From: Escherichia coli | Lineage (GTDB): Bacteria > Pseudomonadota > Gammaproteobacteria > Enterobacterales > Enterobacteriaceae | Strand: one strand, 5' to 3' | NCBI RefSeq assembly: GCF_045037415.1 | Contig: NZ_CP173438.1 | DNA length: 64,000 nt | Shown here: in pieces, positions 1 through 64,000 of the stretch | How positions within the stretch are numbered: position 1 is the first letter of the stretch | Layout: every line of letters starts with the position of its first letter | Made by a program: the position numbers and the translations under genes | Notes under the pieces: model-generated | The model's database searches: none | What the model was told of the DNA's origin: nothing | The model's input: only the letters and a program-made list of their open reading frames with translations

Positions 1-59
1 GTGTTGATAAATAACTTAACCGACCTGCTGGTCCGGCTGACCGATCCGAGGTTACGCTG
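1..59 (+). CDS. 3' end of an upstream ABC transporter permease gene (partial, cut by window start)
   Basis: Frame 1 is open from the window edge to TGA at 57-59 (..LINNLTDLLVRLTDPRLR*), directly followed by the next permease ORF. Confidence 0.35.
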
Positions 60-893
60 ATGCCGATGTTTCTCTTTTTACGCCGTTTACGCCATTCACC
101 CGCCGCGTTTTGCGGGTTGATAATTATCCTGTTATTGATGCTAATTGCGCTCTTCGCGCCGTGGCTGGCACCTCACGATCCTAACTGGCAGGATGCGGCG
201 GCGCGATTACAAGCACCGAGTCGTCAGCACTGGCTCGGCACTGACAGTTACGGGCGAGACCTACTTTCACGTTTAATCTACGGCAGCCGCCCGGCACTGG
301 GGCTGGTGGCATTGGTGACAATCATTACACTCCCGGTCGGTCTGCTGATTGGCATTTTAGCCGGGTACTACGGCGGCTGGCTGGAACGCGTGCTGATGCG
401 TTTTACTGACATAGTAATGTCAATGCCGCGTTTAATTCTGGCTTTTGCTTTTGTTGCCATGCTGGGGCCGGGGCTGGTTAACGGCGCACTGGCCCTTGCA
501 TTAACCACCTGGCCTGCTTATGCGCGTCAGGCACGGAGTGAGATCCAACGTCTGCGACACAGTGATTATCTTGCCGCCGCAGAAATGATGGGCATCCGCG
601 GCAGGCGTCTGCTGGCTGGTCATATTTTGCCATTGTGCCTGCCATCTGCCATTGTCCGTCTGGCGCTGGATTTAGCGGGTATCATTCTGGCGGCTGCTGG
701 TCTGGGTTTTCTTGGGCTTGGTGCTCGCCCGCCAATGGCGGAATGGGGAGCCATGATCGCCGACGGTATGCAGGTCATTTTTGATCAATGGTGGATTGCC
801 GCCGCTCCCGGCGCAATTATCTTAATTGCCAGTCTGGCCTTTAATCTGCTGGGTGATGGCTTGCGCGATGTTCTGGAGCCTCAACATGACTGA
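60..893 (+). CDS. ABC transporter permease, peptide/nickel (DppC/NikC-like) family
   Basis: 277-aa hydrophobic ORF with the N-terminal and membrane-segment pattern of DppC/NikC-type permeases; ATGA-overlapped by the next gene. Confidence 0.75.
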   Translation: MPMFLFLRRLRHSPAAFCGLIIILLLMLIALFAPWLAPHDPNWQDAAARLQAPSRQHWLGTDSYGRDLLSRLIYGSRPALGLVALVTIITLPVGLLIGILAGYYGGWLERVLMRFTDIVMSMPRLILAFAFVAMLGPGLVNGALALALTTWPAYARQARSEIQRLRHSDYLAAAEMMGIRGRRLLAGHILPLCLPSAIVRLALDLAGIILAAAGLGFLGLGARPPMAEWGAMIADGMQVIFDQWWIAAAPGAIILIASLAFNLLGDGLRDVLEPQHD

Positions 894-1722
894 CTCACGT
901 CTTAGTATCAACAATCTCTGCGTCGATTATCCGGAGTCCCGGGTCGTCAACAATGTCAGTTTTACATTAGGCAATGAACGTCTGGCGCTGGTCGGTGAGT
1001 CGGGTTCAGGTAAGTCCATGACCGCCCGCGCCCTGATGGGGCTGGTGCGTAAACCGGGTGTAGTAACCGCGGACACACTTAACATTCTGGGGCGTGATGC
1101 ACTCACCCTTAACGCGCGTGGATGGCAACAGTTGCGCGGTAACGATATCGCGATGGTATTGCAAGATCCGCGTTACGCGCTTAATCCAGTAAAGACAGTA
1201 AAAGCGCAACTGGAAGAGGCGCTTACGCTCCATCAACGTCTGAACCGCCGCGAGAAAGAAGAGAAAATAAACACCGCAATTCAGGCTGTCGGCCTCAATA
1301 CGCGAGTACTGCAAAGCTATCCTCGTGAACTTTCTGGCGGCATGGGGCAGCGAGTGATGATTGCAATTGCGCTCATCAACGATCCCCGGGTATTGATTGC
1401 CGATGAGCCAACATCAGCACTAGATGTGCGCCTGCGTAATCAGATTCTGGAACTGCTGGTTACCCAGTGTGAACAACGTCAGATGGCAATGTTGCTGATC
1501 AGTCACGACCTGCCATTAGTTGCCCAATTTTGCCATCGGGTGCTGGTGATGTATCAGGGAAATAAGGTGGATGAAATGCACGCTGCTGCGCTACCTACAG
1601 CAACGCATCCTTACACGCGCACACTGTGGACTTGCCGCCCAAATGCACAAACTTACGGGCAGATGCTGCCGACGCTGGACAGGACGGCAATGACGCCGGA
1701 GAAATACCATGACGATTGTTGA
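886..1722 (+). CDS. ABC transporter ATP-binding protein (DppD/NikD-like)
   Basis: Walker A GESGSGKS, ABC signature LSGG and Walker B LIADEPTSALD in the translation; start chosen at MTDSRL (ATG 886) overlapping the upstream stop. Confidence 0.8.
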   Translation: MTDSRLSINNLCVDYPESRVVNNVSFTLGNERLALVGESGSGKSMTARALMGLVRKPGVVTADTLNILGRDALTLNARGWQQLRGNDIAMVLQDPRYALNPVKTVKAQLEEALTLHQRLNRREKEEKINTAIQAVGLNTRVLQSYPRELSGGMGQRVMIAIALINDPRVLIADEPTSALDVRLRNQILELLVTQCEQRQMAMLLISHDLPLVAQFCHRVLVMYQGNKVDEMHAAALPTATHPYTRTLWTCRPNAQTYGQMLPTLDRTAMTPEKYHDDC

Positions 1723-2413
1723 AATTAATCACTTACAGGTGACTTTTGCTGAGAAAACCGCAGTTTCTGCCGCCAGTTTTTCGGTTAATGCCGGAGAGAC
1801 ATTTAGTTTAATTGGCGAATCAGGCTGCGGAAAATCCACGATTTTGCGCGTAATTGCTGGATTACAGCGCGACTGGCACGGTCAGGTGTCACTGTTTGGG
1901 CACACCATCAAACCAGGAATGCGTTTTCAGGGCGATCTCCGCCGCAATGTGCAAATGGTGTTTCAGGATCCCTATGCCTCGTTGCATCCCAATCATACTC
2001 TGTGGCGAACGCTGGCTGAACCACTCAAAATTCGTGGCGAAAGAGAAATAGAAAAACGCGTCCAGACTGCACTGGAACAGGTTGGCTTGCCTTTCGACGC
2101 CGCTCGTCGCTACCCACACCAGCTTTCCGGTGGTCAACGGCAACGTGTGGTTATTGCTCGCGCCCTGTTGTTACGACCACAACTTCTTCTGCTGGATGAA
2201 CCCACCTCGGCGTTGGATATGTCGGTACAAGCGGAAATCCTTAATTTGTTGAATCAACTTAAGCTGGAACACCAAATGACATATCTGCTGGTCAGTCACG
2301 ATGCCGATGTCATCGCGCATATGTCTGATCGAGCGGCATTGATGTCCGAGGGAAAAATTCAGCGATTTTTTGATCGCGACGCCATGGAAAAGGGGGAACA
2401 TCGGATGGATTAA
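1709..2413 (+). CDS. ABC transporter ATP-binding protein (DppF/NikE-like)
   Basis: Walker A GESGCGKST, signature LSGGQRQR, Walker B LLLDEPTSALD; start overlaps previous gene. Confidence 0.8.
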   Translation: MTIVEINHLQVTFAEKTAVSAASFSVNAGETFSLIGESGCGKSTILRVIAGLQRDWHGQVSLFGHTIKPGMRFQGDLRRNVQMVFQDPYASLHPNHTLWRTLAEPLKIRGEREIEKRVQTALEQVGLPFDAARRYPHQLSGGQRQRVVIARALLLRPQLLLLDEPTSALDMSVQAEILNLLNQLKLEHQMTYLLVSHDADVIAHMSDRAALMSEGKIQRFFDRDAMEKGEHRMD

Positions 2414-2523
2414 AAAACCTGACATTGCATTAATTCATTCTGCTTTCAGGTCTTTTTACAGTTGTTTTTTTGTCCACCCGAACACTTTATACTGTCTCTC
2501 CCCTACCAAACTTCATTATCAAA

Positions 2524-3213
2524 ATGAAAAAAATTATCACTTTGATGTTGTTTTTGACATTCTTTGCCCACGCGAACGACTCCGAGCCTGGCAGCCAGTA
2601 TTTAAAGGCAGCAGAGGCCGGAAACCGACGCGCACAATATTTTCTTGCCGACAGCTGGTTTAGCTCCGGCGATTTGAGCAAAGCCGAATATTGGGCACAG
2701 AAAGCCGCCGACAGCGGTGATGCCGATGCCTGCGCGCTGTTGGCGCAGATCAAAATCACCAATCCGGTCAGTCTGGACTATCCACAAGCAAAAGTGCTTG
2801 CCGAGAAAGCAGCGCAAGCGGGCAGTAAAGAAGGTGAAGTAACGCTGGCGCATATTCTGGTAAATACGCAAGCGGGTAAACCGGATTATCCAAAGGCGAT
2901 TTCGCTGTTAGAAAACGCCTCGGAAGATCTGGAGAACGACTCTGCCGTCGATGCCCAAATGCTGCTTGGTTTGATTTACGCCAACGGCGTGGGCATTAAG
3001 GCCGACGATGACAAAGCAACCTGGTATTTCAAACGTAGCTCTGCGATTTCCCGAACCGGTTATTCCGAATACTGGGCGGGAATGATGTTCTTAAACGGTG
3101 AAGAGGGTTTTATCGAGAAGAATAAACAAAAGGCGCTGCACTGGTTGAATCTGAGCTGTATGGAAGGATTTGATACCGGTTGTGAAGAGTTTGAAAAATT
3201 AACTAACGGTTAA
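2524..3213 (+). CDS. yjcO: Sel1-repeat (TPR-like) periplasmic protein YjcO
   Basis: Signal-peptide start MKKIITLMLFLTFFAHA, then repeated Sel1-type motifs; 229 aa from this ATG, matching recalled YjcO length; convergent with gltP. Confidence 0.8.
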   Translation: MKKIITLMLFLTFFAHANDSEPGSQYLKAAEAGNRRAQYFLADSWFSSGDLSKAEYWAQKAADSGDADACALLAQIKITNPVSLDYPQAKVLAEKAAQAGSKEGEVTLAHILVNTQAGKPDYPKAISLLENASEDLENDSAVDAQMLLGLIYANGVGIKADDDKATWYFKRSSAISRTGYSEYWAGMMFLNGEEGFIEKNKQKALHWLNLSCMEGFDTGCEEFEKLTNG

Positions 3214-3655
3214 GGTAGGCGCAGCAAACGTCGCATCAGGCATTGATGTCGGATGCGGCGTAAACGCCTTATCCGACCTACAAAAATCACGCCAAATCAG
3301 GCTATTGCGCTGTCTGACGTAGGCCTGATAAGACACGTCAGCATCGCATCAGACATTGATGCCGGATGCGGCGTAAACGCCTTATCCGACCTACAAAAAT
3401 CACGCCAAATCAGGCTATTGCGCTGTCTGGCGTAGGCCTGATAAGACGCGGCAAGCGTCGCATCAGGCGTTGATGTCGGATGCGGCGTAAACGCCTTATC
3501 CGACCTACAAAAATCACGCCAAATCAGGCTATTGCGCTGTCTGGCGTAGGCCTGATAAGACGCGTTAAGCGTCGCATCAGGCGTTGATGTCGGATGCGGC
3601 GTAAACGCCTTATCCGACCTACAAAAATCACGCTACATCAGGCTATTACTCAGTC
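3214..3655. repeat. Tandem array of four ~114-bp REP/BIME-type palindromic units
   Basis: Unit beginning gtaggcctgataagacgcg..cgcatcaggc..gatgtcggatgcggcgtaaacgccttatccgacctac recurs at 3319, 3432 and 3546 with few substitutions, after a partial first copy. Confidence 0.85.
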
Positions 3656-3701
3656 AGGCATCCACACATTGCCGGGTGGATATCCCCCCGGCAATCTTCA
3701 A

Positions 3702-5015
3702 TTACTGATCTGCTGTTTTATCAAATTTGCCCAACATTTCACGCTCGTAGGCCAGCGCTTTTTTACGGTCAAATTTGTGTTCCCACTTGGCAATCACCAG
3801 CACCGCCAGCGCATTACCCACCACGTTCAGCGCAGTACGCGCCATATCGAGGATACGGTCAACACCGGCAATAAACGCCAGACCTTCCAGCGGAATACCT
3901 ACGCTACCCAGCGTTGCCAGCAGCACCACAAACGACACGCCCGGCACGCCAGCAATCCCTTTCGAGGTCACCATCAGCGTCAGCACCAGAATGATTTCCT
4001 GCCAGATGGACAGGTCAATGCCATACAGCTGAGCGATGAAAATAGCGGCAATACTTTGATACAGCGTCGAACCATCAAGGTTAAAAGAGTAACCGGTCGG
4101 CACCACGAAACTGGTGATCGACGCCGGTGCACCGTAGGCTTCCATCTTCTCAATAATTCGCGGCAGCACGCTTTCAGAACTGGCAGTAGAGTACGCCAGA
4201 ATCAGCTCATCTTTCAGAATACGAATCAGGATCCAGACACTTAACCCGCACAGGCGCGCCACAATTCCCAGTACGACCAGCGCGAAGAACAGAATGGCGA
4301 AATGCACCAGCAGCACCAGTTTCGCCAGTGGCCACAGAGAAGAGAAACCAAAGTTAGCCACCGTCACCGCAATCAGCGCAAACACACCCACCGGCGCATA
4401 ACGCATCACCATGTGAGTCACTTTAAACATGGTTTCAGAGATGGAGCGGAAAACGGTCACCAGCGGTTCACGATGCGTCGCGGGCAGGGATGAAAGCCCC
4501 AGACCAAACAGCACCGAGAAGAAGATGATCGGCAGCATTTCGCCTTTCGCCATCGACGCCACGATGTTCGTCGGCACCAGCGACAAAATCGTGCCCATAA
4601 TGCCGTGGGAACTGCTTTGTACCGCTTCCGTAGTGCTCTGATATTTCGAGATATCGACGGTCGCCAGCTGCGACATATCCACCCCGGCACCGGGCTGGAA
4701 GACGTTCGCCAGAGTGATCCCCAAAATGATGGCGACGGTGGTGATCACCTCGAAGTAGATAATGGTTTTCGCACCAATACGCCCGAGCTGTTTGGCATCA
4801 CCAACACCCGCGATACCCACCACCAGCGTGGAGATCACAATCGGCACAACAATCATTTTGATCAGATGGATGAAGATATCACCCGCCGGAGAGAGCAAAT
4901 TGACGACCAGCCAGTCGCGGCTGTCGCTATGGTAGTGCAGGTAGCTTCCCAGGAGAATGCCCAGCACCATAGCAAACAGAATCTGCCAGGCCAGGCTGAA
5001 TTTTATATTTTTCAT
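3702..5015 (-). CDS. gltP: Glutamate/aspartate:proton symporter GltP
   Basis: 437-aa ORF starting MKNIKFSLAWQILFAMVLGILLG, a dicarboxylate/amino-acid:cation symporter recognised as GltP. Confidence 0.93.
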   Translation of the reverse strand: MKNIKFSLAWQILFAMVLGILLGSYLHYHSDSRDWLVVNLLSPAGDIFIHLIKMIVVPIVISTLVVGIAGVGDAKQLGRIGAKTIIYFEVITTVAIILGITLANVFQPGAGVDMSQLATVDISKYQSTTEAVQSSSHGIMGTILSLVPTNIVASMAKGEMLPIIFFSVLFGLGLSSLPATHREPLVTVFRSISETMFKVTHMVMRYAPVGVFALIAVTVANFGFSSLWPLAKLVLLVHFAILFFALVVLGIVARLCGLSVWILIRILKDELILAYSTASSESVLPRIIEKMEAYGAPASITSFVVPTGYSFNLDGSTLYQSIAAIFIAQLYGIDLSIWQEIILVLTLMVTSKGIAGVPGVSFVVLLATLGSVGIPLEGLAFIAGVDRILDMARTALNVVGNALAVLVIAKWEHKFDRKKALAYEREMLGKFDKTADQ

Positions 5016-5357
5016 CAGAATAACTTCCTCAATGGAGCGCCGTTCCCCGTTCAGAAACGCGAGAACGTGACATACTGCCAGGGCATGAATTGTGTTGCGT
5101 TGGTTTGTAGATTTTTTTAACGCTTATGATCAGTATCATTTGCGCGGTATGTTGCGCAACCCTTTAACAACAGAGCTTTTCGCTGCATTAATGCATAATA
5201 ACGCGAGTTTATGGCAGGATTAATGAATAACCATTTGTTATAGAAGGATTTTTATTTGTTTAATCTGCAATAATACTGATTAGTGATTATTTTTGATTAT
5301 ATGTTCATTCGATTATTTTTTATGCAGCTCAATAACATAATCTTCATCACCAGATGA

Positions 5358-5954
5358 TTAATCTGATCTCCGCTGCAACAATTTCGCCATATTAATCGAC
5401 TCGACCAGCTGTGTCCGGTTGATCCGGGGTGAGTTGAGATCCATCACTTTTTGCCATAGTTCGATGGCTTGCGCGTAATTCGCCTGCATAAACGCATCGG
5501 AAGCCAGCAGCATCAGAGCGGTGATTTCGTTAGAGTCCAGCGCGAGGGCTTTGTCGATCATTGCGCGAGCCTGGACGGTCATATGTTGGCTGGCCTGGTA
5601 ATACAGCACCGTCGCCAGCGCCGCATACAGTTCAGCGTTCTCACCACGTAGTTGCAACGCCTGACGGTACGCCAGCAGCGAATTGCTGTAATCGTTTTGC
5701 CACAGATAATACTCGCCCAGTAACGCCCACTGTTCGCTGTTTTGTGGATTAGCACGGATTTTATCCTGCAATGCCTGAAGCTGCGCTTCCGGGGTTTGCT
5801 GGCTGGCAAACTGATGCAGCGGATCGCGCTGACGCTGATACTCCGCACGTACCGCCTGCCATTTTGGACTTAACAGATAACTGCCGACACAGAGAAATAC
5901 CATCAAAATCGTGAGTGTTGTCAGCATTTTCACCGGTATTTGGGGCTGTTTCAT
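5358..5954 (-). CDS. nrfG: Formate-dependent nitrite reductase complex subunit NrfG (TPR protein)
   Basis: Start set at [11 protein letters not shown] (198 aa); TPR-like content; last gene of the nrf operon; 4-bp overlap with nrfF. Confidence 0.85.
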
Positions 5955-6334
5955 CGCTTCGCCCTCACTCGCCAGAGGATCAGTGCCATCAGCAGTAACA
6001 ACACTACTGGCAGCGCCCACAACACCAGAGTCTGACCCGTTAACGGTGGGTTATAGCGAACAAAATCTCCGTAGCGTTCGGTCATCCAGCCAATGATTTC
6101 GACTTCACTTTTCCCCTCTTCCACCATGGTGTAAACCTGATGGCGCATACTGACTGCCACCGGCGCATTGGATTCCAGTAAGTTCTGATTCTGGCACTGC
6201 GGACAACGTAACTGGCTGGCAATATTTAACGCCTGTTCCTGTTGTTGCGGATTAGCGAATTGCCAGGTGTCTACAACCTGAGCGCGCGCAAAACAGGTAA
6301 ATAACAGCAGTAGCGTGAGAAGCCCTTTATTCAT
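5951..6334 (-). CDS. nrfF: Cytochrome c-type biogenesis protein NrfF (CcmH-like)
   Basis: 127-aa ORF with signal peptide and LRCPQCQNQ motif typical of CcmH/NrfF. Confidence 0.85.
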
Positions 6335-8009
6335 CGCGCTTCCTTCCCCGCCATCCGCTTAACAATGCGCCCGCAATCATCAACAATCCTCCCCCCCAGA
6401 TCCAGCGCACACCGCTTTGTACATACAAACGAAATGCGTAACGATCCGCTCCGGTTTTCTCTCCCATGACCGCATACCAGTCATGGATGCCGTTCCAGCG
6501 AATCGAGGGTTCCATCATTTGCTGACGGCGTGCTTCGTAAAAACGCCGCTCCGGCGTTAATTCACCAATGCGTTGCTGATGGTCAAACAGTGCCACTATC
6601 GCTTTTTCGCTGGTGTAATTGCCTTTGGCTTGCAGATCGAGGCGCTCAAAACGGAAGGTGTATCCTGCCAGCGTCACCTGCTGACCCGGCTGTAAATTCA
6701 GGCTGATCTCCTGACGGCTGACGCTGGAAACCACGATCCCCGCGGCAAATAACAGCACGCCCGCATGCGCCAGCAGCGTCGGAAGCCGCGCGCGTTTGCC
6801 AGAGACAAACGTCGCCAGCACAATCACCACCAGCATCAACAGAGCAAACGGTAACGTCGCGCGGTTAAAATACGGCGCGCCAACGGAGAGGCGTCCCCAG
6901 CCCAGCAGGCCGTAAATCATCGGATAAAGCGTTCCCACCAGCACGATCAGTAGCACTGCGCAAAACAGCAACAGCGTAGCGAGGATTAACATTTCCCGCG
7001 ATAACCCCGAAAAACGCACCGCCGGGCCACCGTCCCGCGCTCGCCAGCCATACAGAGCCAGAGACGCAAGGCTAATCAGTACAAACAGGCCGAACAACGG
7101 CACGGCGCGGACGTTATCCAGCGCGAACGCATGAACCGAAACCAGAATGCCAGAACGGACAATCAACGTGCCCAGCAGCGACAGCATCAGAGTAACTATC
7201 GTCAGCAACAGCGACCAGTGGCGGAAAATCCCCCGCTGGCGTGTCAGGGATAAACTGTGCAGCAGCGCTGTGGCAGAAAGCCAGGGTAGTAAAGAGGCGT
7301 TTTCCACCGGATCCCAGAACCACCAGCCGCCCCAGCCCAGTTCGCAATAGGCCCACCAGGAACCGAGGATGATCCCCGCTGTTAATGCGCTCCAGCCAGG
7401 TAGTGCCCAACGCCAGCAAATTCGGGCGCAGGTACCATCAAACTCGCCGCGCAGTAAACTCGCCAGCGCCACGCTCGCCGCCACCATCAAACCGCCGTAG
7501 CCGAGATAAAGCAGCGGTGGATGAAAGATAAGACCGGGATGTTGCAGCATCGGATTGAGATCGCGGCCTTCGATTGCTGGTGGAAATATCCGCACGAAGG
7601 GATCGGACCACAGCACCACAAACAGTAGCAGTGCGGCGAGCATGAGAGATAAAACGGCTAGCGTCAGCGGAAATAGCGGATCGGTTTGCTGCCGGTAATG
7701 CCAGGCAAACAGCGCGCTCCAGGCGGAAAGCAGCAGCACCCAAAGCAACAGCGAACCTTCATGACCGCCCCACACCGCCGCCAGTTTGAGTTCCCACGAC
7801 AGCAGGCTATAGCTATGTTGGGCGACATAAATAACCGAGAAATCGCTGATGAGAAAACAATACGTCAGTACGCCAAAGGCGAGCAGCAGGAGCGCGAACT
7901 GCGCCAGAATGCCGATGCAAGTGAGTCGCATCATGGCAGGCCAGCGCAACCGCACTCCCGCGAAGGCCGTCAACGGGATCAACACGTTGACCCCGAGACT
8001 TAACAACAA
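6327..8009 (-). CDS. nrfE: Haem lyase NrfE (CcmF-like)
   Basis: Large polytopic membrane ORF with CcmF-like WGGWWFWDPVENASLLPWL motif; exact start uncertain. Confidence 0.85.
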   Translation of the reverse strand: MLLSLGVNVLIPLTAFAGVRLRWPAMMRLTCIGILAQFALLLLAFGVLTYCFLISDFSVIYVAQHSYSLLSWELKLAAVWGGHEGSLLLWVLLLSAWSALFAWHYRQQTDPLFPLTLAVLSLMLAALLLFVVLWSDPFVRIFPPAIEGRDLNPMLQHPGLIFHPPLLYLGYGGLMVAASVALASLLRGEFDGTCARICWRWALPGWSALTAGIILGSWWAYCELGWGGWWFWDPVENASLLPWLSATALLHSLSLTRQRGIFRHWSLLLTIVTLMLSLLGTLIVRSGILVSVHAFALDNVRAVPLFGLFVLISLASLALYGWRARDGGPAVRFSGLSREMLILATLLLFCAVLLIVLVGTLYPMIYGLLGWGRLSVGAPYFNRATLPFALLMLVVIVLATFVSGKRARLPTLLAHAGVLLFAAGIVVSSVSRQEISLNLQPGQQVTLAGYTFRFERLDLQAKGNYTSEKAIVALFDHQQRIGELTPERRFYEARRQQMMEPSIRWNGIHDWYAVMGEKTGADRYAFRLYVQSGVRWIWGGGLLMIAGALLSGWRGRKRDE

Positions 8010-8064
8010 CGCCAGAAAACCGACTTCAGGAAGGAATACGTCCAGAAACCACCTCTGTTCTGGC

Positions 8065-9021
8065 TTACGCCACCGTTAACTGCCCGGCGTAGAGAATGAA
8101 AAAGCGCAGCATCAACACGCCGACCAGGCTGGCCCCACATGCCGCCAGCACGGCAGGAATGCCGGAACTGCGATTGACCCACGGTTTGAGCAACATTGGC
8201 ACAATCAGCCCCAGCCCGGCGACACCAAGCCAGAACCACCACGTCCAGAAACCGCCGCCCAATGCCGCCACCAGCGCACGCACTTTACCGTCATCGCCCA
8301 GCGCCAGACCGACAAAAAACGCCACCAGCAGGAAGATTTCACCCCATACCACGGGGATTTCCATACGGTGTACAAAGTGCGCTTCCGTGGAATGCGGGTT
8401 ACTGCGTTGGCGTATCGCCATGGCGATCAGCGCCACCGCCGCACCGGACGAGATGCCGGAGAAGAGGAACAGCACCGGCAGGATCGGGTTATTGAGGAAC
8501 GGATACGATTTCAGCGCCGACAGCAGAAAGCCGGTATAAGCCCCCAACAACACCGCCAGCACCAGCATCAATGTTTCCAGTCCGCGATGAACGGGCGTCA
8601 GCAGGCTCAAGACCTTTTGCACGATCCCCAGCTTCGGCAACCAGCGTTGTTGCAGGGCAAGCAAATCATGTTCAAAGATTTTCGCCAGCCACAGCACCAG
8701 CACCACCATGTAAAGCTGAAACAGCATCACCCCCATCGACATCACCGAGGTAAAACTGTAGTGGAACATCAGCTTCCAGAAGGTCCACGGTCTTGTCAGG
8801 TGGAAGACGAGGATCAACAGACCGAGGATCACCGCGCCAGGCCCGACAATCAGCGTGGTGCGCAGCAACGTACTGTCTGCACCGCCTGCCTGCGGGTAGA
8901 AGCGACGTAACAGCACGGCCAGTGTCACCAGACCGGCAGAAATACCAATCAAAAACAGGTAGATGGCAATCGGCCAGTCCCACACCAGCGATTCAAAATG
9001 AAATGCGGAAGTCTGCGTCAT
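8065..9021 (-). CDS. nrfD: Nitrite reductase membrane subunit NrfD
   Basis: 318-aa polytopic membrane ORF in the nrf operon position; length matches recalled NrfD. Confidence 0.85.
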   Translation of the reverse strand: MTQTSAFHFESLVWDWPIAIYLFLIGISAGLVTLAVLLRRFYPQAGGADSTLLRTTLIVGPGAVILGLLILVFHLTRPWTFWKLMFHYSFTSVMSMGVMLFQLYMVVLVLWLAKIFEHDLLALQQRWLPKLGIVQKVLSLLTPVHRGLETLMLVLAVLLGAYTGFLLSALKSYPFLNNPILPVLFLFSGISSGAAVALIAMAIRQRSNPHSTEAHFVHRMEIPVVWGEIFLLVAFFVGLALGDDGKVRALVAALGGGFWTWWFWLGVAGLGLIVPMLLKPWVNRSSGIPAVLAACGASLVGVLMLRFFILYAGQLTVA

Positions 9022-9650
9022 TGGCTCACCTCCCCGTATTTAAACGGTACGCGGTACAGCTTCGGTTTGGTGCCCAGCGCCAGCTTGTAGCGGTAAGTGG
9101 GCTTCTGGCGCAGCAGTTGCGAAATCTCACTGTTGGGATCGTCCAGATTGCCAAACGTCAGCGCCTTCGTCGGGCAAGCTTCAACGCACGCGGGCAGCTT
9201 ACCGGCCTGCAAATGGGTCTTACGGCAGAAATCGCATTTGTCCGCCGTCTTCGTGACCGGATGGATAAAGCGCACGCGGTACGGACAGGCGGCGATGCAG
9301 TACTGACAACCGACGCAGAGATCCGGATTAACATCGACAATCCCACTGGCAGCGTCGCGAAAAGACGCACCGGTCGGGCAGACGTCAACGCACGGCGCAT
9401 GATCGCAGTGCTGGCAAGACTTACGGAAGAAGCGATATTTCACATCAGGAAATTCGCCCTGCGGCTCGCTACGAATAATCGTCAGGCGCGAGACGCCTTC
9501 CGGCACCTTGTTCACTTTCCGACAAGCATCCATACAGGCGGTACAGCCGATGCATAACGACTCGTCATGCACCATGCCGTAACGCACCCCATTGATATTC
9601 AACGTTTTCGCCACCACGCGCCCTGCGGTGCCGCTGACGGCGGCCAGCAC
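9018..9650 (-). CDS. nrfC: Nitrite reductase Fe-S subunit NrfC, 5' end frameshifted (possible pseudogene)
   Basis: Four-cysteine ferredoxin motifs (CIGCTACMDAC, CQHCDHAPC, CVGCQYCIAAC). The expected ATG (9690-9688, overlapping the nrfB stop) is +1 out of frame with the body; the in-frame ORF begins at a GTG after the twin-arginine motif. Confidence 0.6.
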   Translation of the reverse strand: MLAAVSGTAGRVVAKTLNINGVRYGMVHDESLCIGCTACMDACRKVNKVPEGVSRLTIIRSEPQGEFPDVKYRFFRKSCQHCDHAPCVDVCPTGASFRDAASGIVDVNPDLCVGCQYCIAACPYRVRFIHPVTKTADKCDFCRKTHLQAGKLPACVEACPTKALTFGNLDDPNSEISQLLRQKPTYRYKLALGTKPKLYRVPFKYGEVSQ

Positions 9651-9686
9651 ACCGACGCCGGTGAGAAACTGGCGACGAGAACCAGG

Positions 9687-10259
9687 TCATGGCTGCTCCT
9701 TAAGCAACGGAACAGACGCCGGGTTAAAGTTCGGATTGGTGCGCTGATCGCTGTGGCAATCGACGCAAATCTTAATCCGTCCTTTGTCACTTAACGTCTG
9801 CATCGTATCTTGCTGTGGATGCAGGGAATGGCAGCTGGCGCACGCCACTTTGGTTACGTGGACATCGTGCGGCCAGAATGCTTTTTGCAACTGTTCCGGC
9901 AGATGGCAGGACATACAGACGCTGTTCTGCTCTCCAACCTTGTACATCGGCTCGTTAAAGCGCATCACATCTTTCACCCCTTCGCGGTGTTGCGGTGATG
10001 GCTGGCCGTGACAGTTGGTGCAGGTGACCGGCAGTTTGTTATTCGGGTTGATAACGGAAGCATGTTTGCCATGCATACCTTCGGTATCTGGCTTATGACA
10101 GTCCAGACAGGCGGCATCCGGGTTACGCTGCTGGGTAACTTCGTAGCGATCACCAGATGCCTGCGCCGCAGGGGTAGCGGTAATTCCGTTCAGGCTCCAC
10201 AACAGGCCCGACGCCAGCACCCCGGCAGTTAATAACGAACGTAATACGCTCATATTCAC
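9687..10259 (-). CDS. nrfB: Pentahaem cytochrome c NrfB
   Basis: Signal peptide plus five CxxCH haem motifs (CLDCH, CTNCH, CMSCH, CASCH, CVDCH). Confidence 0.88.
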
Positions 10260-10297
10260 TCCATTGTGTTTTCCGCCCCTTGCGAGGCGGAACGGGG

Positions 10298-12125
<1,828 letters not shown>

Positions 12126-14084
12126 ATGAGTCAAATTCACAAACACACCATTCCTGCCAACATCGCAGACCGTTGCCTGATAAACCCTCAGCAGTACGAG
12201 GCGATGTATCAACAATCTATTGACGCACCAGATACCTTCTGGGGCGAACAGGGAAAAATTCTCGACTGGATCACACCGTACCAGAAGGTGAAAAACACCT
12301 CCTTTGCCCCCGGTAATGTGTCCATTAAATGGTACGAGGACGGCACGCTGAATCTGGCGGCAAACTGCCTTGACCGCCATCTGCAAGAAAACGGCGATCG
12401 TACCGCCATCATCTGGGAAGGCGACGACGCCAGCCAGAGCAAACATATTAGCTATAAAGAGCTGCACCGCGACGTCTGCCGCTTCGCCAATACCCTGCTC
12501 GAACTGGGCATTAAAAAAGGTGACGTAGTTGCGATTTATATGCCGATGGTACCGGAAGCCGCGGTCGCGATGCTGGCCTGCGCCCGCATTGGCGCGGTAC
12601 ATTCGGTGATTTTCGGCGGCTTCTCGCCGGAAGCCGTTGCCGGACGCATTATCGACTCCAGTTCACGACTGGTGATCACTTCCGACGAAGGTGTGCGTGC
12701 CGGGCGTAGTATTCCGCTGAAGAAAAACGTTGATGACGCGCTGAAAAACCCGAACGTCACCAGCGTAGAGCATGTGGTGGTACTGAAGCGTACTGGCGGA
12801 AAAATTGACTGGCAGGAAGGGCGCGACCTGTGGTGGCACGACCTGGTTGAGCAAGCCAGCGATCAGCACCAGGCGGAAGAGATGAACGCCGAAGATCCGC
12901 TGTTTATTCTCTATACCTCCGGTTCTACCGGTAAGCCAAAAGGCGTGCTGCACACTACCGGCGGTTATCTGGTGTACGCGGCGCTGACCTTTAAATATGT
13001 CTTTGATTATCATCCGGGCGACATCTACTGGTGCACCGCCGATGTGGGCTGGGTTACCGGACACAGTTATTTGCTGTATGGCCCGCTGGCCTGCGGCGCG
13101 ACCACGCTGATGTTTGAAGGCGTACCGAACTGGCCGACGCCTGCCCGTATGGCGCAGGTGGTGGACAAGCATCAGGTCAATATTCTCTATACCGCGCCCA
13201 CGGCGATTCGCGCGCTGATGGCGGAAGGCGATAAAGCGATCGAAGGCACCGACCGTTCGTCGCTGCGCATTCTCGGTTCCGTGGGCGAGCCAATTAACCC
13301 GGAAGCGTGGGAGTGGTACTGGAAGAAGATCGGCAACGAGAAATGCCCGGTGGTCGACACCTGGTGGCAGACCGAAACTGGCGGTTTCATGATCACACCA
13401 CTGCCTGGCGCTACCGAGCTGAAAGCCGGTTCGGCAACACGTCCGTTCTTCGGCGTGCAACCGGCGCTGGTCGATAACGAAGGTAACCCGCTGAAGGGGG
13501 CCACCGAAGGCAGTCTGGTGATCACCGACTCCTGGCCGGGTCAGGCGCGTACGCTGTTTGGCGATCACGAACGTTTTGAGCAGACCTACTTCTCCACCTT
13601 CAAAAATATGTATTTCAGCGGCGACGGCGCGCGTCGTGATGAAGATGGCTATTACTGGATCACCGGGCGCGTGGACGACGTGCTGAACGTCTCCGGTCAC
13701 CGCCTGGGGACGGCAGAGATTGAGTCGGCGCTGGTGGCGCATCCGAAAATTGCCGAAGCCGCTGTGGTCGGTATTCCGCACAATATTAAAGGTCAGGCGA
13801 TCTACGCCTACGTCACGCTTAATCACGGGGAGGAACCGTCACCAGAACTGTACGCAGAAGTCCGCAACTGGGTGCGTAAAGAGATTGGCCCGCTGGCGAC
13901 GCCAGACGTGCTGCACTGGACCGACTCCCTGCCTAAAACCCGCTCCGGCAAAATTATGCGCCGTATTCTGCGCAAAATTGCGGCGGGCGATACCAGCAAC
14001 CTGGGCGATACCTCGACGCTTGCCGATCCTGGCGTAGTCGAGAAGCTGCTTGAAGAGAAGCAGGCCATCGCGATGCCATCGTAA
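12126..14084 (+). CDS. acs: Acetyl-CoA synthetase
   Basis: 652-aa ORF starting [31 protein letters not shown] with AMP-binding motif [11 protein letters not shown]. Confidence 0.96.
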
Positions 14085-14089
14085 CCCAC

Positions 14090-14215
14090 AATTGTCGGAT
14101 GCGCTCCGACCTACATCTGGCAACGGCTGTAGGTCGGATAAGATGCGCCAGCATCGCATCCGACAACAAGCGCCGGATGCGGCGTGAATGCCTTATCCGG
14201 CCTACATTCGGCAAG
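14090..14215. repeat. REP palindromic elements downstream of acs
   Basis: gtcggatgcgctccgacctac, ctgtaggtcggataag and gccggatgcggcgtgaatgccttatccggcctac motifs of the REP family. Confidence 0.7.
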
Positions 14216-14290
14216 GGTTACCCAAGCGTTAACCTTCTCCCATAAGGGAGCGGGAATTAAAACAATCCCTACATTACCTCTGGAGAATCT

Positions 14291-16254
<1,964 letters not shown>

Positions 16255-16292
16255 TCTCTCCCCTTCCCCGGTCGCTTGATCGGGGAATTTCT

Positions 16293-16982
16293 TCAGAACA
16301 TCATCCTGGCCACCAGCGGCGAAACCAATACCATCAATACACCTGAAAGCATCATGACCAGGCTTGCAACTACGCCTTCTTGTTGACCCAGTTCATACGA
16401 CCGCGCAGTCCCGGCACCATGAGATGCCGCGCCGAATCCAGCACCTTTCGCCATCCCTTCGCGAATAGAGAGACGTAAAAACAACACGTCGCCAATCGCC
16501 ATGCCAAACACACCGGTGACCACCACAAACAGCGCCACCAGATCAGGCTGTCCGCCGAGCGACTGGCTCGCTGCCAAAGCAAATGGCGTAGTGACCGAAC
16601 GCACCGCCAGGCTACGCTGGATCTCATCTGGCAGGGTAAACAATCGCGCCAGCCACACTGAGCTGGTCACTGCCACCACCGTTGCCGTCAGTACGCCTGC
16701 CGTCAACGACATCCAGTGACGCTTAATGATCGCCCGATTGTCATACACTGGTACCGCAAAGGCGATGGTGGCCGGACCTAATAGCCATAGTAACCAGTGC
16801 GCTTCGCCAATATAGTTTTGCCAGGAAATATTGCCAAAAACCAGCAGCATAACCAGTAGCGTAGGCGTCAGCACCAGAGGCATCAATGGCAATTTACGAA
16901 AGCGGCGATAAAGGCGTTTGTTAAGAAAATAGATAACTAGCGTAATTGCCAGACAGAGCATACTTAGCTGAAAATTAGCCAC
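16293..16982 (-). CDS. LrgB/CidB-family membrane protein
   Basis: 229-aa polytopic ORF with LrgB-like composition; 8-bp overlap with the upstream LrgA-like gene. Confidence 0.75.
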   Translation of the reverse strand: MANFQLSMLCLAITLVIYFLNKRLYRRFRKLPLMPLVLTPTLLVMLLVFGNISWQNYIGEAHWLLWLLGPATIAFAVPVYDNRAIIKRHWMSLTAGVLTATVVAVTSSVWLARLFTLPDEIQRSLAVRSVTTPFALAASQSLGGQPDLVALFVVVTGVFGMAIGDVLFLRLSIREGMAKGAGFGAASHGAGTARSYELGQQEGVVASLVMMLSGVLMVLVSPLVARMMF

Positions 16983-17385
16983 GGTTTAACCTGCGCATTT
17001 CATAGCGATAGACTTTTTCCACTACCCAGGCAGTCGTGCCCAGCACCATCACCGTACTCAGCGCGATCACAGCAAAAATACGCCAGCCATCCACCAGTAA
17101 TAGTTGTGCATAGTTCACCACAGCCACCACGGCAGGGACAAAAAACAGCAACATTTCGGCCAATAGCCAACGCGCCCCGGCTCGAACCCATTGCAGAGGA
17201 AGAATGCGACAAACAATCAGCGCCAGCATCAGGATCATCCCCACCAGGTTGGCAGGCAGCGGCAAATGCAGCCAGGAGACGAGATACTGCGCAAAAATAA
17301 ATAAACCTGCATACAGCACAACCTGAAAAAATACCTGGATAGATTGCACTACGGCAGGGGTAATGCGGCGAAGCGCCACGGGCAT
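16975..17385 (-). CDS. LrgA/CidA-family holin-like membrane protein
   Basis: 136-aa four-TM ORF, the usual size and partner arrangement of LrgA/CidA. Confidence 0.75.
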   Translation of the reverse strand: MPVALRRITPAVVQSIQVFFQVVLYAGLFIFAQYLVSWLHLPLPANLVGMILMLALIVCRILPLQWVRAGARWLLAEMLLFFVPAVVAVVNYAQLLLVDGWRIFAVIALSTVMVLGTTAWVVEKVYRYEMRRLNRG

Positions 17386-17488
17386 GAGAGGATATCCTGA
17401 AAATAAAACAGAATGGTAAGTATAGAGAGCGCTCGCCCCTGACTGAAATGAATTAAAATCATTGCAGGTATAGTCAAAGGGAATAGTT

Positions 17489-18373
17489 ATGGATATCAGA
17501 ACGCTGCGTTATTTTGTCGAAGTCGTGCGCCAGCAAAGCTTCACCCGCGCAGCGGAGAAGTTGTTTGTCACCCAACCAACTATCAGCAAGATGCTGAAGA
17601 ATCTCGAAGATGAGCTGAACTGTATATTGTTGATCCGCGATGGTCGTCGGCTGCTTCTCACTGATACTGGTCGCGTCGTATTTGAGCGCGGGCTGGCTTT
17701 ACTGGCTGAGTTTCGGCAACTGGAAGCTGAGCTTAGCGATATCAATCAGCTTAAAACCGGCGTTTTGCGGCTGGGAATCCCGCCGATGGTTGGGATGTTG
17801 ATGGCCGGGCCGATTGGCCTTTTTCGCCAGCGTTACCCCGGCGTAGAATTGAAAATTTCGGAGTTTGGTGGTCTGACGGTACAACAAGCGGTGATGAACG
17901 GTGAACTGGATATGGCACTGACAGCCCTGCCAGTAGAAGAAAGCGGCCTGACAACGTTATCGCTGTTTAGTCATCCACTATGTGTACTGACGCCACATTC
18001 AGGTAAATGGCTTGAATGTGATGCCGTCTCACCGGAGACATTGGCGGAACATCCTCTACTTATCTATAACGAAGATTTTGCCTTAAGTAAGCAATTGATG
18101 AAGTTATTCGATGAACATGGCGTTAAGCCGAGAATTGCAGTTCGCAGCGGGCAATGGGATTTTCTCGCCGCGATGGTTCAGGCCGGTGTCGGAATAGCCA
18201 TATTGCCGGAACCCATTTGCCAGCGATTAGATAAAAACACCTTAAAATGGCTACCGCTGGAAAGCGAACTAAGCTGGAAATTAGGAATGATTTGGCGTGA
18301 GGGCGTTTACCTTTCCCACTCTGCCCACGCGTGGCTGAGCTGTTGTGAAGGATACTGGTTAACGCCAGAGTAA
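17489..18373 (+). CDS. LysR-family transcriptional regulator
   Basis: N-terminal HTH MDIRTLRYFVEVVRQQSFTRAAEKLFVTQPTISKMLKNLEDEL; 294 aa; divergent from the lrgAB-like pair. Confidence 0.88.
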   Translation: MDIRTLRYFVEVVRQQSFTRAAEKLFVTQPTISKMLKNLEDELNCILLIRDGRRLLLTDTGRVVFERGLALLAEFRQLEAELSDINQLKTGVLRLGIPPMVGMLMAGPIGLFRQRYPGVELKISEFGGLTVQQAVMNGELDMALTALPVEESGLTTLSLFSHPLCVLTPHSGKWLECDAVSPETLAEHPLLIYNEDFALSKQLMKLFDEHGVKPRIAVRSGQWDFLAAMVQAGVGIAILPEPICQRLDKNTLKWLPLESELSWKLGMIWREGVYLSHSAHAWLSCCEGYWLTPE

Positions 18374-18408
18374 GTCGGGTTGGCGGGCTCGCCCGCCAAC
18401 CATGCAGA

Positions 18409-20058
18409 TTACTGATTTTCCTCAATCAGCAACGCTTCAAGCAAATCGAGATCGTGCAGTAATTTTTGCAGCGTTTCGTTACTGATCTCCCGCGTGGCGC
18501 GCAGGTGGTACAGTTCAGCACGTTCAGAACGCAATGCCGCCAGACGGAAGCGACGCTCCAGGTTCTCTTCCAGGATTGAACTTTCTACATCATTACGTCC
18601 ATCGGCGCGACGACGCAGGTTACCAATGACGCGAGAACTAACCTCTGTGAGCAGCTGGTTATCGATATTCTCTTCGGTATCCGCCGCCAAACGCTCCTCC
18701 ATTTTCTGGATCGCCACAATCGCCACTTCTGCCGTTGCCGCTCGTGCAATACGTTCCTCTTTCAATTGTTGCGAATGGTCCGCGACTTCTATGTGTTGTA
18801 GCAGAATAGGCAACATCACCACGCCGACAAACAACGAGAAGAGAATGACGCCAGCCGCCAGGAACACCAACTCATAGCGCGCAGGGAAGACGTTACCATC
18901 CGGCAAGAGAAGCGGGATAGAGAGCACACCGGCCAGAGTGATCGCCCCACGCACCCCGGCGAAAGACGCGATCAGGATTTCTCGTGTAGTCCACGAACCA
19001 AACTCCATCGGCTTCTTCTTCAGGAAGCGGTTGCTGAACTTTTTCATCGTCCACAGCCAGCCGAAACGGACCAGCATCAGCGCCGCATATATCAGAATAA
19101 TATCGGTAAACAGCATCCAGATTTCGACGTTAGGATCGATTTCTGCCGCCATCAGCGACGTCTCCAGAATCCCCGGCAACTGCAGACCTAACAGCAGGAA
19201 CACCATGCCGTTAAAGACAAATTCCAGCATCGCCCAGGTGCTGTTTGCGCGCAGGCGCATTGCCAGCGGCGCACGGCGCATCACACCGGAGCGGGTGATG
19301 GTCATCCCGGCGGCAACCGCAGCGAGGATGCCGGAAACGCCAATATGTTCCGCAATCAGATAAGAAGCGAATGGCAGCAAGAACAGCAGAACGATCTGCG
19401 TCGCGGGTTCATCACCGCCCCAGCGGCTGAGGAATCGCAGCGAGCGACCATACAGCCAGCTCACCACAAAACCGGCGAGAATACCGCCTATTGCCACTTT
19501 CATAAATTCGACCGTCGCACCGCCGACGGTGAAGATCATTGTCCCCATCGCCACTGCCACGGCAAACTTCAACGACACCAGGCCGGAGGCGTCATTCATC
19601 AACGCTTCGCCCTGCAAAATGCCCATGATTTTTTTCGGGATGCGCCCCTCGCCAACAATCCCGGAGAGCGCTACAGCATCGGTCGGAGAAAGCACCGCAG
19701 CCAGCGCAAAGGCGGGGATCAGCGGAATGCCCGGCACCACCCAGTAAATAAGGAAGCCAATGCCGACCACGGTGACCACCACCAGCGCCAGCGCGAGGCC
19801 GAAAATCTCTCGCCCATGTTCGAGAAATTCACGGGTCGGCGTTTTCCAACCATCAGCGAACAGCAACGGCGGGATAAACAAGACTAAAAAGAGTTCAGGA
19901 TCAAACTCCACATGCAAACCAAACGTCGGCCACGCCAGTAGCGCACCGATGGCGATTTGCATAAGCGGAAGCGGGATCTGAAAGGGCATGACACGAGTGA
20001 CCACCCCGGACAGCGAGACCACGAGGGTCATTATCAGTATGGTGAAGAAGATTTCCAT
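18409..20058 (-). CDS. yjcE: Na+/H+ exchanger family (CPA1) membrane protein YjcE
   Basis: 549-aa polytopic ORF with hydrophilic C-terminal tail; position between actP region and ghxP. Confidence 0.82.
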   Translation of the reverse strand: MEIFFTILIMTLVVSLSGVVTRVMPFQIPLPLMQIAIGALLAWPTFGLHVEFDPELFLVLFIPPLLFADGWKTPTREFLEHGREIFGLALALVVVTVVGIGFLIYWVVPGIPLIPAFALAAVLSPTDAVALSGIVGEGRIPKKIMGILQGEALMNDASGLVSLKFAVAVAMGTMIFTVGGATVEFMKVAIGGILAGFVVSWLYGRSLRFLSRWGGDEPATQIVLLFLLPFASYLIAEHIGVSGILAAVAAGMTITRSGVMRRAPLAMRLRANSTWAMLEFVFNGMVFLLLGLQLPGILETSLMAAEIDPNVEIWMLFTDIILIYAALMLVRFGWLWTMKKFSNRFLKKKPMEFGSWTTREILIASFAGVRGAITLAGVLSIPLLLPDGNVFPARYELVFLAAGVILFSLFVGVVMLPILLQHIEVADHSQQLKEERIARAATAEVAIVAIQKMEERLAADTEENIDNQLLTEVSSRVIGNLRRRADGRNDVESSILEENLERRFRLAALRSERAELYHLRATREISNETLQKLLHDLDLLEALLIEENQ

Positions 20059-20208
20059 GCGTTCCCTGTTTGCGATGTTTTTTATGATCTGAGAAAGGCG
20101 TTATGCCTGAATTCTCATTTTTTCAGAATATCGCAAAAGCTCACACAATGTGCGGAGAAAATAAAAACGGGCAGCCATTGCCACCCGTTTTCAGAATCCT
20201 ATGTAAGA

Positions 20209-21558
20209 TTAGATAGCCCAGCCACCCGCATAGAAGGTCACCAGCGCCACGGCAATAACGACCGTACCGATGTTCAACTTGCGCCATTCGCCGGAAACCA
20301 GACGACCAATCACCAGAGTCGCGAAGCCAATCATGATGCCTGTTACGATGTTACAGGTCAGCACGATGAATACCGCCGTAACCAGACCCGCCATCGCATC
20401 AACAAAATCAGCAAAGTCGATTTTCGCCACGTTGCTCAGCATCAGCAGGCCAACGTACATCAGCGCCGGAGCCGTTGCGTACCCCGGAACGAGGTAAGAG
20501 AGCGGAGAGAGGAACAGAATCAGCAGGAACAGCACGCCAACGGTGATAGCCGTCAAACCGGTTTTACCGCCCGCCGCCGTACCCGCCGCAGACTCGATGT
20601 ATACCGCTGCCGGAGCTGCACCCACCAGGCCAGAAAAAACGCTGCTCATGGAGTCGGTGGTCAGTGCTTTCCCGCCGTCGATGATCTGCCCATCTTTATC
20701 CAGCAGGTTCGCCTGACCGGCGACGGCACGGATAGTTCCGGTGGCATCAAATACTGCCGTCATCACCAGTGCCAGAACACTTGGCAGGACTACAGGATTC
20801 AGCGCGCCCATAATGTCCAGGCTGCCTATCAGTGAATTGCCGTTTTCATCGCTCAATGAAGGCATGGCGAAAACGCCGGAGAAATGGACGTTAGGATCGA
20901 AGATCAAACCGACAATTGAGATACCGATAATGGTCAGCAGAATGCCGCCAGGGACTTTCAGTTTTTCCAGGCCGATAATCACTGCCAGCCCCACCAACGA
21001 CATCATCACCGGAAAGGTCGTAAAATCCCCCAGCGCGACGGGCAGACCATCAAGCGGGTTTTTAATCACCAGACCGACACCATTAGCGGCAATGAGCAGC
21101 AGGAACAGACCGATACCAATCCCCGTGCCGTGCGCCACACCGTGCGGCAAGTTGCGCAAAATCCAGCTACGGATACCCGTGGCAGAAATTACCGTAAACA
21201 GCACACCCATCAGGAACACGGCACCCAGCGCGACAGGTACGCTAATATGTTGCCCCAGCACCAGACTGAATGCGGTAAACGCCGTCAGAGAGATGGCGCA
21301 ACCAATCGCCAACGGCAGATTAGCCCACAGACCCATCACGATAGAACCGAGTCCGGCAACCAGACAGGTTGCAACGAAAACTGCCGCAGGCGGGAAGCCC
21401 GCTTTACCCAACATGCCTGGAACGACGATAACCGAGTAGACCATCGCCAGAAACGTTGTTAACCCGGCAACCACTTCCTGACGGACAGTGCTTCCACGTT
21501 GTGAAATTTTAAACCAGGCGTCGAGTGAACCGCCGGTACGCGCTGATGGCGTAGACAT
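20209..21558 (-). CDS. ghxP: Guanine/hypoxanthine permease (NCS2/AzgA family)
   Basis: 449-aa polytopic ORF starting [29 protein letters not shown], AzgA-like purine permease (K-12 yjcD). Confidence 0.82.
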
Positions 21559-21966
21559 AAGAAAACATCCCCTGAGAGTTTAATTTTCGTCAAGATGCGT
21601 GGCGGACAATCCCCTGCCAGCGAAACGTTATCTTCCTGCTCCAGGTTTGCGACAATTTGCTGCGTCGCAAAAAAAGCAAACGTTTAGCTCCGCGCATACA
21701 AAACGGGTGGTAAAAAAAGCAAACGATTATCCGGCGATCATAGCGGCTTTTTCAACCGAAGTTTGCTGCTTTTTTCTCTTTTATTGTCTTGACGATGAAA
21801 AACCAGGCAATTGATGCGCAAACGTTATCGTCGATGCGCAAGATTGCAGCGTTATCGAGCCGTATACCGTTCAGGATTGCGATAAAAAATCGTCTGAGAT
21901 GACAAAAATATTGCGGCTAAAAAGTGTACTTTTACACTGGCGAAGAAACGCCGGTAACATACAATT

Positions 21967-22110
21967 AAAGCATCAACACCAACCGGAACCTCCACCACGT
22001 GCTCGAATGAGGTGTGTTGACGTCGGGGGAAACCCTCCTGTGTACCAGCGGGATAGAGAGAAAGACAAAGACCGGAAAACAAACTAAAGCGCCCTTGTGG
22101 CGCTTTAGTT
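21967..22110 (+). ncRNA. ryjA: Candidate small RNA (position and size consistent with RyjA)
   Basis: Sigma-70-like promoter TTACAC-17bp-TAACAT at 21932-21960, then ~140 nt ending in a hairpin aaagcgcc-cttgt-ggcgcttt plus T-run at 22083-22110; no coding signal. Confidence 0.4.
22083..22110 (+). terminator. Rho-independent terminator hairpin at the soxR 3' end (probably bidirectional)
   Basis: 8-bp GC-rich stem aaagcgcc/ggcgcttt, 5-nt loop, followed by agttttgtt. Confidence 0.5.
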
Positions 22111-22569
22111 TTGTTCATCTTCCAGTAAGCGTGCGCCGGTACCTTCTTCTCCTAAGCGGTCGCCCGGGTTACGCAACGGGCAATCACTGCGCGAAAGGCA
22201 GCCACAACCAATACATCCATCCAGTTCGTCACGCAGCGCCACTAAGGTATGAATGCGCCGATCCAACTCTTCTCGCCATTGGGACGAAAGCTGTTTCCAC
22301 TCTTTCGCACTTAACGTATGCCCTTCTGGCAACACGCCAAACGCTTCACGAATGGTTGCGAGCGGAATGCCAATACGCTGAGCAATTTTGATAATTGCGA
22401 CATATCGCAACACATCACGTTTATATCGCCGCTGATTGCCGCTATTACGGATACTGGTAATCAACCCTTTGCTTTCATAGAAATGCAGCGCCGATACCGC
22501 CACACCGCTGCGTTTCGCCACTTCGCCGGGTGTTAGCAGCGCTTTAATGCGGGGTAATTTCTTTTCCAT
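22105..22569 (-). CDS. soxR: Redox-sensitive MerR-family activator SoxR
   Basis: 154-aa ORF with MerR HTH and C-terminal [2Fe-2S] cluster motif [12 protein letters not shown]. Confidence 0.96.
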
Positions 22570-22580
22570 AAATCGCTTTA

Positions 22581-22598
22581 CCTCAAGTTAACTTGAGG
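22581..22598. promoter_or_regulatory. SoxR operator in the soxS promoter
   Basis: Perfect 18-bp palindrome CCTCAAGTTAACTTGAGG between divergent soxR and soxS starts. Confidence 0.8.
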
Positions 22599-22654
22599 AA
22601 TTATACTCCCCAACAGATGAATTAACGAACTGAACACTGAAAAGAGGCAGATTT

Positions 22655-22978
22655 ATGTCCCATCAGAAAATTATTCAGGATCTTATCGCATGGATTGACG
22701 AGCATATTGACCAGCCGCTTAACATTGATGTCGTCGCAAAAAAATCTGGCTATTCAAAGTGGTACTTGCAACGGATGTTCCGCACGGTGACGCATCAGAC
22801 GCTTGGCGATTACATTCGCCAGCGCCGTCTGTTACTGGCCGCCGTTGAGTTGCGCACCACCGAGCGTCCGATTTTTGATATCGCAATGGACCTGGGTTAT
22901 GTCTCTCAGCAGACCTTCTCCCGCGTTTTCCGTCGGCAGTTTGATCGCACTCCCAGCGATTATCGCCACCGCCTGTAG
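22655..22978 (+). CDS. soxS: AraC-family superoxide response regulator SoxS
   Basis: 107-aa ORF MSHQKIIQDLIAWIDEHIDQPLNIDVVAKKSGYSKWYLQRMFR recognised as SoxS. Confidence 0.96.
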   Translation: MSHQKIIQDLIAWIDEHIDQPLNIDVVAKKSGYSKWYLQRMFRTVTHQTLGDYIRQRRLLLAAVELRTTERPIFDIAMDLGYVSQQTFSRVFRRQFDRTPSDYRHRL

Positions 22979-22980
22979 TT

Positions 22981-24567
22981 TTATTGCCCGCGCGTTAATT
23001 CCCGCGCGGGTAATTGCTCCATCCATTGCATAAACACCTGCGGCGGCATCGCCTTCGCGAAGAACCATCCCTGGCAATAGCGCACGCCGCGTTTGCGCAG
23101 CCAGTTAACCTGCGCCTCAGTTTCGACACCTTCAGCAATCGTTTTTAACCCCAGGCTGTGCGCCAGCTCGATGATGTGTTCCGCAATCAAATGACTGGTT
23201 TTGTGGGTGGTCAGCGTCTCAACAAACGATTTATCGATTTTCAAAATATCGACATTCAATGATTTAAGGTTATGCAAGTTAGAGTAGCCAATACCAAAAT
23301 CATCAATTGCCACTTCGTAACCGGCCTTGCGGAAAGCCAGAATAATCGGCGTCATTTTGTCGACATCAAGAAATGCATGTTCAGTCACTTCAAATTTAAT
23401 TTGCTGCGGGCGCACCGCATGTTGCTCTGTTTTCTGATTGGTTCGCGCTATCAACCGTGAGGTATGAAAATCGGAGGCTGACAGGTTAATAGAAACATAG
23501 CGATCGGCATGTGTTGCCAGATACGCGCCCAAATCGCGGAAGACATTATCAATAACATAATCAGTTACCTGTTCGATCATCCCCTCCTTTTCTGCCAGCG
23601 GAATAAACTCTGCCGGATTCATTACTTGCCCCTGCTCACCGGGCCAACGTAACAACGCTTCAGCGCCGATACATTTTTCTGTTTTGATATCGATTATTGG
23701 CTGGTAATAAAGGAAAAGTTGATGTTTTTCGAGGGCGCGTTGCAATTTGCGTTTGGGAGACAAATAGTTTTGTCGAATACGTAGCCAGAGTAATAGCAGA
23801 ACAAGACTCCCCAAAATACCGGCGGGCAACGCAAAAATAAGATGATTATAAAAATGGGTTATAAGACGTTGATATGAAGTCGCAACAATGGCCGCAATTG
23901 GGCGTTTTGTCGAATAAACTGTCGCATATAAATAGCCATTTCGTTGTACGGTTAAATCATTCAAACGAATCAGCGGAGAAAACGTTGCTGCCGAGGCCTC
24001 GTTGCTTAACGAGAAAAAGGTTTTCGTCACCGTATCATACACACCCCATTGCAATGTCGGATCATCAGACATCACTTCACTCCAGAAGAGAGGGTTAATG
24101 ACCGCTACATAATTCCCCCGCTGCATATAGGTCATTTTATAGCCTGAGAAAAAAGGCGTATCACGGTAATAATAGATAGAAACGTTAGGTTCACGCTTAT
24201 AATCGGCCGGTGCAATCGTATAGCCATTTACAGACGCTATCAGCGATGAGCATAAAAAATGGTTATCACGAGCATAAATCAATTCATTAATATAAAGATA
24301 GCCACGAATAATATTCAACATTCGCTTTTGATGGGCTGGAGTGCAAACTTGCCCCTGATAGCGTTCAGCTGCATCGCTCACTAAATCTGCCTGACGAATG
24401 ACCAGCTCAGATTTATCCAACGCCAGCTGAGCAAAAGTTCGGAGCTGATTATTCACTTCTGATTTTGCCCAAAAGAAGGCAATCCATAGCGACAGAATGA
24501 TGGGAAAGAGAACTAAAAAGATAATGCCCGGAAACGCCAGTAATTGGTGTCGTGCACGATGACTCAT
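22981..24567 (-). CDS. pdeC: Membrane-anchored c-di-GMP phosphodiesterase (CSS-motif sensor plus EAL domain)
   Basis: Start at MSHRAR (528 aa); N-terminal TM and periplasmic domain, C-terminal EAL domain (YQPIIDI, EALLRW); K-12 yjcC. Confidence 0.8.
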
Positions 24568-24996
24568 TGCTATCAATTCCCTGCCTGTTTATACCCGGTT
24601 ATTGCAAGGTGAAACCCTGGCTACCGACGTCTTTAGATAAATCTTACGGTATAAATAGCACTTTTGCCTGATATAAAATTGAGAACCTTTTTAATCGTCA
24701 CCAGGATGACGATAATTCATTGATCTTAAAAATTAATCACCTTCAGGAATGCAGAGGCGGCGGGAAGATATACCCTTAATGCCGCTGAAAAAACACATAA
24801 TCTGTACGGCAATAAAAGTCACGGCCTAATCTGGCTAACAAACAACCAATTGTGATATAGTTCACAAAATTCATGAAACAAACAGAGTGTTTCATTTTTG
24901 TGTTCTGCAAGCCCCGCGATAGCCAGAGTGTATCACGCCTCCCGTGAACAACGCCGCGCTGTCCAGGGCATCAGCTCTTTTTCGAGGAATTGTTTG

Positions 24997-25278
24997 ATGG
25001 CTACCCTCACCACTGGCGTGGTTCTTCTTCGCTGGCAACTTCTTAGTGCCGTAATGATGTTTCTGGCCAGCACGCTCAACATCCGTTTTCGTCGGGCTGA
25101 TTATGTCGGGCTTGCAGTGATCAGCAGCGGTTTGGGCGTAGTTTCCGCCTGCTGGTTCGCAATGGGGTTGCTTGGCATCACAATGGCGGATATCACCGCC
25201 ATCTGGCACAACATCGAGTCGGTGATGATAGAAGAGATGAATCAGACACCGCCACAATGGCCAATGATTTTGACTTGA
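24997..25278 (+). CDS. yjcB: Small membrane protein YjcB
   Basis: 93-aa ORF from MATLTTGVVLLRWQLL; followed by a strong terminator. Confidence 0.6.
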   Translation: MATLTTGVVLLRWQLLSAVMMFLASTLNIRFRRADYVGLAVISSGLGVVSACWFAMGLLGITMADITAIWHNIESVMIEEMNQTPPQWPMILT

Positions 25279-25284
25279 TATGTA

Positions 25285-25314
25285 GAAGCCTCCATAACGG
25301 AGGCTTCTTTTTTA
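25285..25314 (+). terminator. Rho-independent terminator downstream of yjcB
   Basis: Stem gaagcctcc/ggaggcttc with 5-nt loop followed by ttttttat. Confidence 0.6.
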
Positions 25315-25376
25315 TGGCTGGCAGATGCTTTAATCATCCACCTTAAAACAATATACCCTATTGTTTTAAAGACAAA

Positions 25377-25913
25377 TCAGAACGGAATATCGTCATCAAA
25401 GTCCATCGGCGGCTCGTTAGACGGCGCTGCCGGAGCGGACTGCTGCGGGCGAGACTGCGCGCCGCCGCTGAACTGATTGCCACCCTGCGGCTGCTGAGGC
25501 TGACCCCAACCGCCCTGCGGCTGACCACCACCGATATTGCCACCTGCAGGAGCGCCACCACCCTGACGACCACCCAGCATCTGCATGGTGCCGCCAACGT
25601 TCACCACGACTTCTGTGGTATAGCGATCCTGACCGGATTGATCGGTCCATTTGCGGGTACGCAGCTGACCTTCGATATAAACCTGAGAACCTTTACGCAG
25701 ATATTCGCTGGCTACTTCTGCCAGTTTGCCGAACAGCACAACGCGGTGCCATTCAGTCTGCTCTTTCATCTCGCCGGTGGCTTTATCACGCCAGGATTCG
25801 GAAGTAGCCAGCGTAATGTTGGCAACTGCGCCACCATTTGGCATGTAGCGTACTTCCGGGTCCTGACCCAGATTACCAACGAGAATAACCTTGTTTACGC
25901 CTCTGCTGGCCAT
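25377..25913 (-). CDS. ssb: Single-stranded DNA-binding protein
   Basis: 178-aa [47 protein letters not shown] with Gly/Gln-rich tail ending DFDDDIPF. Confidence 0.97.
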
Positions 25914-26064
25914 GTTCGTGTCTCCTGAAAAAAAATCGTTCTGAATAAGTGTAAACGCGCGATTGTACCATTACCAATAGCGCTTTTACTATGTTGTGAC
26001 CTCGGTTCCGGGAAACAAACCTGGCCAGACATTGTTACACAACACTCCGGGTAATGCATTCCAA

Positions 26065-26084
26065 TACTGTATATTCATTCAGGT
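26065..26084. promoter_or_regulatory. LexA (SOS) box in the divergent ssb / uvrA promoter region
   Basis: TACTGTATATTCATTCAGGT, matching CTGT-N8-ACAG, ~85 bp upstream of uvrA start. Confidence 0.8.
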
Positions 26085-26167
26085 TAATTTGTGTCATAAT
26101 TAACCGTTTGTGATCGCCGGTAGCACCATGCCACCGGGCAAAAAAGCGTTTAATCCGGGAAAGGTGA

Positions 26168-28990
26168 ATGGATAAGATCGAAGTTCGGGGCGCCCGCACC
26201 CATAATCTCAAAAACATCAACCTCGTTATCCCCCGCGACAAGCTCATTGTCGTGACCGGGCTTTCGGGTTCTGGCAAATCCTCGCTCGCTTTCGACACCT
26301 TATATGCCGAAGGGCAGCGCCGTTACGTTGAATCCCTTTCCGCCTACGCGCGGCAGTTTCTGTCACTGATGGAGAAGCCGGACGTCGACCATATTGAGGG
26401 GCTTTCTCCTGCCATCTCAATTGAGCAGAAATCGACGTCTCATAACCCGCGCTCTACGGTGGGGACAATCACCGAAATCCACGACTATTTGCGTCTGCTG
26501 TACGCTCGCGTTGGTGAGCCGCGCTGCCCGGACCACGATGTACCGCTGGCGGCGCAAACCGTCAGTCAGATGGTGGATAACGTGTTGTCCCAGCCGGACG
26601 GCAAGCGTCTGATGCTGCTCGCGCCAATCATTAAAGAGCGCAAAGGCGAACACACCAAAACGCTGGAGAACCTGGCAAGCCAGGGTTACATCCGTGCTCG
26701 TATTGATGGCGAAGTCTGCGATCTTTCCGATCCGCCGAAACTGGAACTGCAAAAGAAACATACCATTGAAGTGGTGGTTGATCGCTTCAAAGTGCGTGAC
26801 GATCTTACCCAACGTCTTGCCGAGTCGTTTGAAACCGCGCTGGAGCTTTCCGGTGGTACCGCGGTAGTGGCGGATATGGACGACCCGAAAGCGGAAGAGC
26901 TGCTGTTCTCCGCCAACTTTGCCTGCCCGATTTGCGGTTACAGTATGCGCGAGCTGGAACCTCGCCTGTTTTCATTTAACAACCCGGCGGGAGCCTGCCC
27001 GACCTGTGACGGACTTGGCGTACAGCAATATTTCGATCCTGACCGCGTGATCCAGAATCCGGAATTATCGCTGGCTGGCGGTGCGATCCGTGGCTGGGAT
27101 CGCCGCAACTTCTATTATTTCCAGATGCTGAAATCGCTGGCAGATCACTATAAGTTCGACGTCGAAGCGCCGTGGGGCAGCCTGAGCGCGAACGTGCATA
27201 AAGTGGTGTTGTACGGTTCTGGCAAAGAAAATATTGAATTCAAATACATGAACGATCGTGGCGATACCTCCATTCGTCGTCATCCGTTCGAAGGCGTGCT
27301 GCACAATATGGAGCGCCGTTATAAAGAGACGGAATCCAGCGCGGTACGTGAAGAATTAGCCAAGTTTATCAGCAATCGTCCGTGCGCCAGCTGCGAAGGA
27401 ACCCGTCTGCGTCGGGAAGCACGCCACGTGTATGTCGAGAATACGCCGCTGCCCGCCATCTCCGACATGAGCATCGGTCATGCGATGGAATTCTTCAACA
27501 ATCTCAAACTCGCAGGTCAGCGGGCGAAGATTGCAGAAAAAATCCTTAAAGAGATCGGCGATCGTCTGAAATTCCTCGTTAACGTCGGCCTGAATTACCT
27601 GACACTTTCCCGCTCAGCAGAGACACTTTCCGGCGGTGAAGCCCAGCGTATTCGTCTGGCGAGCCAGATTGGTGCAGGCCTGGTTGGCGTGATGTACGTG
27701 CTGGATGAGCCGTCTATCGGCCTGCACCAGCGCGATAACGAGCGCCTGCTGGGTACGCTTATCCATCTGCGCGATCTCGGTAATACCGTGATTGTGGTGG
27801 AGCACGACGAAGACGCGATTCGCGCCGCTGATCATGTGATCGATATCGGTCCGGGTGCGGGTGTTCACGGCGGTGAAGTCGTCGCGGAAGGTCCGCTGGA
27901 AGCAATAATGGCGGTGCCTGAGTCGTTGACCGGGCAGTACATGAGCGGTAAACGCAAGATTGAGGTGCCGAAGAAACGCGTTCCGGCAAATCCGGAAAAA
28001 GTGCTGAAACTGACGGGCGCACGCGGCAACAACCTGAAAGACGTGACGCTGACGCTGCCGGTGGGTCTGTTTACCTGCATTACCGGAGTTTCAGGTTCCG
28101 GTAAATCAACGCTGATTAACGACACACTGTTCCCAATTGCCCAACGCCAGTTGAATGGTGCGACCATCGCCGAACCAGCACCGTATCGCGATATTCAGGG
28201 GCTGGAGCATTTCGATAAAGTGATCGATATCGACCAAAGCCCAATTGGTCGTACTCCGCGTTCTAACCCGGCGACCTATACCGGCGTGTTTACGCCTGTG
28301 CGCGAACTGTTTGCGGGCGTACCGGAATCCCGTGCGCGTGGTTATACGCCAGGACGTTTCAGCTTTAACGTTCGCGGCGGACGCTGCGAAGCCTGTCAGG
28401 GCGACGGCGTGATCAAAGTGGAGATGCACTTCCTGCCGGACATTTACGTACCGTGCGACCAGTGCAAAGGCAAACGCTATAACCGTGAAACGCTGGAGAT
28501 TAAGTACAAAGGCAAAACCATCCACGAAGTGCTGGATATGACCATCGAAGAGGCGCGTGAGTTCTTTGATGCGGTGCCAGCTCTGGCACGTAAGCTGCAA
28601 ACATTGATGGACGTTGGTCTGACGTATATTCGTCTGGGTCAGTCCGCAACCACACTTTCTGGTGGTGAAGCCCAGCGCGTGAAGCTGGCGCGTGAGCTGT
28701 CAAAACGCGGCACCGGGCAGACGCTGTATATTCTCGACGAGCCGACCACCGGTCTGCACTTCGCCGATATTCAGCAACTGCTCGACGTACTGCATAAACT
28801 GCGCGATCAGGGCAATACCATTGTGGTAATTGAGCACAATCTCGACGTGATCAAAACCGCTGACTGGATTGTCGACCTGGGACCAGAAGGCGGCAGTGGG
28901 GGCGGCGAAATCCTCGTCTCCGGTACGCCAGAAACCGTCGCAGAGTGCGAAGCTTCGCATACGGCGCGCTTCCTCAAGCCGATGCTGTAA
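26168..28990 (+). CDS. uvrA: Excinuclease ABC subunit A
   Basis: 940-aa [42 protein letters not shown] with two ABC ATPase modules. Confidence 0.97.
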
Positions 28991-28995
28991 TCGTT

Positions 28996-29026
28996 AAGGC
29001 CGCTTTCTGAGCGGCCTTCTTCTTTC
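28996..29026. terminator. Bidirectional terminator between convergent uvrA and yjbR
   Basis: Stem aaggccgc/gcggcctt with 7-nt loop, followed by tcttctttc. Confidence 0.55.
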
Positions 29027-29381
29027 AGAGTTGCACCAGCAATTTACGTTTTTCTTCCGGCAGCAAATTCACCGCCTGCTGATAAGACGCATCCACCAGA
29101 TAATAGATTTGCGAATCCGGCAGCGATCCGTCGAGATACACGGTGCTCCAGTGTGCTTTGTTCAGATGGCGGCTTGGACGCACATCGCTGTGCTGCTGAC
29201 GTAGCAGCTCCGCCAGCTCCGGGCTGGTTTTCAGCGAAACAGCTGGGCGATTTTCTACTTCTTTCACCATCGCAAACAGCACATCTTCCACTTTGATCTG
29301 CGTCGCTTTCCAGTCGTTATGCACGCTCTGTTCTGCGCCTGGTTTTGCCATGCAATATTGTAGCAACTCCAAAATGGTCAT
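29025..29381 (-). CDS. yjbR: YjbR (DUF419, MmcQ/YjbR family) protein
   Basis: 118-aa ORF in the conserved position next to uvrA. Confidence 0.8.
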   Translation of the reverse strand: MTILELLQYCMAKPGAEQSVHNDWKATQIKVEDVLFAMVKEVENRPAVSLKTSPELAELLRQQHSDVRPSRHLNKAHWSTVYLDGSLPDSQIYYLVDASYQQAVNLLPEEKRKLLVQL

Positions 29382-29384
29382 TTT

Positions 29385-29801
29385 TTACTCCCCTTGAAGT
29401 GTCGCGATGATGCGACGCGATCCGCCGTGGATGCGATGTTCCCCCAGCCAGATGCCTTGCCAGGTGCCGGTCTGAATACGCCCTTTATGCACCGGCAATA
29501 CAAGCGATGTTCCCAGCATTGAGGATTTGATATGAGAAGGCATATCGTCTGCTCCCTCATAGTCATGCTCATAATTTCCGTTGTCGGGAACGGCGCGGAG
29601 GAAAAAACGCTCCATGTCGTGGCGTACGGTGGGATCGCAGTTCTCATTAAGTGTCAGAGAGGCGGAGGTATGTTGCAGCAACAGATGCAGTAAACCGATG
29701 TTAACGCGCGGCATATCAGCCAGCTGATTCAGAATTTCATCCGTTACCAGATGAAACCCACGAGATTTGGCGCTAAGCGTGAGCGTCTTTTGATACCACA
29801 T
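29385..29801 (-). CDS. yjbQ: YjbQ (UPF0047 family) protein
   Basis: 138-aa [26 protein letters not shown], conserved small protein. Confidence 0.8.
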
Positions 29802-29911
29802 GTGCTGCTCCTTGATAAAACTCTCTTAATCAGTTTGCAGCAAGACAGCGAAAGGATAAAGGTGTGATTAAAAAAACAGCATTCGGGAGAGTATTACGCT
29901 CTCCCGCTCTG

Positions 29912-30721
<810 letters not shown>

Positions 30722-30901
30722 TTATCTGCGGATTTGTCACATAAAAAGAGCATGATCACATTTGGAATACCTGTGCGATAAACCACACATTGCCACGGTT
30801 ATTCTGCTTACACATTCACACAATGGCACTCTTTTGGTTCTCGCAAACATTGTTCAGGGAATATACTGATGATAAATATAAATGCATTCAATGGATGATG
30901 A

Positions 30902-32722
30902 ATGAAAATATCGTGGAATTATATATTTAAGAACAAATGGCGATTTCACATTACAAGCATTTCACTTTTTCTTATCATGCTCGCGGTTTCAATCGCTTTT
31001 TTGCACTTGCGTTTTAATACCTTGTCCGGTACCGATAAAATGCGGCTTGAAATGTATAAGTCCACATTATATTCCACCATCGAGCAATTTTATGTTTTAC
31101 CCTATATGCTCTCAACAGACCATATCATCCGTCAGGCGGTAATTACGCCTGACGATATGACGTCCAGCGAACTCAATCAACGAATTGCACATTTCAATAC
31201 TCAACTCAAAACCGCAGCAATATTTATTCTGGATACCCAAGGTAAGGCCATCGCTTCTAGTAACTGGCAGGACCCCGGCAGCTATGTAGGGCAAAATTAT
31301 AGCTATCGCCCCTATTATAAACACGCCATGTCTGGCTTAAATGGACGCTTTTACGGTATTGGTAGCACTACGAATACACCGGGATTCTTCCTCTCTACAA
31401 GTATAAAAGATAAAGGAAAAATTGTCGGTGTTGTAGTAGTAAAAATAAGTCTTAATGAAATTGAAAAAGCATGGGCCGAAGGTCCTGAAAATATTATCGT
31501 GAATGATGAACATGGGATTATATTTTTAAGTTCAAAATCGCCATGGCGAATGCGAACACTGCAACCGTTACCTGTTCAGGCAAAACAAAAACTACAATCT
31601 ACCCGCCAATATAGTCTCGACAATCTTTTACCGGCGGATTATTATCCCTGTTATACCGTGAGCAATTTTACTTTCCTGAAAGATAAAAAAGAACAACTCT
31701 GTTTATTCCCGCAATATTATACGCAACAAATAGCCATTCCAGAATTTAACTGGAAAATGACAATTATGGTCCCCTTAGATAACCTGTACTGGTCATGGGC
31801 TATTTCGTTAGTCATTACACTAATTATTTACCTGCTGTTTTTGTTATTTATTAAATACTGGAGAATGCGATCTCATGCACAACAATTATTAACACTGGCG
31901 AATGAAACATTAGAAAAACAGGTTAAAGAGCGTACATCTGCCCTGGAATTGATCAATCAAAAATTAATACAGGAGATAAAAGAGCGCAGTCAGGCTGAAC
32001 AAGTATTACAAATTACGCGTAGTGAACTGGCAGAGTCCAGCAAACTGGCGGCGCTTGGACAGATGGCAACCGAAATTGCCCATGAACAAAATCAACCGTT
32101 AGCCGCCATTCACGCACTTACTGATAACGCGCGTACTATGCTAAAAAAAGAGATGTATCCACAGGTTGAACAGAATCTGAAACACATTATTTCCGTGATT
32201 GAGCGGATGACGCAGCTCATTTCCGAACTTAAAGCATTTGCCTCGCGCCATCGCGTACCTAAAGGTTCTGCCGATGTCATCAAAGTGATGTATAGCGCCG
32301 TGGCGTTACTTAATCACAGCATGGAGAAAAATAACATTGAGCGACGAATAAAAGCCCCATCCATGCCGTTATTTGTCAATTGCGATGAACTCGGTCTTGA
32401 ACAGATATTCAGTAATTTAATTAGCAACGCCTTAGATTCTATGGAAGGTAGCTCTTACAAACGACTGGATATCGCCATTCGCCAGGCAAATAACAAAGTT
32501 ATTATTACCATTAAAGACAGCGGTGGCGGTTTTGCACCTGAAGTTGTCGATCGCATATTTGAACCATTTTTTACCACTAAACGTAGAGGAATGGGGTTGG
32601 GACTGGCAATAGTCAGCGAAATTGTCCGAAATTCGAACGGCGCACTCCACGCCAGTAATCATCCTGAAGGCGGCGCAGTAATGACATTAACCTGGCCTGA
32701 ATGGGGAGAAAAACATGAATAA
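30902..32722 (+). CDS. kguS: Sensor histidine kinase, likely KguS of the alpha-ketoglutarate island
   Basis: 606-aa ORF with N-terminal TM, periplasmic domain, second TM, and HisKA/HATPase region (ATEIAHEQNQPLAAI H-box, DSGGGF, GMGLGLA). Confidence 0.7.
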   Translation: MKISWNYIFKNKWRFHITSISLFLIMLAVSIAFLHLRFNTLSGTDKMRLEMYKSTLYSTIEQFYVLPYMLSTDHIIRQAVITPDDMTSSELNQRIAHFNTQLKTAAIFILDTQGKAIASSNWQDPGSYVGQNYSYRPYYKHAMSGLNGRFYGIGSTTNTPGFFLSTSIKDKGKIVGVVVVKISLNEIEKAWAEGPENIIVNDEHGIIFLSSKSPWRMRTLQPLPVQAKQKLQSTRQYSLDNLLPADYYPCYTVSNFTFLKDKKEQLCLFPQYYTQQIAIPEFNWKMTIMVPLDNLYWSWAISLVITLIIYLLFLLFIKYWRMRSHAQQLLTLANETLEKQVKERTSALELINQKLIQEIKERSQAEQVLQITRSELAESSKLAALGQMATEIAHEQNQPLAAIHALTDNARTMLKKEMYPQVEQNLKHIISVIERMTQLISELKAFASRHRVPKGSADVIKVMYSAVALLNHSMEKNNIERRIKAPSMPLFVNCDELGLEQIFSNLISNALDSMEGSSYKRLDIAIRQANNKVIITIKDSGGGFAPEVVDRIFEPFFTTKRRGMGLGLAIVSEIVRNSNGALHASNHPEGGAVMTLTWPEWGEKHE

Positions 32723-34073
32723 TAAATTCAGTGAAATTACTATAGTTTATATTGAGGATAGTGACGATGTACGTTTTGCCTGTGAACAAACGCTCACGCT
32801 GGCTGGTTATCGCGTTATTTCCTGTTGCGATGCAGAACACAGTATTCCCCTTATTCAAAGTCAGGCCAACATTATTATACTGACCGATGTCAGGTTACCT
32901 GGAATATCAGGACTAGAGCTCCTCAGTTACATCAACGAAATGGATAGCAAAATTCCGGTTATTTTAATTACCGGACACGGTGACGTGGAAATGGCGGTGG
33001 ATGCCATGCGTAATGGTGCATTCGATTTCATTGAGAAACCAAGTAGCTCAGATAAATTATTGAGTATTATTGCCAGAGCGGTAGAAAAACGGCGATTGGT
33101 TTTAGAAAATCAGCAATTACTGGCGAATCTGCAACAGGAAAATGGCCCGGTGCTGATTGGTCGTAGTCCGCAGATGCAGCAACTGCGTAAAATGATCCTT
33201 AATGTCGCAGATACCGGTGCCGATGTCCTTATTTATGGTGAAACAGGTTGTGGTAAAGAAGTCGTCGCCAGAATGCTGCATCACTGGAGTACCCGCCGTC
33301 AGGGGCAGTTTGTTGCCTTAAACTGTGCAGGCTTACCAGAAACGTTGTTTGAAAGCGAAATATTTGGTCATGAGGCGGGCGCATTTACCGGTGCGGTTAA
33401 AAAGCGTATTGGAAAAATTGAACATGCAAATGGTGGTACGTTATTTCTCGATGAAATAGAGGGAATGCCATCAGGAATGCAGGTAAAACTGCTACGTGTA
33501 TTGCAGGAAAGAACCATTGAACGATTAGGTGCCAATCAATTAATTCCGGTGAATTGCCGTGTTATTGCAGCGACCAAGGAAGATTTACTGCGTCGCAGCG
33601 AAGAACATCTGTTTCGTCTCGATCTCTATTATCGTCTGAATGTGGTTAGCCTGAATATTCCACCTCTACGCCAGCGACGAGAAGATATCCCTGAACTGTT
33701 TTACTGGTTCGCCAGTCAGGCGGCACAAAAATATAATCGTCCTCTGCCTGATATTTCTCCCATGTTACTGGCCTGGTTGCAGTCACAAAGTTGGCCTGGC
33801 AATGTACGTGAACTTAAACACAATGCAGAGCGTTTTGTTCTCGGTTTACTGACCCACCACCAGCCAGTGCCAATGACTCAGCAAGAAGAGAGTGGTCTTA
33901 CCGCCTGCATTGATGCTTTCGAGAAAAAGTTAATCGAAGATATGCTGCGACAAACGGAAGGCCAGGTCAGTTTGACAGCGCGGCTATTACAGCTGCCGCG
34001 CAAGACTTTATATGACAAACTCAACAAACATCAGATTCAACCGCAAGTTTATCGACCAGAATCATCCAGCTAA
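32715..34073 (+). CDS. kguR: Sigma-54-dependent response regulator (NtrC family), likely KguR
   Basis: Receiver domain, AAA+ sigma-54 activation domain (GETGCGKE Walker A, GAFTGA motif in EAGAFTGAVKK), C-terminal HTH; 8-bp overlap with kinase gene. Confidence 0.8.
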   Translation: MNNKFSEITIVYIEDSDDVRFACEQTLTLAGYRVISCCDAEHSIPLIQSQANIIILTDVRLPGISGLELLSYINEMDSKIPVILITGHGDVEMAVDAMRNGAFDFIEKPSSSDKLLSIIARAVEKRRLVLENQQLLANLQQENGPVLIGRSPQMQQLRKMILNVADTGADVLIYGETGCGKEVVARMLHHWSTRRQGQFVALNCAGLPETLFESEIFGHEAGAFTGAVKKRIGKIEHANGGTLFLDEIEGMPSGMQVKLLRVLQERTIERLGANQLIPVNCRVIAATKEDLLRRSEEHLFRLDLYYRLNVVSLNIPPLRQRREDIPELFYWFASQAAQKYNRPLPDISPMLLAWLQSQSWPGNVRELKHNAERFVLGLLTHHQPVPMTQQEESGLTACIDAFEKKLIEDMLRQTEGQVSLTARLLQLPRKTLYDKLNKHQIQPQVYRPESSS

Positions 34074-35135
34074 TGCTGATTCCTGAGGATGTAACCCCAA
34101 ATCGATACCTTTGCGGGCGTAATGTTCAACTACCCAGGACCAGAATGATACCGGGATCGTAATCATCTTCGCATTGCGTTCCCGGTTGGCAGCTTCTGGC
34201 ATACCGGGGTAAATCACCGGATTGCCGCCAGGTTGAGGCTGCGTAGCTAACAGATAATCCGCAAAGAACTGCCCTTTCTCCCCTGCCAGATCGGTGAATT
34301 GATCAGGATCGATAATCAACGCAAAAAGATGATTATGCGCAGATCCATCCGTCTGATGATCTTCGGCGATCGTGTCACCACCAGATAAGATCCCCGCCAT
34401 CATTTCAATCATCAGTGCCAGGCCAAATCCTTTATGCTCACCAAATGGCAGTAACGCCCCTGGAGGATTGCTGAATAACACCCCAGGATCATTGCTTGGA
34501 TTCCCCTGTGCATCAATCAATTGTCCCGGCGCGGCCTGCTTCCCGGTGGACGACATTACCCGTGCTTTATTTAGCGCCATGCTACTGGTGGCAAAATCAA
34601 CCAGAATCGGCGGACGCCCATCACTGAACGGCCAGGCAAAGCAGAAAGGGTTAGTGGTCATACGCGGTTCCGCACCGCCCCACGGGGCGACCAGTGCAGG
34701 ACGCCCGGTGACGTTACTCATGGCCAGCATCGCCAGGCCTTGATCAGCAACCATTTGCCCGTAATGCCCCATACGCCCTAAATGATGCGCATGGCACAAC
34801 GTTAACAGGCAAAAACCGCGGTGTTTTGTTTGTTCGATGGCAGCATTTACCGCCACTTTTCCGGCGTGTTGACCAAAGCCATTGTGGGCATGAAAACGCT
34901 GTAAATTACCTTCACTTGTTAAGCATTCCGGGCGGGCATTCGCGGTTACATCGCCACGAGCGATATTTTCCAGATATTTCGGTAGCAGCGTGACGCCGTG
35001 GCTGGCAAAGCCATAACGTTCCGCTTCAATCATATGTTCCGCCACATCCTGAGCGATATCGGCATCACAGCCATTAAGTTCCAGCAGCCCGGCAGCTAAC
35101 CAACGCACTTTTTCAACAGCAATTTGTAATGACAT
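34062..35135 (-). CDS. Ldh_2-family (malate/L-lactate/sulfolactate dehydrogenase-like) oxidoreductase
   Basis: Start set at MSLQIAVEKV (357 aa) with SD GAGGAAAC upstream; sequence pattern of the Ldh_2 family; last gene of the transporter unit. Confidence 0.65.
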   Translation of the reverse strand: MSLQIAVEKVRWLAAGLLELNGCDADIAQDVAEHMIEAERYGFASHGVTLLPKYLENIARGDVTANARPECLTSEGNLQRFHAHNGFGQHAGKVAVNAAIEQTKHRGFCLLTLCHAHHLGRMGHYGQMVADQGLAMLAMSNVTGRPALVAPWGGAEPRMTTNPFCFAWPFSDGRPPILVDFATSSMALNKARVMSSTGKQAAPGQLIDAQGNPSNDPGVLFSNPPGALLPFGEHKGFGLALMIEMMAGILSGGDTIAEDHQTDGSAHNHLFALIIDPDQFTDLAGEKGQFFADYLLATQPQPGGNPVIYPGMPEAANRERNAKMITIPVSFWSWVVEHYARKGIDLGLHPQESALAG

Positions 35136-35146
35136 CGTTGGTTTCC

Positions 35147-36646
35147 TCACATTAGACCTAAAATTTTCCACCAGGTGGCGGCAAACAGTAGCAACAACAG
35201 GTAGCCGATTACCGTCAGGTACAGTCCCACACGGGTAAACTGGCGTGGCGTGAAGGTATCCGTACCCATACACACCATATTTTGTGGCGCGTTAATCGGC
35301 AGGATGAAGCCAAAACTGACACTGAAGGCGAGCAGAATGGTCATGCCGACCGGGTTAACGCCGAGTTCTGGCGGCAGACTGCTTAACAGGCTAATCAGGA
35401 TGGGCAGCAATGCGGCAGTTAGCGCAGTGGCACTGGCAAACCCCAGGTGAATGATTATCAAGAAAGCGGCGAGAATCGCGAAGATGGCAAGTGATGGTAA
35501 ACCGTCAAGACCAAAACCTTTCACCACATAGTTCGCCATCCATGAAGCTGCCTGTGTATCAAGCAACGTGGACCCCAGGCTGATACCAATACCAAACATC
35601 AGCAACGTGCCCCACTGCACACGTTTTTCGACCTCTTTCCAGCTCATTACACCGATGCCTGGCAGCAACATAATCGCCAGTCCGGCAAGGGTGACAGAGG
35701 TGGTATCAATACTGTGTAATTTTCCGCCAGTAGACCAAAAGAGCAGTAACAACAGCGAAATACCGATCAAGCGTTTTTCTTTACCGGTGGTTGGCCCTAA
35801 CTCTGCGAGTGCTTTTTTAATGGCCTCGCTCCCCCCTTCAACAGCTTCCGTTTCTGGCGGCAACAATTTACGTGCGAGGAAATAGAGGATCACCGACATG
35901 GTGAGGCTCCAGGGCGCGCCCGCTAACAGCCAGTCAAGCCAGCTGACAGAATGCCCGGCGCCGAAAGTTTTATTGATAAAACCGATAGAAAGCAGGTTTT
36001 GCGCCGACGAAGTTTGAATACCAACGTTCCAGATACTGGTCGCCTGGGCGATAACAATCATCATTGACGCCGCTAAACGTGAATGTTTATCCACCTTAAA
36101 TGCCGCAATGACCCCCATCATAATCGGCACCACGCAAGCCGTACGGGCAGTGGCACTGGGTACGACCAGGCTCAGGACGATGGTCACCACAATGGCACCG
36201 ATAATAATGCTGCGGCTACTGGCACCTATTTTCGACATAGTAAACAGCGCAATACGTTTATCCAGCCCGGTAATGGTCATTGCCGCCGCGATAAACATTG
36301 CTGCTGCCACCAGCGCCAGAGCAGAATTAGAAAAACCCGACAGAGTCATTTTCAGCGCTTTCGCGGTGCCAAGGATCGTGTCCGGGTGATTCATATCCGG
36401 GGCAAAACCAACCATAAAGATAATCAGTGCGGAAATAACAATTGCACTGGCGGTGTAATCCATCGCTTCGCTGATCCAGACAATAATGGCAAACACCAGA
36501 ATGGCGATCATATTTTGTCCGGCGACGGGCAAGGTATCGCCCAGAGGCAGAAGAGTAATAATAATTCCGGCAATGATCGCCAACCACAGGCCGGGATTAG
36601 GGATAATTCGACGCTTTTGTGGTGCGCCATGTGATATTGATGACAT
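35147..36646 (-). CDS. Anion permease (DASS/SLC13-like), candidate 2-oxoglutarate/dicarboxylate importer
   Basis: ~499-aa polytopic protein with internal duplicated hydrophobic halves; start at ATG 36646 with SD GAGGTG. Confidence 0.65.
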   Translation of the reverse strand: MSSISHGAPQKRRIIPNPGLWLAIIAGIIITLLPLGDTLPVAGQNMIAILVFAIIVWISEAMDYTASAIVISALIIFMVGFAPDMNHPDTILGTAKALKMTLSGFSNSALALVAAAMFIAAAMTITGLDKRIALFTMSKIGASSRSIIIGAIVVTIVLSLVVPSATARTACVVPIMMGVIAAFKVDKHSRLAASMMIVIAQATSIWNVGIQTSSAQNLLSIGFINKTFGAGHSVSWLDWLLAGAPWSLTMSVILYFLARKLLPPETEAVEGGSEAIKKALAELGPTTGKEKRLIGISLLLLLFWSTGGKLHSIDTTSVTLAGLAIMLLPGIGVMSWKEVEKRVQWGTLLMFGIGISLGSTLLDTQAASWMANYVVKGFGLDGLPSLAIFAILAAFLIIIHLGFASATALTAALLPILISLLSSLPPELGVNPVGMTILLAFSVSFGFILPINAPQNMVCMGTDTFTPRQFTRVGLYLTVIGYLLLLLFAATWWKILGLM

Positions 36647-36686
36647 ATTCACCTCATTGTGAAAAATAAAAAACCTGCCTGGCTAT

Positions 36687-36702
36687 TGCAGGAGCTATGC
36701 CA
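36687..36702 (-). promoter_or_regulatory. Candidate sigma-54 (-24/-12) promoter for the transporter/Ldh_2 unit
   Basis: Minus strand reads TGGCAT-AGCTC-CTGCA (GG-N10-GC spacing) ~40 bp upstream of the permease start. Confidence 0.45.
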
Positions 36703-36815
36703 TCTTTAATTTTTTAATAATGCTTTGTTATTTAATGATTTTATTATTTATTCTTTTTATTTTGTGCGCGGTTTTCCGCACAGTAAATAAAAGGTGATTC
36801 TCTTACCACACAGAT

Positions 36816-36839
36816 AAAAAAAGGGAGCGATATGCTCCC
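36816..36839 (-). terminator. Rho-independent terminator downstream of the sucD-like gene
   Basis: Minus strand: hairpin gggagc-atatc-gctccc followed by an 8-T run. Confidence 0.6.
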
Positions 36840-36857
36840 TTGATATTCATTTATGGA

Positions 36858-37730
36858 TTACTTAATAACATTCCATAACGTTTCGCCAAGCAACGCCGGG
36901 TTTCTTGTCCATGCCATGCCTGCTTTATCGAACGCACGGAATTTATCCTCTGCACTGCCGCTACCGCCAGAAATAATGGCTCCGGCGTGTCCCATGCGTT
37001 TTCCTTTTGGTGCAGTAACACCGGCAATATAACCTACGACCGGTTTATTCATATCATGGCGAATAAATTCCGCGGCCCGTTCTTCCGCATTACCACCAAT
37101 TTCACCGATCATAATTACCGCGTCTGTTTGCGGATCATTTTCGAATAAACGCAGCGCATCAATAAAGTTAGTCCCCGGAACCGGATCGCCGCCAATACCA
37201 ATACAGGTGGATTGCCCAAGTCCCAGCGCCGTGGTTTGCGCTACAGCTTCGTAGGTTAATGTACCGGAGCGGGAAACAATCCCAATACGCCCTGGGCGGT
37301 GGATTTCACCAGGCATAATCCCGATTTTGCACTCACCCGGCGTGATAACTCCTGGGCAGTTTGGCCCAATCAGCCGCACATCCGGGTGGCAGTCAAGCAG
37401 CCGACGAACTTTCACCATATCCAGTGTCGGTACACCTTCAGTGATCACCACAACCAATTTGACGCCAGCTTCAATAGCCTCAACAACAGAATCCAGCACA
37501 AACGGTGCAGGCACATAAATCACGCTGGCATCGGCCTCAGTTTGTCGCATCGCATCTTTCATTGAATCAAAAACCGGGCGATCCAGATGCCGTTGCCCGC
37601 CCTTACCAGGCGTCACTCCACCCACAATCTGCGTGCCATACGCAATAGCCTGCTCTGTATGAAATGTGCCGTTTTTGCCGGTAATGCCCTGCACCAGTAC
37701 CCGCGTGTGTTTGTTGATCAAAACGCTCAT
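36858..37730 (-). CDS. Succinyl-CoA synthetase alpha subunit paralogue
   Basis: 290-aa [36 protein letters not shown] with CoA-binding and phosphohistidine-loop pattern of SucD. Confidence 0.88.
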
Positions 37731-37742
37731 CTTAACCTCCTG

Positions 37743-38912
37743 TTAATTCAGTAACGCAATGATGCGTTTCGCGGCATCATCCAGAGAATCGACGGCTTCC
37801 ACCGTCAGACCACTTTCTGCCAGTAACCGCTGCCCTTCGGCGGCGTTATTACCGGAGAGACGCACCACGACAGGCAGGGTGATGCTGGCCTCATTCAGAG
37901 CATGAATAATGGCTCTGGCGATCATGTCGCAACGGACAATCCCACCAAAAATATTAACCAGAATGGCTTTCACTTTGCTGTCGGAAACAATCAGCCGAAA
38001 GGCTTCACTGACGCGCTCCTGGGTTGCGCCACCGCCAACATCCAGGAAGTTTGCGGGTTGTTCACCGTATAGCTTGATGATGTCCATGGTTGCCATAGCC
38101 AGCCCTGCACCATTGACCATGCAGCCGATATTTCCGTCCAGCGAGACATAATTAAGATCAAGCTTCGCTGCCTGGCTTTCGCGTGGATCTTCCTGGGTTT
38201 CATCACGTAGCACCTGGAGTTCCGGGTGACGATACAGCGCGTTATCATCCAGCGATACTTTCGCGTCTGCACACATAAATTCGCCCGTTTCCCGCAACAC
38301 CAGAGGGTTAATTTCCAGCAGGGCAAAATCCAGTTCGTTAAAGGCTTTCCACGCCTGATTAACCAGGCGACTAAAGGCAGCAAATAGTCCGTGTTCCAGT
38401 TGCAGAACAGCAAACATTTCGCGGATATGGCAAGGCTGCACGCCTGTCAGTGGATCAATGCTGACACTGCTGATTTTCTCCGGTGTCTCATGGGCGACTT
38501 TTTCAATTTCCACACCACCTTCCGGGCTGACAATAAACGTGACCCGCTGGCTTTCACGATCCACCACCATGCCAAAATAGAGTTCCTGGCGTACCGGATA
38601 AATGTTTTCGCACAGTAAAATACTGCTGACATACTGTCCTTCTGGCCCGGTCTGATAAGTCACCAGTTGCGATCCCAACATTTGCTGTACAAAAGCCTGT
38701 GCTTCCGGCAGCTGCTTAAGCACTTTTACGCCGCCAGCTTTACCGCGCCCACCAGCATGTACCTGCGCTTTAAGTACCGCGCCTTTACTCGGGCAAGCAA
38801 TATGTTGCCAGGCATCTGCCAGTTGCGAAATCTGTTGGATAGCTATCTCTTTTGGACACGGCATCCCCATGCCAGCCAGTAACGATTTGGCCTGATACTC
38901 ATGTAAATTCAT
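37743..38912 (-). CDS. Succinyl-CoA synthetase beta subunit paralogue
   Basis: 389-aa ORF MNLHEYQAKSLLAGMGMP, ATP-grasp SucC-like. Confidence 0.88.
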   Translation of the reverse strand: MNLHEYQAKSLLAGMGMPCPKEIAIQQISQLADAWQHIACPSKGAVLKAQVHAGGRGKAGGVKVLKQLPEAQAFVQQMLGSQLVTYQTGPEGQYVSSILLCENIYPVRQELYFGMVVDRESQRVTFIVSPEGGVEIEKVAHETPEKISSVSIDPLTGVQPCHIREMFAVLQLEHGLFAAFSRLVNQAWKAFNELDFALLEINPLVLRETGEFMCADAKVSLDDNALYRHPELQVLRDETQEDPRESQAAKLDLNYVSLDGNIGCMVNGAGLAMATMDIIKLYGEQPANFLDVGGGATQERVSEAFRLIVSDSKVKAILVNIFGGIVRCDMIARAIIHALNEASITLPVVVRLSGNNAAEGQRLLAESGLTVEAVDSLDDAAKRIIALLN

Positions 38913-38933
38913 ATATTCCCTCAGTGGTGTGTG

Positions 38934-40352
38934 TTATCCGTGTAATGCTTTATTATTCAAGGCCATTGCTGCTTCGTGGATGACTTCGCTTAATGTCGGA
39001 TGCGCATGGATCGCACAGGCAATATCCTCGCCAGAGGCGCTAAAAGTCATCGCCAGCGCAATTTCATTAATCAGCTCCGATGCCTGCGGGCCAACAATCG
39101 CTCCGCCAAGTACGCGGTCAGTGTGTTTATCACTGTATAACGTGCAACGCCCACCTTCCTGGCCTAATGCTAAGGCGCGACCGTTACCGGCAAACAGAGA
39201 ATTTCCTTTGTTAAAGACTCTGCCAGCGGCTTTCAGTGAGGCCTCGTTTTCCCCTACCCACGCAACTTCCGGTTGGGTGTAAATCACCGAAGGGATCAGC
39301 GCAAAATTAATCGGCTCTACCACCAGTCCGGCAATTTGATCAGCCACCACTACACCTTCAGCCATCGCTTTATGCGCCAGCATCGGCCCTCGCACGACAT
39401 CACCAATTGCCCACAGCCCGGCTTTCCCGGTACGGCATAAGTTATCGACGGCAATACCGCCACGGTTATCGGCTTCAAGACCGAGTTGCACGAGATCGAC
39501 ACCAGAAAGTCGCGGTACACGTCCAATGGCAAGAATTAATTTATCGAAGCGGCTTTCTTCTCGCTTCTCACCCTGCCGCCAGCGCACATGCACACCGTCA
39601 TCCCGTTGTTCAATAGCCTCAATCTCTACTGCCAGTTGCATTTTCATCCCACTGGCAATCATTGCTTTACGGACTTCGTTCGACAGGCGAGCTTCCAGTG
39701 CAGGCAAGAACGTTGGCGCCATCTCCAGCAACGTGACGTCTGAACCAACCCGATTCCACACAGACCCCAGTTCAAGGCCAATCACGCCAGCGCCGATCAC
39801 ACCGAGACGCGGCGGCACTTCGCTCAATGCCAGGGCGCCACGATTGTCGAGGATCTGTTGATTATCAATGGTAACGCCAGGCAGCTGACGCGGCTGAGAA
39901 CCTGTTGCAATCACTACATTACGGGCGTGAAGGTGTTGATCGTTTACACGTAATTGCCAAATCTCATCCTGAGCACATTCTAACGTTGCGAGGCCGCACA
40001 GGTGCTTCACTTTATTTTTCTTAAACAGCAAGCTGATGCCCATTGTCAGGCGGCTTACTATGGCGTCTTTACGTTGAATCATCGCAGCTGCATTGAAAGA
40101 TACGCCGTCAACATTAACGCCATGAATGCTCGCCTCATGCTGCACTTGCGCGTACAGTTCGGAAGATTGCAGCAACGATTTTGACGGAATACAGCCGACA
40201 TTGAGACACGTACCGCCCGGCGAAGGTTCGCCCTGTGCATTAACACCATCATCAATACATACTACGGAAAGCCCATTCTGCGCAGCCCGCAGTGCCGCTA
40301 CGTAACCACCTGGCCCCCCCCCCATAACTGCCACATCAAAAATTGTACTCAT
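38934..40352 (-). CDS. Dihydrolipoyl dehydrogenase (E3) paralogue
   Basis: 472-aa ORF with FAD fold GGGPGGYVAA and redox-active disulfide GGTCLNVGCIPSK. Confidence 0.88.
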   Translation of the reverse strand: MSTIFDVAVMGGGPGGYVAALRAAQNGLSVVCIDDGVNAQGEPSPGGTCLNVGCIPSKSLLQSSELYAQVQHEASIHGVNVDGVSFNAAAMIQRKDAIVSRLTMGISLLFKKNKVKHLCGLATLECAQDEIWQLRVNDQHLHARNVVIATGSQPRQLPGVTIDNQQILDNRGALALSEVPPRLGVIGAGVIGLELGSVWNRVGSDVTLLEMAPTFLPALEARLSNEVRKAMIASGMKMQLAVEIEAIEQRDDGVHVRWRQGEKREESRFDKLILAIGRVPRLSGVDLVQLGLEADNRGGIAVDNLCRTGKAGLWAIGDVVRGPMLAHKAMAEGVVVADQIAGLVVEPINFALIPSVIYTQPEVAWVGENEASLKAAGRVFNKGNSLFAGNGRALALGQEGGRCTLYSDKHTDRVLGGAIVGPQASELINEIALAMTFSASGEDIACAIHAHPTLSEVIHEAAMALNNKALHG

Positions 40353-40363
40353 CGGCGCCCTCC

Positions 40364-41518
40364 TTAAAGATCCAGCAACAGTTGTTCCGGTGATTCCAGT
40401 AGCTCACGTATTGCCACCAATGTATGCACGGCTTCCTGACCATCGATAATGCGATGGTCATAGCTGAGAGCAAGGTACATCATGGGACGAATAACAACCT
40501 GACCGTTTTCTGCGACCGGGCGCGGCGTGATGGCATGCATCCCAAGAATGGCCGACTGCGGCGGGTTAATGATTGGCGTTGACATCATCGAACCAAAAGT
40601 ACCGCCGTTGGTGATAGAGAACGTGCCGCCCTGTAACGCCTCCAGCGGCAATTTGCCATTGCGTGCCTGTGTGGCGTATTCGGCAATTTGCCGTTCAATT
40701 TCCACCAAAGAGAGTGATTGCGCATTGCGTAACACAGGCACTACCAGGCCGCGGTTGCTGCTCACTGCAATGCCGATATCGCAATAATCACGCCAGATAA
40801 TCTCGTTGCCATCGACGCTGGCATTCACTACAGGGAAGCGCTCCAGCGCCCGGGTAACGGCCTTAACAAAGAAGGACATAAAGCCCAGCTTCACGCCGTG
40901 CTTCTCGGCAAAACGATCTTTCCAGCGGGCGCGTAAGTCCATCACGCTCTGCATGTTTACTTCGTTGAATGTGGTAAGAATGGCGTTATTTTGTTGGGAA
41001 GCCAGCAGACGCTCAGCAATTCGCTGACGTAAGCGCGACATCGGCTCACGACGTTCCTGACGAGCACCCGGTGTCAAGGGTTTAGCTGGCGCGATCTCCG
41101 CCACCCGTTCAGGCTGAATGGCTGGTGCAGGAGTAACGCGCTGCACATCCTCTTTCAGGATACGTCCATTTCTCCCGCTCCCCGCAACGTCAGCAAGTTC
41201 GACACCACTACGCTGTGCCTCCAGCCGTGCGGAAGGCATCGCCAGGGTTTCGGTGACTGGTGTGACGGTTTCTTCTATGACAGCTTGCGGCTTAAGATGC
41301 GCCAACAGTTGCGCGGACGTGACCGTGCTACCTTCGCTGACGATAATATTGCTTAACACGCCATCGTGCGGGGCCGGTATTTCCAGAATGACTTTATCGG
41401 TTTCCAGCTCGGCAATCACATCATCGCGTTTTACGTGCTCGCCTTCTTGTTTACACCAGGTTGTCAGCGTGCCTTCCGTGACAGATTCCGGTAATACAGG
41501 GACAGTAATTTCGATCAT
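40364..41518 (-). CDS. Dihydrolipoamide succinyltransferase (E2) paralogue
   Basis: 384-aa ORF with N-terminal lipoyl domain (ETDKV lipoyl-lysine motif) and C-terminal catalytic motif DHRIIDG. Confidence 0.88.
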
Positions 41519-41550
41519 AAAATGTTCTCCTTATTATTTTTGTGCGCCTT

Positions 41551-44295
41551 TCATGGCTGAATATCTGCAAACGCAGCAGCAAGAAATTCGTCGATTTGTT
41601 GTTTATGTACACGCCCATACCCTGTCGCTGGTGCTGCCGCTGCCGGGCGGCCTGCATACTGCCAGTAAGGAGTGTTAATTTTCAGTGCCGCCAGCTCATG
41701 ACGAATCTGCCGCCACGCGCCCTGGTTTTCTGGCTCTTCCTGCAACCAAATCCATTCGCAGCAGTTCGGCCAACTCGCCAGAACATCATTCAGTTCTGCG
41801 ACCGGGAACGGGTAGAGTTGCTCCAGGCGAACAATCGCTACCTCGTCTTCATGCTCACGCTGCTTACGGGCTTCCAGTACGTCGTAATAGACCTGGCCGC
41901 TACACAAAATAACGCGCTTAACTTTCTGGGACTGATGCAATTGCGGATCGGTGATTACCGGTTTATAAGCGTCATCAGTGAATTCACAAAGCTCGCTCAT
42001 CGCGCCTTTAAACCGAAGTAAACGCTTACTCATCATTATCACTAACGGTTTGCGCATTGGGCGTAATGCCTGACCGCGCAACAAATGGAACATTTGTGCT
42101 GACTCACTGGGCATCACCACCTGCATGTTGTTTTCTGCGCACAGTTGCAGCCAGCGCTCAGGACGTGCGGAAGAGTGCTCCGGCCCTTGTCCGTCATAGC
42201 CATGCGGCAGAAGAATGGTTAAACCGCTATAGCGATCCCACTTGGTTTCGCCAGACGAGATAAATTGGTCAATAGCAACCTGAGCGCCGTTGGCAAAGTC
42301 ACCAAACTGTGCTTCCCAAATAACCAGTTGCTGAGGCGCAGACGTTGAATAGCCATATTCAAAGGCTAAGAGCGCTTCTTCATTAAGCACCGAATCATAA
42401 ACATCGAAAGATGCCTGACCAGCGCGGATATGCTGTAACGGCAGATAACGACGGGCTTCCGTTTGATGATGTACCACTGCATGGCGATGACTGAACGTGC
42501 CACGCCCTGAGTCTTCACCAGAAAGACGCACACCAACACCCGCATCCACAAGCGATGCATAGGCCAGCATTTCAGCCATTCCCCAGTCTACTGGCTGAGT
42601 ACCTGCGGCCATATCCTGGCGTAACGCCAGTTGCCGTTTAATGGTAGGATGTGCGACCACATCGGGTGGCAGTGTAGAAATGATTTCACCATACGCTGCC
42701 AGCTTTTGCCGAGGCAATGCCGTAGATACCGGGGCGCTCCAGTGAGGGTTGGTCAACCCATACCAGTTAGCGCTAAAAGAGTGAATTGCAGGTTTGAGAG
42801 GCTGCGGTTCACGTTTCTGGCAGCTATCCAGCCAGTCGCGATAGCGTGCCGTCATCTCATCTTGTTGCGCCTGAGTTAACAGGCCGCGGCGGGCAAGAGA
42901 TTCACCATAACGGGCGAGCGTACCAGGGTGAGCATCCACTGCCTGATACATTTGTGGCTGGGTAAGACGTGGCTCATCGCTTTCGTTGTGTCCGTGCTTA
43001 CGGAAGCAGCAAATATCGATGATGATGTCACGCCGGAAGGTGTCTCGCCATTCGCACGCCAGTTCCATTACCTGGCAAACAGCGTCAACGTCATCGCCAT
43101 TAACGTGGATAATTGGGGCCGCTACCATTTTGGCAATATCGGTGCAGTACCGTGAAGAACGCATATCCTGCAAGCGGGAAGTGGTGAAGCCAATCTGATT
43201 GTTAATCACCAGATGTAGCGTACCGCCAGTGCCGTAGCCCTGAGTCTGCGATAAGTTAAACGTGGTTTGGTTGACGCCGAGGCCGCCCAACGCGGAATCC
43301 CCATGAATAAGTACGCCCACCACTTTTGCCTGACCATCCTCACCACGGCGTTCCTGCCTGGCTCGCACCTGGCCCAGCACCACCGGATTCACGATCTCCA
43401 GATGTGAGGGGTTATACGCCAGCGCCACATGCAGCGAACCGGCAGGTGTTTCCAGATTGCTGGAATACCCCATGTGGTATTTCACATCGCCTGAACCACT
43501 GCCGATCGTCTGCTTGCCTTCAAACTCAGCAAAAAGCTGTGCCGGGTCTTTATTCAACAGATTAACCAGAACATTAAGTCTTCCCCGGTGCGCCATGCCA
43601 ATGACCATTTCCTCCACACCTTGCGCACGCAGGCGTTTTGTCAGCGTATCGAGCGCCGGGATTGCACTTTCGCCCCCTTCCAGAGAAAACCGTTTCTGCC
43701 CAACATAACGGGTATGCAGATAACGCTCTAACGTCTCTGCCGCCATCAGTTTTTCAAAACGAGCAATACAGGTTTGGGCATCAGCTTGTGGCGCATTGCT
43801 GCTCTCAATCCGTGATAACAACCAGTTGATTTCTTCACGATTTTCCAGATGAGCAAGTTCATAAGCCTGGCTACTGGCCCAGGCTTGCTCCAGCAGGTTA
43901 AGCAGTTGCTTAAGTGGCATTTGCGTGGTGTGTGCGCCAAAGGTGACGCTAAACTCCTGCAACAAGTCTTCTTCGCTTAATCCCCAAAAACCAGGCTGGA
44001 GGGAGGGAACGTCAGCCGGGGGATTCAAACCAAGTGGATCAAGCTTTGCGCGCAGATGCCCCTGCGTGCGCCAGGCATTGATCAGTTGTATTACCGCAGC
44101 CTGTTTTTTTAAGGTCGCACCGCTGATATTGTTATCACCGGATACGCTTTGGACAGTCAGTTCAGGTGAAAGAAAAAAACGCCGCCAGTCTTCCGGGAGT
44201 TGTTCCGGCGTACGCAACCAGGTCTGGTAGTACTCTTCAAGCCAGGTCGCGTTATCTCCACTAAGCAGCGTGCCGGGCGAGGTCATGTTCTCCAT
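41551..44295 (-). CDS. 2-Oxoglutarate dehydrogenase E1 component paralogue
   Basis: Long ORF with E1o/TPP-binding similarity; start placed at ATG 44295 (MENMTSPG, SD AGGAG 6 nt upstream) rather than the ORF-track start 44418. Confidence 0.85.
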   Translation of the reverse strand: MENMTSPGTLLSGDNATWLEEYYQTWLRTPEQLPEDWRRFFLSPELTVQSVSGDNNISGATLKKQAAVIQLINAWRTQGHLRAKLDPLGLNPPADVPSLQPGFWGLSEEDLLQEFSVTFGAHTTQMPLKQLLNLLEQAWASSQAYELAHLENREEINWLLSRIESSNAPQADAQTCIARFEKLMAAETLERYLHTRYVGQKRFSLEGGESAIPALDTLTKRLRAQGVEEMVIGMAHRGRLNVLVNLLNKDPAQLFAEFEGKQTIGSGSGDVKYHMGYSSNLETPAGSLHVALAYNPSHLEIVNPVVLGQVRARQERRGEDGQAKVVGVLIHGDSALGGLGVNQTTFNLSQTQGYGTGGTLHLVINNQIGFTTSRLQDMRSSRYCTDIAKMVAAPIIHVNGDDVDAVCQVMELACEWRDTFRRDIIIDICCFRKHGHNESDEPRLTQPQMYQAVDAHPGTLARYGESLARRGLLTQAQQDEMTARYRDWLDSCQKREPQPLKPAIHSFSANWYGLTNPHWSAPVSTALPRQKLAAYGEIISTLPPDVVAHPTIKRQLALRQDMAAGTQPVDWGMAEMLAYASLVDAGVGVRLSGEDSGRGTFSHRHAVVHHQTEARRYLPLQHIRAGQASFDVYDSVLNEEALLAFEYGYSTSAPQQLVIWEAQFGDFANGAQVAIDQFISSGETKWDRYSGLTILLPHGYDGQGPEHSSARPERWLQLCAENNMQVVMPSESAQMFHLLRGQALRPMRKPLVIMMSKRLLRFKGAMSELCEFTDDAYKPVITDPQLHQSQKVKRVILCSGQVYYDVLEARKQREHEDEVAIVRLEQLYPFPVAELNDVLASWPNCCEWIWLQEEPENQGAWRQIRHELAALKINTPYWQYAGRPAAAAPATGYGRVHKQQIDEFLAAAFADIQP

Positions 44296-44330
44296 GTTTT
44301 TCTCCTGATGGTCATAGACAGCTGCATTAC

Positions 44331-44346
44331 TGCACAATCCGTACCA
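44331..44346 (-). promoter_or_regulatory. Candidate sigma-54 (-24/-12) promoter for the 2-oxoglutarate dehydrogenase / succinyl-CoA synthetase operon
   Basis: Minus strand reads TGGTAC-GGATT-GTGCA with GG-N10-GC spacing, ~36 bp upstream of the proposed E1 start. Confidence 0.45.
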
Positions 44347-44476
44347 ACAGTTAAAAACACTAATTTTCAAAAACTTATAGAAAAGAGATGATGTAAAAGT
44401 GGGCGAAAAAAGGGACAAAATAGTAGGGAGTGGCTGGAGTCAGGAACAGGCGGAGAGATCCGCCTGTTGATTAAAA

Positions 44477-45670
44477 TCACATCACCGCAGCAAACGCCTT
44501 TGCCACGCGATGCACATTTTGCGTGTTAAGCCCGGCGACACACATGCGACCGCTGGCGATGAGATAGACACCAAATTCTTCACGTAGTTGGTCAACCTGA
44601 GCGGCACTTAAACCGGTATAACTGAACATGCCGCGCTGATTAAGCAGATAATCGAAATTGCGTTCTGGCATCTCTGTGCTCAATACCTTCACCAGTTCCT
44701 GACGCATTGCCAGAATGCGAGTTCGCATCTCTTCTACTTCCACCAGCCAGCTGGCTTTCAATGCCTCGTCATTCAGCACCGCAGCCACCACCTGCGCACC
44801 AAAATTCGGCGGGCTGGAGTAGTTGCGGCGAACAGTTGCTTTCAATTGCCCCAGTACGCGGCCTGCGGCTTCGGCATCTTCACACAGAACAGAAAGTCCG
44901 CCGACGCGCTCGCCGTAAAGGGAGAAAATTTTCGAGAACGAATTGCTCACCAGAGCGGGTAATCCAGCGCTGGCAATGGCGCGAATGGCGTAGGCATCCT
45001 CTTCCATACCGGCACCAAATCCTTGATAGGCAATATCAAGAAATGGGATAAGCTCACGGGCTTTGAGAATTTCAATCACCGCATCCCACTGCTCATTAGT
45101 GAGATCGGCACCCGTTGGGTTGTGGCAACATGGATGCAGCAACACAATACTGCGGGCAGGTAATGTTTTCAGCGTCGCCAACAGGTCATTAAAGCGCACG
45201 CCGTTAGTCGCTTCGTCATACCAGGGGTAAGTACTTACTTCGAATCCAGCCCCGGCGAATATTGCTACGTGGTTTTCCCAGGTAGGATCGCTGACCCAGA
45301 CGCTTGATTCCGGGAAGTAGCGTTTCAGGAAATCTGCGCCCACTTTCAATGCCCCTGAGCCGCCAAGGGTTTGAATGGTTGCTACGCGCTGTTGTTGCAG
45401 TACCGGATGGTCCGCACCAAACAGCAGCGGCGCAATGGCATGGCGATAGCTGTTAAGCCCTTCCATCGGTAAATAAAGCGAAGCACCATGAGGCTGCGCA
45501 TTCAGGCGCGCTTCCGCATCCGCCACGGCTTTCAGTTGTGGAATAATTCCGTCTTCGTTGTAGTACAGACCGATACTTAAATTCACTTTGTCGCTGCGAG
45601 GGTCTTCTTTAAAACGCTCCATAAGCGTAAGAATCGGGTCGCCAGCGTAGGCGTCAACTTTTTGAAACAC
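44477..45670 (-). CDS. tyrB: Aromatic-amino-acid aminotransferase
   Basis: 397-aa protein from GTG at 45670 ([36 protein letters not shown]). Confidence 0.95.
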
Positions 45671-45751
45671 GCGATGGTTCTCCAGGTTTACGGGCAGGTG
45701 GTTAAACCACAATAAACCGGAAGAAGGCGAAGATCGAGAGGATGTTCAAAG

Positions 45752-46780
45752 TCAGTCGGGAAGTTGGCGAAGAATTTGCTCCACTCGCTCTTGCAGTGGC
45801 CCCGAAACCGAAAGATAAGGAATGTTCCTGCGCGACAATTCCTGTTCATACCACACCTGTTGCCGTGCGCGAAATACCTCTCCTTGCCGGGTGCCATCCT
45901 GCACGAAGGGAAATTCTGCGCCGCAAAGCACTACCAGAGAGTATTCCCGCTCCGCCAGTTGGTGAAGTTCTTGCGGAGCATGACCATATTGATCAAGGGC
46001 ATAGAATAAGGTCGTGAGTGGCGACGTGTCACATATAAGATAGTGATTAGCTTCTGCTTGTTGTTCCCGGCGTACCTGTTCGCAGGCGATATGCAACAAA
46101 TCATCCGCAGTTAAGATACCGTTTTTTTCTTCCCAATAGTCGCGGCCAAATTCAGCGACATACACCGTATCAAGCACGCCCGCCAGCGCTTTTGAAAGCG
46201 TGCTTTTACCGGTAGATTCGCCACCAAGCAGACAGATACGGCGAACGAAACTGTAATAAACATCATTCGCCAACATGTAGCGATAGCGGTGAACATCGGA
46301 ACGAATAAGCGTTCCCGAAGGCGCTTCATCGCCAACTGGGCGCGCCATTCGAACGTGTTCAACGGGTTGGGCAAAACGCCGCGCCAGCACGTTAGCAAAG
46401 CCATCGCCATAGTCTTCTGCAGTAAATACAGCGTGTGGGCGGCAACGTAATATCTGCAAGCATAGCGTCGCCACATAATGACGGTGGATGTCGGCATCAG
46501 CATTGTTATGCGGGATAGCAGGTAAGTTATAACGCGCAACAAGCTCTGGCGTCAGTACCAAAAACGTCGCTTGCGGGAAGCGCACTTGCAGCCACGTCAG
46601 GCGCTTTTCAGGTTCACAGTCAGGCATTTCCGGCACGGAATAACTGATGATGAACAGTTCTTCACATTGCGCCAGTGCGGTATTGATCAACTTTTCATGA
46701 CCACAATGCAAAGGCGCGAATTTACCAACCACCAGACCCGTTGCAAAAGGCTTCATGATGTTTGCAACTCTTTGCGCCAT
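45752..46780 (-). CDS. NadR-like bifunctional NMN adenylyltransferase / ribosylnicotinamide kinase (no N-terminal HTH)
   Basis: Nucleotidyltransferase motif GKFAPLHCGHEKLI near N-terminus and P-loop GGESTGKSTL in the C-terminal half; alternative coupled start at 46756 (ATGA overlap with pnuC-like stop). Confidence 0.7.
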   Translation of the reverse strand: MAQRVANIMKPFATGLVVGKFAPLHCGHEKLINTALAQCEELFIISYSVPEMPDCEPEKRLTWLQVRFPQATFLVLTPELVARYNLPAIPHNNADADIHRHYVATLCLQILRCRPHAVFTAEDYGDGFANVLARRFAQPVEHVRMARPVGDEAPSGTLIRSDVHRYRYMLANDVYYSFVRRICLLGGESTGKSTLSKALAGVLDTVYVAEFGRDYWEEKNGILTADDLLHIACEQVRREQQAEANHYLICDTSPLTTLFYALDQYGHAPQELHQLAEREYSLVVLCGAEFPFVQDGTRQGEVFRARQQVWYEQELSRRNIPYLSVSGPLQERVEQILRQLPD

Positions 46781-47310
46781 TGATACAAACCATACCAGGC
46801 GTTAATCCAGAACAGGAAATATAAGCCAGCGGTCAGGTTTAAACCGCGCGTCATATACAGTGGCACCGCCAGGGTATTCACCGCTAACCAGACGTACCAG
46901 TTTTCGATACGTCTTCCCATCAACATGAATTGTGCCAGAACGCTGAAGGTCAAAATCAACGAATCCAGCCAGGGTGCCCAAGCATTGGTAAAGGTGTGGA
47001 GTAAAAAGCCGTAACCGCCTGCCACGACGACAGCACAGAGCAACAAAAGGAAAAAGTGACTGGCTTGCGTTCGGCGCACCGGCAAGATGTCGCCACCCTG
47101 ACCTTTCAGCCAGTGGATCCAGCCAGTGATGCTGGTCACGATGAAGAATAACTGGAGCGTAACGTCGGCATAGAGTTGCACGGACCAAAAAACCCAGCCG
47201 TACAATATGCTGCCAATTATGCCGATCCACCATGTATGCACATTGTTTCTGGCAGCCAGCCAGACGGAAACCGCGTATGCCAGACACGCGGCGATTTCTG
47301 AATAAGACAT
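46753..47310 (-). CDS. PnuC-family nicotinamide riboside transporter
   Basis: 185-aa polytopic ORF with tryptophan-rich PnuC-like segments; directly upstream of and overlapping the NadR-like gene. Confidence 0.7.
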   Translation of the reverse strand: MSYSEIAACLAYAVSVWLAARNNVHTWWIGIIGSILYGWVFWSVQLYADVTLQLFFIVTSITGWIHWLKGQGGDILPVRRTQASHFFLLLLCAVVVAGGYGFLLHTFTNAWAPWLDSLILTFSVLAQFMLMGRRIENWYVWLAVNTLAVPLYMTRGLNLTAGLYFLFWINAWYGLYQWRKELQTS

Positions 47311-47332
47311 TGTCCCTCCCTGGAGACGAATA

Positions 47333-48412
47333 TTAATCCACGTATTTCATCGCGACTCTTGAAGTCAGGCGCGTAATAAGTTCGTAAGCACTTACCTTCG
47401 TCATTTCAGCGATACGTTCTACGGGCAAACCTTCGCCCCATAAAATGACCGGGGCCCCGGCTTTATCCTGCGCCTGTGGACCTAAGTCTACGCAGATCAT
47501 ATCCATCGCCACGCGCCCGACAATCGGCACTTCGCGACCGTTCACCAGCACTGGCGTACCGGACGGCGCGGCGCGCGGATAACCATCGCCATAGCCCATC
47601 GCGACTACGCCAAGACGAGTATCACGTTCGCTTACCCAGGTTCCACCATAACCGACAGGCTCTCCGGCTTTATGCTCACGCACGGCAATCAGGCTGGAGG
47701 TTAGCGACATCACTGGCTGACAGCCAAAATCGGCACCGGTGGAGCGATCTTCCAGCGGAGATACGCCGTAAAGAATGATGCCCGGGCGCACCCAGTCAAA
47801 ATGCGACTGTGGCCAGAGTAAAATGCCACCCGACGCGGCAATGGAACGTTGACCAGGCTTGCCTTCGCAAAAGGTATTAAAGATAGCGAGTTGCTTCTCG
47901 GTTGCGCCACATTTTGGTTCATCCGCGCGCGCAAAATGGCTGACGATATTCACCGGCTGACGAACGTTTTTGCACTGGGTCAGACGATGATAAAACGCCT
48001 CAGCCTGTTCCGGCCTTACGCCCAGACGGTGCATACCGGTATCGAGTTTCATCCAGACGGTAACCGGCTCGTCCAGGTTAGCCTCTTCCAGCGCAGCAAG
48101 CTGTTCTTCGTTATGCACGGCGGTATGAAAATGTTGCGCAGAAATCGTCGGTAGATCTCTGGCATCAAAAAAGCCTTCGAGTAAAAGTACAGGTTTGGTG
48201 ATTCCCCCCGCACGCAGTCGCAGAGCTTCTTCGAGACGGGCTACGCCAAAGGCGTCAGCATCGGGGAGCGTTCGCGCGGTCTCAAGAAGACCGTGACCAT
48301 AAGCGTTCGCTTTCACCACCGCAACCATTTTACTGGCAGGTGCCAGTTCACGAAGACGTTGCAGGTTGTGTCGCAGAGCGCGGCGGTTAATCACAACAGT
48401 TGCCGCTTGCAT
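47333..48412 (-). CDS. alr: Alanine racemase (biosynthetic)
   Basis: 359-aa [44 protein letters not shown] with PLP-lysine motif. Confidence 0.95.
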
Positions 48413-48464
48413 TTGTGTTCCTTGATAAGTGTTTGCTTTAATTACCTAATTCATAAAATAATTA

Positions 48465-49880
48465 TTATTCGTCGTCGTACTGCGGCCCCGCATAGTTGTC
48501 GAAGCGCGACCATTGACCGTTAAAGGTCAGGCGTACCGTCCCGATTGGGCCGTTACGTTGTTTACCGATAATAATTTCCGCGATGCCTTTTAAATCACTG
48601 TTTTCGTGATACACCTCATCACGATAGATAAACATGATCAAGTCCGCATCCTGCTCGATAGAGCCAGATTCACGCAGGTCGGAGTTGACCGGGCGTTTGT
48701 CGGCACGTTGTTCCAGAGAACGGTTCAACTGGGACAGCGCCACCACCGGCACGTTCAGTTCTTTCGCCAGTGCTTTCAGCGAGCGGGAGATTTCTGCAAT
48801 TTCCAGCGTACGGTTATCGGAAAGCGCCGGTACGCGCATCAGTTGCAGGTAGTCGATCATGATAAGCCCGATGCCGCCGTGTTCACGGGCAATACGGCGT
48901 GCGCGGGAACGCACTTCCGTTGGCGTCAGGCCGGAGGAATCATCGATATAGATATTGCGTTTTTCGAGCAAAATACCCATGGTGCCGGAAATGCGTGCCC
49001 AATCTTCATCATCGAGCTGCCCGGTACGGATTTTAGTCTGGTCAACACGCGACAGCGACGCCAGAGAACGCATCATAATCTGTTCTGATGGCATCTCCAG
49101 CGAGAAGATAAGTACCGGTTTATCCTGCAACATCGCCGCGTTTTCGACGAGGTTCATCGCAAATGTCGTTTTACCCATCGACGGACGCGCGGCAACGATG
49201 ATCAAATCCGACGGCTGCAAGCCAGCGGTTTTTTTGTTGAGATCGTCATAACCGGTGTTTACCCCGGTAACGCCATCGTGTGGCTGCTGAAACAACTGCT
49301 CAATACGCGCCACGGTTGCGTCGAGCACATCGGCGATGTTCTTCGGCCCTTCGTCTTTGTTTGCACGACTTTCGGCAATTTTGAAGACGCGGGATTCAGC
49401 AAGGTCCAGCAGATCTTCACTGGTACGCCCTTGTGGATCAAAACCGGCTTCGGCAATCTCATTCGCAACGGAGATCATCTCACGGACAACGGCACGTTCG
49501 CGCACGATATCCGCATAGGCACTGATGTTCGCCGCACTTGGCGTATTTTTTGACAGCTCTGCCAGATAAGCAAAACCACCGACGCTATCGAGTTGCCCCT
49601 GGCGTTCCAGCGATTCCGCAAGGGTAATCAGATCGATAGGACTACCGCTTTCCTGCAAACGCGCCATTTCAGTAAAGATATGACGGTGTGGGCGGGTGTA
49701 AAAATCGTCTGCCACCACACGCTCGGCTACATCATCCCAGCGTTCGTTATCCAGCATTAAACCGCCCAACACCGACTGCTCCGCTTCGATCGAGTGCGGA
49801 GGCACTTTCAGCCCGGCAACTTGTGGATCGCGTTCGCGGTTATCAGTCTGTTGTTTGTTGAAAGGTCTATTGCCTGCCAT
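48465..49880 (-). CDS. dnaB: Replicative DNA helicase
   Basis: 471 aa from MAGNRPFNKQQ; Walker A GKTTFAMN; ORF-track start is 12 codons further upstream. Confidence 0.96.
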   Translation of the reverse strand: MAGNRPFNKQQTDNRERDPQVAGLKVPPHSIEAEQSVLGGLMLDNERWDDVAERVVADDFYTRPHRHIFTEMARLQESGSPIDLITLAESLERQGQLDSVGGFAYLAELSKNTPSAANISAYADIVRERAVVREMISVANEIAEAGFDPQGRTSEDLLDLAESRVFKIAESRANKDEGPKNIADVLDATVARIEQLFQQPHDGVTGVNTGYDDLNKKTAGLQPSDLIIVAARPSMGKTTFAMNLVENAAMLQDKPVLIFSLEMPSEQIMMRSLASLSRVDQTKIRTGQLDDEDWARISGTMGILLEKRNIYIDDSSGLTPTEVRSRARRIAREHGGIGLIMIDYLQLMRVPALSDNRTLEIAEISRSLKALAKELNVPVVALSQLNRSLEQRADKRPVNSDLRESGSIEQDADLIMFIYRDEVYHENSDLKGIAEIIIGKQRNGPIGTVRLTFNGQWSRFDNYAGPQYDDE

Positions 49881-49952
49881 AACGAATGGTGTTACCTGCT
49901 GTTGAATGGGGGACAAGAGAGTATAGCGAGAAACAGTTTCTCGCTACAGCAT

Positions 49953-50987
49953 TTAACGCCCCCGCTTTCCGGTGGAAGCGCGAATTTGCAGGGTCGGGCG
50001 ATAGATGTAATGGCTGAGCGGTGCGTCTGGTTGCGCAATACGCCGTAAAATTTGCTGCGCCGCCTGTTTCCCCAGAGCCAATGGTTCTACCGCAATTGTG
50101 GTTAACGGCGGGTTACTGTAAGCACAAGCCGCCACGCCATCATTACCAATCAACGAAATATCTTCCCCGGCAAATAATCCTCTTTCGCCTAGTGCCGACT
50201 CCGCGCCAAAAGCCATTAAATCGTTATAACAAATCACCGCTGTGGGTGGCGAAGGCATATCCAACAGCTGTTGCATCAACTGGTAGCCGTTGGCCTGAGT
50301 CGGTTCAGCACGCAGCGAAAAAGCATCAGTACTCCACGGCTGTAAACCATGGTGATTCATCGCCTCAAGGTATCCCTGATAACGCATATGGTGCGTAAGA
50401 CCACCAATAAACACGATATCTCTGTGCCCTTGTTGAATGAGATATTCCGTCGCTTCCCGTACACCTGCGTGGCTGTCCACGCCAACGTAATCGACGGGCA
50501 ATTGTTGCCAATCCAGAGGGCGCATCGTGATTAATAAGGGTGTGGAACTGTTGGCATAACGCTGTAAATCGGCTTCTGAGGTACTGTTCACTGGACAGAG
50601 GACAATGCCCGCGACGTGGTGTTCCAGCAAGGTATCAAGCACCTGTTTTTGCCGGTCACTACGCTGGGAGGTATTGGACATCACGGTGATAAAACCGTGC
50701 TCCGCCAGCGTCATCTCAAGACCCATAGTAAATTCAGCGAAGAAAGGATTTATCAAATCGTCAATGACTACGCCGATAGTTAGCGATTTTTGCGAACGCA
50801 GATTGGCAGCAAAACGGTTATAGACATAGCCTAATTGTTCAATGGCTTGCTGGACTTTTTGTTGCGTCTCTTTTTTGATAAGTGAACTGTCGTTGAGAAC
50901 CAGCGATACAGTCGATTTCGAAACGCCAGCCGCACGCGCAACATCGGTTAATGTTACCCGCTTTCTTCCTGTATCCGACTTCGCCAT
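49953..50987 (-). CDS. LacI-family transcriptional regulator
   Basis: Start at MAKSDTGRKRVTLTDVARAAGVSKSTVSLVLN (HTH), then periplasmic-binding-protein-like sugar-binding fold; divergent from the adjacent operon. Confidence 0.85.
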   Translation of the reverse strand: MAKSDTGRKRVTLTDVARAAGVSKSTVSLVLNDSSLIKKETQQKVQQAIEQLGYVYNRFAANLRSQKSLTIGVVIDDLINPFFAEFTMGLEMTLAEHGFITVMSNTSQRSDRQKQVLDTLLEHHVAGIVLCPVNSTSEADLQRYANSSTPLLITMRPLDWQQLPVDYVGVDSHAGVREATEYLIQQGHRDIVFIGGLTHHMRYQGYLEAMNHHGLQPWSTDAFSLRAEPTQANGYQLMQQLLDMPSPPTAVICYNDLMAFGAESALGERGLFAGEDISLIGNDGVAACAYSNPPLTTIAVEPLALGKQAAQQILRRIAQPDAPLSHYIYRPTLQIRASTGKRGR

Positions 50988-51242
50988 GCCTGCTCCAAAC
51001 CCCCATAAGATCAAGGCAATTACTTTATCATAATCTCCTTTTACTCATGCGATCCGTTAACGCAAGGGATCGCAGGAGATCGTCGTTTCGATCACAGATT
51101 CGCACTTCCCTTGTTGTGTTTTTTACACCCTAATCGTACAAATTACGCATAAATTAGATCGTTCCAATTAATTTATGAAAATTATCATATTGTTTTAAAT
51201 GTATATTTTTAATTATTTTTATATCGAAACAAGGAAATTATT

Positions 51243-52814
51243 ATGTGCTCTGTACGCACGATCACTGCACCGGAAGCTGCAGATTTGATTGTTGATGGCG
51301 CAGTTGTCACCGTCTCCTCCTCCAGTGGAATGGGGTGTCCGGATGCGGTGCTGGCAGCAATAGGTGAACGCTTTCAACGTGCCGGACATCCGCAAAACAT
51401 CACCTCCATCCACCCTATCGCCGCTGGTGATATGTATGGCGTAAAAGGCATCGATCATCTGGCGCAACCGGGCTTACTGGCAAAAGTGATCGCTGGCTCC
51501 TACCCCTCCGGTCCATCATCAATGACGCCTCCGTTAATCTGGCAAATGATCAATGACAACGCGATCCCCGCCTGGAATCTGCCTTCCGGGATCTTATTTG
51601 ATATGCACCGGGAAGCGGCGGCTCATCGTCCTGGCGTGCTGACACAAACAGGCATGGATACCTATGTGGATCCCCTGTTGCAGGGCGGTGCAATGAATGA
51701 AAAAGCGGCGCAACAATCTCTGGTTGAACGTGTTCGATTTGCTAACGACGACTGGCTGTTTTTCCCCAGTATCGTGCCGCAGGTGGCGATCATTCGCGCT
51801 ACCACTGCCGATGAACGCGGCAACCTGACTTATGAACATGAAGGGGCTTATCTGGGGCCACTGGAACAGGCTACTGCCGTTCGCAATAATGGTGGCATCA
51901 TAATTGCGCAAGTAAAACGACAGGTTGCCGCCGGAAGTCTGAAACCAAAAGAGGTGCGTATTCCGGGTGTACTGGTGGATTACATCGTGATTGCGCCGGA
52001 ACAAACACAAACGACACAAACGCAATATGAACCTGCCATTTCCGGCGAAATCAGTCGTCCGCTGTCAGCCTTTCGTTATATGGAACATGGCCCGGCGCGA
52101 GTTATTGCCCAGCGAGTCGCGCAAGAACTACAAAGTGGAGATGCGGTAAATATTGGCTTTGGTATTTCTGCCAACGTACCACGCATTTTACTGGAACAAG
52201 GTCGCCACGGTGACGTCACCTGGCTGCTGGAACAGGGCGCGATTGGCGGAGTTCCACTGCTGGAATTTCAGTTCGGTTGTGCCTCTAATGCAGAAGCATT
52301 TTTGCCCTCTCCCCAGCAGTTCACCTATTTCCAGGGTGGTGGTTTTGATCTCACTCTGATGTCGTTTTTACAAATCGGCGCAGATGGCTCAGTGAACGTC
52401 TCACATCTCCCCGCTCGTCCACATGTCACTGCCGGATGCGGTGGATTTATTGATATCACCTCACATGCGAAACGCATTATTTTCTCTGGCTTTTTCAATG
52501 CCGGTGCCCAACTGCAACTGGAAGAGGGTCAGCTGCGTATCATTAAAGAAGGCAAAGCCAAAAAACTGGTACAGGACGTCGCCCACGTGACGTTCTCCGG
52601 CAAACGCGCAATAAGACTCGGGCAACAAGTACAGTACATTACTGAACGCTGCGTTCTGGAATTAACCCCAGACGGGCTACTGGTCACAGAAATTGCCCCA
52701 GGTATTGATCCTGAACGCGACATTCTCGCCCAAAGCGATGCCCCACTCCGTCTGGCAGACGATCTCAAACTAATGAATCCCCTCTATTTTCAACAAGGAA
52801 GTCACCATGAATAA
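51243..52814 (+). CDS. CoA-transferase-like protein (acyl-CoA:carboxylate CoA-transferase or acetyl-CoA hydrolase/transferase superfamily)
   Basis: 523-aa soluble ORF with two-domain organisation resembling fused CoA transferases; family assignment by eye only; SD AAGGAA upstream. Confidence 0.55.
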   Translation: MCSVRTITAPEAADLIVDGAVVTVSSSSGMGCPDAVLAAIGERFQRAGHPQNITSIHPIAAGDMYGVKGIDHLAQPGLLAKVIAGSYPSGPSSMTPPLIWQMINDNAIPAWNLPSGILFDMHREAAAHRPGVLTQTGMDTYVDPLLQGGAMNEKAAQQSLVERVRFANDDWLFFPSIVPQVAIIRATTADERGNLTYEHEGAYLGPLEQATAVRNNGGIIIAQVKRQVAAGSLKPKEVRIPGVLVDYIVIAPEQTQTTQTQYEPAISGEISRPLSAFRYMEHGPARVIAQRVAQELQSGDAVNIGFGISANVPRILLEQGRHGDVTWLLEQGAIGGVPLLEFQFGCASNAEAFLPSPQQFTYFQGGGFDLTLMSFLQIGADGSVNVSHLPARPHVTAGCGGFIDITSHAKRIIFSGFFNAGAQLQLEEGQLRIIKEGKAKKLVQDVAHVTFSGKRAIRLGQQVQYITERCVLELTPDGLLVTEIAPGIDPERDILAQSDAPLRLADDLKLMNPLYFQQGSHHE

Positions 52815-53586
52815 CGGCACCATTGACCTCCAGCGCAACGGTTTCATTGCCACTTTGGTGATTAATCGCCCGGCGAAACTCAACGCATTAACCCCAGAGA
52901 TGCTCGAACAACTGCTGGCGCATTGCCACACGTTGGAAACTGATTCGGAGATCCGCGTAGTACTGCTGACCAGTGCCAGTGAAAAAGCGTTTTGTGTCGG
53001 CGCGGATATTCATCGCTGGACCTCTCTTTCTGCACTCGATATGTGGCGCAACTGGATCCGCCGCGGTCATCAGGCATTTGATGCTCTGGCACAACTGCCA
53101 CAGCCCGTAATCGCCCTGTTGCACGGCCTGGCTTATGGCGGTGGTCTGGAACTGGCTGCTACCGCCGATATCCGTATTTGTAGCGCCGAAGCACAAATGG
53201 CACTACCAGAAACCGGGCTGGCGACAGTGCCTGGCTGGTCAGGAACGCAGCGGCTGACGGCACTGCTTGGGCGCTCACTGGTGAAAGAACTGGTATTTAC
53301 CGGTGAACCACTGGATGCACAGCGGGCACTGTCCTGCGGGCTGGTGAATCGCGTTGTCGCCAGGGAGGCGTTACACGACGCCGGACTGCAACTGGCACAA
53401 CGTATCGCCCAGCGTGCTCCCGTTGCAGTGCAGATCGCCAAGCAGGTTATTGATGCCGGAGAAGGTATTGCTGTGGCCTCGACGCTTGAAGCACTGGCTG
53501 GCGCTTTTTCCGCCACGACTGAAGATGCTCATGAAGGCAGTCAGGCATTTACTGAGAAGCGTCAACCGCACTTTCAGGCACGCTGA
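52807..53586 (+). CDS. Enoyl-CoA hydratase/isomerase (crotonase-fold) family enzyme
   Basis: 259-aa ORF with crotonase patterns (LNALTPEM, oxyanion-hole region FCVGADI, GLAYGGGLELA); 8-bp overlap with upstream gene. Confidence 0.8.
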   Translation: MNNGTIDLQRNGFIATLVINRPAKLNALTPEMLEQLLAHCHTLETDSEIRVVLLTSASEKAFCVGADIHRWTSLSALDMWRNWIRRGHQAFDALAQLPQPVIALLHGLAYGGGLELAATADIRICSAEAQMALPETGLATVPGWSGTQRLTALLGRSLVKELVFTGEPLDAQRALSCGLVNRVVAREALHDAGLQLAQRIAQRAPVAVQIAKQVIDAGEGIAVASTLEALAGAFSATTEDAHEGSQAFTEKRQPHFQAR

Positions 53587-53612
53587 TCGCCTCTTACAAG
53601 GAAAGAAAGATA

Positions 53613-54893
53613 ATGAATATGACAACCTCTGTTCCCCAAACGCCTTCTTTATTTCGGCGAATAATGACAAAACTCGCGGCCTTTGCACCTGGCATCTTTC
53701 TTATTGGCTACAGCATCGGAACAGGCAGCATCACCACTATGGCTAAAGCAGGTGCTAACTATGGTGTCTCGCTCATGTGGGCCGTGGCGCTTTCTTGCAT
53801 TGTTACCTGGTTTTTAATCCGTATTTATGGTCGTTATGCTTCCGTCACTGGTGAACGCGCGTTGACTGCATTTCGTCGCCATATCCATCCCGGCGTTGCG
53901 ATGTTGTTTCTGATCGGGTTAACCGTTGCCGTGAGCGGTTCCATTATGGGGGTAATGGGTATTCTGGCGGATGTAATGGCAACATGGTCCACGACCTGGT
54001 TTAGTGGCGGTATCTCAGCTCTCGCCTGGGCTATCGCGATGGTCATTATGATTAACGTGATGCTCTGGACCAACAGCAACGCCGGGTTCGACAAAATCCT
54101 CTCCGCGCTGGTTGGCATTATGGGGCTGGCGTTTGTGATTAATTTTTTCATTATGATGCCGCCGGTCGCAGATCTGCTGGCCGGATTTATTCCGTCTGTT
54201 CCCGATCCTGTCGCTGGCGATAACAGTACGCCATTTCTGATAATTTCTGGCATGGTGGGTACCACCGTAGCACCAGCAATGTTTCTTATGCGCACGACCC
54301 TGGTAAAAAGTAATGGTTGGGGTGTGGACAATTTGCCTCATCAAAATCGTGATGCCATTGTCAGTGCAGGAATGATGTTCATCATCAGTGCGGCGGTGAT
54401 GGCTGCGGCTGCGGGTACGTTGTACCAAACTGGCACAGGTTTAAATAATGCCTCGCAAATGGTCATTATTCTCGAACCTATTGCTGGCTCAGCTGCCGTG
54501 GGGCTCTTTGTTATTGGTATTGTTGCAGCCGGGCTTTCCAGCCAGTTCCCAAATTTGCTGTTAACGCCCTGGCTGCTGGCTGACTGGCGTGATACCAGCA
54601 ACGAAGTTAGCCCAGGTTACCGTATCCTGATGACGGTTATGTCTCTGCTTTGTCTGGTTGTGCCGCTGTTCCACGCACGCCCGGTATTGGTGATGATTGC
54701 CAGCCAGGCCTTTAACGCCATTATTCTGCCGCTGACTGTTTTATGTATGTTCTGGCTGGCGAACAAGCCTTCGTTAATGGGCAAATATCGTTGCTCACGC
54801 TGGGAAAACGTCATGTTTATTGCCATAAGCGTATTTACGCTAATCATGGGCTATATGGCAATGAGCGGCTTAATCGAAAGTCTGATGAAATAG
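53613..54893 (+). CDS. NRAMP-fold membrane transporter, divergent (canonical metal-binding motif not conserved)
   Basis: 426-aa polytopic ORF whose N-terminal helices align in pattern with MntH, but the DPGN motif position reads IGTGS. Confidence 0.55.
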   Translation: MNMTTSVPQTPSLFRRIMTKLAAFAPGIFLIGYSIGTGSITTMAKAGANYGVSLMWAVALSCIVTWFLIRIYGRYASVTGERALTAFRRHIHPGVAMLFLIGLTVAVSGSIMGVMGILADVMATWSTTWFSGGISALAWAIAMVIMINVMLWTNSNAGFDKILSALVGIMGLAFVINFFIMMPPVADLLAGFIPSVPDPVAGDNSTPFLIISGMVGTTVAPAMFLMRTTLVKSNGWGVDNLPHQNRDAIVSAGMMFIISAAVMAAAAGTLYQTGTGLNNASQMVIILEPIAGSAAVGLFVIGIVAAGLSSQFPNLLLTPWLLADWRDTSNEVSPGYRILMTVMSLLCLVVPLFHARPVLVMIASQAFNAIILPLTVLCMFWLANKPSLMGKYRCSRWENVMFIAISVFTLIMGYMAMSGLIESLMK

Positions 54894-54903
54894 GTGGGAC
54901 GCA

Positions 54904-56940
54904 ATGATTGACGAAACGCTAACGGCGCTCACTGATATCAAAATGCCCCATTACGCACCGCTGGCTCAAGCCAGCGGTAGTATCGACCTTAACGGTACCA
55001 TTTTACCAGAGTACTGCTGCAACACGCTGGTTCTGGGCAGTGGCGCGGCAGGATGGCGAGCTGCCGTCGAGCTGAAACGGCAAAATGTCGATGTAATGGT
55101 CGCCTCCAGCAAAGCCTTCTGGGGCACTTCCGCCTGTTCTGGTTCCGATAAACAAACGCTTCACACCGCGAATACGCGTGCAAATGGTGACCATTTTCTG
55201 ACATTAAGTAACACCCTGGCGGCAGGTGGTGCGATGGATCATGACACCGCATATGTTGAGGCGGTCGGATCGGTGAACACCTGTGAAGTACTGAAATATC
55301 TGGGTCTGGATCTGCCTGAAGATCTCTTTGGCGCAACGTTGCGTTATCAAACCGATCACGATGAATTTGGCCGTGCCACTAGCTGCGGTCCTCGAACATC
55401 GCGCCTGATGGTGAAGGTGCTGGCCCAGGAGGCAATGCGCCTTAATATTCCTCTTTGCGATCACACAACGGCGATTCATATCCTGACCAGTGGTGAAGGG
55501 GAAAATCGACGAGTCGTGGGGGTGATCGCCATCGATAAAGCCTGTCGGGATAATCCCTGGCGAATGGTCGTGATTCGCTGCCAGCATCTGGTTTTAGCCA
55601 CGGGCGGACCAGGTGAACTTTATCGTGACAGTGTTTATCCGGTGAACTGTTTTAGTGCGTTGGGCATGGCACTGGAAGCAGGTATAACTCTGGTTAATCT
55701 TACGGAAAGTCAGTTTGGTATCGGTACACCGCGCAGCCAGTTTCCGTGGAATCTTTCCGGTACTTACATGCAGGCGATGCCGCGCATCTATTCGCAGGAC
55801 CACTCCGGGCGTCAGTATAATTTTCTGGCAGCTTATTACCCCACGACTCGTATGCTGGCCTCCGCAATATTTCGTAAAGGTTACCAGTGGCCGTTTCACG
55901 CGGAACGAATGCTGGAATATGGCTCCAGCCTGCTGGATGTCGCAGTTTATGAAGAGACTCAAAAAGGGCGCGATGTTTTTCTTGATTTTCTACGGGAACC
56001 AGAACCCGCAGCGGACGGAACGTCATTCAACCTGCAAGAACTGGATGATGATGTCATCGACTATCTGCAACAAAATCACGCCCTGTTGGCACAACCGCTG
56101 GCGAGATTAACACAGATGAATCCTCTGGCTATTCGTTTGTATCAGATGCACGGTCATGATCTCACAGCCTCACCGCTCAAGTTTACGCTAAATAATCAAC
56201 ATCTTAATGGCGGAATTGAAGTTGATATTTGGGGACGTACATCGCTAACTGGTTGTTATGCTGCCGGAGAAAATGCCGGAACACATGGTGTCACGCGCCC
56301 AGGTGGAGCAGCGCTCAATGCCGGGCAAGTTTTCGCCCGCCGCTGTGCATTACATATTGCTCATCAGAAAAGCCAGGACCGGCCTCTCGAGAGGCAACAA
56401 ATTCTCAGTACGATTAATGAGGCGCAACAGTACCTGAATCAGGGGCTGCTACGTGACGACGTGCGAGAAACGATACAAAATACCATGAGCCACCATGCCG
56501 CAATTTTGTGTCATACACAGGGGATCAACACTGCCGCGCAAACCCTGGCAACACTTTGTGAAGATATTCGCCGGGAAGGTATTCAATGCGATGAAAACAG
56601 CCTGGCACAATCTTTCCAGTGGCGGCAAAGTGCGCAACTGGCGCTGGCTGTACTGCGTTCTTTACAATGTTATGTCGAAAACGGTGGTGGGAGTCGTGGT
56701 GCCAGGGCTATCTATGATGGCGAAGCCGGTATTGCACCGCAAACACCAGGTGGGCCACTCCTGGCCTGGCGTTTTCGGCCAGAAAATCAGGATGCCAGGC
56801 AATATATGATTTGTGTTTGTCGGGAAGCTAATGATTACCAAACCTGGACTCGCCCGTGCCGTGAACGGGGCGTATTAACGCTAACCAACTTTGAGCGCCA
56901 GTGGCAAAACTGGATTGCGGCGACGCCGTTTCAATACTGA
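54904..56940 (+). CDS. FAD-dependent oxidoreductase, fumarate reductase / succinate dehydrogenase flavoprotein-like
   Basis: N-terminal dinucleotide fold LVLGSGAAGWRAA and C-terminal GCYAAGENAGTHGVTRPGGAALNAG motif typical of the FRD/SDH/aspartate-oxidase flavoprotein family; 678 aa. Confidence 0.7.
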   Translation: MIDETLTALTDIKMPHYAPLAQASGSIDLNGTILPEYCCNTLVLGSGAAGWRAAVELKRQNVDVMVASSKAFWGTSACSGSDKQTLHTANTRANGDHFLTLSNTLAAGGAMDHDTAYVEAVGSVNTCEVLKYLGLDLPEDLFGATLRYQTDHDEFGRATSCGPRTSRLMVKVLAQEAMRLNIPLCDHTTAIHILTSGEGENRRVVGVIAIDKACRDNPWRMVVIRCQHLVLATGGPGELYRDSVYPVNCFSALGMALEAGITLVNLTESQFGIGTPRSQFPWNLSGTYMQAMPRIYSQDHSGRQYNFLAAYYPTTRMLASAIFRKGYQWPFHAERMLEYGSSLLDVAVYEETQKGRDVFLDFLREPEPAADGTSFNLQELDDDVIDYLQQNHALLAQPLARLTQMNPLAIRLYQMHGHDLTASPLKFTLNNQHLNGGIEVDIWGRTSLTGCYAAGENAGTHGVTRPGGAALNAGQVFARRCALHIAHQKSQDRPLERQQILSTINEAQQYLNQGLLRDDVRETIQNTMSHHAAILCHTQGINTAAQTLATLCEDIRREGIQCDENSLAQSFQWRQSAQLALAVLRSLQCYVENGGGSRGARAIYDGEAGIAPQTPGGPLLAWRFRPENQDARQYMICVCREANDYQTWTRPCRERGVLTLTNFERQWQNWIAATPFQY

Positions 56941-57045
56941 TCAGAGATATTCCGGGTTGTGACCGCAGCCCGGAAAAAATCCCCGCGCGGCCTGGCGACT
57001 ACTGTTAGGCTTAAAACAGATATGTCGCTCAGTAAAGGAGTTTAA

Positions 57046-58029
57046 ATGGCAACGCGCATCGAATTTCACAAGCACGGTGGCCCGGAAGTACTTCAGGCCG
57101 TGGAGTTCACTCCTGCCGATCCGGCGGAGAATGAAATCCAGGTCAAAAATAAAGCCATCGGCATCAATTTTATCGACACGTATATCCGCAGCGGCCTTTA
57201 CCCGCCACCATCGCTACCCAGCGGATTAGGCACCGAAGCGGCAGGCATCGTGAGTAAAGTCGGCAGTGGTGTAAAGCATATTAAGGCAGGCGATCGCGTA
57301 GTCTATGCACAATCGGCATTAGGCGCTTACAGCTCTATGCATAACATTAATGCGGATAAAGCGGCGATTCTGCCTGCGGCAATTTCTTTTGAGCAAGCTG
57401 CGGCATCCTTCCTGAAAGGCTTAACGGTTTATTATCTGCTGCGCAAAACCTATGAAATTAAACCCGATGAACAGTTCCTGTTCCACGCAGCGGCTGGCGG
57501 CGTTGGCTTGATTGCCTGCCAGTGGGCAAAAGCCCTGGGCGCGAAACTTATCGGCACCGTGGGAACCGCGCAAAAAGCGCAGAGTGCGCTAAAAGCGGGC
57601 GCATGGCAGGTTATTAACTATCGTGAAGAGAATCTGGTCGAGCGGTTAAAAGAGATCACCGGTGGCAAGAAAGTGCGCGTGGTGTACGATTCAGTGGGCA
57701 GAGACACCTGGGAACGGTCGCTGGATTGCCTGCAACGCCGCGGCTTAATGGTGAGTTTTGGCAACTCATCAGGTGCGGTTACCGGTGTGAACTTAGGCAT
57801 TCTCAATCAGAAAGGCTCGTTGTATGTGACACGCCCTTCCCTGCAAGGCTATATCACCACGCGGGAGGAATTAACCGAGGCCAGTAATGAACTGTTCTCT
57901 TTGATTGCCAGCGGTGTGATTAAGGTCGATGTCGCCGAGCAGCAGAAATATCCGCTGAAGGATGCGCGGCGTGCGCATGAGATTCTGGAAAGCCGGGCGA
58001 CGCAGGGTTCCAGCCTGTTGATTCCATAA
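57046..58029 (+). CDS. qorA: NADPH:quinone oxidoreductase
   Basis: 327-aa zeta-crystallin-like ORF MATRIEFHKHGGPEVLQAVEFTPADPAENEIQVKNKAIGINFID. Confidence 0.95.
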   Translation: MATRIEFHKHGGPEVLQAVEFTPADPAENEIQVKNKAIGINFIDTYIRSGLYPPPSLPSGLGTEAAGIVSKVGSGVKHIKAGDRVVYAQSALGAYSSMHNINADKAAILPAAISFEQAAASFLKGLTVYYLLRKTYEIKPDEQFLFHAAAGGVGLIACQWAKALGAKLIGTVGTAQKAQSALKAGAWQVINYREENLVERLKEITGGKKVRVVYDSVGRDTWERSLDCLQRRGLMVSFGNSSGAVTGVNLGILNQKGSLYVTRPSLQGYITTREELTEASNELFSLIASGVIKVDVAEQQKYPLKDARRAHEILESRATQGSSLLIP

Positions 58030-58037
58030 AAGAAATT

Positions 58038-58068
58038 GGGCTTCCACCTGGGAAGCCCTTTCTTTTAT
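58038..58068 (+). terminator. Rho-independent terminator of qorA
   Basis: Stem gggcttcc/ggaagccc with 5-nt loop followed by tttcttttat. Confidence 0.65.
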
Positions 58069-58193
58069 AGTTCGGCTGTATGTAGGGTACAGCTCGATGA
58101 ATTTGTTTGACACGCAATAGTGACAGATTTGATTATCAATTCCTATTTTGTTCTAAGGATAAAACCTTAGGTTGTGATCATCCGCACAATCCC

Positions 58194-58436
58194 TTAGTAA
58201 CGCCAGCGGTCATAATGCTGATATTTCGGCACTTTTGGTGCTTTAATCGCCCTGATCACCCACACCACCGCAACCGCCAACAGCAGCCACGGCAGCAACT
58301 TAATCATCAATGCCAGCATACCGCCGAGGAACATAAAGGCCGTCGCCACAATCAGCGCGGCGATAATACCCAGCAACGAAACACCAGTGACCATCAGCAT
58401 GACAAAAAAGCCAATTACAAAAAGTAGTTCCAGCAT
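58194..58436 (-). CDS. pspG: Phage shock protein G
   Basis: 80-aa two-TM protein from MLELLFVIGFFVMLMVTGVSLLGIIAAL; ORF-track version is over-extended upstream. Confidence 0.85.
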   Translation of the reverse strand: MLELLFVIGFFVMLMVTGVSLLGIIAALIVATAFMFLGGMLALMIKLLPWLLLAVAVVWVIRAIKAPKVPKYQHYDRWRY

Positions 58437-58471
58437 GATGCTCTCCCAAATATGAAATCTCTTGCTGGCAT

Positions 58472-58487
58472 TACAAGAATCATGCCA
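58472..58487 (-). promoter_or_regulatory. Sigma-54 promoter of pspG
   Basis: Minus strand reads TGGCAT-GATTC-TTGTA, the same -24/-12 architecture as the pspA promoter, ~36 bp upstream of the pspG start. Confidence 0.55.
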
Positions 58488-58569
58488 AAAATAATCTATT
58501 GATTTAACAGCAAAACGCCCCGCGACGGTGCGCAGGGCGTGGTGAATTTGACTACTTTTTGGTGAAAAG

Positions 58570-59565
58570 TTAACGCTTATCCGCCACCAGTTTGAGCGCG
58601 TGTTCCAGCACATTAATGTCTGCACCCGCTTTATGGGCATTTTCACTTAAATAACGTCGCCACTGCCGCGCGCCAGGAATACCCTGGAACAAGCCCAGCA
58701 TATGCCGGGTAATATGGCCGAGATACGTCCCCTGGCTGAGTTCACGCTCAATGTACGGATACATGGCGCGCACTACCGCCACCGGATCGGCATCGGTATC
58801 CGAGGAACCAAAAATCTCTCGGTCTACCGCCGCCAGAATCCCCGGATTCTGATACGCCTCGCGCCCGACCATCACGCCATCCATATGTTGCAAATGCGCT
58901 TTAGCTTCTTCCAGCGACTTGATACCACCGTTAATCGACATCGTCAGATGCGGAAAGTCACGCTTCAGTTGATACACACGCGGATAATCGAGCGGCGGGA
59001 TCTCACGGTTTTCTTTCGGACTTAACCCAGAAAGCCAGGCTTTACGTGCGTGGATGATGAACATCTCACACTCACCTTTGCCGGAAACGGTGTTGATGAA
59101 ATCGCAGAGAAATTCATAGCTGTCCTGATCATCGATGCCAATACGCGTTTTCACCGTCACCGGAATCGACACCACATCGCGCATCGCTTTCACGCAGTCG
59201 GCAACCAGCTGCGCATTACCCATCAGACACGCACCAAACATGCCGTTCTGCACCCGGTCAGACGGGCAGCCGACATTCAGGTTGATCTCATCATATCCGC
59301 GCGCTTCTGCCAGCTTCGCACACTGTGCCAGCGCCGCCGGATCGCTACCCCCGAGTTGCAACGCTACCGGATGTTCTTCTTCACTGTACGCCAGGTAATC
59401 ACCTTTACCGTGAATAATCGCCCCTGTGGTCACCATTTCGGTATACAGCAACGTATTGCGGGAAAGCAGACGCAGGAAATAACGGCAATGTCTGTCCGTC
59501 CAGTCAAGCATCGGGGCAATCGAGAAACGGTAAGCGGGATAAACAGTGTGTGATTCTGCTGGCAT
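58570..59565 (-). CDS. dusA: tRNA-dihydrouridine synthase A
   Basis: 331-aa TIM-barrel ORF with [19 protein letters not shown] start region. Confidence 0.9.
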
Positions 59566-59720
59566 GGCGACTTTTTAAGCATCTGGTAAATTGGGGGCGC
59601 TACTATAGCATAACGAATATGCGATCAGGCAATGTGACAGCCATGACACCCTGTTCTCGGCGTTTAAGTGAGAACTATGGTAAAGTAAGGACATTCTTAA
59701 CCCCACTGTCGAGGTGCCCA

Positions 59721-60236
59721 ATGGAAAAGACCACAACGCAGGAGTTATTAGCGCAGGCTGAAAAAATCTGCGCACAGCGTAATGTGCGCCTGACCCCACA
59801 GCGTCTCGAAGTGTTGCGCCTGATGAGTCTGCAGGATGGCGCTATCAGCGCTTATGATCTGCTTGATTTGCTGCGCGAAGCTGAACCGCAAGCCAAGCCG
59901 CCAACGGTTTATCGCGCGCTGGAGTTTCTGCTTGAACAAGGTTTTGTGCATAAGGTGGAATCCACCAACAGTTATGTGCTCTGTCATCTGTTCGATCAGC
60001 CCACCCATACTTCAGCCATGTTTATTTGCGATCGCTGCGGCGCGGTGAAAGAAGAATGTGCTGAAGGCGTGGAAGACATCATGCATACGCTGGCGGCAAA
60101 AATGGGTTTTGCCCTGCGGCATAATGTTATTGAAGCACATGGATTATGTTCAGCATGTGTAGAAGTAGAAGCGTGTCGTCATCCTGAACAGTGCCATCAT
60201 GACCACTCTATTCAGGTGAAAAAGAAACCTCGCTAA
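59721..60236 (+). CDS. zur: Zinc uptake regulator (Fur family)
   Basis: 171 aa from MEKTTTQELLAQAEKICAQRNVRLTPQRLEVL with C-terminal Cys/His cluster; ORF-track start lies 57 codons upstream. Confidence 0.93.
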   Translation: MEKTTTQELLAQAEKICAQRNVRLTPQRLEVLRLMSLQDGAISAYDLLDLLREAEPQAKPPTVYRALEFLLEQGFVHKVESTNSYVLCHLFDQPTHTSAMFICDRCGAVKEECAEGVEDIMHTLAAKMGFALRHNVIEAHGLCSACVEVEACRHPEQCHHDHSIQVKKKPR

Positions 60237-60277
60237 AAGGGTGTACATCCTTGTACATGTCGGGCAGGAGGGATTAA

Positions 60278-60487
60278 TTACCAGCGGTAATCATGGCGTT
60301 TTTCCCAACTATCAACCTCTTTTTCTGCCTGATCTTTCTGATAACCGTAGCGTTCCTGGATTTTACCCACTAACTGATCACGTTTTCCTTCAATGATCGT
60401 CATATCATCATCGGTCAGTTTGCCCCATTGCTCTTTCACTTTACCTTTAAACTGTTTCCAGTTACCGCCGGCTTCATCTTTATTCAT
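60278..60487 (-). CDS. yjbJ: CsbD-family stress protein YjbJ
   Basis: 69 aa from MNKDEAGGNWKQFKGKVKEQWGKLTDDD. Confidence 0.85.
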   Translation of the reverse strand: MNKDEAGGNWKQFKGKVKEQWGKLTDDDMTIIEGKRDQLVGKIQERYGYQKDQAEKEVDSWEKRHDYRW

Positions 60488-60602
60488 AATCAAGACCTCA
60501 TCGTTAGGTTGTGAATGAGAGTACGTTCACTTTTCTTCTGAACGTGAGATTAAGTGTAGTCAGCAATTTGGCTTAGGATTATTTATTCAGAATTTTTAAC
60601 CG

Positions 60603-61982
60603 TCACGTTGCGACAAACCAGGTATCGTTACGCCAGTGACGCCGCCAGATAGCCGCCAGAGAAAGCCCGCGTAACGCCAGAAAGACGGTTAACGCCAGCC
60701 ACAAACCATGATTCCCCAGCCACGGCAGCGTAAGGAGCGTCAGTGCAAAACCTGCGGCGGCCACCGCCATACTGTTACGCATTTCGGCGGCACGCGTTGC
60801 GCCTATAAACATGCCGTCCAGCAGATAACACCAGACGCCGACCAACGGCAAAATCACCTGCCAGATAAGATAGCGGTCAGCCAGCTGCTGAATCTGGGTT
60901 AACGACGTCAGCAACGCAATGATGTGTTCCCCTGCCAGCAAATAAACCACCGAAAACAGTAACGCTACGATCCCCGACTGGCGGCACGCTGCCCGCCAGA
61001 CATCCAGCAATTGACTACCGTCGCGCGCACCGTATGCCTGACCGGAATGTGCTTCAACCGCGTAGGCAAAACCATCCAGCGCATAGGCGGTAAAGGTGAG
61101 TAGCGTCATCAGAACCGCGTTAACAGCGATAATGTCACTCCCCAGTCGCGCGCCAAGTACAGTGATCGCGCCGAAACAGAGTTGCAGCAACAGCGAGCGC
61201 AGCATGATATCGCGGTTAAGCGCCAGCAAGTGACGGAAGTTTCCTCGCCAGGCTGTTTTCAGCATTTCGCCGGAGATTCCGCGTAGTTTGAGAATTTTAC
61301 GCACCATTAGCAGACCAATCAGCAATGTTGCATATTCCGCAATAACCGTCGCCAGAGCCGCGCCCTGCACGTTCATATGCAGCCCCATCACCAGCCAGAC
61401 ATCCAGCACAATGTTGAGGATATTGCCGACCACTAACAAAATTACTGGCGCACGGGCATATTGCACGCCGAGTAACCAGCCAAGTAATACCAGATTCGCC
61501 AGCGACGCCGGTGCGCTTAACCAGCGGATTTCAAGAAAGCGTCGCGCCTGTTCCAGGACTGCTTCACTACCACCAACAATATGCAGCGCCAGATCGATAA
61601 TCGGCGTACGCAGCAGCGCAATTAACGCCCCGGCCCCCAACGCCAACAGCAACGGTTGCACCAGCGCACGGGCTAATGCCTGAGGATTTTTGGCACCATA
61701 AGCCTGTGCAGTCAGCCCGGTGGTGCTCATGCGTAAAAACAGCAACAACATAAAGAGAAAGCTGGTCGCCGTTGCACCAACCGCCACGCCGCCTAAATAA
61801 ACCGGACTATCAAGATGACCAATTACCGCCGTATCGACCAGTCCCAGCAACGGAACGGTGATATTGGAGAAAATCATGGGTAAGGCGAGATGCCAGAGTG
61901 CTTTATCAGATGAAGTGAGGAATGCCATGCAGACAAGCCTGATGAAGAGAGATGAAAAACAAACCGCGACGCCAGGCGGCAT
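60603..61982 (-). CDS. dinF: MATE-family efflux protein DinF (SOS-inducible, co-transcribed with lexA)
   Basis: 459-aa polytopic ORF directly downstream of lexA on the same strand. Confidence 0.9.
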   Translation of the reverse strand: MPPGVAVCFSSLFIRLVCMAFLTSSDKALWHLALPMIFSNITVPLLGLVDTAVIGHLDSPVYLGGVAVGATATSFLFMLLLFLRMSTTGLTAQAYGAKNPQALARALVQPLLLALGAGALIALLRTPIIDLALHIVGGSEAVLEQARRFLEIRWLSAPASLANLVLLGWLLGVQYARAPVILLVVGNILNIVLDVWLVMGLHMNVQGAALATVIAEYATLLIGLLMVRKILKLRGISGEMLKTAWRGNFRHLLALNRDIMLRSLLLQLCFGAITVLGARLGSDIIAVNAVLMTLLTFTAYALDGFAYAVEAHSGQAYGARDGSQLLDVWRAACRQSGIVALLFSVVYLLAGEHIIALLTSLTQIQQLADRYLIWQVILPLVGVWCYLLDGMFIGATRAAEMRNSMAVAAAGFALTLLTLPWLGNHGLWLALTVFLALRGLSLAAIWRRHWRNDTWFVAT

Positions 61983-61999
61983 CGCGGTTCAGAGATATG

Positions 62000-62608
62000 T
62001 TACAGCCAGTCGCCGTTGCGAATAACCCCAACCGCCAGCCCCTCAATGGTGAAGCTCTGCTGACGAAGGTCAACGACAATTGGTTTAAACTCGCTGTTTT
62101 CTGGCAACAGTTCGACTTTATTGCCCTGTTTTTTCAGGCGTTTAACGGTAACTTCGTCATCAATACGTGCGACAACGACCTGACCGTTACGTACATCCTG
62201 AGTTTTATGCACTGCCAGCAAATCGCCATCCATAATGCCGATATCTTTCATCGACATCCCGCTGACACGCAGCAGGAAATCAGCATTCGGCTTGAACAAG
62301 GAAGGATCGACCTGATAATGACCTTCAATATGCTGTTGCGCCAGAAGCGGTTCACCGGCAGCCACACGACCTACCAGCGGCAACCCTTCTTCCTCTTCCT
62401 GCAATAAACGAATCCCGCGTGATGCGCCGGAAACAATTTCAATAACGCCTTTGCGTGCCAGCGCCTTCAGATGTTCTTCAGCCGCGTTTGGGGAACGGAA
62501 CCCCAAACGCTGCGCGATTTCCGCACGCGTCGGCGGCATACCTGTCTGGCTGATGTGATCACGGATGAGATCAAACACCTCTTGTTGCCTGGCCGTTAAC
62601 GCTTTCAT
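62000..62608 (-). CDS. lexA: SOS repressor LexA
   Basis: 202-aa [42 protein letters not shown] with Ser-Lys peptidase domain. Confidence 0.98.
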
Positions 62609-62616
62609 TCCGCCCC

Positions 62617-62653
62617 CTGGGTGTATATACAGTTATGCTGTGAGTATATACAG
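62617..62653. promoter_or_regulatory. Two tandem LexA boxes in the lexA promoter
   Basis: CTGGGTGTATATACAG (62617-62632) and CTGTGAGTATATACAG (62638-62653) just upstream of the lexA start. Confidence 0.9.
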
Positions 62654-62717
62654 CAAAAGGCGATTTTGGAACCATAAACTGCACAATAAACCAGAGATTT
62701 ATCGAAATCTGGAAGGG

Positions 62718-63086
62718 TTATCCAAAATGCGACCATAACAGGATGCACCAGGTAATCACGGCGACGATAATGGCAATCAGCACTGCGGCAGATCCCATAT
62801 CTTTAGCGCGTCCGGAAAGCTCATGGTATTCAGAGCCAATTCGGTCAACCACAGCTTCGATGGCGCTATTGAGAATTTCCACAATCATCACCAGCATCAC
62901 GGAGCTGATAAGCAGCACGCGGGTAATCGCGTCCACATCCAGCCAGCAGGCGATAACCACCGCTAACAATACCGCTACGCCTTCCTGACGGAATGCCGCT
63001 TCGTTGATCCATGCAGCGCGTAAACCTTTCCAGGAATAGCCAGCAGCTTTAATAATTCGGATGAATCCAGTGGTATTATTGGCCAT
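62718..63086 (-). CDS. dgkA: Diacylglycerol kinase
   Basis: 122-aa three-TM ORF MANNTTGFIRIIKAAGYSWKGLRAAWINEAAFRQEG. Confidence 0.95.
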   Translation of the reverse strand: MANNTTGFIRIIKAAGYSWKGLRAAWINEAAFRQEGVAVLLAVVIACWLDVDAITRVLLISSVMLVMIVEILNSAIEAVVDRIGSEYHELSGRAKDMGSAAVLIAIIVAVITWCILLWSHFG

Positions 63087-63256
63087 TGAAAGAACCTTTT
63101 TACATTATGAGCGTCAATATCAGTGTACCGTTAAATCCGATGATTCGGGTTTGCGTAACGCCGCGCGAAACATGAGCGGATACCACAGAATTTCCCATGA
63201 CTTTCTGCTATCCTTGCCGCGCATTTGCATTATTAACCAGAGGCTTTACATCGTTT

Positions 63257-64000
63257 ATGTCCGGCTGGCCACGAATTTACTACAAATTACTGAATTTACC
63301 ATTAAGCATCCTGGTAAAAAGCAAGTCTATTCCGGCGGATCCTGCCCCGGAACTGGGGCTGGATACCTCTCGTCCAATTATGTACGTTTTACCGTACAAC
63401 TCGAAAGCTGACTTGCTGACGTTGCGCGCCCAGTGTCTGGCACATGACCTGCCTGACCCGTTAGAACCGCTGGAAATCGACGGCACGCTACTGCCGCGCT
63501 ATGTGTTCATTCACGGCGGGCCGCGTGTGTTCACCTATTACACGCCGAAAGAAGAGTCTATTAAGCTGTTCCACGACTATCTCGATTTGCACCGCAGCAA
63601 CCCAAATCTGGATGTGCAGATGGTGCCAGTATCGGTGATGTTTGGTCGCGCGCCGGGGCGTGAAAAAGGCGAAGTGAACCCGCCGCTGCGTATGCTTAAC
63701 GGCGTACAGAAATTTTTCGCTGTACTGTGGCTCGGTCGCGACAGTTTTGTGCGTTTCTCGCCGTCAGTTTCACTGCGCCGTATGGCGGATGAACACGGCA
63801 CGGATAAAACTATCGCTCAGAAACTGGCGCGCGTGGCGCGTATGCACTTTGCCCGTCAACGTCTGGCTGCCGTGGGTCCACGTCTGCCTGCTCGTCAGGA
63901 TCTGTTTAATAAGCTGCTCGCCTCCCGCGCCATTGCGAAAGCGGTAGAAGATGAAGCACGCAGCAAAAAAATCTCCCATGAAAAAGCGCAGCAGAACGCG
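63257..64000 (+). CDS. plsB: Glycerol-3-phosphate acyltransferase, 5' portion (runs off window end)
   Basis: Frame open from ATG 63257 to the window edge, translating [36 protein letters not shown]; absent from the ORF track because no stop lies in the window. Confidence 0.9.

Follow-up and report, generated by a model that had tools for sequence, protein, structure and literature searches.

The dihydrolipoyl dehydrogenase gene of the KguS/KguR α-ketoglutarate utilisation island of Escherichia coli

The operon and the island between tyrB and aphA

The window, i.e., the whole stretch of 64,000 nucleotides of E. coli DNA that was analysed, carries on its minus strand genes for the E1 and E2 components of a 2-oxoglutarate dehydrogenase (OGDH), for a dihydrolipoyl dehydrogenase (E3) and for the two subunits of succinyl-CoA synthetase (Table 1). 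The order E1-E2-E3-sucC-sucD, with an lpd gene between E2 and sucC, had been read from the sequence alone, and it is confirmed by the open reading frames and by the equivalog scores, which exceed the respective cut-offs for all five enzymes. Consecutive genes are separated by 32, 11, 21, and 12 nt, so that E3 follows the E2 gene after 11 nt and precedes sucC by 21 nt. The terminator after sucD is the sole strong intrinsic terminator for the E1-sucD genes, and no σ70-like site that might act as an internal promoter for E3 was found near the 11-nt gap between E2 and E3. The contrast that the sequence-only reading drew with the housekeeping genes also stands: in K-12, sucA, sucB, sucC, and sucD are contiguous without an lpd gene, and lpd comes after aceF. 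The E. coli lpdA gene has its own promoter, and LpdA is common to PDH, OGDH, and the glycine cleavage system.

Table 1. Coordinates in the window of the genes, promoters, KguR sites, and terminator of the island
Feature	Position	Strand	Details
KguR autoregulatory site upstream of kguS	30772-30789	minus	TGTGTGGTTTATCGCACA; identical to site in PMC8716947
KguS, sensor histidine kinase (= c5041)	30902-32722	plus	profile matches; 99.7% identity to CFT073
KguR, σ54-dependent response regulator (= c5040)	32715-34073	plus	NtrC/AtoC-type σ54-activator models, below cut-offs; 99.8% identity to CFT073
Ldh_2-family oxidoreductase (= c5039)	34062-35135	minus	best NCBIfam NF007504, 276.8 bits, below cut-off 336
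DASS-family anion symporter (= c5038, anaerobic α-ketoglutarate importer)	35147-36646	minus	TIGR00785, 242 bits (cut-off 198.6); function from PMC5318444
σ54 promoter of c5038	36687-36702	minus	TGGCATagctcCTGCA; sequence read; RpoN dependence and binding published (PMC5318444)
KguR binding site upstream of c5038	36763-36782	minus	TGTGCGGAAAACCGCGCACA; identical to site in PMC8716947
Intrinsic terminator closing the E1-sucD operon	36821-36841	minus	AAGGGAGC-loop-GCTCCCTT, then TTTTTTT
Succinyl-CoA synthetase α subunit, sucD (= c5037)	36858-37730	minus	NF004230, 469 bits (cut-off 336)
Succinyl-CoA synthetase β subunit, sucC (= c5036)	37743-38912	minus	NF001913, 532 bits (cut-off 370)
E3, dihydrolipoyl dehydrogenase (= CFT073 c5035)	38934-40352	minus	ATG start, 472 aa, intact ORF; TIGR01350
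E2o, dihydrolipoyllysine succinyltransferase (= c5034)	40364-41518	minus	384 aa; NF004309, 552 bits (cut-off 449)
E1o, 2-oxoglutarate dehydrogenase E1 (= c5032)	41551-44295	minus	914 aa from annotated ATG; NF006914, 1212 bits (cut-off 764)
σ54-type -24/-12 element, putative promoter of the E1 operon	44331-44346	minus	TGGTACggattGTGCA; 51 nt before E1 start codon; read from upstream region
KguR-consensus match, candidate upstream activating site of the E1 operon	44520-44544	minus	inside tyrB 3' end

The whole island E3 protein scores 479 bits with the TIGR01350 model 'dihydrolipoyl dehydrogenase', the equivalog cut-off of which is 408.8, and its RefSeq label in an identical genome is lpdA. The redox-active disulfide C49-C54 (CLNVGC), the His-Glu dyad of H451 and E456 (HAHPTLSE), and the FAD and NAD(H) motifs GGGPGG and GAGVIGLE (GxGxxG) are invariant in an alignment of E3s. 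LpdA (b0116) is of the same family and has the same chemistry, with the catalytic Cys pair and the His-Glu dyad conserved. NAD+-dependent oxidation of dihydrolipoamide is a predicted activity of the island protein, and the authors working on strain CFT073 still call the complex 'putative'.

The partner subunits carry the features expected of an OGDH. Residues H236 and H274 of the island E1 are the conserved equivalents of His260 and His298 in SucA, which position the distal carboxylate of 2-oxoglutarate, and the island E2 has an E3-binding domain along with the lipoyl-lysine motif ETDKV and the catalytic motif DHRIIDG (DHRxxDG). When the island proteins are compared with their housekeeping counterparts in K-12, the identities are 50.3% for E1 and SucA, 53.8% for E2 and SucB, 56% for the two SucC proteins, and 40.6% for E3 and LpdA, the last being the most divergent of these pairs.

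The genes lie in a 13,712-bp (13.7-kb) insertion at 30764-44475, which in the alignment to K-12 is found between tyrB and aphA in place of 966 bp of K-12 DNA that include yjbS. This insertion bears out the label 'island' that the sequence-only reading had used, as does its distribution: of 5426 complete E. coli genomes, 1045 have the E1-sucD block in identical or almost identical form, whereas the housekeeping lpdA gene, downstream of aceEF, is found by megablast once per genome in 5424 of the 5426. The block has 1047 matches in all, of which one is on a plasmid record and not on a chromosome, and another has an identity in the 80-90% band.

The same island has been described as c5032-c5041 of uropathogenic strain CFT073, where it likewise occupies the tyrB-aphA interval (Cai et al. 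2013, PMC3694859). From alr/tyrB to aphA the window and CFT073 are collinear over 18 kb with 98.9% nucleotide identity, and they have the same nine-gene island at the same tyrB-aphA site, with the same KguR sites and σ54 elements. The nine island proteins are 97.9-99.8% identical to their c5032-c5041 counterparts, and the published order is kept. The E3 gene is the same gene as c5035, and the two differ only as alleles, with 97.9% amino acid identity. Between the two strains E3 is nevertheless the most diverged of the island genes (2.1% at the nucleotide level, vs 0.4-1.6% for the others), and of its 10 amino acid changes 9 fall within residues 107-178, a surface segment that is weakly conserved also between genera. 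Pseudogenisation, with the raised divergence as a sign of decay, is rejected in view of the intact reading frame and of the location of the substitutions in this poorly conserved segment.

Beyond the E1-sucD operon, the island encodes the symporter, the Ldh_2-family oxidoreductase, and the two regulators listed in Table 1. The gene for the oxidoreductase, c5039, accompanies the module in all five genera in which the module was found, and its best model is the malate/lactate/ureidoglycolate dehydrogenase PRK10098; its function is listed as unknown in PMC3694859. As a matter of speculation, the enzyme might reduce a 2-oxoacid and thereby re-oxidise the NADH formed by the island OGDH. The G+C content of positions 30001-34000, which are mostly kguS and kguR, is 41-45%, compared with 49-53% in the metabolic genes of the island. 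The difference may reflect a composite origin, even though the synteny of the nine genes extends to other genera. Compared with K-12, the neighbourhood contains two more insertions, both of them shared with CFT073. The first, at 45749-47331, stands in the tyrB-alr interval in place of 174 bp of K-12 and carries pnuC and the gene for an AAA-family (NadR-like) ATPase. The second (49897-57045) measures 7.1 kb, against 67 bp at the same place in K-12, between dnaB and qorA, and by the CFT073 annotation it encodes a LacI-type regulator, an acyl-CoA:acetate/3-ketoacid CoA-transferase, an enoyl-CoA hydratase, an MFS transporter, and an FAD-dependent oxidoreductase.

Promoters, KguR sites, and regulation

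The position and the core of the σ54-type element upstream of E1 are kept in Citrobacter koseri (TGGTATggatgCTGCA) and in Gibbsiella (TGGTATgaattCTGCA), and the element is the predicted promoter of the E1 operon; dependence on RpoN (σ54) has been demonstrated for the c5038 promoter only (PMC5318444). With one mismatch allowed, a search with the σ54 consensus gave as many hits overall as chance would and did not pick up the two island promoters, which deviate from the consensus at two positions each. The island elements were found by reading the upstream regions, and their conservation supported them.

The consensus for KguR binding is TGTGYG-N5-15-CRCRCA (PMC8716947), and it has 6 matches in the window when 1.6 are expected. 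These matches define three loci, all beside operons of the island, and two of the loci are the published sites upstream of c5038 and kguS. The remaining match, in the 3' end of tyrB, lies about 175 nt upstream of the -24/-12 element of E1. The window and CFT073 both have it, whereas K-12 tyrB and the sequences preceding E1 in C. koseri and Gibbsiella do not; the C-terminus of TyrB is LNTANVQRV in K-12 vs LNTQNVHRV in the window. In PMC8716947 the site is listed as tyrB-associated. By its location it would be better placed as an upstream activating site of the E1 operon, a role that is tentative in view of its absence from K-12 and C. koseri.

Upstream of kguS, a plus-strand element at 30824-30839 has a perfect σ54 -24 box (TGGCAC) at the correct spacing from a poor -12 box (TGGT and not TTGC). 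The KguR autoregulatory site is 35 nt upstream of this element, which could be the promoter by which kguSR is autoregulated.

Much is known about how the island is controlled in CFT073. Its discovery went by way of a proteomic screen, in which C5035, i.e., the E3 protein itself, was the most strongly induced of all proteins, about 25-fold when KguR was constitutive or over-expressed (PMC3694859). The genes c5032-5037 form one operon by RT-PCR, which α-ketoglutarate induces and its analogues do not; expression of the operon rises more than 5-fold at low oxygen and is fully dependent on KguS/KguR (PMC3694859). In published work on the strain, KguS senses α-ketoglutarate, and KguR binds the promoter regions of c5032 and c5038 and activates both operons. 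In a kguR mutant, RNA-seq gave a mean log2 fold-change of -7.99 for the α-ketoglutarate utilisation genes kguS, c5032-c5037, and c5039 (PMC8716947). Without c5032-5037, growth on α-ketoglutarate is impaired anaerobically and not aerobically, and a strain deleted for c5032-5039 cannot grow anaerobically on α-ketoglutarate and colonises the urinary tract of mice less well (PMC3694859). The CFT073 authors regard the island as an anaerobic substitute for SucABCD.

Induction by α-ketoglutarate and by anaerobiosis, and the need for the operon in anaerobic growth on α-ketoglutarate, are assumed to apply likewise to the allele in the window, which is 99% identical to that of CFT073. The suggestion, made from the sequence alone, that the operon with its own E3 may be expressed under anaerobiosis agrees with what was shown for the same island in CFT073, where the operon is also needed under these conditions (PMC3694859, PMC8716947); own E3 and anaerobic expression were thus both known, from work of 2013-2021. 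The view of E3 as a dedicated member of a set holds as well, in that the gene is co-transcribed with its own E1, E2, and succinyl-CoA synthetase and is regulated apart from lpdA. The regulation of the island E3 is clearly distinct from that of housekeeping lpdA.

Relatives of the island E3 and the origin of the gene order

The closest relatives of the island E3 are found in Klebsiella indica, Citrobacter koseri, and Brenneria (77-79% identity), followed by those in Pectobacterium, Gibbsiella, and a Vibrio (60-63%). The nearest relatives with a housekeeping role belong to the Neisseriales (Laribacter, Aquitalea, and Neisseria) at 53-55%, and one relative with 55% identity (P0045) is a stand-alone lpd in a small genome, whose context is uninformative. 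Among solved structures, the island E3 scores 471 bits with 6aon, 427-432 bits with 5u8u, 1lpf, and 5tr3, 406 bits with 3lad, 357 bits with human E3, and 295 bits with 4jdr, which is E. coli LpdA. We take 6aon to be from a betaproteobacterium, 5u8u, 1lpf, and 5tr3 to be from Pseudomonas, and 3lad to be from Azotobacter. The E3 of E. coli itself hence ranks below Pseudomonas-type, plant, yeast, and human structures in likeness to the island E3. An origin as a recent duplicate of lpdA, the finding that would have spoken against the sequence-only reading, is ruled out: the two proteins are 40.6% identical and of different E3 subtypes, LpdA is far from being the nearest relative, and megablast with lpdA finds one place per genome.

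To see where the gene order comes from, consider Laribacter hongkongensis, in which the TCA cluster has the order sdhCDAB-gltA-sucA-sucB-(61-aa ORF)-lpd-sucC-sucD and an E3 that is 54% identical to the island E3. This Laribacter LpdA2 is of the same subtype and has the same position between E2 and sucC, and it shares with the island E3 an N-terminal insertion before the GGTCLNVGCIPSK motif. In Pseudomonas the order is likewise sucA-sucB-lpdG-sucC-sucD, and from the ranking of the structures, we take Pseudomonas LpdG and the Azotobacter E3 to be OGDH-linked E3s of the same type. The nine-gene module itself is found in C. koseri at the same tyrB-aphA site, in Gibbsiella quercinecans at another locus, in Pectobacterium aroidearum next to glnALG, and in Vibrio sp. 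Y2-5 in rearranged form, and E3 lies between E2 and sucC in every one of these copies. From the order in Laribacter and in the module copies follows that the 'own lpd' came to the island with a mobile catabolic block of five genes. The five genes would then have been passed on together from a donor lineage in which sucA-sucB-lpd-sucC-sucD is the normal order, which accounts for the position of E3 between E2 and sucC. At about 54% identity, E3s of the Neisseriales and of Burkholderiales type are the nearest housekeeping relatives of the island protein. The claim that an lpd gene of its own is a special feature of the island is accordingly not upheld. The order E1-E2-E3-sucC-sucD is ordinary outside Enterobacterales, and the lineage-specific peculiarity is the E. 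coli arrangement of sucABCD with a distant lpdA.

The island differs from such housekeeping clusters in its setting. The sucA-sucB-lpd-sucC-sucD clusters serve the core TCA cycle, are linked to sdh and gltA, and are found without KguSR, the DASS transporter, and the Ldh_2 gene, whereas the island copy of E3 is accessory, horizontally distributed, and inducible by α-ketoglutarate and anaerobiosis.

We are therefore highly confident that the island E3 is c5035, a subunit of the accessory 2-oxoglutarate dehydrogenase that belongs to the KguS/KguR α-ketoglutarate utilisation island of extra-intestinal pathogenic E. coli, and that it was inherited with the block and is not a copy of lpdA. By the features in Table 1, E1, E2, E3, sucC, and sucD would be transcribed as one mRNA, from the σ54 promoter 51 nt before E1 to the terminator after sucD. 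The products would convert imported α-ketoglutarate to succinyl-CoA, CO2, and NADH, and then succinyl-CoA to succinate with formation of ATP, and in this sequence of reactions the island E3 would re-oxidise the dihydrolipoyl arm of the island E2 with NAD+. That the island contributes to the fitness of pathogenic E. coli in the urinary tract, by anaerobic use of the abundant α-ketoglutarate of the host, has been established since 2013.

Possible reasons for a dedicated E3

Three readings of why the operon has a dedicated E3 remain, and they are non-exclusive: that E3 is a passenger, that LpdA is limiting or inhibited by NADH in the absence of oxygen, and that the island E2 and E3 fit each other.

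According to the first of these, E3 is kept only as part of the block, is interchangeable with LpdA, and has no specific property of its own. In favour of this reading, E3 subunits are commonly shared among complexes, and the gene order is ancestral; the higher allelic divergence of E3 within E. coli (2.1% at the nucleotide level, 10 amino acids) mildly suggests relaxed constraint. A dispensable passenger is, on the other hand, mildly at odds with the finding that five genera have kept E3 intact and in its position, with 60-79% identity and all catalytic motifs. The cluster of 3055 E3 member sequences has, moreover, a full-length representative, and variants with deletions in E3 are rare, each forming a singleton cluster on one or two contigs. 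We consider the passenger explanation possible but on the whole doubtful.

The second reading, which takes up the limiting LpdA of the sequence-only reading, assumes that under anaerobic conditions LpdA is either too scarce or inhibited by NADH, and that an island E3 that tolerates NADH makes anaerobic OGDH activity possible. Lpd is the component through which NADH inhibits the E. coli PDH, and the E354K change in Lpd restores anaerobic activity of the complex (review PMC7240943). The island E3 has Gln in the position of LpdA Glu354 (YTQPEVAWVG vs YTEPEVAWVG), and the island operon does work anaerobically, both of which would fit such tolerance. Across the E3 subtype, however, the column of Glu354 contains Q, H, D, S, or N, including in housekeeping enzymes of aerobes. 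From this follows that the Gln of the island protein carries no weight, since a residue other than Glu is the norm here and not an adaptation. Human E3, which has His at the position aligned with Glu354, is still inhibited by NADH, and this also counts against tolerance. The H322Y change in LpdA relieves inhibition by NADH, and in the pairwise alignment H322 is conserved in the island E3. A need for an own E3 that arises from scarce or inhibited LpdA is accordingly unlikely. The narrower proposition, that the island E3 is intrinsically tolerant to NADH and that this, besides transcriptional control, lets OGDH run in anaerobic E. coli, we regard as rather improbable. If it were true, c5035 alone, or c5035 swapped into PDH or OGDH, should confer anaerobic activity in the manner of the engineered Lpd E354K, and a naturally NADH-tolerant E3 would be of interest to metabolic engineers, who run PDH anaerobically with Lpd E354K.

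It is quite unlikely, finally, that the E3 is present for a structural need independent of redox physiology, in that a diverged E3-binding domain of the island E2 would recruit only the island E3: the linker and E3-binding region of this E2 are indeed shorter than those of SucB and poorly alignable with them, and the island E2 and E3 share a foreign lineage of origin, but E3-binding domains are generally promiscuous within a species.

Some of the rare E3 variants (P0020, P0021, P0024, P0025, and P0033), among them sequences from E. fergusonii and E. albertii, are chimeric or truncated forms in which E3 is joined to parts of SucC/SucD, E2, the DASS transporter, or the Ldh_2 enzyme, which suggests that internal deletions inactivate the island now and then.

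Follow-up and report, generated by a model that had tools for sequence, protein, structure and literature searches.

The 17 bp at positions 44347-44331 of the minus strand very probably form the -24/-12 element of a predicted sigma-54 promoter driving c5032-c5037, the operon whose products are the E1, E2 and E3 components of a 2-oxoglutarate dehydrogenase and a succinyl-CoA synthetase. All positions refer to the 64,000 nucleotides of Escherichia coli DNA that were analysed as a whole, hereafter the window. The element is present as the sole sigma-54-like site of its region, and it is conserved together with the sequence blocks upstream of it in lineages that have diverged considerably from E. 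coli.

The operon belongs to the tyrB-aphA island of ExPEC E. coli, c5032-c5041 of strain CFT073, which includes KguS/KguR (PMC3694859). RefSeq gives the gene order as tyrB, E1, E2, lpdA, sucC, sucD, a DASS transporter and an Ldh-family gene, after which a sigma-54-dependent regulator and a sensor kinase follow in convergent orientation to the preceding island genes, and then aphA. tyrB and E1 share their orientation and lie 181 bp apart. Many E. coli chromosomes are identical in this region, and the island-specific 151 nt around the motif were found in 1045 of 5426 complete E. coli genomes, about one in five. Three genes matter most for what follows:

41551-44295, minus strand: 2-oxoglutarate dehydrogenase E1 gene, the c5032 orthologue, with its ATG at 44295 (RefSeq, N-termini of orthologues)
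32715-34073, plus strand: kguR, an NtrC-family enhancer-binding response regulator with GAFTGA (RefSeq; motif confirmed)
30902-32722, plus strand: kguS, sensor kinase (RefSeq; PMC3694859)

[quoted passage not shown] In the same study a c5032-lacZ fusion was silent without alpha-KG and its activity was abolished in a kguR mutant, MBP-KguR shifted a c5032 fragment reaching from -272 to +32, promoters were predicted using the sigma-70 tool BProm, and TGTGTG-N13-CGCGCA was proposed as the KguR site of c5032. A 2021 study reported a mean log2 change of about -8 for c5032-c5037 in a kguR mutant and an approximately 2.2-fold decrease for tyrB, and listed the KguR motif on the c5032 side as lying inside the aminotransferase coding sequence (PMC8716947). 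For c5038 the 5'-RACE start, a -24/-12 motif, rpoN dependence and a sigma-54 gel shift are available, all of them for c5038 only (Cai et al., 2017; PMC5318444). The literature that we searched contained no -24/-12 element, transcript start or rpoN data for c5032. The sequence-only reading from which we started had pointed to a GAFTGA sigma-54 activation motif in an adjacent regulator. KguR does carry GAFTGA, but the gene is not adjacent: it lies roughly 10 kb away at the far end of the island.

We examined the proposed motif alongside two sigma-54 promoters of the window that served as positive controls:

44331-44347, minus strand: candidate sigma-54 -24/-12 promoter element, TTGGTACGGATTGTGCA (sequence, matrix score and conserved core)
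36687-36703, minus strand: published sigma-54 promoter of c5038, ATGGCATAGCTCCTGCA, 15.24 bits (PMC5318444), internal positive control
58472-58488, minus strand: confirmed sigma-54 promoter of pspG, TTGGCATGATTCTTGTA, held-out positive control

The minus strand around the candidate reads ...aactgTTGGTACGGATTGTGCAgtaatgcagctgtctatgaccatcAGGAGAaaaacATGgagaac..., and positions 44346-44331 spell TGGTAC-GGATT-GTGCA. GG at 44345-44344 and GC at 44333-44332 stand at the canonical GG-N10-GC spacing, so that the motif and its -24/-12 spacing could be read directly from the DNA as first described. Searching the whole window for TGGCAC-N5-TTGCA with at most two mismatches returned 28 matches against 30.5 expected, that is, no enrichment. 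As a plain consensus search cannot discriminate, we turned to a matrix for which 41 intergenic ChIP-seq sites of sigma-54 in E. coli K-12 were taken (PMC4591121, Table 1), with the pspG promoter omitted because it lies inside the window. At 17.3 bits, this held-out promoter had the highest score of all window positions. The matrix scan, put forward initially as a check, gave the candidate 12.93 bits and rank 13 of 128,000 window positions. This falls within the range of bound sites (8.8-21.6 bits, lower quartile 14.65) and at its low end, since the candidate exceeds only three of the 41 training sites and lies below the other 38. The mismatches that weaken the E. coli element are T for C after GG and G for T/C before TGC.

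The surroundings are more telling than the score. Within the 305-bp fragment bound by KguR no other site exceeds 1.3 bits, the next best reaching 1.25 bits, and when 181-nt regions of the same dinucleotide make-up were drawn at random, 0.44% of the trials gave such a site (P = 0.0044). The candidate is intergenic and points in the sense direction, and its centre lies about 44 nt from the ATG, within the 18-100 nt or more seen for bound sites (PMC4591121, Table 1). An Rfam search of the intergenic region matched no RNA family.

To follow the element beyond E. coli we compared the window with CFT073, E. albertii, strain 14EC007, Citrobacter sp. R56, L082, L084, L085 and Pectobacterium zantedeschiae. 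True orthologues of the island E1 are rare. A genome scan recovered three among 80 loci, with 94% identity in E. albertii, 77% in Citrobacter sp. R56 and 57% in P. zantedeschiae, the remaining matches being housekeeping SucA at 39-45% identity. A protein search with the 300-aa N-terminus of E1 returned mostly fragments and housekeeping SucA, and yielded three useful further lineages, all of them metagenome assemblies; CFT073 and two divergent E. coli strains were checked as well. The orthologous 17-mers are:

TTGGTACGGATTGTGCA: window, CFT073 and L085
TTGGTATGGATTGTGCA: E. albertii
TTGGTATGGATTATGCA: strain 14EC007
TTGGTACGAATACTGCA: Citrobacter
TTGGTATGGATACTGCA: L082
TTGGTATGAATGCTGCA: L084
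TTGGCACATTCCCTGCT: Pectobacterium

Scores of the orthologous elements range from 12.2 to 16.8 bits (E. albertii, Citrobacter sp. R56, two metagenomic enterobacterial lineages and P. zantedeschiae). Seven diverged lineages all have the core TTGG.A-N7-TGC without change, the GG-N10-GC spacing is kept in all orthologues, and the positions that vary are those of low information in the matrix (Spearman -0.65, p = 0.004). In every multi-kb locus the element is among the top three sense-strand matches and is the only such match upstream of E1. The seven-lineage alignment is free of indels over the stretch that begins some 120 bp before the predicted start and ends at the -12 element, even though many bases differ, and four blocks are conserved within this stretch: the two KguR-like boxes A and B described below, an IHF-like box and the -24/-12 element. 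In Pectobacterium the same ten-gene island follows glnALG-yshB, not tyrB, and the promoter and upstream blocks are kept. As the island occupies a different chromosomal site there, the footprint is independent of shared flanking DNA. Thus, while the bare consensus match is not above chance, the motif taken together with its conservation is clearly more than a chance occurrence.

The position of the element relative to the gene depends on where E1 begins:

44301-44306, minus strand: Shine-Dalgarno sequence AGGAGA, 5 nt before the ATG, GGAGA being invariant in all orthologues
44318-44323, minus strand: predicted transcript start with +1 at 44320 (analogy with the mapped c5038 start)

The start at 44295, preceded by a Shine-Dalgarno sequence, had been preferred to a longer reading frame, and several observations agree with it. 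RefSeq annotation of identical sequence begins E1 exactly at the equivalent position; the N-termini are co-linear in all orthologues (MENMTSPG..., MESMTSPG..., MPTRTPLSGEN...); the GGAGA and ATG columns of the alignment are invariant; and in-frame stop codons lie upstream of the ATG, three codons away in Pectobacterium and 24 codons away in L084. The longer frame from TTG 44418 is a mechanical artefact that would run through the promoter and box B. An out-of-frame ATG at 44315 was also considered as a leader ORF and dismissed, as it has no Shine-Dalgarno sequence and Citrobacter does not share it. The motif ends, on its 3' side, 35-36 nt upstream of ATG 44295. The distance of about 25 nt that had been given for the motif is therefore too short by some ten nucleotides (35 nt); it is the predicted transcript start that is about 25 nt from the ATG. 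The mapped +1 of c5038, an A 30 nt before ATG 36646, is found 12 nt downstream of the C in the -12 GC according to our check of the coordinates, and the same rule puts the c5032 start at 44320 ± 3. By this analogy, transcription is predicted to begin near 44320 with a leader of about 25 nt.

Several features upstream of the element are candidates for a part in its activation by KguR, and we compared them to the known c5038 enhancer:

44400-44417, minus strand: proximal KguR-like box B, TGTCCCTTTTTTCGCCCA, centred near -88 (KguR matrix and conserved block)
44431-44448, minus strand: distal KguR-like box A, TGTTCCTGACTCCAGCCA, centred near -119, 31 bp from box B
44365-44377, plus strand: IHF-like box, TTTCAAAAACTTA, centred near -51, matching 12 of the 13 positions of WATCAANNNNTTR
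44520-44544, minus strand: published putative KguR site for c5032, TGTGTG-N13-CRCGCA, inside the tyrB coding sequence (PMC3694859; PMC8716947)
44446-44467, minus strand: G+C-rich hairpin just after the tyrB stop codon (-18.1 kcal/mol, z = -4.0), its 3' arm overlapping box A
36765-36812, minus strand: c5038 enhancer, comprising the validated KguR site TGTGCGGAAAACCGCGCA (36782-36765) and a distal TGTGTG box (36812-36795) 30 bp upstream of it (PMC8716947)

The validated KguR sites of c5038 and kguS, the latter being TGTGCGATAAACCACACA at 30772-30789 on the plus strand, align when read as 7-4-7, which removes the published discrepancy between N8 and N6 spacing and gives an 18-bp box type, TGTGYGR-N4-YCRCRCA. 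A KguR matrix was trained only on these validated c5038/kguS sites. When it was applied to the c5032 upstream region of six lineages, its best match fell on box B or box A in five (5.4-8.5 bits). Box B is the top upstream match in E. coli, at a weak 6.7 bits, and box A is the top match in L082. Both boxes have the outer TGT...CA, the 18-bp length, the tandem spacing of 30-31 bp and one good half-site, and in all six lineages tested box A lies 95 bp and box B 64 bp from GG. Their scores are 3-8 bits against 17-20 for c5038, and at least 6 bits occurs about once per 700 positions. As scores this low are common by chance, we hold the assignment of boxes A and B as putative KguR sites of the c5032 promoter as a reasoned inference that is about as likely to be right as wrong. 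The IHF-like position is occupied by a perfect consensus in Citrobacter (AATCAATACATTA) and Pectobacterium (TATCAATAGCTTA), and IHF may act at 44365-44377; one-mismatch IHF-like sites are common in AT-rich DNA and number 84 in the window.

The published site inside tyrB fares differently. In the window it reads TGTGTG-N13-CACGCA, already deviating from CGCGCA, and scores 3.4 bits with the KguR matrix. E. albertii, 14EC007 and Citrobacter have lost the second half of the motif, and Pectobacterium has no counterpart of it. It is thus unlikely, judging from these comparisons, that this motif is a functional enhancer of c5032, and the published site has probably been mis-assigned. The published gel-shift probe held the tyrB-internal motif as well as boxes A and B and hence cannot tell them apart. 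The hairpin at 44446-44467 has no U-run and was not called as an intrinsic terminator in the scan of 44200-44700.

How else might the operon be expressed? A sigma-70 promoter in the same intergenic region, activated by KguR in a conventional manner and with the GG/GC motif being incidental, would fit the BProm prediction (PMC3694859) and the weak -24/-12 match of E. coli. However, a crude consensus scan of the sense strand of 44200-44700 revealed no -35/-10 pair of the sigma-70 type, rpoN dependence is known for the sister promoter c5038 (PMC5318444), and the GG/TGC core is invariant over a large divergence. We consider a sigma-70 promoter highly improbable for one more reason. To our knowledge, AAA+ enhancer-binding proteins with GAFTGA, the class of activator that KguR represents, act only on the sigma-54 holoenzyme. 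Nor does it seem credible, at a similarly slight probability, that the motif is a chance or non-productive sigma-54 site and that the real KguR-dependent promoter lies elsewhere, for instance inside or next to tyrB. Many bound sigma-54 sites of E. coli are not productive promoters (PMC4591121) and around 30 two-mismatch matches are expected per window, but the bound fragment holds no other site above 1.3 bits, the candidate has the position and orientation of real promoters with its centre some 44 nt from the ATG, and it is conserved in Pectobacterium, where nothing of tyrB lies upstream. Read-through from tyrB as the main source of c5032-c5037 transcripts is the least probable of these possibilities and can almost be dismissed. 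The genes have the same orientation, 181 bp apart, the hairpin between them without U-run was not called a terminator, and tyrB itself is about 2.2-fold lower in the kguR mutant; yet with a mean log2 change near -8 for c5032-c5037 against a roughly 2-fold change for tyrB (PMC8716947), read-through cannot explain the change. Moreover, the same promoter block stands behind a different upstream gene in Pectobacterium, and c5032-lacZ is silent without alpha-KG (PMC3694859).

The alternative that deserves most attention leaves the -24/-12 element functional and moves the activator: KguR may act from the tyrB-internal site at 44544-44520, or from solution, rather than from boxes A and B. The published TGTGTG-N13-CGCGCA does lie within the shifted fragment (PMC3694859), the 3' end of tyrB differs from K-12 and may therefore have moved together with the island, and the KguR matrix gives boxes A and B low scores. 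Against this, the spacing is N13 compared to N6 in both validated sites, the motif deviates already in the window (CACGCA), its 3.4 bits compare with 6.7 for box B, E. albertii, 14EC007 and Citrobacter do not retain its second half, and the site is absent in Pectobacterium, while boxes A and B keep their exact distances to the promoter in all lineages. We regard action from the tyrB site or from solution as possible though doubtful. The sigma-54 promoter that the sequence-only reading had expected upstream of the operon is, in contrast, well supported by an activator of the KguR class with GAFTGA, by a sole site in the bound fragment and by the conserved core, and it also fits the rpoN-dependent sister promoter c5038 and the absence of a sigma-70-like pair.

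Taken together, we favor the following model for the sigma-54 promoter of c5032. Sigma-54 RNA polymerase would sit on the -24/-12 element as a closed complex. KguS would sense alpha-ketoglutarate under low oxygen and phosphorylate KguR, and KguR~P would assemble on an enhancer some 90-120 bp upstream, most likely the boxes at 44417-44400 and 44448-44431. A bend at the IHF-like box 44377-44365 would bring KguR to the polymerase, where ATP would be used to open the promoter, and transcription would start near 44320 to give a leader of approximately 25 nt with the Shine-Dalgarno sequence AGGAGA ahead of ATG 44295. Induction by alpha-KG, the dependence on KguR and the binding of KguR to the -272 to +32 fragment have been demonstrated (PMC3694859), whereas rpoN dependence of c5032, its exact start, the boxes contacted by KguR and the role of IHF are what we infer.

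By every feature that could be tested, the c5032 promoter belongs to the enhancer-dependent sigma-54 class, with Pc5038, the promoter of the alpha-KG transporter operon c5038-c5039, as its nearest relative. Both respond to the same activator, KguR, and the same inducer, both have two 18-bp TGT...CA boxes 30-31 bp apart upstream and an AT-rich or IHF-like stretch between the boxes and -24, and both have a short leader, which for c5032 is predicted. The layout of c5038 is alike in E. coli, L082 and Pectobacterium: a TGTGCGG-N4-CCGCGCA site 73 bp from GG, a second box, TGTGTG, 30-31 bp further upstream (103 bp from GG), and AT-rich DNA following. The 3' end of GG-N10-GC is 41 nt from the ATG in Pc5038 and 35-36 nt in c5032, and the Pc5038 enhancer lies 9 bp further from GG than the c5032 boxes. 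The two promoters differ in strength, with 15.2 bits for the -24/-12 element of Pc5038 against 12.9 for c5032, and a near-perfect palindrome of 20 bits as KguR site against 6.7 bits for box B. They differ as well in how they are known, Pc5038 from its mapped start, rpoN-mutant data and a sigma-54 gel shift and the c5032 promoter from sequence features and from KguR dependence and binding.

As annotation the finding is sound and of use, though it is expected and ordinary, and it refines a known system rather than introducing a new principle. What appears mildly new, on sequence grounds, is the probable mis-assignment of the published KguR site and the finding that the c5032 elements are much weaker than those of c5038. 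Strong c5038 elements and weak c5032 elements, combined with phased boxes and an IHF bend, would if true amount to a threshold hierarchy. One may speculate that the two promoters are tuned differently, with uptake responding already to low KguR~P and the dehydrogenase needing high KguR~P, that the tyrB-internal site is non-functional and that the presumed direct control of tyrB by KguR is a by-product of mis-assignment; we put this joint reading forward only tentatively and think it rather less likely than not to hold as a whole.

In the urinary tract, the KguS/KguR island contributes to how well uropathogenic E. coli competes in terms of fitness. The promoter of the main catabolic operon of the island has so far been described only via a sigma-70 prediction tool and a doubtful activator site in the neighbouring gene. 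Mutagenesis now has exact targets in the placed -24/-12 element, the boxes likely to act as enhancer and the predicted start. If the assignment is true, c5032-c5037 joins the RpoN regulon of ExPEC, which would account for the poor growth of the rpoN mutant on alpha-ketoglutarate beyond the transporter defect.

The glnAp2 promoter of enteric bacteria and the dctA promoter of Rhizobium have tandem activator sites about three helical turns apart, roughly 100-140 bp upstream. Such classical NtrC/DctD-type promoters combine a phosphorylated NtrC-family regulator with GAFTGA, IHF or an intrinsic bend in between, and a -24/-12 element. The c5032 promoter appears, from its sequence, to have this classical layout. 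Unlike in glnAp2 and dctA, the signal of KguS/KguR is alpha-ketoglutarate and low oxygen, the box sequence and the regulated function are different, and the target is a second, anaerobically expressed 2-oxoglutarate dehydrogenase with succinyl-CoA synthetase. In Pseudomonas aeruginosa, MifR and RpoN control the alpha-KG transporter PA5530 (cited in PMC5318444). As far as that description goes, the case resembles c5032 in that sigma-54 and an enhancer-binding protein govern alpha-ketoglutarate utilisation, and differs in that a transporter instead of a dehydrogenase operon is controlled, at an unrelated locus and in an unrelated organism. The pspG promoter, which has a perfect IHF consensus immediately upstream (58492-58504), differs from c5032 by its activator PspF, its place in the core genome and its stronger match.

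The window holds further sigma-54-like sites. A strong one, CTGGCGTGATTATTGCG (40780-40796, minus strand, 16.5 bits), lies in sense orientation inside the E2 (odhB-like) gene, where the codons read ..I W R D Y C D... The site persists in E. albertii, L082 and L084 (14.5-16.5 bits) and is degraded in Pectobacterium, which has TGT for TGC; it could be an intragenic sigma-54 site as described by Bonocora et al. or reflect codon constraint. Another, CTGGCACGTAAGCTGCA (28583-28599, plus strand, 16.9 bits), is in sense orientation within uvrA. As kguS is autoregulated by KguR, a sigma-54 promoter was expected upstream of it. The best site there, the degenerate motif ATGGCACTCTTTTGGTT (30823-30839, plus strand), has GG for GC at -12, reaches only 7.1 bits and is not conserved in L090. 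A tandem array at 3220-3647 consists of 3.8 copies of a 114-bp unit of REP/BIME-like palindromes, which each carry TTGGCGTGATTTTTGTA (15.3 bits; 3279, 3392, 3506) beside an IHF-like box. These matches have most likely arisen by chance within a repetitive extragenic element.

Several minor observations concern the island itself. When the tyrB junctions of K-12 (L089, 60-200) and the island strains were compared by eye (44477-44530), the divergence was found to set in precisely at the stop codon of tyrB, with differences already present in the final ~15 codons of this gene (..TQNVHR.. in island strains, ..TANVQR.. in K-12). Either the junction of the island or a tract of recombination thus extends into the 3' end of tyrB. 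In island strains the hairpin that follows this gene likewise differs from that of K-12. A predicted 439-aa protein from a 1.5-kb assembly (P0004) joins the C-terminal part of an enhancer-binding protein (AAA lid and HTH_8) to the N-terminal domain of E1 at 100% identity, which is probably an artefact of assembly or rearrangement. Signs of island decay were seen in several genomes: the metagenomic contig L085 (1634 nt) has the E1 N-terminus fused to the C-terminal ATPase domain of the kinase, with the response regulator behind it on the same strand; in L082/L090 E1 is internally deleted and kguS split; E1 is frameshifted in L084 and strain 14EC007; and lpdA is frameshifted in strain SK1144 (L001). 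The promoter motif is kept in all of them.

What the first reader, a model, noticed from the sequence alone, without database searches (positions are those of the whole stretch)
44447..44468. Inverted repeat between tyrB stop and the island promoter
aacaggcgga-gaga-tccgcctgtt forms a 10-bp perfect inverted repeat just past the tyrB stop and ~100 bp upstream of the candidate sigma-54 promoter. It could be the tyrB terminator stem or an enhancer-like binding site for the NtrC-type regulator.
Basis: seen in the sequence. Interest (0 to 1): 0.3.

Follow-up and report, generated by a model that had tools for sequence, protein, structure and literature searches.

The report
Hairpin ending the tyrB transcript
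The palindrome is real and is most likely the ordinary stem-loop that ends and protects the tyrB messenger RNA, shielding the neighbouring alpha-ketoglutarate-utilisation operon from read-through, and is not the regulator's docking site.

Summary
tyrB lies on the minus strand. The repeat starts 8 nt after its UGA and ends 99 bp before the -24 element of the sigma-54 promoter of c5032, the first gene of the known KguS/KguR alpha-ketoglutarate island of uropathogenic E. coli.

As RNA it folds into a -16 kcal/mol hairpin with no U-tract. The next 78 nt are unstructured, with C=25 and G=6, the most C-over-G segment of the 64 kb. [quoted passage not shown]

Five lineages (E. coli/E. albertii, Citrobacter sp. 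R56, two metagenome lineages, K-12) each carry a different -16 to -20 kcal/mol hairpin at this position. The Citrobacter one is a canonical terminator.

The repeat does not match the KguR motif, is absent from the other KguR promoters, and is not conserved with the promoter. Two 20-bp blocks just downstream are conserved, and its proximal arm overlaps the first by 4 bp; these are the better enhancer candidates.

Verdict: an ordinary gene-end terminator or stabiliser hairpin. No 3'-end mapping exists for this allele. Low interest.

The parts
44445..44468 (-). The inverted repeat. On the tyrB-sense (minus) RNA it is AACAGGCGGA-UCUC-UCCGCCUGUU, a 10-bp stem with a 4-nt loop.
   Evidence: I9; -16.3 kcal/mol alone; present in the MFE and centroid structures of 61-195-nt contexts.
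44477..45670 (-). tyrB (aromatic amino acid transaminase), with stop UGA at 44479-44477.
   Evidence: RefSeq annotation of identical DNA in strain SK1144; ORF list.
44367..44444 (-). C-rich, G-poor, unstructured 78-nt tract immediately 3' of the hairpin; candidate Rho-loading (rut) region.
   Evidence: C=25, G=6, 17 YC dimers; 99.97th percentile of all 78-nt windows on both strands of the window. Unpaired in the fold of the whole intergenic RNA.
44429..44448 (-). Conserved block 1, TGTTCC-TGACTCCA-GCCACT. Candidate distal KguR enhancer site, centred about -119. Its first 4 nt (TGTT, 44448-44445) are the end of the hairpin's 3' arm.
   Evidence: Conserved across E. coli, E. albertii, Citrobacter R56, L003 and L006. 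Forms a tandem pair with block 2.
44398..44417 (-). Conserved block 2, TGTCCC-TTTTTTCG-CCCACT. Candidate proximal KguR site, centred about -88, 31 bp from block 1.
   Evidence: Resembles the validated c5038 site TGTGCG-GAAAACCG-CGCACA.
44331..44346 (-). Sigma-54 -24/-12 element TGGTACGGATTGTGCA of the c5032 operon; predicted transcription start about 44320.
   Evidence: Sequence. Conserved as TTGGTAYGRATnnTGCA in all tyrB-linked orthologues. The same GG(-24) rule reproduces the published c5038 start site, the A at 36676.
41551..44295 (-). c5032, the 2-oxoglutarate dehydrogenase E1 homologue and first gene of the KguR-dependent c5032-c5037 operon.
44520..44544 (-). Published candidate KguR site for c5032, lying inside tyrB codons (TGTGTGTCGCCGGGCTTAACACGCA here; ...AACGCGCA in CFT073).
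   Evidence: Table 3 of PMC8716947. The right half is not conserved in E. albertii, Citrobacter R56, L003 or L006.

Best explanation
The repeat is the 3'-end stem-loop of the tyrB transcript.

RNA polymerase leaving tyrB on the minus strand transcribes it 8 nt after the UGA, and it folds into a 10-bp GC-rich hairpin. There is no U-tract, so the hairpin alone is probably a poor intrinsic terminator. The 78 nt that follow are untranslated, unstructured and extremely C-rich and G-poor. Rho can load there and stop the polymerase before or within the c5032 leader. 3'-to-5' exonucleases would then trim the RNA back to the hairpin, which becomes the stable tyrB mRNA end.

The net effect is to insulate the KguR- and sigma-54-dependent c5032 promoter and its upstream activator sites from tyrB read-through. 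The repeat is not itself the KguR enhancer. It only abuts the distal conserved block, sharing 4 bp with it.

Shown: the anatomy, the position, the replacement by other hairpins in relatives, the base composition, and the lack of a motif match. Inferred: the Rho step, the trimming and the insulation.
For: - Position and stability. The repeat starts 8 nt after the tyrB stop, on the sense strand, and folds at -16.3 kcal/mol. It is the only strong structure in the 181-nt intergenic RNA.
- Structure kept, sequence not. Window and E. albertii share the stem but differ in the loop (4-nt TCTC against a 7-nt insert that folds to a 5-nt loop). Citrobacter R56 has GAGGCUGG..CAGCCUC followed by UUUUUCUU, a canonical terminator. 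L003, L006 and K-12 have three further unrelated hairpins. All six lie 8-17 nt after the stop and fold at -16 to -20 kcal/mol.
- U-less hairpin followed by C=25/G=6 in 78 nt, the 99.97th percentile of the window. This matches Dar & Sorek 2018: Rho-dependent transcripts end just after stable stem-loops without U-rich tails, with rut sites immediately downstream.
- In K-12 the tyrB 3' region is a bicyclomycin-sensitive Rho termination region (Rho score 3.18, p = 2.8e-9). K-12's own U-poor hairpin marks a very strong Term-seq 3' end on the opposite strand.
- The chromosomal c5032-lacZ fusion was made by pVIK112 integration, with native tyrB upstream. It falls to background without KguR, so little tyrB transcription reaches c5032.
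- The same layout of terminator hairpin, then tandem sites, then sigma-54 promoter precedes c5038 in this window and in L003.
Against: - No 3'-end mapping, Rho-inhibition or read-through measurement exists for this allele (searches found none).
- The tail has only 2-3 U in 8, so intrinsic termination is doubtful.
- The C-rich tract coincides with conserved DNA blocks, the likely activator sites. Its composition may therefore be selected at the DNA level rather than for Rho.
- The K-12 evidence concerns a different hairpin and different downstream DNA. Its curated Term-seq 3' end is on the antisense strand, not the tyrB strand.
- The stems are invariant among close relatives, so there is no true compensatory-substitution evidence. 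The apparent K-12 versus window stem similarity is not significant.
- The lacZ values themselves were not available, because figures are not held.
Confidence: 0.72

Rival explanations
1. It is a self-sufficient, weak intrinsic (Rho-independent) terminator of tyrB. An 8-bp GC core (CAGGCGGA/UCCGCCUG) is followed by UUCCUGACU and releases the polymerase without Rho.
For: Hairpin geometry is typical of intrinsic terminators. In K-12 a comparable hairpin with the tail UUUCCU gives a very strong, precise 3' end 6-7 nt after the stem. Citrobacter R56 has a canonical terminator at the same position.
Against: Only 2 of 8 U follow the 10-bp stem, or 3 of 8 after the 8-bp core. The consensus scan does not call it. 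A precise 3' end after a U-less hairpin is equally produced by trimming of Rho-terminated RNA.
Confidence: 0.2
2. It is a protein-binding palindrome on DNA: an upstream activator site for KguR, either a third site or part of the distal site, or the operator of another dimeric regulator of the c5032 promoter.
For: It is a perfect 10-bp palindrome centred about 137 bp upstream of the predicted start, within the usual range for sigma-54 enhancers. It lies inside the 307-bp probe (44340-44646) that KguR shifts. Its proximal arm overlaps conserved block 1 by 4 bp.
Against: It does not match TGTG(T/C)G-N5-15-C(G/A)C(G/A)CA, the motif whose deletion abolishes KguR binding at c5038 and kguS (site sequences). 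No similar sequence occurs at those promoters or anywhere else in the 64 kb. It is replaced by unrelated hairpins in Citrobacter-type orthologues, and in Pectobacterium by a terminator of a different gene, while blocks 1 and 2 and the promoter are kept. The loop length changes between E. coli and E. albertii, which alters half-site spacing.
Confidence: 0.07
3. It is a functionless relic of the junction between core genome and island, for example a remnant of the donor's gene-end hairpin or a chance palindrome.
For: Homology to K-12 stops exactly at the tyrB stop codon. The repeat is found only in the 1045 of 5426 E. coli genomes that carry the island. It has no U-tract.
Against: Both stems are invariant across the E. 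coli variants sampled and E. albertii, although the loop and flanking bases vary. Palindromes of this quality are about 17-fold enriched over chance in the window. There is no partner copy at the other island border and no mobility genes. Every lineage keeps some hairpin here.
Confidence: 0.06

Closest known systems
[quoted passage not shown]
   Same: A stable stem-loop of terminator-like size just after the stop codon. No U-rich tail and no A-tract upstream. C-over-G enrichment directly downstream.
   Different: Rho dependence and exonuclease trimming are untested here. The C/G bias is far stronger than the 'mild' enrichment described, and it coincides with conserved promoter-upstream DNA blocks.
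Canonical intrinsic terminators, such as the one after sucD/c5037 in this island (about 36837-36813, GGGAGC..GCTCCC plus T7) and the tyrB terminator of Citrobacter sp. R56
   Same: A GC-rich hairpin a few nt after a stop codon, placed directly upstream of the tandem sites of a sigma-54 promoter.
   Different: The U-tract is missing. CCUGACUC follows the stem where the others have UUUUUUUA or UUUUUCUU.
The hairpin after tyrB in E. coli K-12 (NC_000913.3 4268317-4268340, GCAGGCTGG-agctac-CCAGCCTGC)
   Same: Same place (9 nt after the stop), similar energy (-17.9 kcal/mol), also U-poor on the tyrB strand. The tyrB 3' region is flagged as Rho-dependent.
   Different: The sequence is not demonstrably homologous. 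It is followed by AT-rich yjbS DNA, not a C-rich tract (C13/G14). Its mapped strong 3' end belongs to the opposite strand.
KguR (c5040) enhancer sites at c5038 and kguS; NtrC/DctD-type upstream activator sequences
   Same: A palindrome about 100-140 bp upstream of a sigma-54 promoter that KguR controls.
   Different: No sequence match to the validated sites. It is not repeated at the other KguR promoters and not conserved in orthologous promoters.

Membership tests
Intrinsic (Rho-independent) terminator | GC-rich stem of 5-14 bp with a 3-8-nt loop, on the sense strand downstream of a stop codon | tested here: met
   10-bp stem (6 G-C pairs), 4-nt loop, -16.3 kcal/mol, 8 nt after the tyrB UGA.
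Intrinsic (Rho-independent) terminator | U-rich tract (about 5 or more U in 8 nt) immediately 3' of the stem | tested here: not met
   The tail CCUGACUC has 2 of 8 U (3 of 8 if the stem is shortened to 8 bp). It is not called by the consensus scan.
Intrinsic (Rho-independent) terminator | RNA 3' end 7-9 nt after the stem, independent of Rho | not testable with these tools
   No 3'-end data for an island-carrying strain were found.
Rho-dependent terminator with protective 3' stem-loop (Dar & Sorek class) | Stable stem-loop at the transcript end that is not followed by a U-rich sequence | tested here: met
   class description.
Rho-dependent terminator with protective 3' stem-loop (Dar & Sorek class) | C-rich, G-poor, unstructured and untranslated RNA of about 70-80 nt immediately downstream (rut) | tested here: met
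   44444-44367 has C=25 and G=6, the 99.97th percentile of the window. It is unpaired in the fold. The next start codon is 181 nt after the stop.
Rho-dependent terminator with protective 3' stem-loop (Dar & Sorek class) | Read-through increases when Rho is inhibited; the 3' end is generated by PNPase or RNase II trimming | not testable with these tools
   Only indirect evidence: the K-12 tyrB 3' region has a Rho score of 3.18, but its downstream DNA differs.
KguR / NtrC-type upstream activator sequence | Match to the motif validated by site deletion, TGTG(T/C)G-N5-15-C(G/A)C(G/A)CA | tested here: not met
   AACAGGCGGA-N4-TCCGCCTGTT contains neither half-site (motif, site sequences).
KguR / NtrC-type upstream activator sequence | Recurrence at the other promoters of the regulon | tested here: not met
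   No second copy in the 64-kb window at up to 3 mismatches. The window contains the c5038 and kguS promoters.
KguR / NtrC-type upstream activator sequence | Conservation together with the sigma-54 promoter in orthologous loci | tested here: not met
   It is replaced by unrelated hairpins in Citrobacter R56, L003, L006 and Pectobacterium, while blocks 1 and 2 and the -24/-12 element are kept.
KguR / NtrC-type upstream activator sequence | Regulator binding to the isolated site | not testable with these tools
   The published gel-shift probe (44340-44646) contains the repeat, blocks 1 and 2, and the tyrB-internal motif together.
Dispersed repeat (REP/BIME) or terminal inverted repeat of a mobile element | Multiple copies per genome, or a partner copy at the other end of the island | tested here: not met
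   One place per genome in all 1045 genomes that have it. One copy in the window. No Rfam match.

The most novel reading that the evidence does not exclude
In E. coli and E. albertii the tyrB gene-end hairpin has fused with the enhancer of the neighbouring sigma-54 operon.

On this reading the true KguR activator sites of c5032 are the tandem 20-bp blocks at 44448-44429 and 44417-44398 (TGTnnn-N8-nnCAC, 31 bp apart). They mirror the pair at c5038. The published site inside tyrB codons would then be incidental.

The hairpin's 3' arm supplies the first 4 bp of the distal block, and the enhancer's own C-rich strand doubles as the Rho-loading tract. One stretch of DNA would thus serve as terminator for one gene and enhancer for the next. 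This would allow cross-talk between tyrB transcription, whose enzyme consumes alpha-ketoglutarate, and the alpha-ketoglutarate catabolic operon.
Probability: 0.3. Interest if true: 0.35.

Novelty: new member of a known kind. Interest (0 to 1): 0.15.

Why it matters
By itself it matters little. It is an unannotated but typical gene-end hairpin.

Its practical value is for work on the KguS/KguR virulence-fitness island of uropathogenic E. coli:
- It marks where tyrB transcription should stop.
- It shows that the 181-bp tyrB-c5032 spacer is fully occupied: hairpin, two conserved blocks, an IHF-like site, and the sigma-54 promoter.
- It suggests that the KguR site currently assigned to c5032, inside tyrB codons, should be re-examined against the conserved tandem blocks that start at the foot of this hairpin.

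It is also a clean candidate example of the U-less hairpin plus rut architecture. It could be tested with a chromosomal lacZ fusion that already exists.

Tried and rejected
- Homology or compensatory change between the K-12 and island-type hairpins. They share a CAGGC/GCCTG core with two apparent compensatory pairs. Local alignment scores were 15 (direct) and 20 (inverted), against shuffles with a 95th percentile of 17 and a maximum of 23. This is not convincing, so the idea was dropped.
- Covariation within close relatives. The stems are invariant in E. coli variants and E. albertii and only the loop differs, so no compensatory evidence is available.
- Known RNA family. There is no Rfam match at E <= 1 in 44200-44700.
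- Dispersed or mobile repeat. It is single-copy in the window and per genome.
- Direct 3'-end data for island-carrying strains. Literature searches for Term-seq with Nissle or uropathogenic strains gave nothing usable. The supplement of Dar & Sorek is not held.
- The first protein search with the truncated E1 query returned mostly fragments. It was useful only through three fragments whose contigs gave orthologous loci.
- The genome-contig scan returned mostly ordinary SucA homologues (about 40-45% identity). Only three were true orthologues.
- A strict TGT-N13-CAC model does not fit the validated kguS site, whose spacing is 2 bp shorter. It also fits only one block in L003, L006 and Pectobacterium, where CAT replaces CAC. 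The tandem-site model therefore remains a hypothesis.
- A CRP/FNR-like reading of TGTGATTTTAATCAAC across the stop codon. It is weaker in E. albertii and absent in Citrobacter, so it was treated as chance.

Full report
**Observation.** The window carries AACAGGCGGA-GAGA-TCCGCCTGTT at 44445-44468. It is a 10-bp perfect inverted repeat with a 4-nt spacer.

tyrB is on the minus strand (44477-45670, stop UGA at 44479-44477). In the direction of tyrB transcription the repeat therefore starts 8 nt after the stop. A sigma-54-type -24/-12 element, TGGTACGGATTGTGCA, lies at minus 44346-44331, which is 99 bp further on.

The repeat is not a chance feature:
- It is unique in the window at up to 3 mismatches.
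- Perfect repeats of at least 10 bp with 3-8-nt loops occur at 7 places in the window, against 0.4 expected.
- The local RNA folds far better than shuffles, with z = -4.35.

**Context.** The DNA is 100% identical over 44200-44700 to E. coli chromosomes of the SK1144 type. Downstream of tyrB lies the published KguS/KguR alpha-ketoglutarate utilisation island of uropathogenic E. coli. Its genes are:
- c5032 (E1 homologue, 41551-44295), followed by E2, lpdA, sucC and sucD;
- c5038 (DASS transporter) and c5039;
- kguR and kguS, followed by aphA.

KguR is a sigma-54-dependent response regulator. It activates c5032-c5037 and c5038-c5039 in response to alpha-ketoglutarate under anaerobiosis. RpoN dependence and the transcription start have been shown for c5038.

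**Core or island?** A 77-nt segment containing the repeat is present once per genome in 1045 of 5426 complete E. coli genomes. The same number, 1045, carry the adjacent E1 gene. Another 4357 genomes have the K-12-type sequence after tyrB.

Alignment with K-12 shows 97-100% identity through tyrB and a cluster of 8 substitutions at 44530-44506. All similarity is lost from the stop codon onward.

K-12 nevertheless has its own hairpin at the same place, GCAGGCTGG-agctac-CCAGCCTGC, 9 nt after the stop. The partial resemblance of the two stems is not statistically convincing.

**Relatives.** Fragments of E1 homologues led to metagenome contigs in which the cluster again follows tyrB. L005 carries the full dusA-qor-dnaB-alr-tyrB-E1 order, and the shorter contigs carry parts of it. 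These are L003/L004 and L006 (E1 73-74% identical) and L005 (93%).

A scan of one genome per species found true orthologues in only three:
- Escherichia albertii (94%);
- Citrobacter sp. R56 (77%);
- Pectobacterium zantedeschiae (57%), where the upstream gene is glnG-like, not tyrB.

Alignments of the tyrB-E1 spacers show clear homology from TGTTCCTGAC.CCAG.CA onward: two 20-bp blocks, an IHF-like element, the sigma-54 element and the ribosome-binding site.

The stretch between the stop codon and the first block is not homologous. In every case it contains a different stable hairpin:

| Lineage | Hairpin | Energy | Tail after the stem |
|---|---|---|---|
| Window E. coli | the repeat, 4-nt loop TCTC | -16.3 kcal/mol | CCUGACUC (2 of 8 U) |
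| E. albertii, L005, E. coli 14EC007 | same stems, 7-nt insert GCGCTCT folding to a 5-nt loop | -16.7 | CCUGACUC (2 of 8 U) |
| Citrobacter R56 | GAGGCUGG..CAGCCUC | -16.1 | UUUUUCUU, a textbook terminator |
| L003 | UAGCCUGGC..GCCAGGCUA | -16.6 | U-poor (2 of 8 U) |
| L006 | 11-bp stem | -20.3 | UGCUUUUA |
| K-12 | GCAGGCUGG..CCAGCCUGC | -17.9 | U-poor (2 of 8 U) |

Structure is kept at one position while the sequence is replaced. This is the pattern expected of an RNA-level gene-end element, not of a protein-binding site.

**What kind of terminator?** The hairpin is not followed by a U-tract, and the consensus scan finds no canonical terminator on the tyrB strand between tyrB and c5032.

The 78 nt that follow (44444-44367) have C=25 and G=6. 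This is the 99.97th percentile of all 78-nt windows on both strands of the 64 kb. They are unpaired in the fold of the entire spacer and untranslated.

Dar & Sorek mapped hundreds of E. coli 3' ends. They found that Rho-dependent transcripts end precisely after stable stem-loops that lack U-rich tails, that these structures protect against PNPase and RNase II, and that rut sites lie immediately downstream. The anatomy here fits that description point by point.

Indirect support comes from two sources:
- In K-12 the tyrB 3' region is a bicyclomycin-sensitive Rho termination region (Rho score 3.18, p = 2.8e-9). K-12's U-poor hairpin marks a very strong Term-seq 3' end, though on the opposite strand (4268311, minus).
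- In CFT073 a chromosomal c5032-lacZ fusion was made by suicide-plasmid integration, so native tyrB lies upstream. Its expression drops to background without KguR. Transcription from tyrB must therefore be stopped somewhere in this spacer, where the repeat is the only strong structure.

**Is it the enhancer?** The KguR motif derived from sites whose deletion abolishes binding is TGTG(T/C)G-N5-15-C(G/A)C(G/A)CA. The c5038 site is TGTGCGGAAAACCGCGCACA and the kguS site is TGTGTGGTTTATCGCACA. The repeat has no such half-sites. It does not recur at those promoters and is not conserved with the promoter.

The published gel shift for c5032 used primers that define a probe at 44340-44646. That probe contains the repeat and every alternative site, so it cannot discriminate.

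**Better enhancer candidates.** These are the two conserved blocks:

| Site | Position | Sequence | Centre relative to start |
|---|---|---|---|
| Block 1 | 44448-44429 | TGTTCC-TGACTCCA-GCCACT | about -119 |
| Block 2 | 44417-44398 | TGTCCC-TTTTTTCG-CCCACT | about -88 |

They are 31 bp apart. The predicted start at about 44320 uses a rule that reproduces the mapped c5038 start.

A pair of TGT-N13-CAC sites 29-32 bp apart occurs only twice in the 64 kb, against 0.035 expected. One pair is here. The other is at c5038, where the proximal member is the validated KguR site.

The pair recurs in E. albertii, L005 and Citrobacter R56. With CAT in place of CAC it also recurs at both promoters in L003.

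The pattern was noticed post hoc, and the kguS site has a 2-bp shorter spacing. I therefore treat it as a hypothesis. The repeat's promoter-proximal arm contributes the first 4 bp (TGTT) of block 1.

**The published site inside tyrB.** The c5032 site at minus 44544-44520 has a right half that exists only in the island-linked E. coli tyrB allele. It is absent from E. albertii, Citrobacter R56, L003 and L006.

**Mechanism proposed.** The shown and inferred steps are:
1. The hairpin forms on the nascent tyrB RNA just after the stop codon (shown by sequence and folding).
2. Rho loads on the C-rich tract and terminates before productive transcription of c5032 (inferred).
3. Exonucleases trim back to the hairpin, which sets the mRNA 3' end and its stability (inferred from the Dar & Sorek class).
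4. The KguR sites and the sigma-54 closed complex are thereby insulated from tyrB read-through (inferred; consistent with the background lacZ activity).

A weak intrinsic contribution from the UU(CC)U tail cannot be excluded and is listed as a rival. The same order of terminator, tandem sites and sigma-54 promoter precedes c5038, there with a canonical T-rich terminator.

**Comparison and novelty.** The element works like, and passes the sequence-level tests for, the protective stem-loop plus rut class of Rho-dependent 3' ends. It fails the U-tract test for canonical intrinsic terminators and three of four testable criteria for a KguR enhancer site.

It is unannotated ('none' under the match) and not discussed in the KguS/KguR papers read here. 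It is nonetheless an ordinary kind of feature, so I classify it as a new member of a known kind, with interest 0.15.

The most novel reading not excluded is that terminator and enhancer are physically fused here, and that the c5032 KguR sites should be re-assigned to the tandem blocks (probability about 0.3, modest interest).

**Limits.** There are no experimental 3'-end or Rho data for this allele. The lacZ values were not visible. The orthologue set is small, with five independent hairpin types. The C-rich composition may be driven by the DNA sites rather than by Rho.

Noticed in passing
window 44520-44544 (minus), inside tyrB codons: The KguR site published for c5032 (TGTGTG-N13-C[G/A]CGCA) sits in the tyrB coding sequence. 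Its right half is created by a cluster of 8 substitutions (2 amino-acid changes) that separates the island-linked tyrB allele from K-12. It is not conserved in E. albertii, Citrobacter R56, L003 or L006. It is either a lineage-specific extra site or a chance pattern match.
   Followed up: partly
window 44398-44448 (minus) and 36763-36812 (minus): Tandem 20-bp TGTnnn-N8-nnCAC blocks 30-31 bp apart occur only at the two KguR/sigma-54 promoters in the 64 kb (0.035 expected). They are conserved in orthologues. The proximal c5038 member is the validated KguR site. They are candidate true enhancer pairs, centred about -88/-119 at c5032 and -97/-127 at c5038.
   Followed up: partly
window 44365-44377 (minus): An IHF-like element, TAAGTTTTTGAAA (YAANNNNTTGAWW), lies between the blocks and the sigma-54 promoter. 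It is conserved in all tyrB-linked orthologues and is a perfect TAATGTATTGATT in Citrobacter sp. R56.
   Followed up: no
window 44466-44481 (minus): TGTGATTTTAATCAAC spans the tyrB stop codon and the first bases of the repeat, and resembles a CRP/FNR-type palindrome. It is weaker in E. albertii and absent in Citrobacter, so it is probably chance. However, anaerobic control of the island by FNR and ArcA has been reported for c5038.
   Followed up: partly
window 36813-36837 (minus), after sucD/c5037: A canonical intrinsic terminator (GGGAGC-atatc-GCTCCC plus T7) lies directly upstream of the c5038 tandem sites. This agrees with the published two-operon structure. The same layout is present in L003 at 11945-12100.
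   Followed up: partly
L002 (K-12) 2318-2341, equal to NC_000913.3 4268317-4268340: In published Term-seq data the K-12 hairpin after tyrB marks a very strong 3' end on the strand antisense to tyrB (4268311, score about 99,500). It therefore ends a transcript coming from the yjbS side. No tyrB-strand 3' end is in the curated list.
   Followed up: partly
L007, L008, L009, L003-L006: True orthologues of the kgu E1 gene were found in only 3 of about 100,000 species representatives (E. albertii, Citrobacter sp. R56, Pectobacterium zantedeschiae). The cluster is next to tyrB in Escherichia, Citrobacter and the metagenome contigs, but next to a glnG-like gene in Pectobacterium. The tyrB linkage suggests spread by homologous recombination of flanks, or ancestral presence, rather than site-specific insertion.
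   Followed up: partly
L088 (E. coli 14EC007) and L001 10736-12153: E. coli 14EC007 carries the E. albertii-type allele of the tyrB 3' end, hairpin loop and c5032 promoter, together with a frameshifted E1 gene. Strain SK1144 has a frameshifted island lpdA, which is intact in the window (38934-40352). Island genes thus decay in some strains.
   Followed up: no
literature, PMC8716947: tyrB mRNA is reported to be about 2.2-fold lower in a kguR mutant. No explanation follows from the anatomy found here, unless KguR bound at the foot of the hairpin influences tyrB 3'-end formation.
   Followed up: no

Follow-up and report, generated by a model that had tools for sequence, protein, structure and literature searches.

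What does the operon do that separates dnaB from qorA in the Escherichia coli genome NZ_CP173438.1? In K-12 these genes are neighbours, 82 bp apart; in the 64-kb stretch of DNA analysed here (the window) five intact genes take the place of this spacer. The preliminary description had noted the ~7 kb separation and a LacI-type repressor divergent from a packed four-gene plus-strand unit, and both observations are confirmed. The repressor gene is followed, in divergent orientation, by genes for a CoA-transferase (CoAT), an enoyl-CoA hydratase (ECH), an Nramp-fold permease and an FRD/NadB-like flavoprotein, packed with an 8-bp overlap and short spacers. Profile and structure searches upheld the families proposed earlier for these four proteins (CoA-transferase, crotonase, NRAMP fold, FRD-like); AFDB50 structure matches carried generic names only. 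The features are as follows.

49922..49948, minus strand: terminator-like hairpin 3' of the repressor gene, before dnaB (12-bp stem, T-rich tail; consensus match only)
49953..50987, minus strand: gene for a repressor of the LacI family, 344 aa from the RefSeq start codon, in an open frame that reaches 51014
51078..51093, unstranded: GATCG-N6-CGATC inverted repeat between the divergent genes, in their control region; orthologous locus L007 conserves it and L008 does so in part
51153..51168, unstranded: candidate operator ATTAGATCGTTCCAAT, palindromic over 16 bp around a central CG; the CoAT start codon follows 75 bp downstream
51243..52814, plus strand: Family I (YdiF/Pct-type, fused alpha-beta) acyl-CoA:carboxylate CoA-transferase, by comparison with YdiF (PDB 2AHU)
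52807..53586, plus strand: short-chain enoyl-CoA hydratase/dehydratase of the crotonase fold, with GGGLELA and ALPETG motifs
53613..54893, plus strand: Nramp-fold permease (Pfam Nramp) without metal site, predicted sugar-acid importer and replaceable cassette
54904..56940, plus strand: stand-alone SdhA/NadB/AprA-like FAD flavoprotein of an uncharacterised family

Distribution and control of the operon

A presence/absence survey of the dnaB-qorA junction found the insert in 826 of 5426 complete E. coli genomes (~15%), including ST131, CFT073, Nissle 1917, ATCC 25922 and BEN2908. A mobile genomic island was ruled out, as the insert merely replaces the spacer, with no integrase, transposase, tRNA target, flanking direct repeats or deviant composition in or beside it. 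Nor do we find an anti-phage defence system: no PADLOC model matched the four proteins, and the repressor gave only a weak HTH match (E 3e-4). That the gene set is not a described E. coli pathway, as first supposed, still holds; it is absent from K-12, and our search of the open-access literature with CFT073 locus tags, RefSeq accessions and enzyme and transporter terms found no functional study of the operon. Five unnamed ORFs between qorA and dnaB have been recorded (PMC12928451), and c5020-c5025 have been listed as 'SAC 16' under '3-ketoacid metabolism', a label derived from annotation (PMC2831201).

The repressor (RefSeq name LacI family regulator; CFT073 locus tag c5025) matches the NCBIfam models MalI, RbsR, CytR and PurR over its full length (E 1e-55 to 1e-64), none over cut-off; among the operon proteins, the Nramp model alone passed a curated NCBIfam cut-off. 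Repressor orthologues in L007 and L008 carry Pfam LacI and Peripla_BP domains, giving an N-terminal HTH and an effector domain that resembles periplasmic binding proteins. The palindromic LacI operator that the preliminary description suggested looking for in the divergent intergenic region has a candidate at 51153-51168, unique within the window, which is a perfect palindrome in L007 (ATTGGAACGTTCCAAT) and has one mismatch in L008. At ~17 gamma- and alpha-proteobacterial loci, the palindrome TTGGAACGTTCCAA lies ahead of a gene for CoAT, flavoprotein, GFO or LacI. If up to two mismatches are allowed, the 1.73 Mb of fetched loci contain 23 copies, where ~0.5 are expected by our own calculation (~45-fold enrichment upstream of regulon genes), and 21 of the 23 lie within 400 bp upstream of, or within the ORF call of, such genes. 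The candidate operator, common to these ~17 loci, defines them as one regulon. The inverted repeat at 51078-51093 was considered as a CRP site and does not, by inspection, fit TGTGA-N6-TCACA.

Transporters and the substrate class

Taken literally, the annotations would describe 3-ketoacid or short-chain fatty acid metabolism, by acetoacetate-type CoA transfer and beta-oxidation hydration, with an unrelated Mn2+/Fe2+ Nramp importer and a succinate/aspartate-type flavoprotein alongside. The RefSeq protein names and the 'SAC 16' label agree with this reading, as does the permease itself, which matches Pfam Nramp (PF01566) over the full model length (E 2.3e-56) and passes NCBIfam Nramp_1 (60.8 bits, cut-off 50). 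Even so, we consider it highly improbable. Genes for a thiolase and a 3-hydroxyacyl-CoA dehydrogenase are lacking, LacI-type control is atypical for fatty-acid genes, and the metal ligands of the permease (D, N, M and His) are all absent. In TM1, the DPGN motif with its metal-binding Asp and Asn has become GTGS, invariant in 19 clade members; in TM6, A-x-x-M-P-H has become TTVAPA in E. coli (MPH to APA), with no His and with the Met position variable across the clade. Conserved Lys45 and Arg227 stand in place of the metal ligands. The LeuT-type Nramp fold is common to this permease and the NRAMP/SLC11 transporters (MntH, DraNramp, ScaDMT), and the small-residue GTT-x-AP motif of TM6 is common to it and the Mg2+ carrier NRMT. 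Unlike all of these, it has replaced the metal-binding side chains (D to G, N to S, M to A or variable), and the genes around it encode enzymes of sugar acids and not metal-homeostasis proteins.

The permease slot itself is exchangeable, holding an Nramp-fold protein in 546 genomes and an MHS-family MFS transporter in 280. In CFT073 the Nramp gene is cleanly swapped, within the same operon, for an MHS carboxylate symporter whose best equivalog match is ShiA (267 bits, under the cut-off of 538) and which is nearer to shikimate, alpha-ketoglutarate and tricarballylate carriers than to ExuT. Such a precise exchange for an organic-acid carrier also speaks against the literal reading. In other bacteria, members of the Nramp-like clade adjoin UxuA in 30 of 82 loci and UxuB in 14 of 82, and are also found beside uxaC, a PMI-like gene and alginate-lyase/KdgF/KdgK/Eda loci. 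Based on the lost ligands, the cassette swap and these neighbours, we propose that the permease is an acid importer. On the first two grounds we reject metal uptake as the role of this protein.

In 1447 E. coli genomes (27%), a paralogous module of CoAT, ECH and flavoprotein occupies the ytfB-rplI interval; its transporter is a TRAP system of hexuronate-binding type. The best matches of its binding protein are 4OVR, 4X8R, 4N8Y, 4N15, 4N91 and 4MIJ (E 1e-59 to 1e-71), the last two of which are presumably Apre_1383 and Bpro_3107. 4N8Y contains bound galacturonate and 4X8R glucuronate (PMC11668362), 4N15 was the template on which the glucuronate binder STM3169 was modelled, and Apre_1383 and Bpro_3107 have been described as glucuronate binders (PMC7660916). 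In E. whittamii, the TRAP transporter of this module is replaced by an MFS protein with 47% identity to ExuT. Four independent transporter lines (Nramp-like, TRAP, ExuT-like MFS and MHS) thus attach to CoAT-ECH-flavoprotein modules and point to a hexuronate-type sugar acid, a substrate class that we regard as moderately supported. Similarity of 40-47% identity between transporters does not fix substrate specificity.

The wider regulon bears on a second alternative, that a carbocyclic sugar-acid analogue (quinate, shikimate or dehydroshikimate) is converted or degraded, either as CoA esters, in the manner of the shikimate-to-cyclohexanecarboxyl-CoA route of Streptomyces and Alicyclobacillus, or by reduction to dihydroshikimate, which lactobacilli form. 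The ShiA-like match of the CFT073 transporter favours this possibility. Shikimate is an alpha,beta-unsaturated carboxylate suited to an FRD-type reductase and an enoyl-CoA hydratase, and the ring shape of these carbocycles mimics a pyranuronate, so that hexuronate-type transporters could carry quinate or shikimate. The paralogous modules also add an SDR and an AP_endonuc_2 protein, the latter with the fold of dehydroshikimate dehydratases; its PDB relatives, however, are solely uncharacterised 'sugar isomerase' structures. Further, the relatives' regulon includes sugar ABC transporters, GFO/IDH/MocA and GMC oxidoreductases and a KdgK-like kinase, as in a 13-gene unit on a Rhizobium plasmid (CoAT-ECH-ALDH-sugar ABC-GMC-GMC-GFO-flavoprotein-KdgK-like-aldolase), and the kinase gene lies directly 3' of the flavoprotein gene in 12 loci. 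The alpha-proteobacterial combination of a sugar ABC transporter, two GMC proteins, an aldehyde dehydrogenase and this kinase fits oxidation of a pyranose to a uronate better, and the Nramp-like clade neighbours uxuA, uxuB and a PMI-like gene; a carbocycle is in our view rather improbable.

Catalytic residues of the CoA enzymes and the flavoprotein

The CoAT aligns with YdiF (PDB 2AHU) over its full length (residues 5-516 of 523; E 3e-100) and has the fused alpha-beta architecture of ~520 aa that Family I requires. The alignment shows an intact active site: LLEQGAIGG is paired by phmmer with TVETGPIGG of YdiF, which we take to be the segment carrying the active-site Glu, the Glu at the ETG position is kept, and so is the GxGGF oxyanion motif (GCGGFIDI, GTGGFIDI in YdiF). 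In ECH, both catalytic Glu motifs are present (equivalents of rat ECH Glu144 and Glu164, matched by motif, not structure); a type III paralogue has GGGIELA and SNPEVMLG. The closest solved relatives of ECH are 3-hydroxypropionyl-CoA dehydratase (5ZAI) and Crt (5Z7R). Together with the conserved candidate operator, these motifs fit the suggestion made at the outset, that the operon is inducible and processes an organic acid in the form of its CoA thioester.

The flavoprotein has an FAD_binding_2 fold with capping and helical domains. Its H433 and R465 align with the carboxylate pair of NadB (H351/R386) and FrdA (H355/R390) and are invariant in 25 homologues, whereas in QFGIGT an invariant G272 replaces the His of QFHPT (FrdA H232, NadB H244). 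No Arg aligned with NadB R290, the catalytic Arg of the capping domain, in hhalign, in a low-confidence part of the alignment. SACSGS occupies the position of the FAD-linking His, so that covalent 8-alpha-histidyl FAD is not expected, and no SdhB- or FrdB-like gene for an Fe-S subunit was found in the operon or in 80 related loci. Identity to NadB and FrdA/SdhA/AprA is only 17-21%; the capping domain is rebuilt, with invariant motifs of its own (FPWNLSGTY, KGYQWPxHA), and an extra C-terminal domain carries a GGGSRGAR motif. Because the His for the second carboxylate is lost and scores lie far under equivalog cut-offs (e.g. 118, cut-off 718), fumarate, succinate or aspartate is unlikely as substrate, which again counts against the literal annotation. 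A scan of ~100,000 species-representative genomes gave 338 candidate loci with relatives of this protein. It is the most conserved element of the system, present without CoAT or ECH in 59 of 80 related loci. Since it often occurs without the CoA enzymes and is the core of the wider regulon, action on the free acid seems more likely.

It is also conceivable, though unlikely, that the operon is an electron sink resembling the cai operon, for a small C3-C5 hydroxy or enoic acid such as 3-hydroxypropionate/acrylate, 3-hydroxybutyrate/crotonate or a substituted analogue. CoAT and hydratase would turn the beta-hydroxy acid into an enoate via CoA esters, and the flavoprotein would reduce the free enoate, like fumarate, urocanate and acrylate reductases. 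ECH and CoAT are closest to short-chain enzymes (3-hydroxypropionyl-CoA dehydratase and YdiF), so a small C3-C4 acid also fits. Like caiTABCDE, the operon has a dedicated transporter, a CoA-recycling CoA-transferase, a crotonase-fold (de)hydratase and a flavin reductase, and both would achieve a net hydroxy-acid conversion with no CoA ester released. CaiB is a family III transferase and the operon CoAT belongs to family I; CaiA has the acyl-CoA-dehydrogenase fold and acts on the thioester, whereas the free acid is the probable substrate of the SdhA/NadB-like flavoprotein; transporter fold, regulator and substrate class are all unlike. Against the electron-sink reading, LacI-type control and the GFO/IDH/MocA, GMC, sugar ABC and KdgK-like partners in relatives point to sugars, the transporters indicate sugar acids rather than small acids, and the flavoprotein groups with SdhA, NadB and AprA, not with the UrdA/KstD branch, and has no FMN-binding or cytochrome electron-input domain.

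Proposed pathway and its implications

We favour, at slightly less than even confidence, a reading in which the operon is induced for the catabolism of a hexuronate-like sugar acid, by thioester-assisted dehydration and a flavin redox step beside the carboxylate. The KdgK-like kinase gene 3' of the flavoprotein gene in relatives, the intact CoAT and ECH residues and the His/Arg pair of the flavoprotein support it. Its chemistry, above all the flavoprotein reaction, we infer only. The substrate would be a six-membered polyhydroxy carboxylate, for example a uronate beyond the reach of UxaC, or something closely analogous. The repressor, presumably bound at the conserved palindrome, would be released by the sugar acid or a derivative, and the acid would be imported by the Nramp-fold permease or, in the alternative cassette, by the MHS-type MFS. 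The YdiF-type CoAT would form the acyl-CoA from acetyl- or succinyl-CoA, the CoA later being handed to the next substrate molecule, and the crotonase would remove water across the alpha and beta carbons. From a uronyl-CoA, elimination of the 4-OH would give a 4,5-unsaturated form, equivalent to 4-deoxy-5-keto-uronate, which E. coli KduI, KduD, KdgK and Eda could take to pyruvate and glyceraldehyde-3-phosphate. The flavoprotein, the least determined step, may carry out an FAD-dependent two-electron reaction at the carbon beside the free carboxylate, either oxidizing an alpha-hydroxy or alkoxy acid to a 2-keto acid or reducing or forming an alpha,beta double bond. Several schemes fit the gene context, which is compatible with alpha-oxidation to a 2-keto acid, C4-C5 desaturation/reduction or oxidative ring opening.

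Several points stand against this scheme. CoAT and ECH would reach a known intermediate without the flavoprotein, though the latter is the most conserved component and in most relatives occurs without them, and E. coli already possesses ExuT-UxaCA-UxuAB for glucuronate and galacturonate, which leaves the added value of the module unexplained. The closeness of CoAT and ECH to short-chain enzymes, the greater distance of the CFT073 transporter from ExuT and the NCBIfam scores below cut-off for all but the Nramp protein also weigh against it. The hexuronate system (ExuT, UxaC-UxaA, UxuA-UxuB, KduI-KduD, KdgK, Eda) would share with the operon its presumed substrate class and likely end point (2-keto-3-deoxy sugar acid to KDPG), and an ExuT homologue and hexuronate-type TRAP binding proteins serve the paralogous modules. 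In place of an isomerase, a reductase and a metal-dependent dehydratase, however, the operon has a CoAT, a crotonase and a flavoprotein, and its regulator is LacI-type where ExuR and UxuR are GntR-type. Precedent for degrading a sugar acid as a CoA ester exists in the acid-specific 2-deoxy-D-ribonate cluster of Klebsiella michiganensis, which comprises a CoA-synthetase, a 3-hydroxyacyl-CoA dehydrogenase, a thiolase and a glycerate kinase, with no crotonase-type hydratase named and no FRD-like flavoprotein (PMC6365646). Identity of the operon with that cluster was rejected on this difference in enzyme set.

On the favoured reading, the operon would degrade a uronic-acid-type sugar acid by a route so far undescribed. 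New here are the swappable permease cassette, the loss of metal ligands, the paralogous ytfB-rplI module and the regulon-wide palindromic operator. More speculatively, and in our estimate doubtful, the trio could be a new CoA-thioester pathway for uronic acids, with a flavoprotein founding a NadB/FRD-like sugar-acid family and a permease that would be the first SLC11/NRAMP protein shown to move an organic anion and not a metal ion. If true, this would take uronates beyond the isomerase route, for instance L-iduronate from host glycosaminoglycans, with mannuronate, guluronate and C1/C2-blocked uronates as further candidates.

The operon is a lineage marker of the sampled extraintestinal-pathogenic and probiotic lineages, and knowing its substrate would reveal which nutrient or electron acceptor sets carriers apart from K-12-like E. 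coli in gut, urine or tissue. With the paralogous module in a further 27% of E. coli and relatives at 338 loci, one experiment would annotate thousands of 'FAD-binding protein' genes. Sugar-acid dehydration as a CoA thioester, if real, would be a new way to take a step for which metal-dependent dehydratases or lyases are normally used. A clade of Nramp proteins that do not carry metal would add to the substrates known for this well-studied family of transporters and correct the name 'divalent metal transporter' of 546 E. coli genes and likewise of marine clade members, which bear the same name where they are named at all.

A five-gene insertion between dnaB and qorA

The preliminary description placed a five-gene block at 49953-56940, between two genes that are neighbours in K-12. 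Both points are borne out: the divergent dnaB and qorA of MG1655 are separated by an 82-bp spacer, which in this strain is replaced by an insert holding five long open reading frames (ORFs) as described.

Genes of the insert and its flanks
48465-49880 (49916 in the mechanical ORF list), minus strand: dnaB, flank
49953-51014, minus strand: LacI-type gene, from the ORF list (RefSeq start at 50987)
51243-52814, plus strand: CoA-transferase, 523 aa, from the ORF list
52807-53586, plus strand: crotonase-fold protein, 259 aa, 8-bp overlap with the CoA-transferase gene
53613-54893, plus strand: Nramp-fold protein, 426 aa, from the ORF list
54904-56940, plus strand: flavoprotein, 678 aa, from the ORF list
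57046-58029, plus strand: qorA, flank

For the insert at 49953-56940, neither direct repeats nor a tRNA, an integrase or an anomalous composition was found. A strong hairpin with a T-rich tail lies between the repressor gene and dnaB, just 3' of the former. The mechanical ORF list begins dnaB at a TTG (49916), 36 bp 5' of the annotated 1416-nt gene; the true gap between dnaB and the repressor stop is therefore about 70 bp, and the hairpin falls inside it. Just beyond alr, genes for an AAA-family ATPase and a PnuC-like nicotinamide riboside transporter (window 45752-47310, minus strand) form a further small strain-variable insertion near this one; two ORFs between alr and tyrB were counted as missing from AIEC strains in a 2026 comparison (PMC12928451).

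Of 5426 complete E. coli genomes, 826 carry the 7-kb block, in nearly all cases full-length and on the chromosome; ST131, CFT073, ATCC 25922, BEN2908 and Nissle 1917 are among the carriers. The gene set is thus already known to exist: c5020-c5025 were labelled '3-ketoacid metabolism' in a 2010 synteny survey, a label taken from annotation (PMC2831201), the 2026 comparison found five ORFs between qorA and dnaB absent from AIEC strains (PMC12928451), and in one proteome c5025, classed as transcription-related, was more abundant (PMC9045377). RefSeq names for the proteins are generic only, and full-text literature searches found no functional study of the block.

Active sites of the enzymes and an exchangeable permease

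The CoA-transferase matches E. coli YdiF over its entire length (PDB 2AHU, E 3e-100); the position corresponding to the YdiF active-site Glu is conserved, as is the GxGGF motif. The crotonase-fold protein has both crotonase glutamates (GGGLELA, ALPETG), and its closest solved relatives are 3-hydroxypropionyl-CoA dehydratase and a clostridial crotonase. Because of these retained glutamates and relatives, it looks like a true (de)hydratase acting on short polar acyl-CoAs.

The flavoprotein contains an FAD_binding_2 domain and keeps H433 and R465, the equivalents of the His and Arg that in NadB and FrdA bind the substrate carboxylate next to the flavin. It reads QFGIGT in place of QFHPT, so that Gly stands at the second-carboxylate His of FrdA, SdhA and NadB. 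The histidine for covalent FAD is absent, the capping domain is rebuilt with invariant motifs of its own, and no Fe-S partner gene was found in the operon or in 80 related loci. Since one carboxylate site is kept, the second His is lost and the Fe-S partner is absent, we predict a stand-alone NadB-style enzyme that acts on a monocarboxylate rather than on fumarate, succinate or aspartate. The family retains about 54% identity across alpha-, beta- and gamma-proteobacteria and extends to Lentisphaerae, Planctomycetes and Verrucomicrobia; it comprises 378 representatives (50% clustering, E 1e-30 or better), and a scan of one genome per species over about 100,000 species gave 338 confirmed candidate loci. 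Its alignment (A1) also contains five invariant or nearly invariant cysteines (C78, C161, C249, C451, C536), of which C78 and C161 lie within low-confidence AlphaFold segments. Besides H433 and R465, conserved residues that are candidates for lining its pocket are R147, H152, R157, R164, R277, W282, Y288, H332 and R598.

The permease is unmistakably Nramp-fold (Pfam E 2e-56), with GTGS replacing the metal-binding DPGN in TM1 and APA replacing MPH in TM6. Across 19 clade members GTGS is invariant and the Met position variable, and K45 and R227 are invariant instead. The GTGS-for-DPGN clade (window 53613-54893, L090-L096 and L100-L179 among the fetched loci) is large and mostly from marine bacteria; where sources name its proteins, they are called 'divalent metal transporter', 'manganese transport protein' or 'Mn2+/Fe2+ NRAMP family transporter'.

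Alignment of the ST131 and CFT073 operons reveals that identity ends about three codons before the hydratase stop and restarts near codon 11 in the flavoprotein gene. The intervening stretch holds the Nramp-fold gene in one version and an unrelated MFS gene in the other. The Nramp cassette (n=546 genomes) and the MFS cassette (n=280) together account for all 826 carriers, and both forms also occur in other enterobacteria (L008 and L007). The cassette MFS is a member of the metabolite:H+ symporter (MHS) family. It scores highest against the shikimate transporter ShiA, with ProP and MFS/TcuC-type carriers next, and none of these matches reaches its cut-off; it indicates no more than an organic carboxylate. 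That non-homologous permeases share one operon slot argues that both transport the pathway substrate, an organic acid. A literal reading of the annotation, as 3-ketoacid metabolism accompanied by a metal importer, is contradicted by the permease's lost metal ligands, by the cassette swap and by the altered flavoprotein site, and we regard it as very improbable.

A common operator and recurring neighbours

The preliminary description suggested seeking a palindromic LacI operator upstream of the CoA-transferase gene, and a candidate was found at 51153-51168. This 16-bp palindrome with central CG, ATTAGATCGTTCCAAT, emerged when the E. coli control region was compared by footprinting with two orthologous loci; in the enterobacterial locus L007 it is perfect (ATTGGAACGTTCCAAT). 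It is the sole match in the window. With up to 2 mismatches allowed, 1.73 Mb of fetched loci contain 23 matches, where the calculated chance expectation is about 0.5; 21 of these 23 are annotated either inside the ORF call or no more than 400 bp upstream of CoA-transferase, flavoprotein, GFO/IDH/MocA oxidoreductase (GFO) or LacI genes, and these gene-linked matches span both gamma- and alpha-proteobacteria. The divergent control region also carries a distinct inverted repeat, GATCG-N6-CGATC (51078-51093), with two GATC sites, conserved in L007 and partly in L008.

Recurrent neighbours in 80 non-redundant flavoprotein loci define four architectures. Type I, the E. coli form in the window, runs LacI, CoA-transferase, hydratase, transporter, flavoprotein. 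Type II, from plant-associated enterobacteria, has TetR, then SDR, GFO, AP_endonuc_2, MFS and flavoprotein; type III is type II with hydratase and CoA-transferase replacing GFO. Type IV, hosted by Rhizobiaceae and Rhodobacteraceae, combines a sugar ABC transporter, two GMC oxidoreductases, GFO, LacI, flavoprotein and a KdgK-like kinase, often with aldehyde dehydrogenase (ALDH), hydratase and CoA-transferase. On Rhizobium sp. CCGE531 plasmid pRCCGE531c (L098, 699419-714357), a type IV 13-gene run in one direction has the order CoA-transferase, hydratase, ALDH, ABC, GMC, GMC, GFO, flavoprotein, kinase, class I aldolase; its GFO most resembles levoglucosan dehydrogenase, and its kinase KdgK. This unit probably represents the whole pathway, with a neutral sugar as the starting compound. 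The common operator places CoA-transferase and hydratase, flavoprotein and sugar-oxidising enzymes in one regulon with a shared repressor type, so that the E. coli operon amounts to a shortened form of a more extensive sugar pathway.

Conceivably, the operon instead serves as an electron sink like cai, with a small hydroxy or enoic acid as its substrate. The nearest relatives of the hydratase and CoA-transferase and the FRD fold of the flavoprotein would suit such a role, yet it is at odds with the regulator, the transporters and the regulon's sugar enzymes, and we consider it unlikely.

In 1447 of the 5426 complete E. coli genomes, the ytfB-rplI interval holds a paralogous module whose proteins are 37-52% identical to their window counterparts, in the order TetR, SDR, AP_endonuc_2, hydratase, CoA-transferase, flavoprotein, TRAP-QMP (exemplar: E. 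coli Eco_24-2013, NZ_CM176494.1 4240135-4249918, L093). Partial remnants occur in about 1700 further genomes, and annotation is again generic only. An MFS with 47% full-length identity to ExuT, the E. coli hexuronate transporter, takes the place of the TRAP in Escherichia whittamii, Entomohabitans and another Escherichia. The best PDB matches of the TRAP binding protein are 4OVR, 4X8R, 4N8Y, 4N15, 4N91 and 4MIJ (E 1e-59 to 1e-71); we take 4N91 and 4MIJ to be Apre_1383 and Bpro_3107. Galacturonate is bound in 4N8Y and glucuronate in 4X8R (PMC11668362); 4N15 served as modelling template for the glucuronate binder STM3169, and the same paper describes Apre_1383 and Bpro_3107 as glucuronate binders (PMC7660916).

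Six genome contexts of Nramp-like clade members (50-64% identity) were examined with Pfam labels. In Sphingorhabdus uxuA is directly 3' of the Nramp-like gene, a gamma-proteobacterial contig has it amid uxuA, uxuB, uxaC and a GntR regulator, and Litorimonas has the order uxuA, Nramp-like gene, epimerase, uxuB. Another contig is an alginate-lyase, KdgF, SDR, Eda, KdgK locus, and two Flavobacteria contexts hold SusCD, PMI-like or GH88-like genes.

Neighbours in a census of 82 Nramp-like loci, mostly metagenomic
PMI-like cupin: 31/82, directly adjacent in 27
UxuA: 30/82, curated NCBIfam cut-off passed
TonB-dependent receptor, candidate: 27/82, called by size alone
GntR regulator: 17/82
UxuB: 14/82, curated NCBIfam cut-off passed
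Alginate-locus genes: 5-10 of 82

The Nramp-clade neighbours, the TRAP matches and the ExuT-like MFS all point to a sugar acid resembling a hexuronate. A carbocyclic analogue (quinate or shikimate) would agree with the ShiA-like cassette and with AP_endonuc_2 and SDR as partners. It agrees less well with the alpha-proteobacterial operons and uxu neighbourhoods, and we hold it to be slightly less probable still than the electron sink.

Proposed pathway

We tentatively propose, with a little less than even confidence, that the operon breaks down a sugar acid of hexuronate type; our confidence in its specific chemistry is lower. The sequence shows an operon with a conserved LacI-type operator, intact CoA-transferase and hydratase active sites, a flavoprotein carboxylate-binding site next to FAD and a permease without a metal site. 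The initial reading, an inducible route for an organic acid handled as a CoA thioester, is supported.

The imported acid would be converted to its thioester by the YdiF-type transferase. Thioester formation would acidify the alpha-proton, so that the crotonase could eliminate the beta-hydroxyl, taking uronyl-CoA to a 4,5-unsaturated form equivalent to 4-deoxy-5-keto-uronate, the compound made by polysaccharide lyases. E. coli could then finish via KduI, KduD, KdgK and Eda (kduI and kduD are present in K-12), and CoA would be transferred to a further molecule of substrate, in the manner of the carnitine system. The flavoprotein is expected to perform a two-electron step at the carbon beside the free carboxylate. 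Because a KdgK-like gene is directly 3' of the flavoprotein gene in 12 alpha-proteobacterial loci, we tentatively favour formation of a 2-keto(-3-deoxy) acid over enoate reduction. One weakness of the proposed scheme is that the flavoprotein is not strictly required.

That GFO in type II gives way to CoA-transferase and hydratase in type III suggests two alternative activations, via ketone or thioester, of the same elimination. The enzyme families are known, but their combination and context have not previously been described. The flavoprotein is likely an NadB/FRD-like sugar-acid flavoenzyme and the permease likely a non-metal Nramp, each a subfamily whose function would depart from its family name.

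Follow-up and report, generated by a model that had tools for sequence, protein, structure and literature searches.

We have analysed an NRAMP-like permease encoded in a window of 64,000 nucleotides of Escherichia coli DNA (contig NZ_CP173438.1 of RefSeq assembly GCF_045037415.1). NRAMP/SLC11 is a textbook family of metal-ion transporters. The protein studied here is probably a LeuT-fold secondary transporter of the NRAMP superfamily that does not bind transition metals and that imports an organic carboxylate used by the operon in which its gene lies. An importer of organic acids is its most likely identity because the side chains that coordinate the metal in canonical Nramps are lost, as judged by alignment, and because an organic-acid permease holds the same slot of the operon in other genomes.

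Fold, conservation and metal-site positions

The genes and motifs of the operon are listed in Table 1. An AAGGA Shine-Dalgarno sequence lies about 10 nt 5' of the permease ATG at 53613; the RefSeq gene starts at 53664, which gives a protein of 409 aa with the product name 'Nramp family divalent metal transporter'. The Pfam Nramp model PF01566 matches the permease with E=2.3e-56, residues 40-395 corresponding to model positions 1-356 of 357, and 11 transmembrane (TM) helices are predicted. The AF2 model is a confident full-length fold (pLDDT 85, pTM 0.83), and the top Foldseek matches to this model are DraNramp, EleNRMT and BfraNramp, with TM scores of 0.76-0.86. The top 28 matches are all Nramp, NRMT, NRAT or YcsG (TM 0.7-0.86), and APC and CCC carriers rank only below them. 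These results bear out the NRAMP fold proposed in an earlier sequence-only reading of the window, and no different fold emerged; the permease is a full-length member of the broad NRAMP superfamily (PF01566 / TCDB 2.A.55). It fails the cut-offs of the NCBIfam MntH model NF001923 (83.7 bits, cut-off 430) and of TIGR01197 (33.6 bits, cut-off 272.5). The permissive model NF037982 'Nramp_1' is the only one that it passes (60.8 bits against a cut-off of 50), hence the metal-transporter name in RefSeq. There are more than 2000 homologs in the database, nearly all of them named as Mn2+/Fe2+ transporters.

Table 1. Features of the permease operon; positions are those of the window.
Feature	Position	Strand	Description and basis
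LacI-family regulator, divergent	49953..51014	-	NCBIfam MalI, RbsR, CytR, PurR-like, E to 6e-64; RefSeq start 50987, 344 aa
Family-I fused CoA-transferase, paralog of E. coli YdiF	51243..52814	+	523 aa; PDB 2ahu YdiF E=3e-100; NCBIfam FadX-like, 3-oxoacid CoA-transferase
Crotonase-fold enoyl-CoA hydratase/isomerase	52807..53586	+	259 aa; NCBIfam enoyl-CoA hydratase families, E to 1e-64
Exchangeable transporter cassette	53575..54927	.	last 4 crotonase codons, permease and first 8 flavoprotein codons; non-homologous MFS gene in 280 genomes
NRAMP-like permease, 'GTGS' clade of Nramp-related proteins	53613..54893	+	426 aa, ATG start; ORF and translation
TM1 unwound segment G-Y-S-I-G36-T37-G38-S39-I-T-T-M-A-K45-A	53706..53750	+	stands for canonical D-P-G-N; K45 clade-invariant; translation, alignments
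TM6 unwound segment G216-T-T-V-A220-P-A222-M-F-L-M-R227-T-T-L-V-K232-S	54258..54311	+	stands for G-A-x-x-M-P-H-N-L-F-L-H-S; translation, alignments
FAD flavoprotein, SdhA/FrdA/NadB superfamily	54904..56940	+	678 aa; Pfam FAD_binding_2 E=2.5e-18

The metal-site motifs were placed by aligning the permease, pairwise and by profile, with solved Nramps (10ky, 7qia and 5m95). In these alignments G36-T37-G38-S39 of the permease falls on the D-P-G-N of BfraNramp, and G216-T217-T218-V219-A220-P221-A222-M223 falls on the Nramp motif G-A-V-V-M-P-H-N. As aligned, therefore, small or hydroxyl residues replace every one of the four canonical ligand side chains: Asp by G36, Asn by S39, Met by A220 and His by A222. 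The second His of the canonical TM6 motif aligns with R227. The earlier statement that Asp-Pro-Gly-Asn is replaced thus holds. The companion statement, that the second metal-site motif is not recognisable, is right about the ligands but slightly overstated, because the TM6 segment can still be aligned and resembles that of EleNRMT, the Mg2+ transporter of Eggerthella lenta (7qia). The two proteins have in common G-T-T-x-A-P, in which Thr takes the place of Ala, and Ala that of Met (GTTVAPAM in the permease, GTTIAPWM in EleNRMT).

In 20 diverse relatives of the permease G-T-G-S does not vary, so it is a property of the clade, not the chance of one sequence; by motif pattern, I-G-T-G (or L/F-G-T-G) is found in 110 of the 120 best database matches. 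The position of the TM1 Asp is Gly in every clade member compared. In TM6, the clade keeps G216, T217, T218, R227 and K232 without exception, and the position of A220 is Phe in most marine relatives. D120 of TM3 aligns with BfraNramp E116 (the E116/E134 position); most clade members have D or E there, some have N, G or S. The TM10 Gln is kept as Q365. BfraNramp E116 touches Mn2+ (PMC12873925).

Loss of the canonical ligands might also be expected of a metal transporter that is decaying or has lost its function, and in one E. coli strain the gene is interrupted by ISEcp1-blaCTX-M-14. We give this explanation almost no credence. Of the 546 E. coli carriers, 545 have an intact copy with an identity of 99% or more, about 100 positions are invariant among 20 diverse homologs drawn from the large family described above, and the fold is confident over its full length. 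The gene is under strong purifying selection (dN 0.063, dS ~2.2 and dN/dS ~0.03 against the ortholog at locus L087), and these conservation data effectively refute pseudogene status. The high identity to L087 is not put down to recent horizontal transfer, since dS of the permease gene is saturated, like that of its neighbours.

The operon and its exchangeable transporter

That the permease gene belongs to a CoA-transferase/crotonase/flavoprotein operon, as had been proposed, is confirmed by open reading frames, profile matches and the RefSeq annotation. The start of the crotonase gene overlaps the stop of the CoA-transferase gene, and the intergenic gaps beside the permease are 26 nt on the crotonase side and 10 nt on the flavoprotein side. 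NCBIfam matches of the crotonase are all under equivalog cut-offs. The flavoprotein shows weak similarity to NadB and SdhA in the PDB (E=1e-11 to 1e-7); it has H-x-x-G-G and H-G-x-x-R motifs, with QFGIGTP at the position of QFHPT in SdhA/NadB, and no substrate could be assigned to it from PDB or Pfam similarity or from these motifs. In the contexts of its homologs the flavoprotein gene is always directly 3' of the transporter gene. Homologs with 54% identity are found near genes for TetR, SDR and Gfo/Idh/MocA proteins, a sugar-isomerase-like TIM barrel and an ACS-like MFS transporter; these contexts hint at sugar-like substrates and define no single one.

No metal regulator is present in the E. 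coli operon, and no metalloenzyme family is represented among its enzymes (CoA-transferase, crotonase and flavoprotein). An Rfam scan of 49900-57100 gave no match at E<=1, hence no metal riboswitch in the operon, and the same kind of scan of 8 orphan-context loci of relatives gave a tRNA only and no riboswitch. Promoter and terminator sites predicted in 50900-57200 were not above shuffled sequence (6 promoter-like sites against 6.4 expected), with none flanking the permease. Among inverted repeats in the intergenic region between the LacI and CoA-transferase genes there was no convincing operator.

The operon, with its LacI, CoA-transferase, crotonase, transporter and flavoprotein genes, is found in 826 of 5426 complete E. 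coli genomes. Its transporter slot is filled by the NRAMP-like gene in 546 genomes and by an MHS-type MFS gene in 280, Nissle 1917 and ABU 83972 among them. The two alleles are mutually exclusive and together cover every E. coli carrier of the operon (546 + 280 = 826). When compared by blastn with ABU 83972 (L091), the window is 99.4% identical up to 53574 and 98.1% identical from 54928, and nothing matches between; identical breakpoints are obtained against L088 and L085. No similarity between the NRAMP-like and MFS alleles was detected by blastp. The MFS allele reaches 350 of the 443 bits required by the curated cut-off of the metabolite/H+ symporter model TIGR00883; ShiA, ProP and TcuC follow as the next-best families, and one copy is named 'MHS family MFS transporter' in RefSeq. 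Both options also occur in other Enterobacterales: L085 and L088 have the MFS gene, with enzymes 76-87% identical, and the L087 operon carries an NRAMP-like gene with 91.5% identity to the E. coli permease. The LacI-type regulator is 81-84% identical in the orthologous operons of L085 and L087. The swap shows equivalence of the operon slot, not identity of the substrate.

The exchange also bears on the idea that the permease carries a small inorganic or otherwise unrelated solute (e.g. an anion, or Na+/K+) and that its position in the operon is incidental. LeuT-fold relatives do include the cation-chloride cotransporters, and KimA is among the distant Foldseek matches. We regard such a role as very unlikely in view of the tight packing of the operon, the exact equivalence of the slot with that of an organic-acid MFS transporter, and the repeated linkage of relatives to sugar-acid genes in many phyla, which is described below.

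Gene neighbourhoods of the relatives

The genomic context of the clade was surveyed at 80 species-representative loci of relatives (82 loci clustered in all) from Bacteroidota, Alpha- and Gammaproteobacteria, Planctomycetota, Kiritimatiellota, Lentisphaerota and others. Relatives of ~50-64% identity, from 81 species, adjoin hexuronate or alginate catabolic genes, and at least one gene of hexuronate/alginate type is present at 66 of the 81 loci from outside E. coli. UxuA is encoded within 7 kb of the permease relative at 44 of the 82 loci, with a median gap of 70 bp. A PMI-like isomerase is found within the same distance at 28 loci, and other neighbours are a KduD-like SDR at 26, oligoalginate lyase at 22, a fructuronate-reductase-like dehydrogenase at 15, an ExuR/UxuR-like GntR regulator at 15, and KdgK and Eda at 7 each. 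At the marine loci the NRAMP-like gene sits where uxu/uxa operons have the hexuronate permease, and it accompanies the first catabolic steps (isomerase, reductase and dehydratase). More distant members (38-43% identity) have a PL7 alginate lyase gene as neighbour or belong to a glycosidase/oxidoreductase operon; three relatives of 38-42% identity are on short contigs with one informative neighbour at most. The alginate loci of Paraglaciecola have two divergent NRAMP-like paralogs whose TM6 pocket motifs differ. Over the survey, the association of TM6 motif with neighbourhood gave p=0.012 in a Fisher test without correction for phylogeny, and for that reason we treat it as weak.

The closest relative from outside E. 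coli (64% identity) has the same TM6 motif, TTVAPAMFLM, and adjoins uxuA-uxuB-uxaC-gntR. In the 600 nt upstream of its gene there are three TTGGTnnACCAA-type boxes, a pattern built on what we take to be the UxuR/ExuR consensus, and one of these is identical to the box between uxuA and uxuB. Six matches to the box occur at this locus against 0.83 expected, a number reached in 0 of 200 shuffles. Taken over all loci, enrichment of the GntR-box pattern in front of the gene is only 2.9-fold; the box is convincing in L003 only and suggestive in two Zobellia loci.

The commonest marine neighbours, UxuA, the PMI-like isomerase and UxaC, belong to metal-dependent enzyme families. Since UxuA, UxaC and PMI-type enzymes need metal, the marine neighbourhoods alone could also be read as sites of cofactor supply. 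The permease would then still be a carrier of cations (Mg2+, Mn2+, Fe2+, Zn2+ or another) with a more hydrated, non-canonical site, providing its neighbours with their cofactor, as suggested for YcsG/MntG of Bacillus subtilis, a putative importer of Mn2+ (PMC10448178). The fold itself points this way, as the nearest solved relatives all carry metals, and so do the TM6 motif in common with the Mg2+ carrier EleNRMT, the alignment of D120 with a Mn-contacting residue and the retention of Q365. We nevertheless consider a cation carrier unlikely. The TM1 Asp is kept in the DPGN of canonical Nramps and in the D-A-G-G of EleNRMT, whereas it is Gly throughout the clade, and some members have N, G or S in place of D120. 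The E. coli operon has no metalloenzyme family to be supplied, metal riboswitches were found neither there nor in the 8 orphan-context loci, and the regulators are of the LacI or GntR type for sugars and acids. In addition, an MHS-type organic-acid MFS transporter replaces the permease one for one, both within E. coli (280 genomes) and in other genera.

Substrate, proposed mechanism and related systems

The suggestion that an organic substrate is carried and not Mn or Fe, made earlier from the DNA alone, gains strong indirect support from the cassette swap together with the family-wide link to sugar-acid catabolism. For the E. coli permease we infer a hydroxy- or polyhydroxy-monocarboxylate, that is, a sugar-acid-like substrate, because relatives lie in operons that lead from hexuronate or alginate to KDG, because the regulator is of the LacI type, and because a CoA-transferase that acts first needs a free carboxylate. 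In the mechanism that we propose, a putative pocket at the unwound segments of TM1 and TM6, enlarged and uncharged, would bind a carboxylate-bearing molecule; the clade-invariant residues K45, R227 and K232 may help to bind the carboxylate, and D120 of TM3 is a candidate site for coupling to H+ or another cation. After uptake the CoA-transferase would activate the acid, the crotonase would hydrate or dehydrate the CoA thioester, and the flavoprotein would oxidise or reduce a C-C bond.

A CoA-transferase, a crotonase-fold (de)hydratase, a flavoprotein and a single permease, with no thiolase or lyase, recall the cai (carnitine) operon of E. coli. Enzymes of that operon act on a CoA ester or an enoate, and its permease, CaiT, is an exchanger. 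By analogy, our permease might handle the organic molecule of the pathway as an exporter of product or as a substrate:product antiporter. We think this improbable: its interchangeable partner is an MHS-family protein, and those members of that family that have been characterised are importers coupled to H+; at the marine loci, moreover, the gene accompanies the opening steps of catabolism, a stage that calls for an importer. The cai components also differ in kind, CaiT being a BCCT carrier, CaiB a family III transferase and CaiA an acyl-CoA dehydrogenase.

The permease was also compared with known systems. With canonical Nramps of the MntH/SLC11 type (DraNramp 8e60, BfraNramp 10ky, ScaDMT 5m95 and E. 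coli MntH) it shares PF01566 and the LeuT-fold, G-x-S-S in TM8, S-Q in TM10 and an acidic TM3 residue at E116/E134; it differs in lacking DPGN and MPH, in its low identity (18-22%) and in a context that is catabolic, not metal-regulated. EleNRMT has the same fold (Foldseek TM ~0.8, phmmer E=7e-16) and lacks most proton-pathway residues (PMC12873925), a trait that the permease may share. It differs in its TM1 motif, D-A-G-G with the Asp kept against G-T-G-S, and is ~19% identical; the permease has no Mg-related context or M-box riboswitch and is interchangeable with an organic-acid MFS transporter. Functional analogues of unrelated fold and sequence are the MHS-family MFS transporters (ShiA, KgtP, TcuC and ProP), by virtue of the same slot in E. 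coli, and the ACS-family hexuronate permease ExuT, in view of the place that the NRAMP-like gene takes at the marine loci.

PxpT/YcsG of Corynebacterium glutamicum and B. subtilis resembles the permease in belonging to TCDB 2.A.55, in lacking the canonical motifs and in lying in a catabolic operon. It is genetically required for the utilisation of 5-oxoproline (PMC13274462) and is, within the literature searched, the sole precedent for an organic substrate in the NRAMP superfamily. It represents another Nramp-related group, with ~15% identity between the permease and the YcsG model 9a52_A in the Foldseek alignment; YcsG was not among the matches of the permease in sequence searches, and pxpABC genes are absent from the E. 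coli operon and from the annotated recurrent neighbour clusters of the 82 loci. A distant 'GPGT' group was considered as a link to YcsG, and no such link is made, because the matches of this group in a PDB sequence search were canonical Nramps (E=1e-39), with YcsG not among them. The permease appears to fit the uncharacterised 'Nramp-related' ('G-motif') groups of the Gaudet-lab 2026 phylogeny (PMC12873925), whose members have neither DPGN/MPH nor the proton-pathway residues: it lacks DPGN and MPH, and its proton pathway was compared at the TM3 position (D120). Full-text literature searches returned no paper on the GTGS clade or on the E. coli operon.

Taken jointly, these observations allow a broader reading that we offer as tentative. 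The GTGS clade may comprise the first NRAMP-fold importers of sugar acids of the hexuronate type. In marine alginate degraders they would serve an undescribed route for saturated uronates, from uptake through a PMI-like/AGE-type isomerase, a UxuB-like reductase and UxuA to KDG, and in E. coli a member of the clade would have displaced an MHS-type MFS transporter in an uncharacterised CoA-dependent catabolic or respiratory operon. Models of alginate and hexuronate turnover in the sea would then gain a missing step of inner-membrane transport, and perhaps a new route for saturated uronates as well. The names 'Nramp family divalent metal transporter' and 'manganese transport protein' are probably wrong for thousands of database entries. 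Because the permease of the same E. coli operon is NRAMP-like in some genomes and of the MFS type in others, nature supplies a pair of alleles; the pair offers a tractable route to the substrate and could show how the metal site of NRAMP was remodelled for an organic anion.

Fold and metal-site residues of the permease

The Pfam Nramp model is matched from end to end (E=2.3e-56). A family alignment of 20 sequences gave a confident AlphaFold2 model (pLDDT 85, pTM 0.83), whose top Foldseek matches are DraNramp, EleNRMT and BfraNramp (TM 0.76-0.86, 18-22% identity); APC-type carriers, e.g. AdiC, rank lower. These results bear out the NRAMP fold proposed in the sequence-only reading. Residues were mapped to solved Nramps by pairwise and profile alignments, which were concordant, using the BfraNramp numbering of PMC12873925. 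The replacement of D-P-G-N in TM1 proposed in the same reading was recovered: canonical D38, P, G and N41 correspond to G36, T37, G38 and S39. In TM6, canonical A, M210, P and H212 correspond to T217, A220, P221 and A222, and the second His, in TM6b, to R227. Judged from these alignments, all canonical ligand side chains have been lost. The second metal motif had been called unrecognisable, which holds for its Met and His, but the segment itself can be aligned: GTTVAPAM resembles GTTIAPWM of EleNRMT, although EleNRMT retains the TM1 Asp that the permease lacks. The permease keeps G-x-S-S in TM8, S-Q (with Q365) in TM10 and, where BfraNramp has E116, an acidic residue (D120).

The permease scores 83.7 bits against the NCBIfam MntH model, whose cut-off is 430, and among the NCBIfam models compared it passes only the permissive 'Nramp_1', which accounts for its database name. 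In RefSeq the same gene on identical E. coli chromosomes is a 'Nramp family divalent metal transporter' of 409 aa starting at 53664, 17 codons downstream of the longest-ORF start. The longer form is probably correct; an AAGGA Shine-Dalgarno sequence lies ~10 nt 5' of the ATG, and the extra residues belong to a predicted N-terminal helix (residues 13-23) and are conserved in the ortholog at locus L087 of another enterobacterium, called at 426 aa.

Two permeases alternating in one operon

The gene order in this chromosome segment is alr-dnaB-[island]-qorA-pspG-dusA-zur-dinF, where the island consists of five genes including the permease. The earlier placement of the permease in a CoA-transferase/crotonase/flavoprotein operon agrees with the annotated neighbours. 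Co-transcription with the operon enzymes is the straightforward reading, since gaps of 26 and 10 nt separate the permease from its neighbours and a site scan around it found no promoter- or terminator-like site that stands out. Adjoining alr, an AAA-family ATPase gene and pnuC may represent another accessory insertion in the region.

Coordinates of the features discussed (positions in the window unless a locus or accession is named)
Feature	Position	Strand	Details
AAA-family ATPase gene and pnuC	45752-47310	-	RefSeq names; pnuC, nicotinamide riboside transporter
LacI-family regulator	49953-51014	-	divergent
Fused family-I CoA-transferase	51243-52814		YdiF paralog; PDB 2ahu E=3e-100
Crotonase	52807-53586
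NRAMP-like permease	53613..54893	+	426 aa, ATG start
FAD flavoprotein	54904-56940		SdhA/NadB superfamily, 678 aa
Flavoprotein pseudogene, ABU 83972	L091 6325-8373		MFS operon; internal stop
Operon match, BRG214	NZ_CM188609.1 2010138-2018900		hits H15, H16
Second NRAMP-like paralog, Paraglaciecola	L011, L019, L035, L042, L055, ~14200-15440	-	TM6 FVGTTMA[SA]ATFLSRP
Paired palindromes, Zobellia	L013 9744-9768 and 9976		TTGGTTnACCAA-like
Paired palindromes, Zobellia	L017 9636-9660		TTGGTTnACCAA-like

Orthologous operons in other Enterobacterales were reached through flavoprotein homologs. At one such locus (L085) the order is LacI, CoA-transferase, crotonase, X, flavoprotein; the four shared proteins are 84, 87, 83 and 78% identical to those of the window, and X is a 474-aa MFS protein rather than an NRAMP-like one. 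The MFS version recurs at the same alr-dnaB / qor-pspG-dusA site at L088, probably in another enterobacterial genus because its source genome is only ~79% identical in DNA, while the L087 operon has the NRAMP-like version. The operon is present in 826 of 5426 complete E. coli genomes, with the NRAMP-like gene in 546 and the MFS gene in 280, including Nissle 1917 and ABU 83972; the two counts sum to 826, so the alleles are mutually exclusive and every E. coli carrier is accounted for. By blastn, the two E. coli forms are 99.4% identical on the left up to 53574, 12 nt before the crotonase stop, and 98.1% identical on the right from 54928, 24 nt inside the flavoprotein gene, with no alignable sequence between these points. 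In asymptomatic-bacteriuria strain ABU 83972 the flavoprotein gene of the MFS operon is annotated as a pseudogene.

The MFS allele scores 350 bits against TIGR00883 (metabolite/H+ symporter, MHS), below the curated cut-off of 443; ShiA, ProP and TcuC are the next-best families, and one copy is an 'MHS family MFS transporter' in RefSeq. Characterised MHS members carry out H+-coupled import of organic carboxylates or zwitterions. Thus, two unrelated permeases alternate in one slot of an operon that is otherwise nearly identical and has no enzyme from a metalloenzyme family. This interchangeability is most simply explained if both of them transport the operon's substrate. Such a substrate must have a free carboxylate, since a CoA-transferase acts first. 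That the permease instead exports a product, or exchanges substrate for product, is improbable.

The flavoprotein gene (678-689 aa in the window and five other loci: L085, L088, L091, L086, L090) is always directly 3' of a permease gene, starting 10 nt after the NRAMP-like allele and overlapping the MFS allele by 11 nt. Enterobacter and Yersinia have homologs of 54% identity that also lie directly behind a permease gene; these belong to another cluster, with TetR, SDR, Gfo/Idh/MocA, sugar-isomerase-like TIM barrel and ACS-like MFS genes. Of the NadB/SdhA motifs, the flavoprotein retains HxxGG and HGxxR, with QFGIGTP in place of QFHPT.

Gene neighbourhoods and conservation of the clade

A one-genome-per-species scan for the NRAMP-like gene gave 80 loci, from organisms including Zobellia, Formosa, Maribacter, Paraglaciecola, Colwellia, Neolewinella, Woeseiaceae, Hellea, Pontiella, Lentisphaerales, Planctomycetes and a Calditrichota MAG. 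For 82 loci we clustered every ORF up to 7 kb away from the gene and annotated representatives of the clusters. The most frequent neighbour is UxuA mannonate dehydratase (44 of 82 loci, median gap 70 bp), followed by a PMI-like cupin (28, median gap 95 bp, mostly immediately downstream), a TonB-dependent receptor and a KduD / gluconate-5-dehydrogenase-like SDR (26 each), oligoalginate lyase (OAL, 22), a mannitol-dehydrogenase-family enzyme nearest fructuronate reductase and an ExuR/UxuR-like GntR regulator (15 each), KdgK and Eda (7 each), and an AGE-family, mannose-isomerase-like protein (4). At least one such neighbour occurs in 66 of the 81 non-E. coli loci. Typical orders are OAL-MFS-SDR-Eda-KdgK-UxuA-NRAMPL, SusC-SusD-NRAMPL-PMI-like and UxuB-like-UxuA-NRAMPL-PMI-like, NRAMPL being the NRAMP-like gene. 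Among distant members (38-43% identity), some adjoin a PL7 alginate lyase and others end a GntR / glycosidase / fucosidase / Gfo-Idh-MocA / SDR operon. The clade is thus associated with sugar-acid catabolism.

UxuA, PMI and UxaC are metal-dependent enzyme families, and UxuA, PMI-like, AGE or UxaC genes occur in 60 of the 81 non-E. coli loci. The marine contexts taken alone would therefore fit a carrier of non-canonical type that delivers metal to UxuA, PMI or UxaC, as would the retained D120 and Q365 and the EleNRMT-like TM6. We consider such a role unlikely: it accounts neither for an E. coli operon free of metalloenzyme families nor for the fact that an organic-acid MFS takes the permease's place one for one, the TM1 Asp is absent in every member, and the regulators are of sugar and acid type. 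An Rfam search of the E. coli operon and eight orphan-context loci found no metal riboswitch, and the E. coli operon matched no Rfam family.

The closest non-E. coli relative (P0004; 64% identity, identical TM6 TTVAPAMFLM) is encoded after uxuA / uxuB-like / uxaC / gntR. The palindrome TTGGTnnACCAA, which we take to be the core of the UxuR/ExuR (FadR-type GntR) operator, occurs 6 times in this 17-kb locus against 0.83 expected (0 of 200 shuffles reached 6), although across all loci its enrichment is only 2.9-fold. Three copies lie within 600 nt upstream of the permease, and TTGGCATACCAA, one of the three, is identical to the uxuA/uxuB intergenic one. Two Zobellia species have paired TTGGTTnACCAA-like palindromes 250-360 nt 5' of the NRAMP-like gene that may serve a GntR-type alginate regulator as operators.

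A four-gene module of UxuB-like dehydrogenase, UxuA, NRAMP-like permease and PMI-like cupin recurs in marine Gammaproteobacteria (module or AGE-variant loci: L011, L035, L042, L055, L025, L027, L041, L050, L060, L065). Its cupin scores 94.7 bits against TIGR00218, under the cut-off of 116; an AGE-family isomerase replaces it in four alphaproteobacterial loci, and UxaC is mostly absent. The module appears to be a hitherto undescribed pathway that takes saturated mannuronate or guluronate through fructuronate and mannonate to KDG; in a 2019 review the DEH route is the only one listed for alginate monomers, and our literature search for a saturated mannuronate route found no paper. Paraglaciecola alginate loci have two divergent NRAMP-like paralogs (TM6 TTVFSGLF and TTMASATF), the second ~3 kb from the first, and a 38%-identity relative with a motif of the second type adjoins a PL7 alginate lyase at L095 and L096.

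A word-indexed search with the permease returned 2129 homologs, and identity to it is 50-64% for the top 120 non-identical sequences; an exhaustive representative search yielded 1689 clusters with E<=1e-3, of which 74 reached E<=1e-30. I-G-T-G (or L/F-G-T-G) was matched by the motif pattern in 110 of the best 120, and TM1 G-T-G-S is retained in relatives down to ~34% identity. Across 20 diverse members ~100 positions are invariant, including G36, T37, G38, S39, K45, G216, T217, T218, R227, K232, S309, S310, Q311, N314, D324, S364 and Q365. K45 is clade-specific, the solved Nramps having Ala, Thr or Gln there. Between the permease and its L087 ortholog (91.5% aa identity) dN is 0.063, with dS saturated at ~2.2, against a dN of 0.12-0.13 for the adjacent CoA-transferase and crotonase; the permease is thus the more constrained. 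All 546 E. coli carriers share it at 99% identity or more, and 545 of them have it at full length. This clade-wide conservation and purifying selection contradict decay of the gene, which is most improbable.

Clinical E. coli BRG214 has a split NRAMP-like gene. Its match to the operon is ~3 kb longer than the query, with ISEcp1, blaCTX-M-14 and an IS5-family transposase annotated within, and therefore a resistance transposition unit appears to have inserted into the permease gene. A second large Nramp-related group (P0303-P0389), 25-30% identical to the query, is also without the TM1 Asp (TM1 A-A-F-I-G-P-G-T, TM3 A-Y-E-A-G-N, TM6 L-I-G-T-T-V-V-P-Y-N-L-F-L-H) and is nearer canonical Nramps (E=1e-39 to BfraNramp).

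Proposed substrate and relation to known Nramp-related proteins

Replacement of Asp, Asn, Met and His by Gly, Ser, Ala and Ala would leave a larger site, stripped of its negative charge, between the unwound stretches of TM1 and TM6, so that an organic anion could bind there. In APC amino-acid carriers the backbone amides of a G-S/T-G motif hold the substrate carboxylate, and the G-T-G-S of the permease recalls this motif. The invariant K45, R227 and K232 may provide positive charge, and D120 may be a coupling-ion site. The most likely substrates are hydroxy- or polyhydroxy-monocarboxylates; carriage of an unrelated small solute is very improbable. Marine members would take in hexuronates or mannonate, which would enter the UxuB/UxuA route to KDG. 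In E. coli, the acid would be activated by the YdiF-like transferase, (de)hydrated by the crotonase and oxidised or reduced by the flavoprotein, a layout reminiscent of the cai operon. The organic substrate suggested by the sequence-only reading thus gains indirect support from the MFS exchange and the sugar-acid gene contexts.

By its motifs the permease qualifies neither as a canonical Nramp nor as an NRMT, and its sequence places it in an uncharacterised Nramp-related clade, within the broad NRAMP superfamily only. A January 2026 Gaudet-lab preprint (PMC12873925) describes paraphyletic 'Nramp-related' groups without DPGN/MPH and the proton pathway, limits any characterisation to the NRMT-like group and 'G-motif 3', the group of B. 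subtilis YcsG/MntG, for which Mn2+ import is hypothesised, and calls the other groups 'entirely uncharacterized'. The superfamily has a single genetic precedent for an organic substrate, C. glutamicum PxpT (TCDB 2.A.55; 50% identity to YcsG), which is required for growth on 5-oxoproline (2026 AEM paper, PMC13274462). The permease is not a member of the PxpT/YcsG group: it is ~15% identical to the YcsG model, and no pxp genes lie near it. A literature search for the GTGS clade or the E. coli operon found no paper. The evidence supports, indirectly, a new substrate class for a known fold, in a clade uncharacterised so far. The E. coli allele pair is of particular value, because it makes the substrate question experimentally direct.
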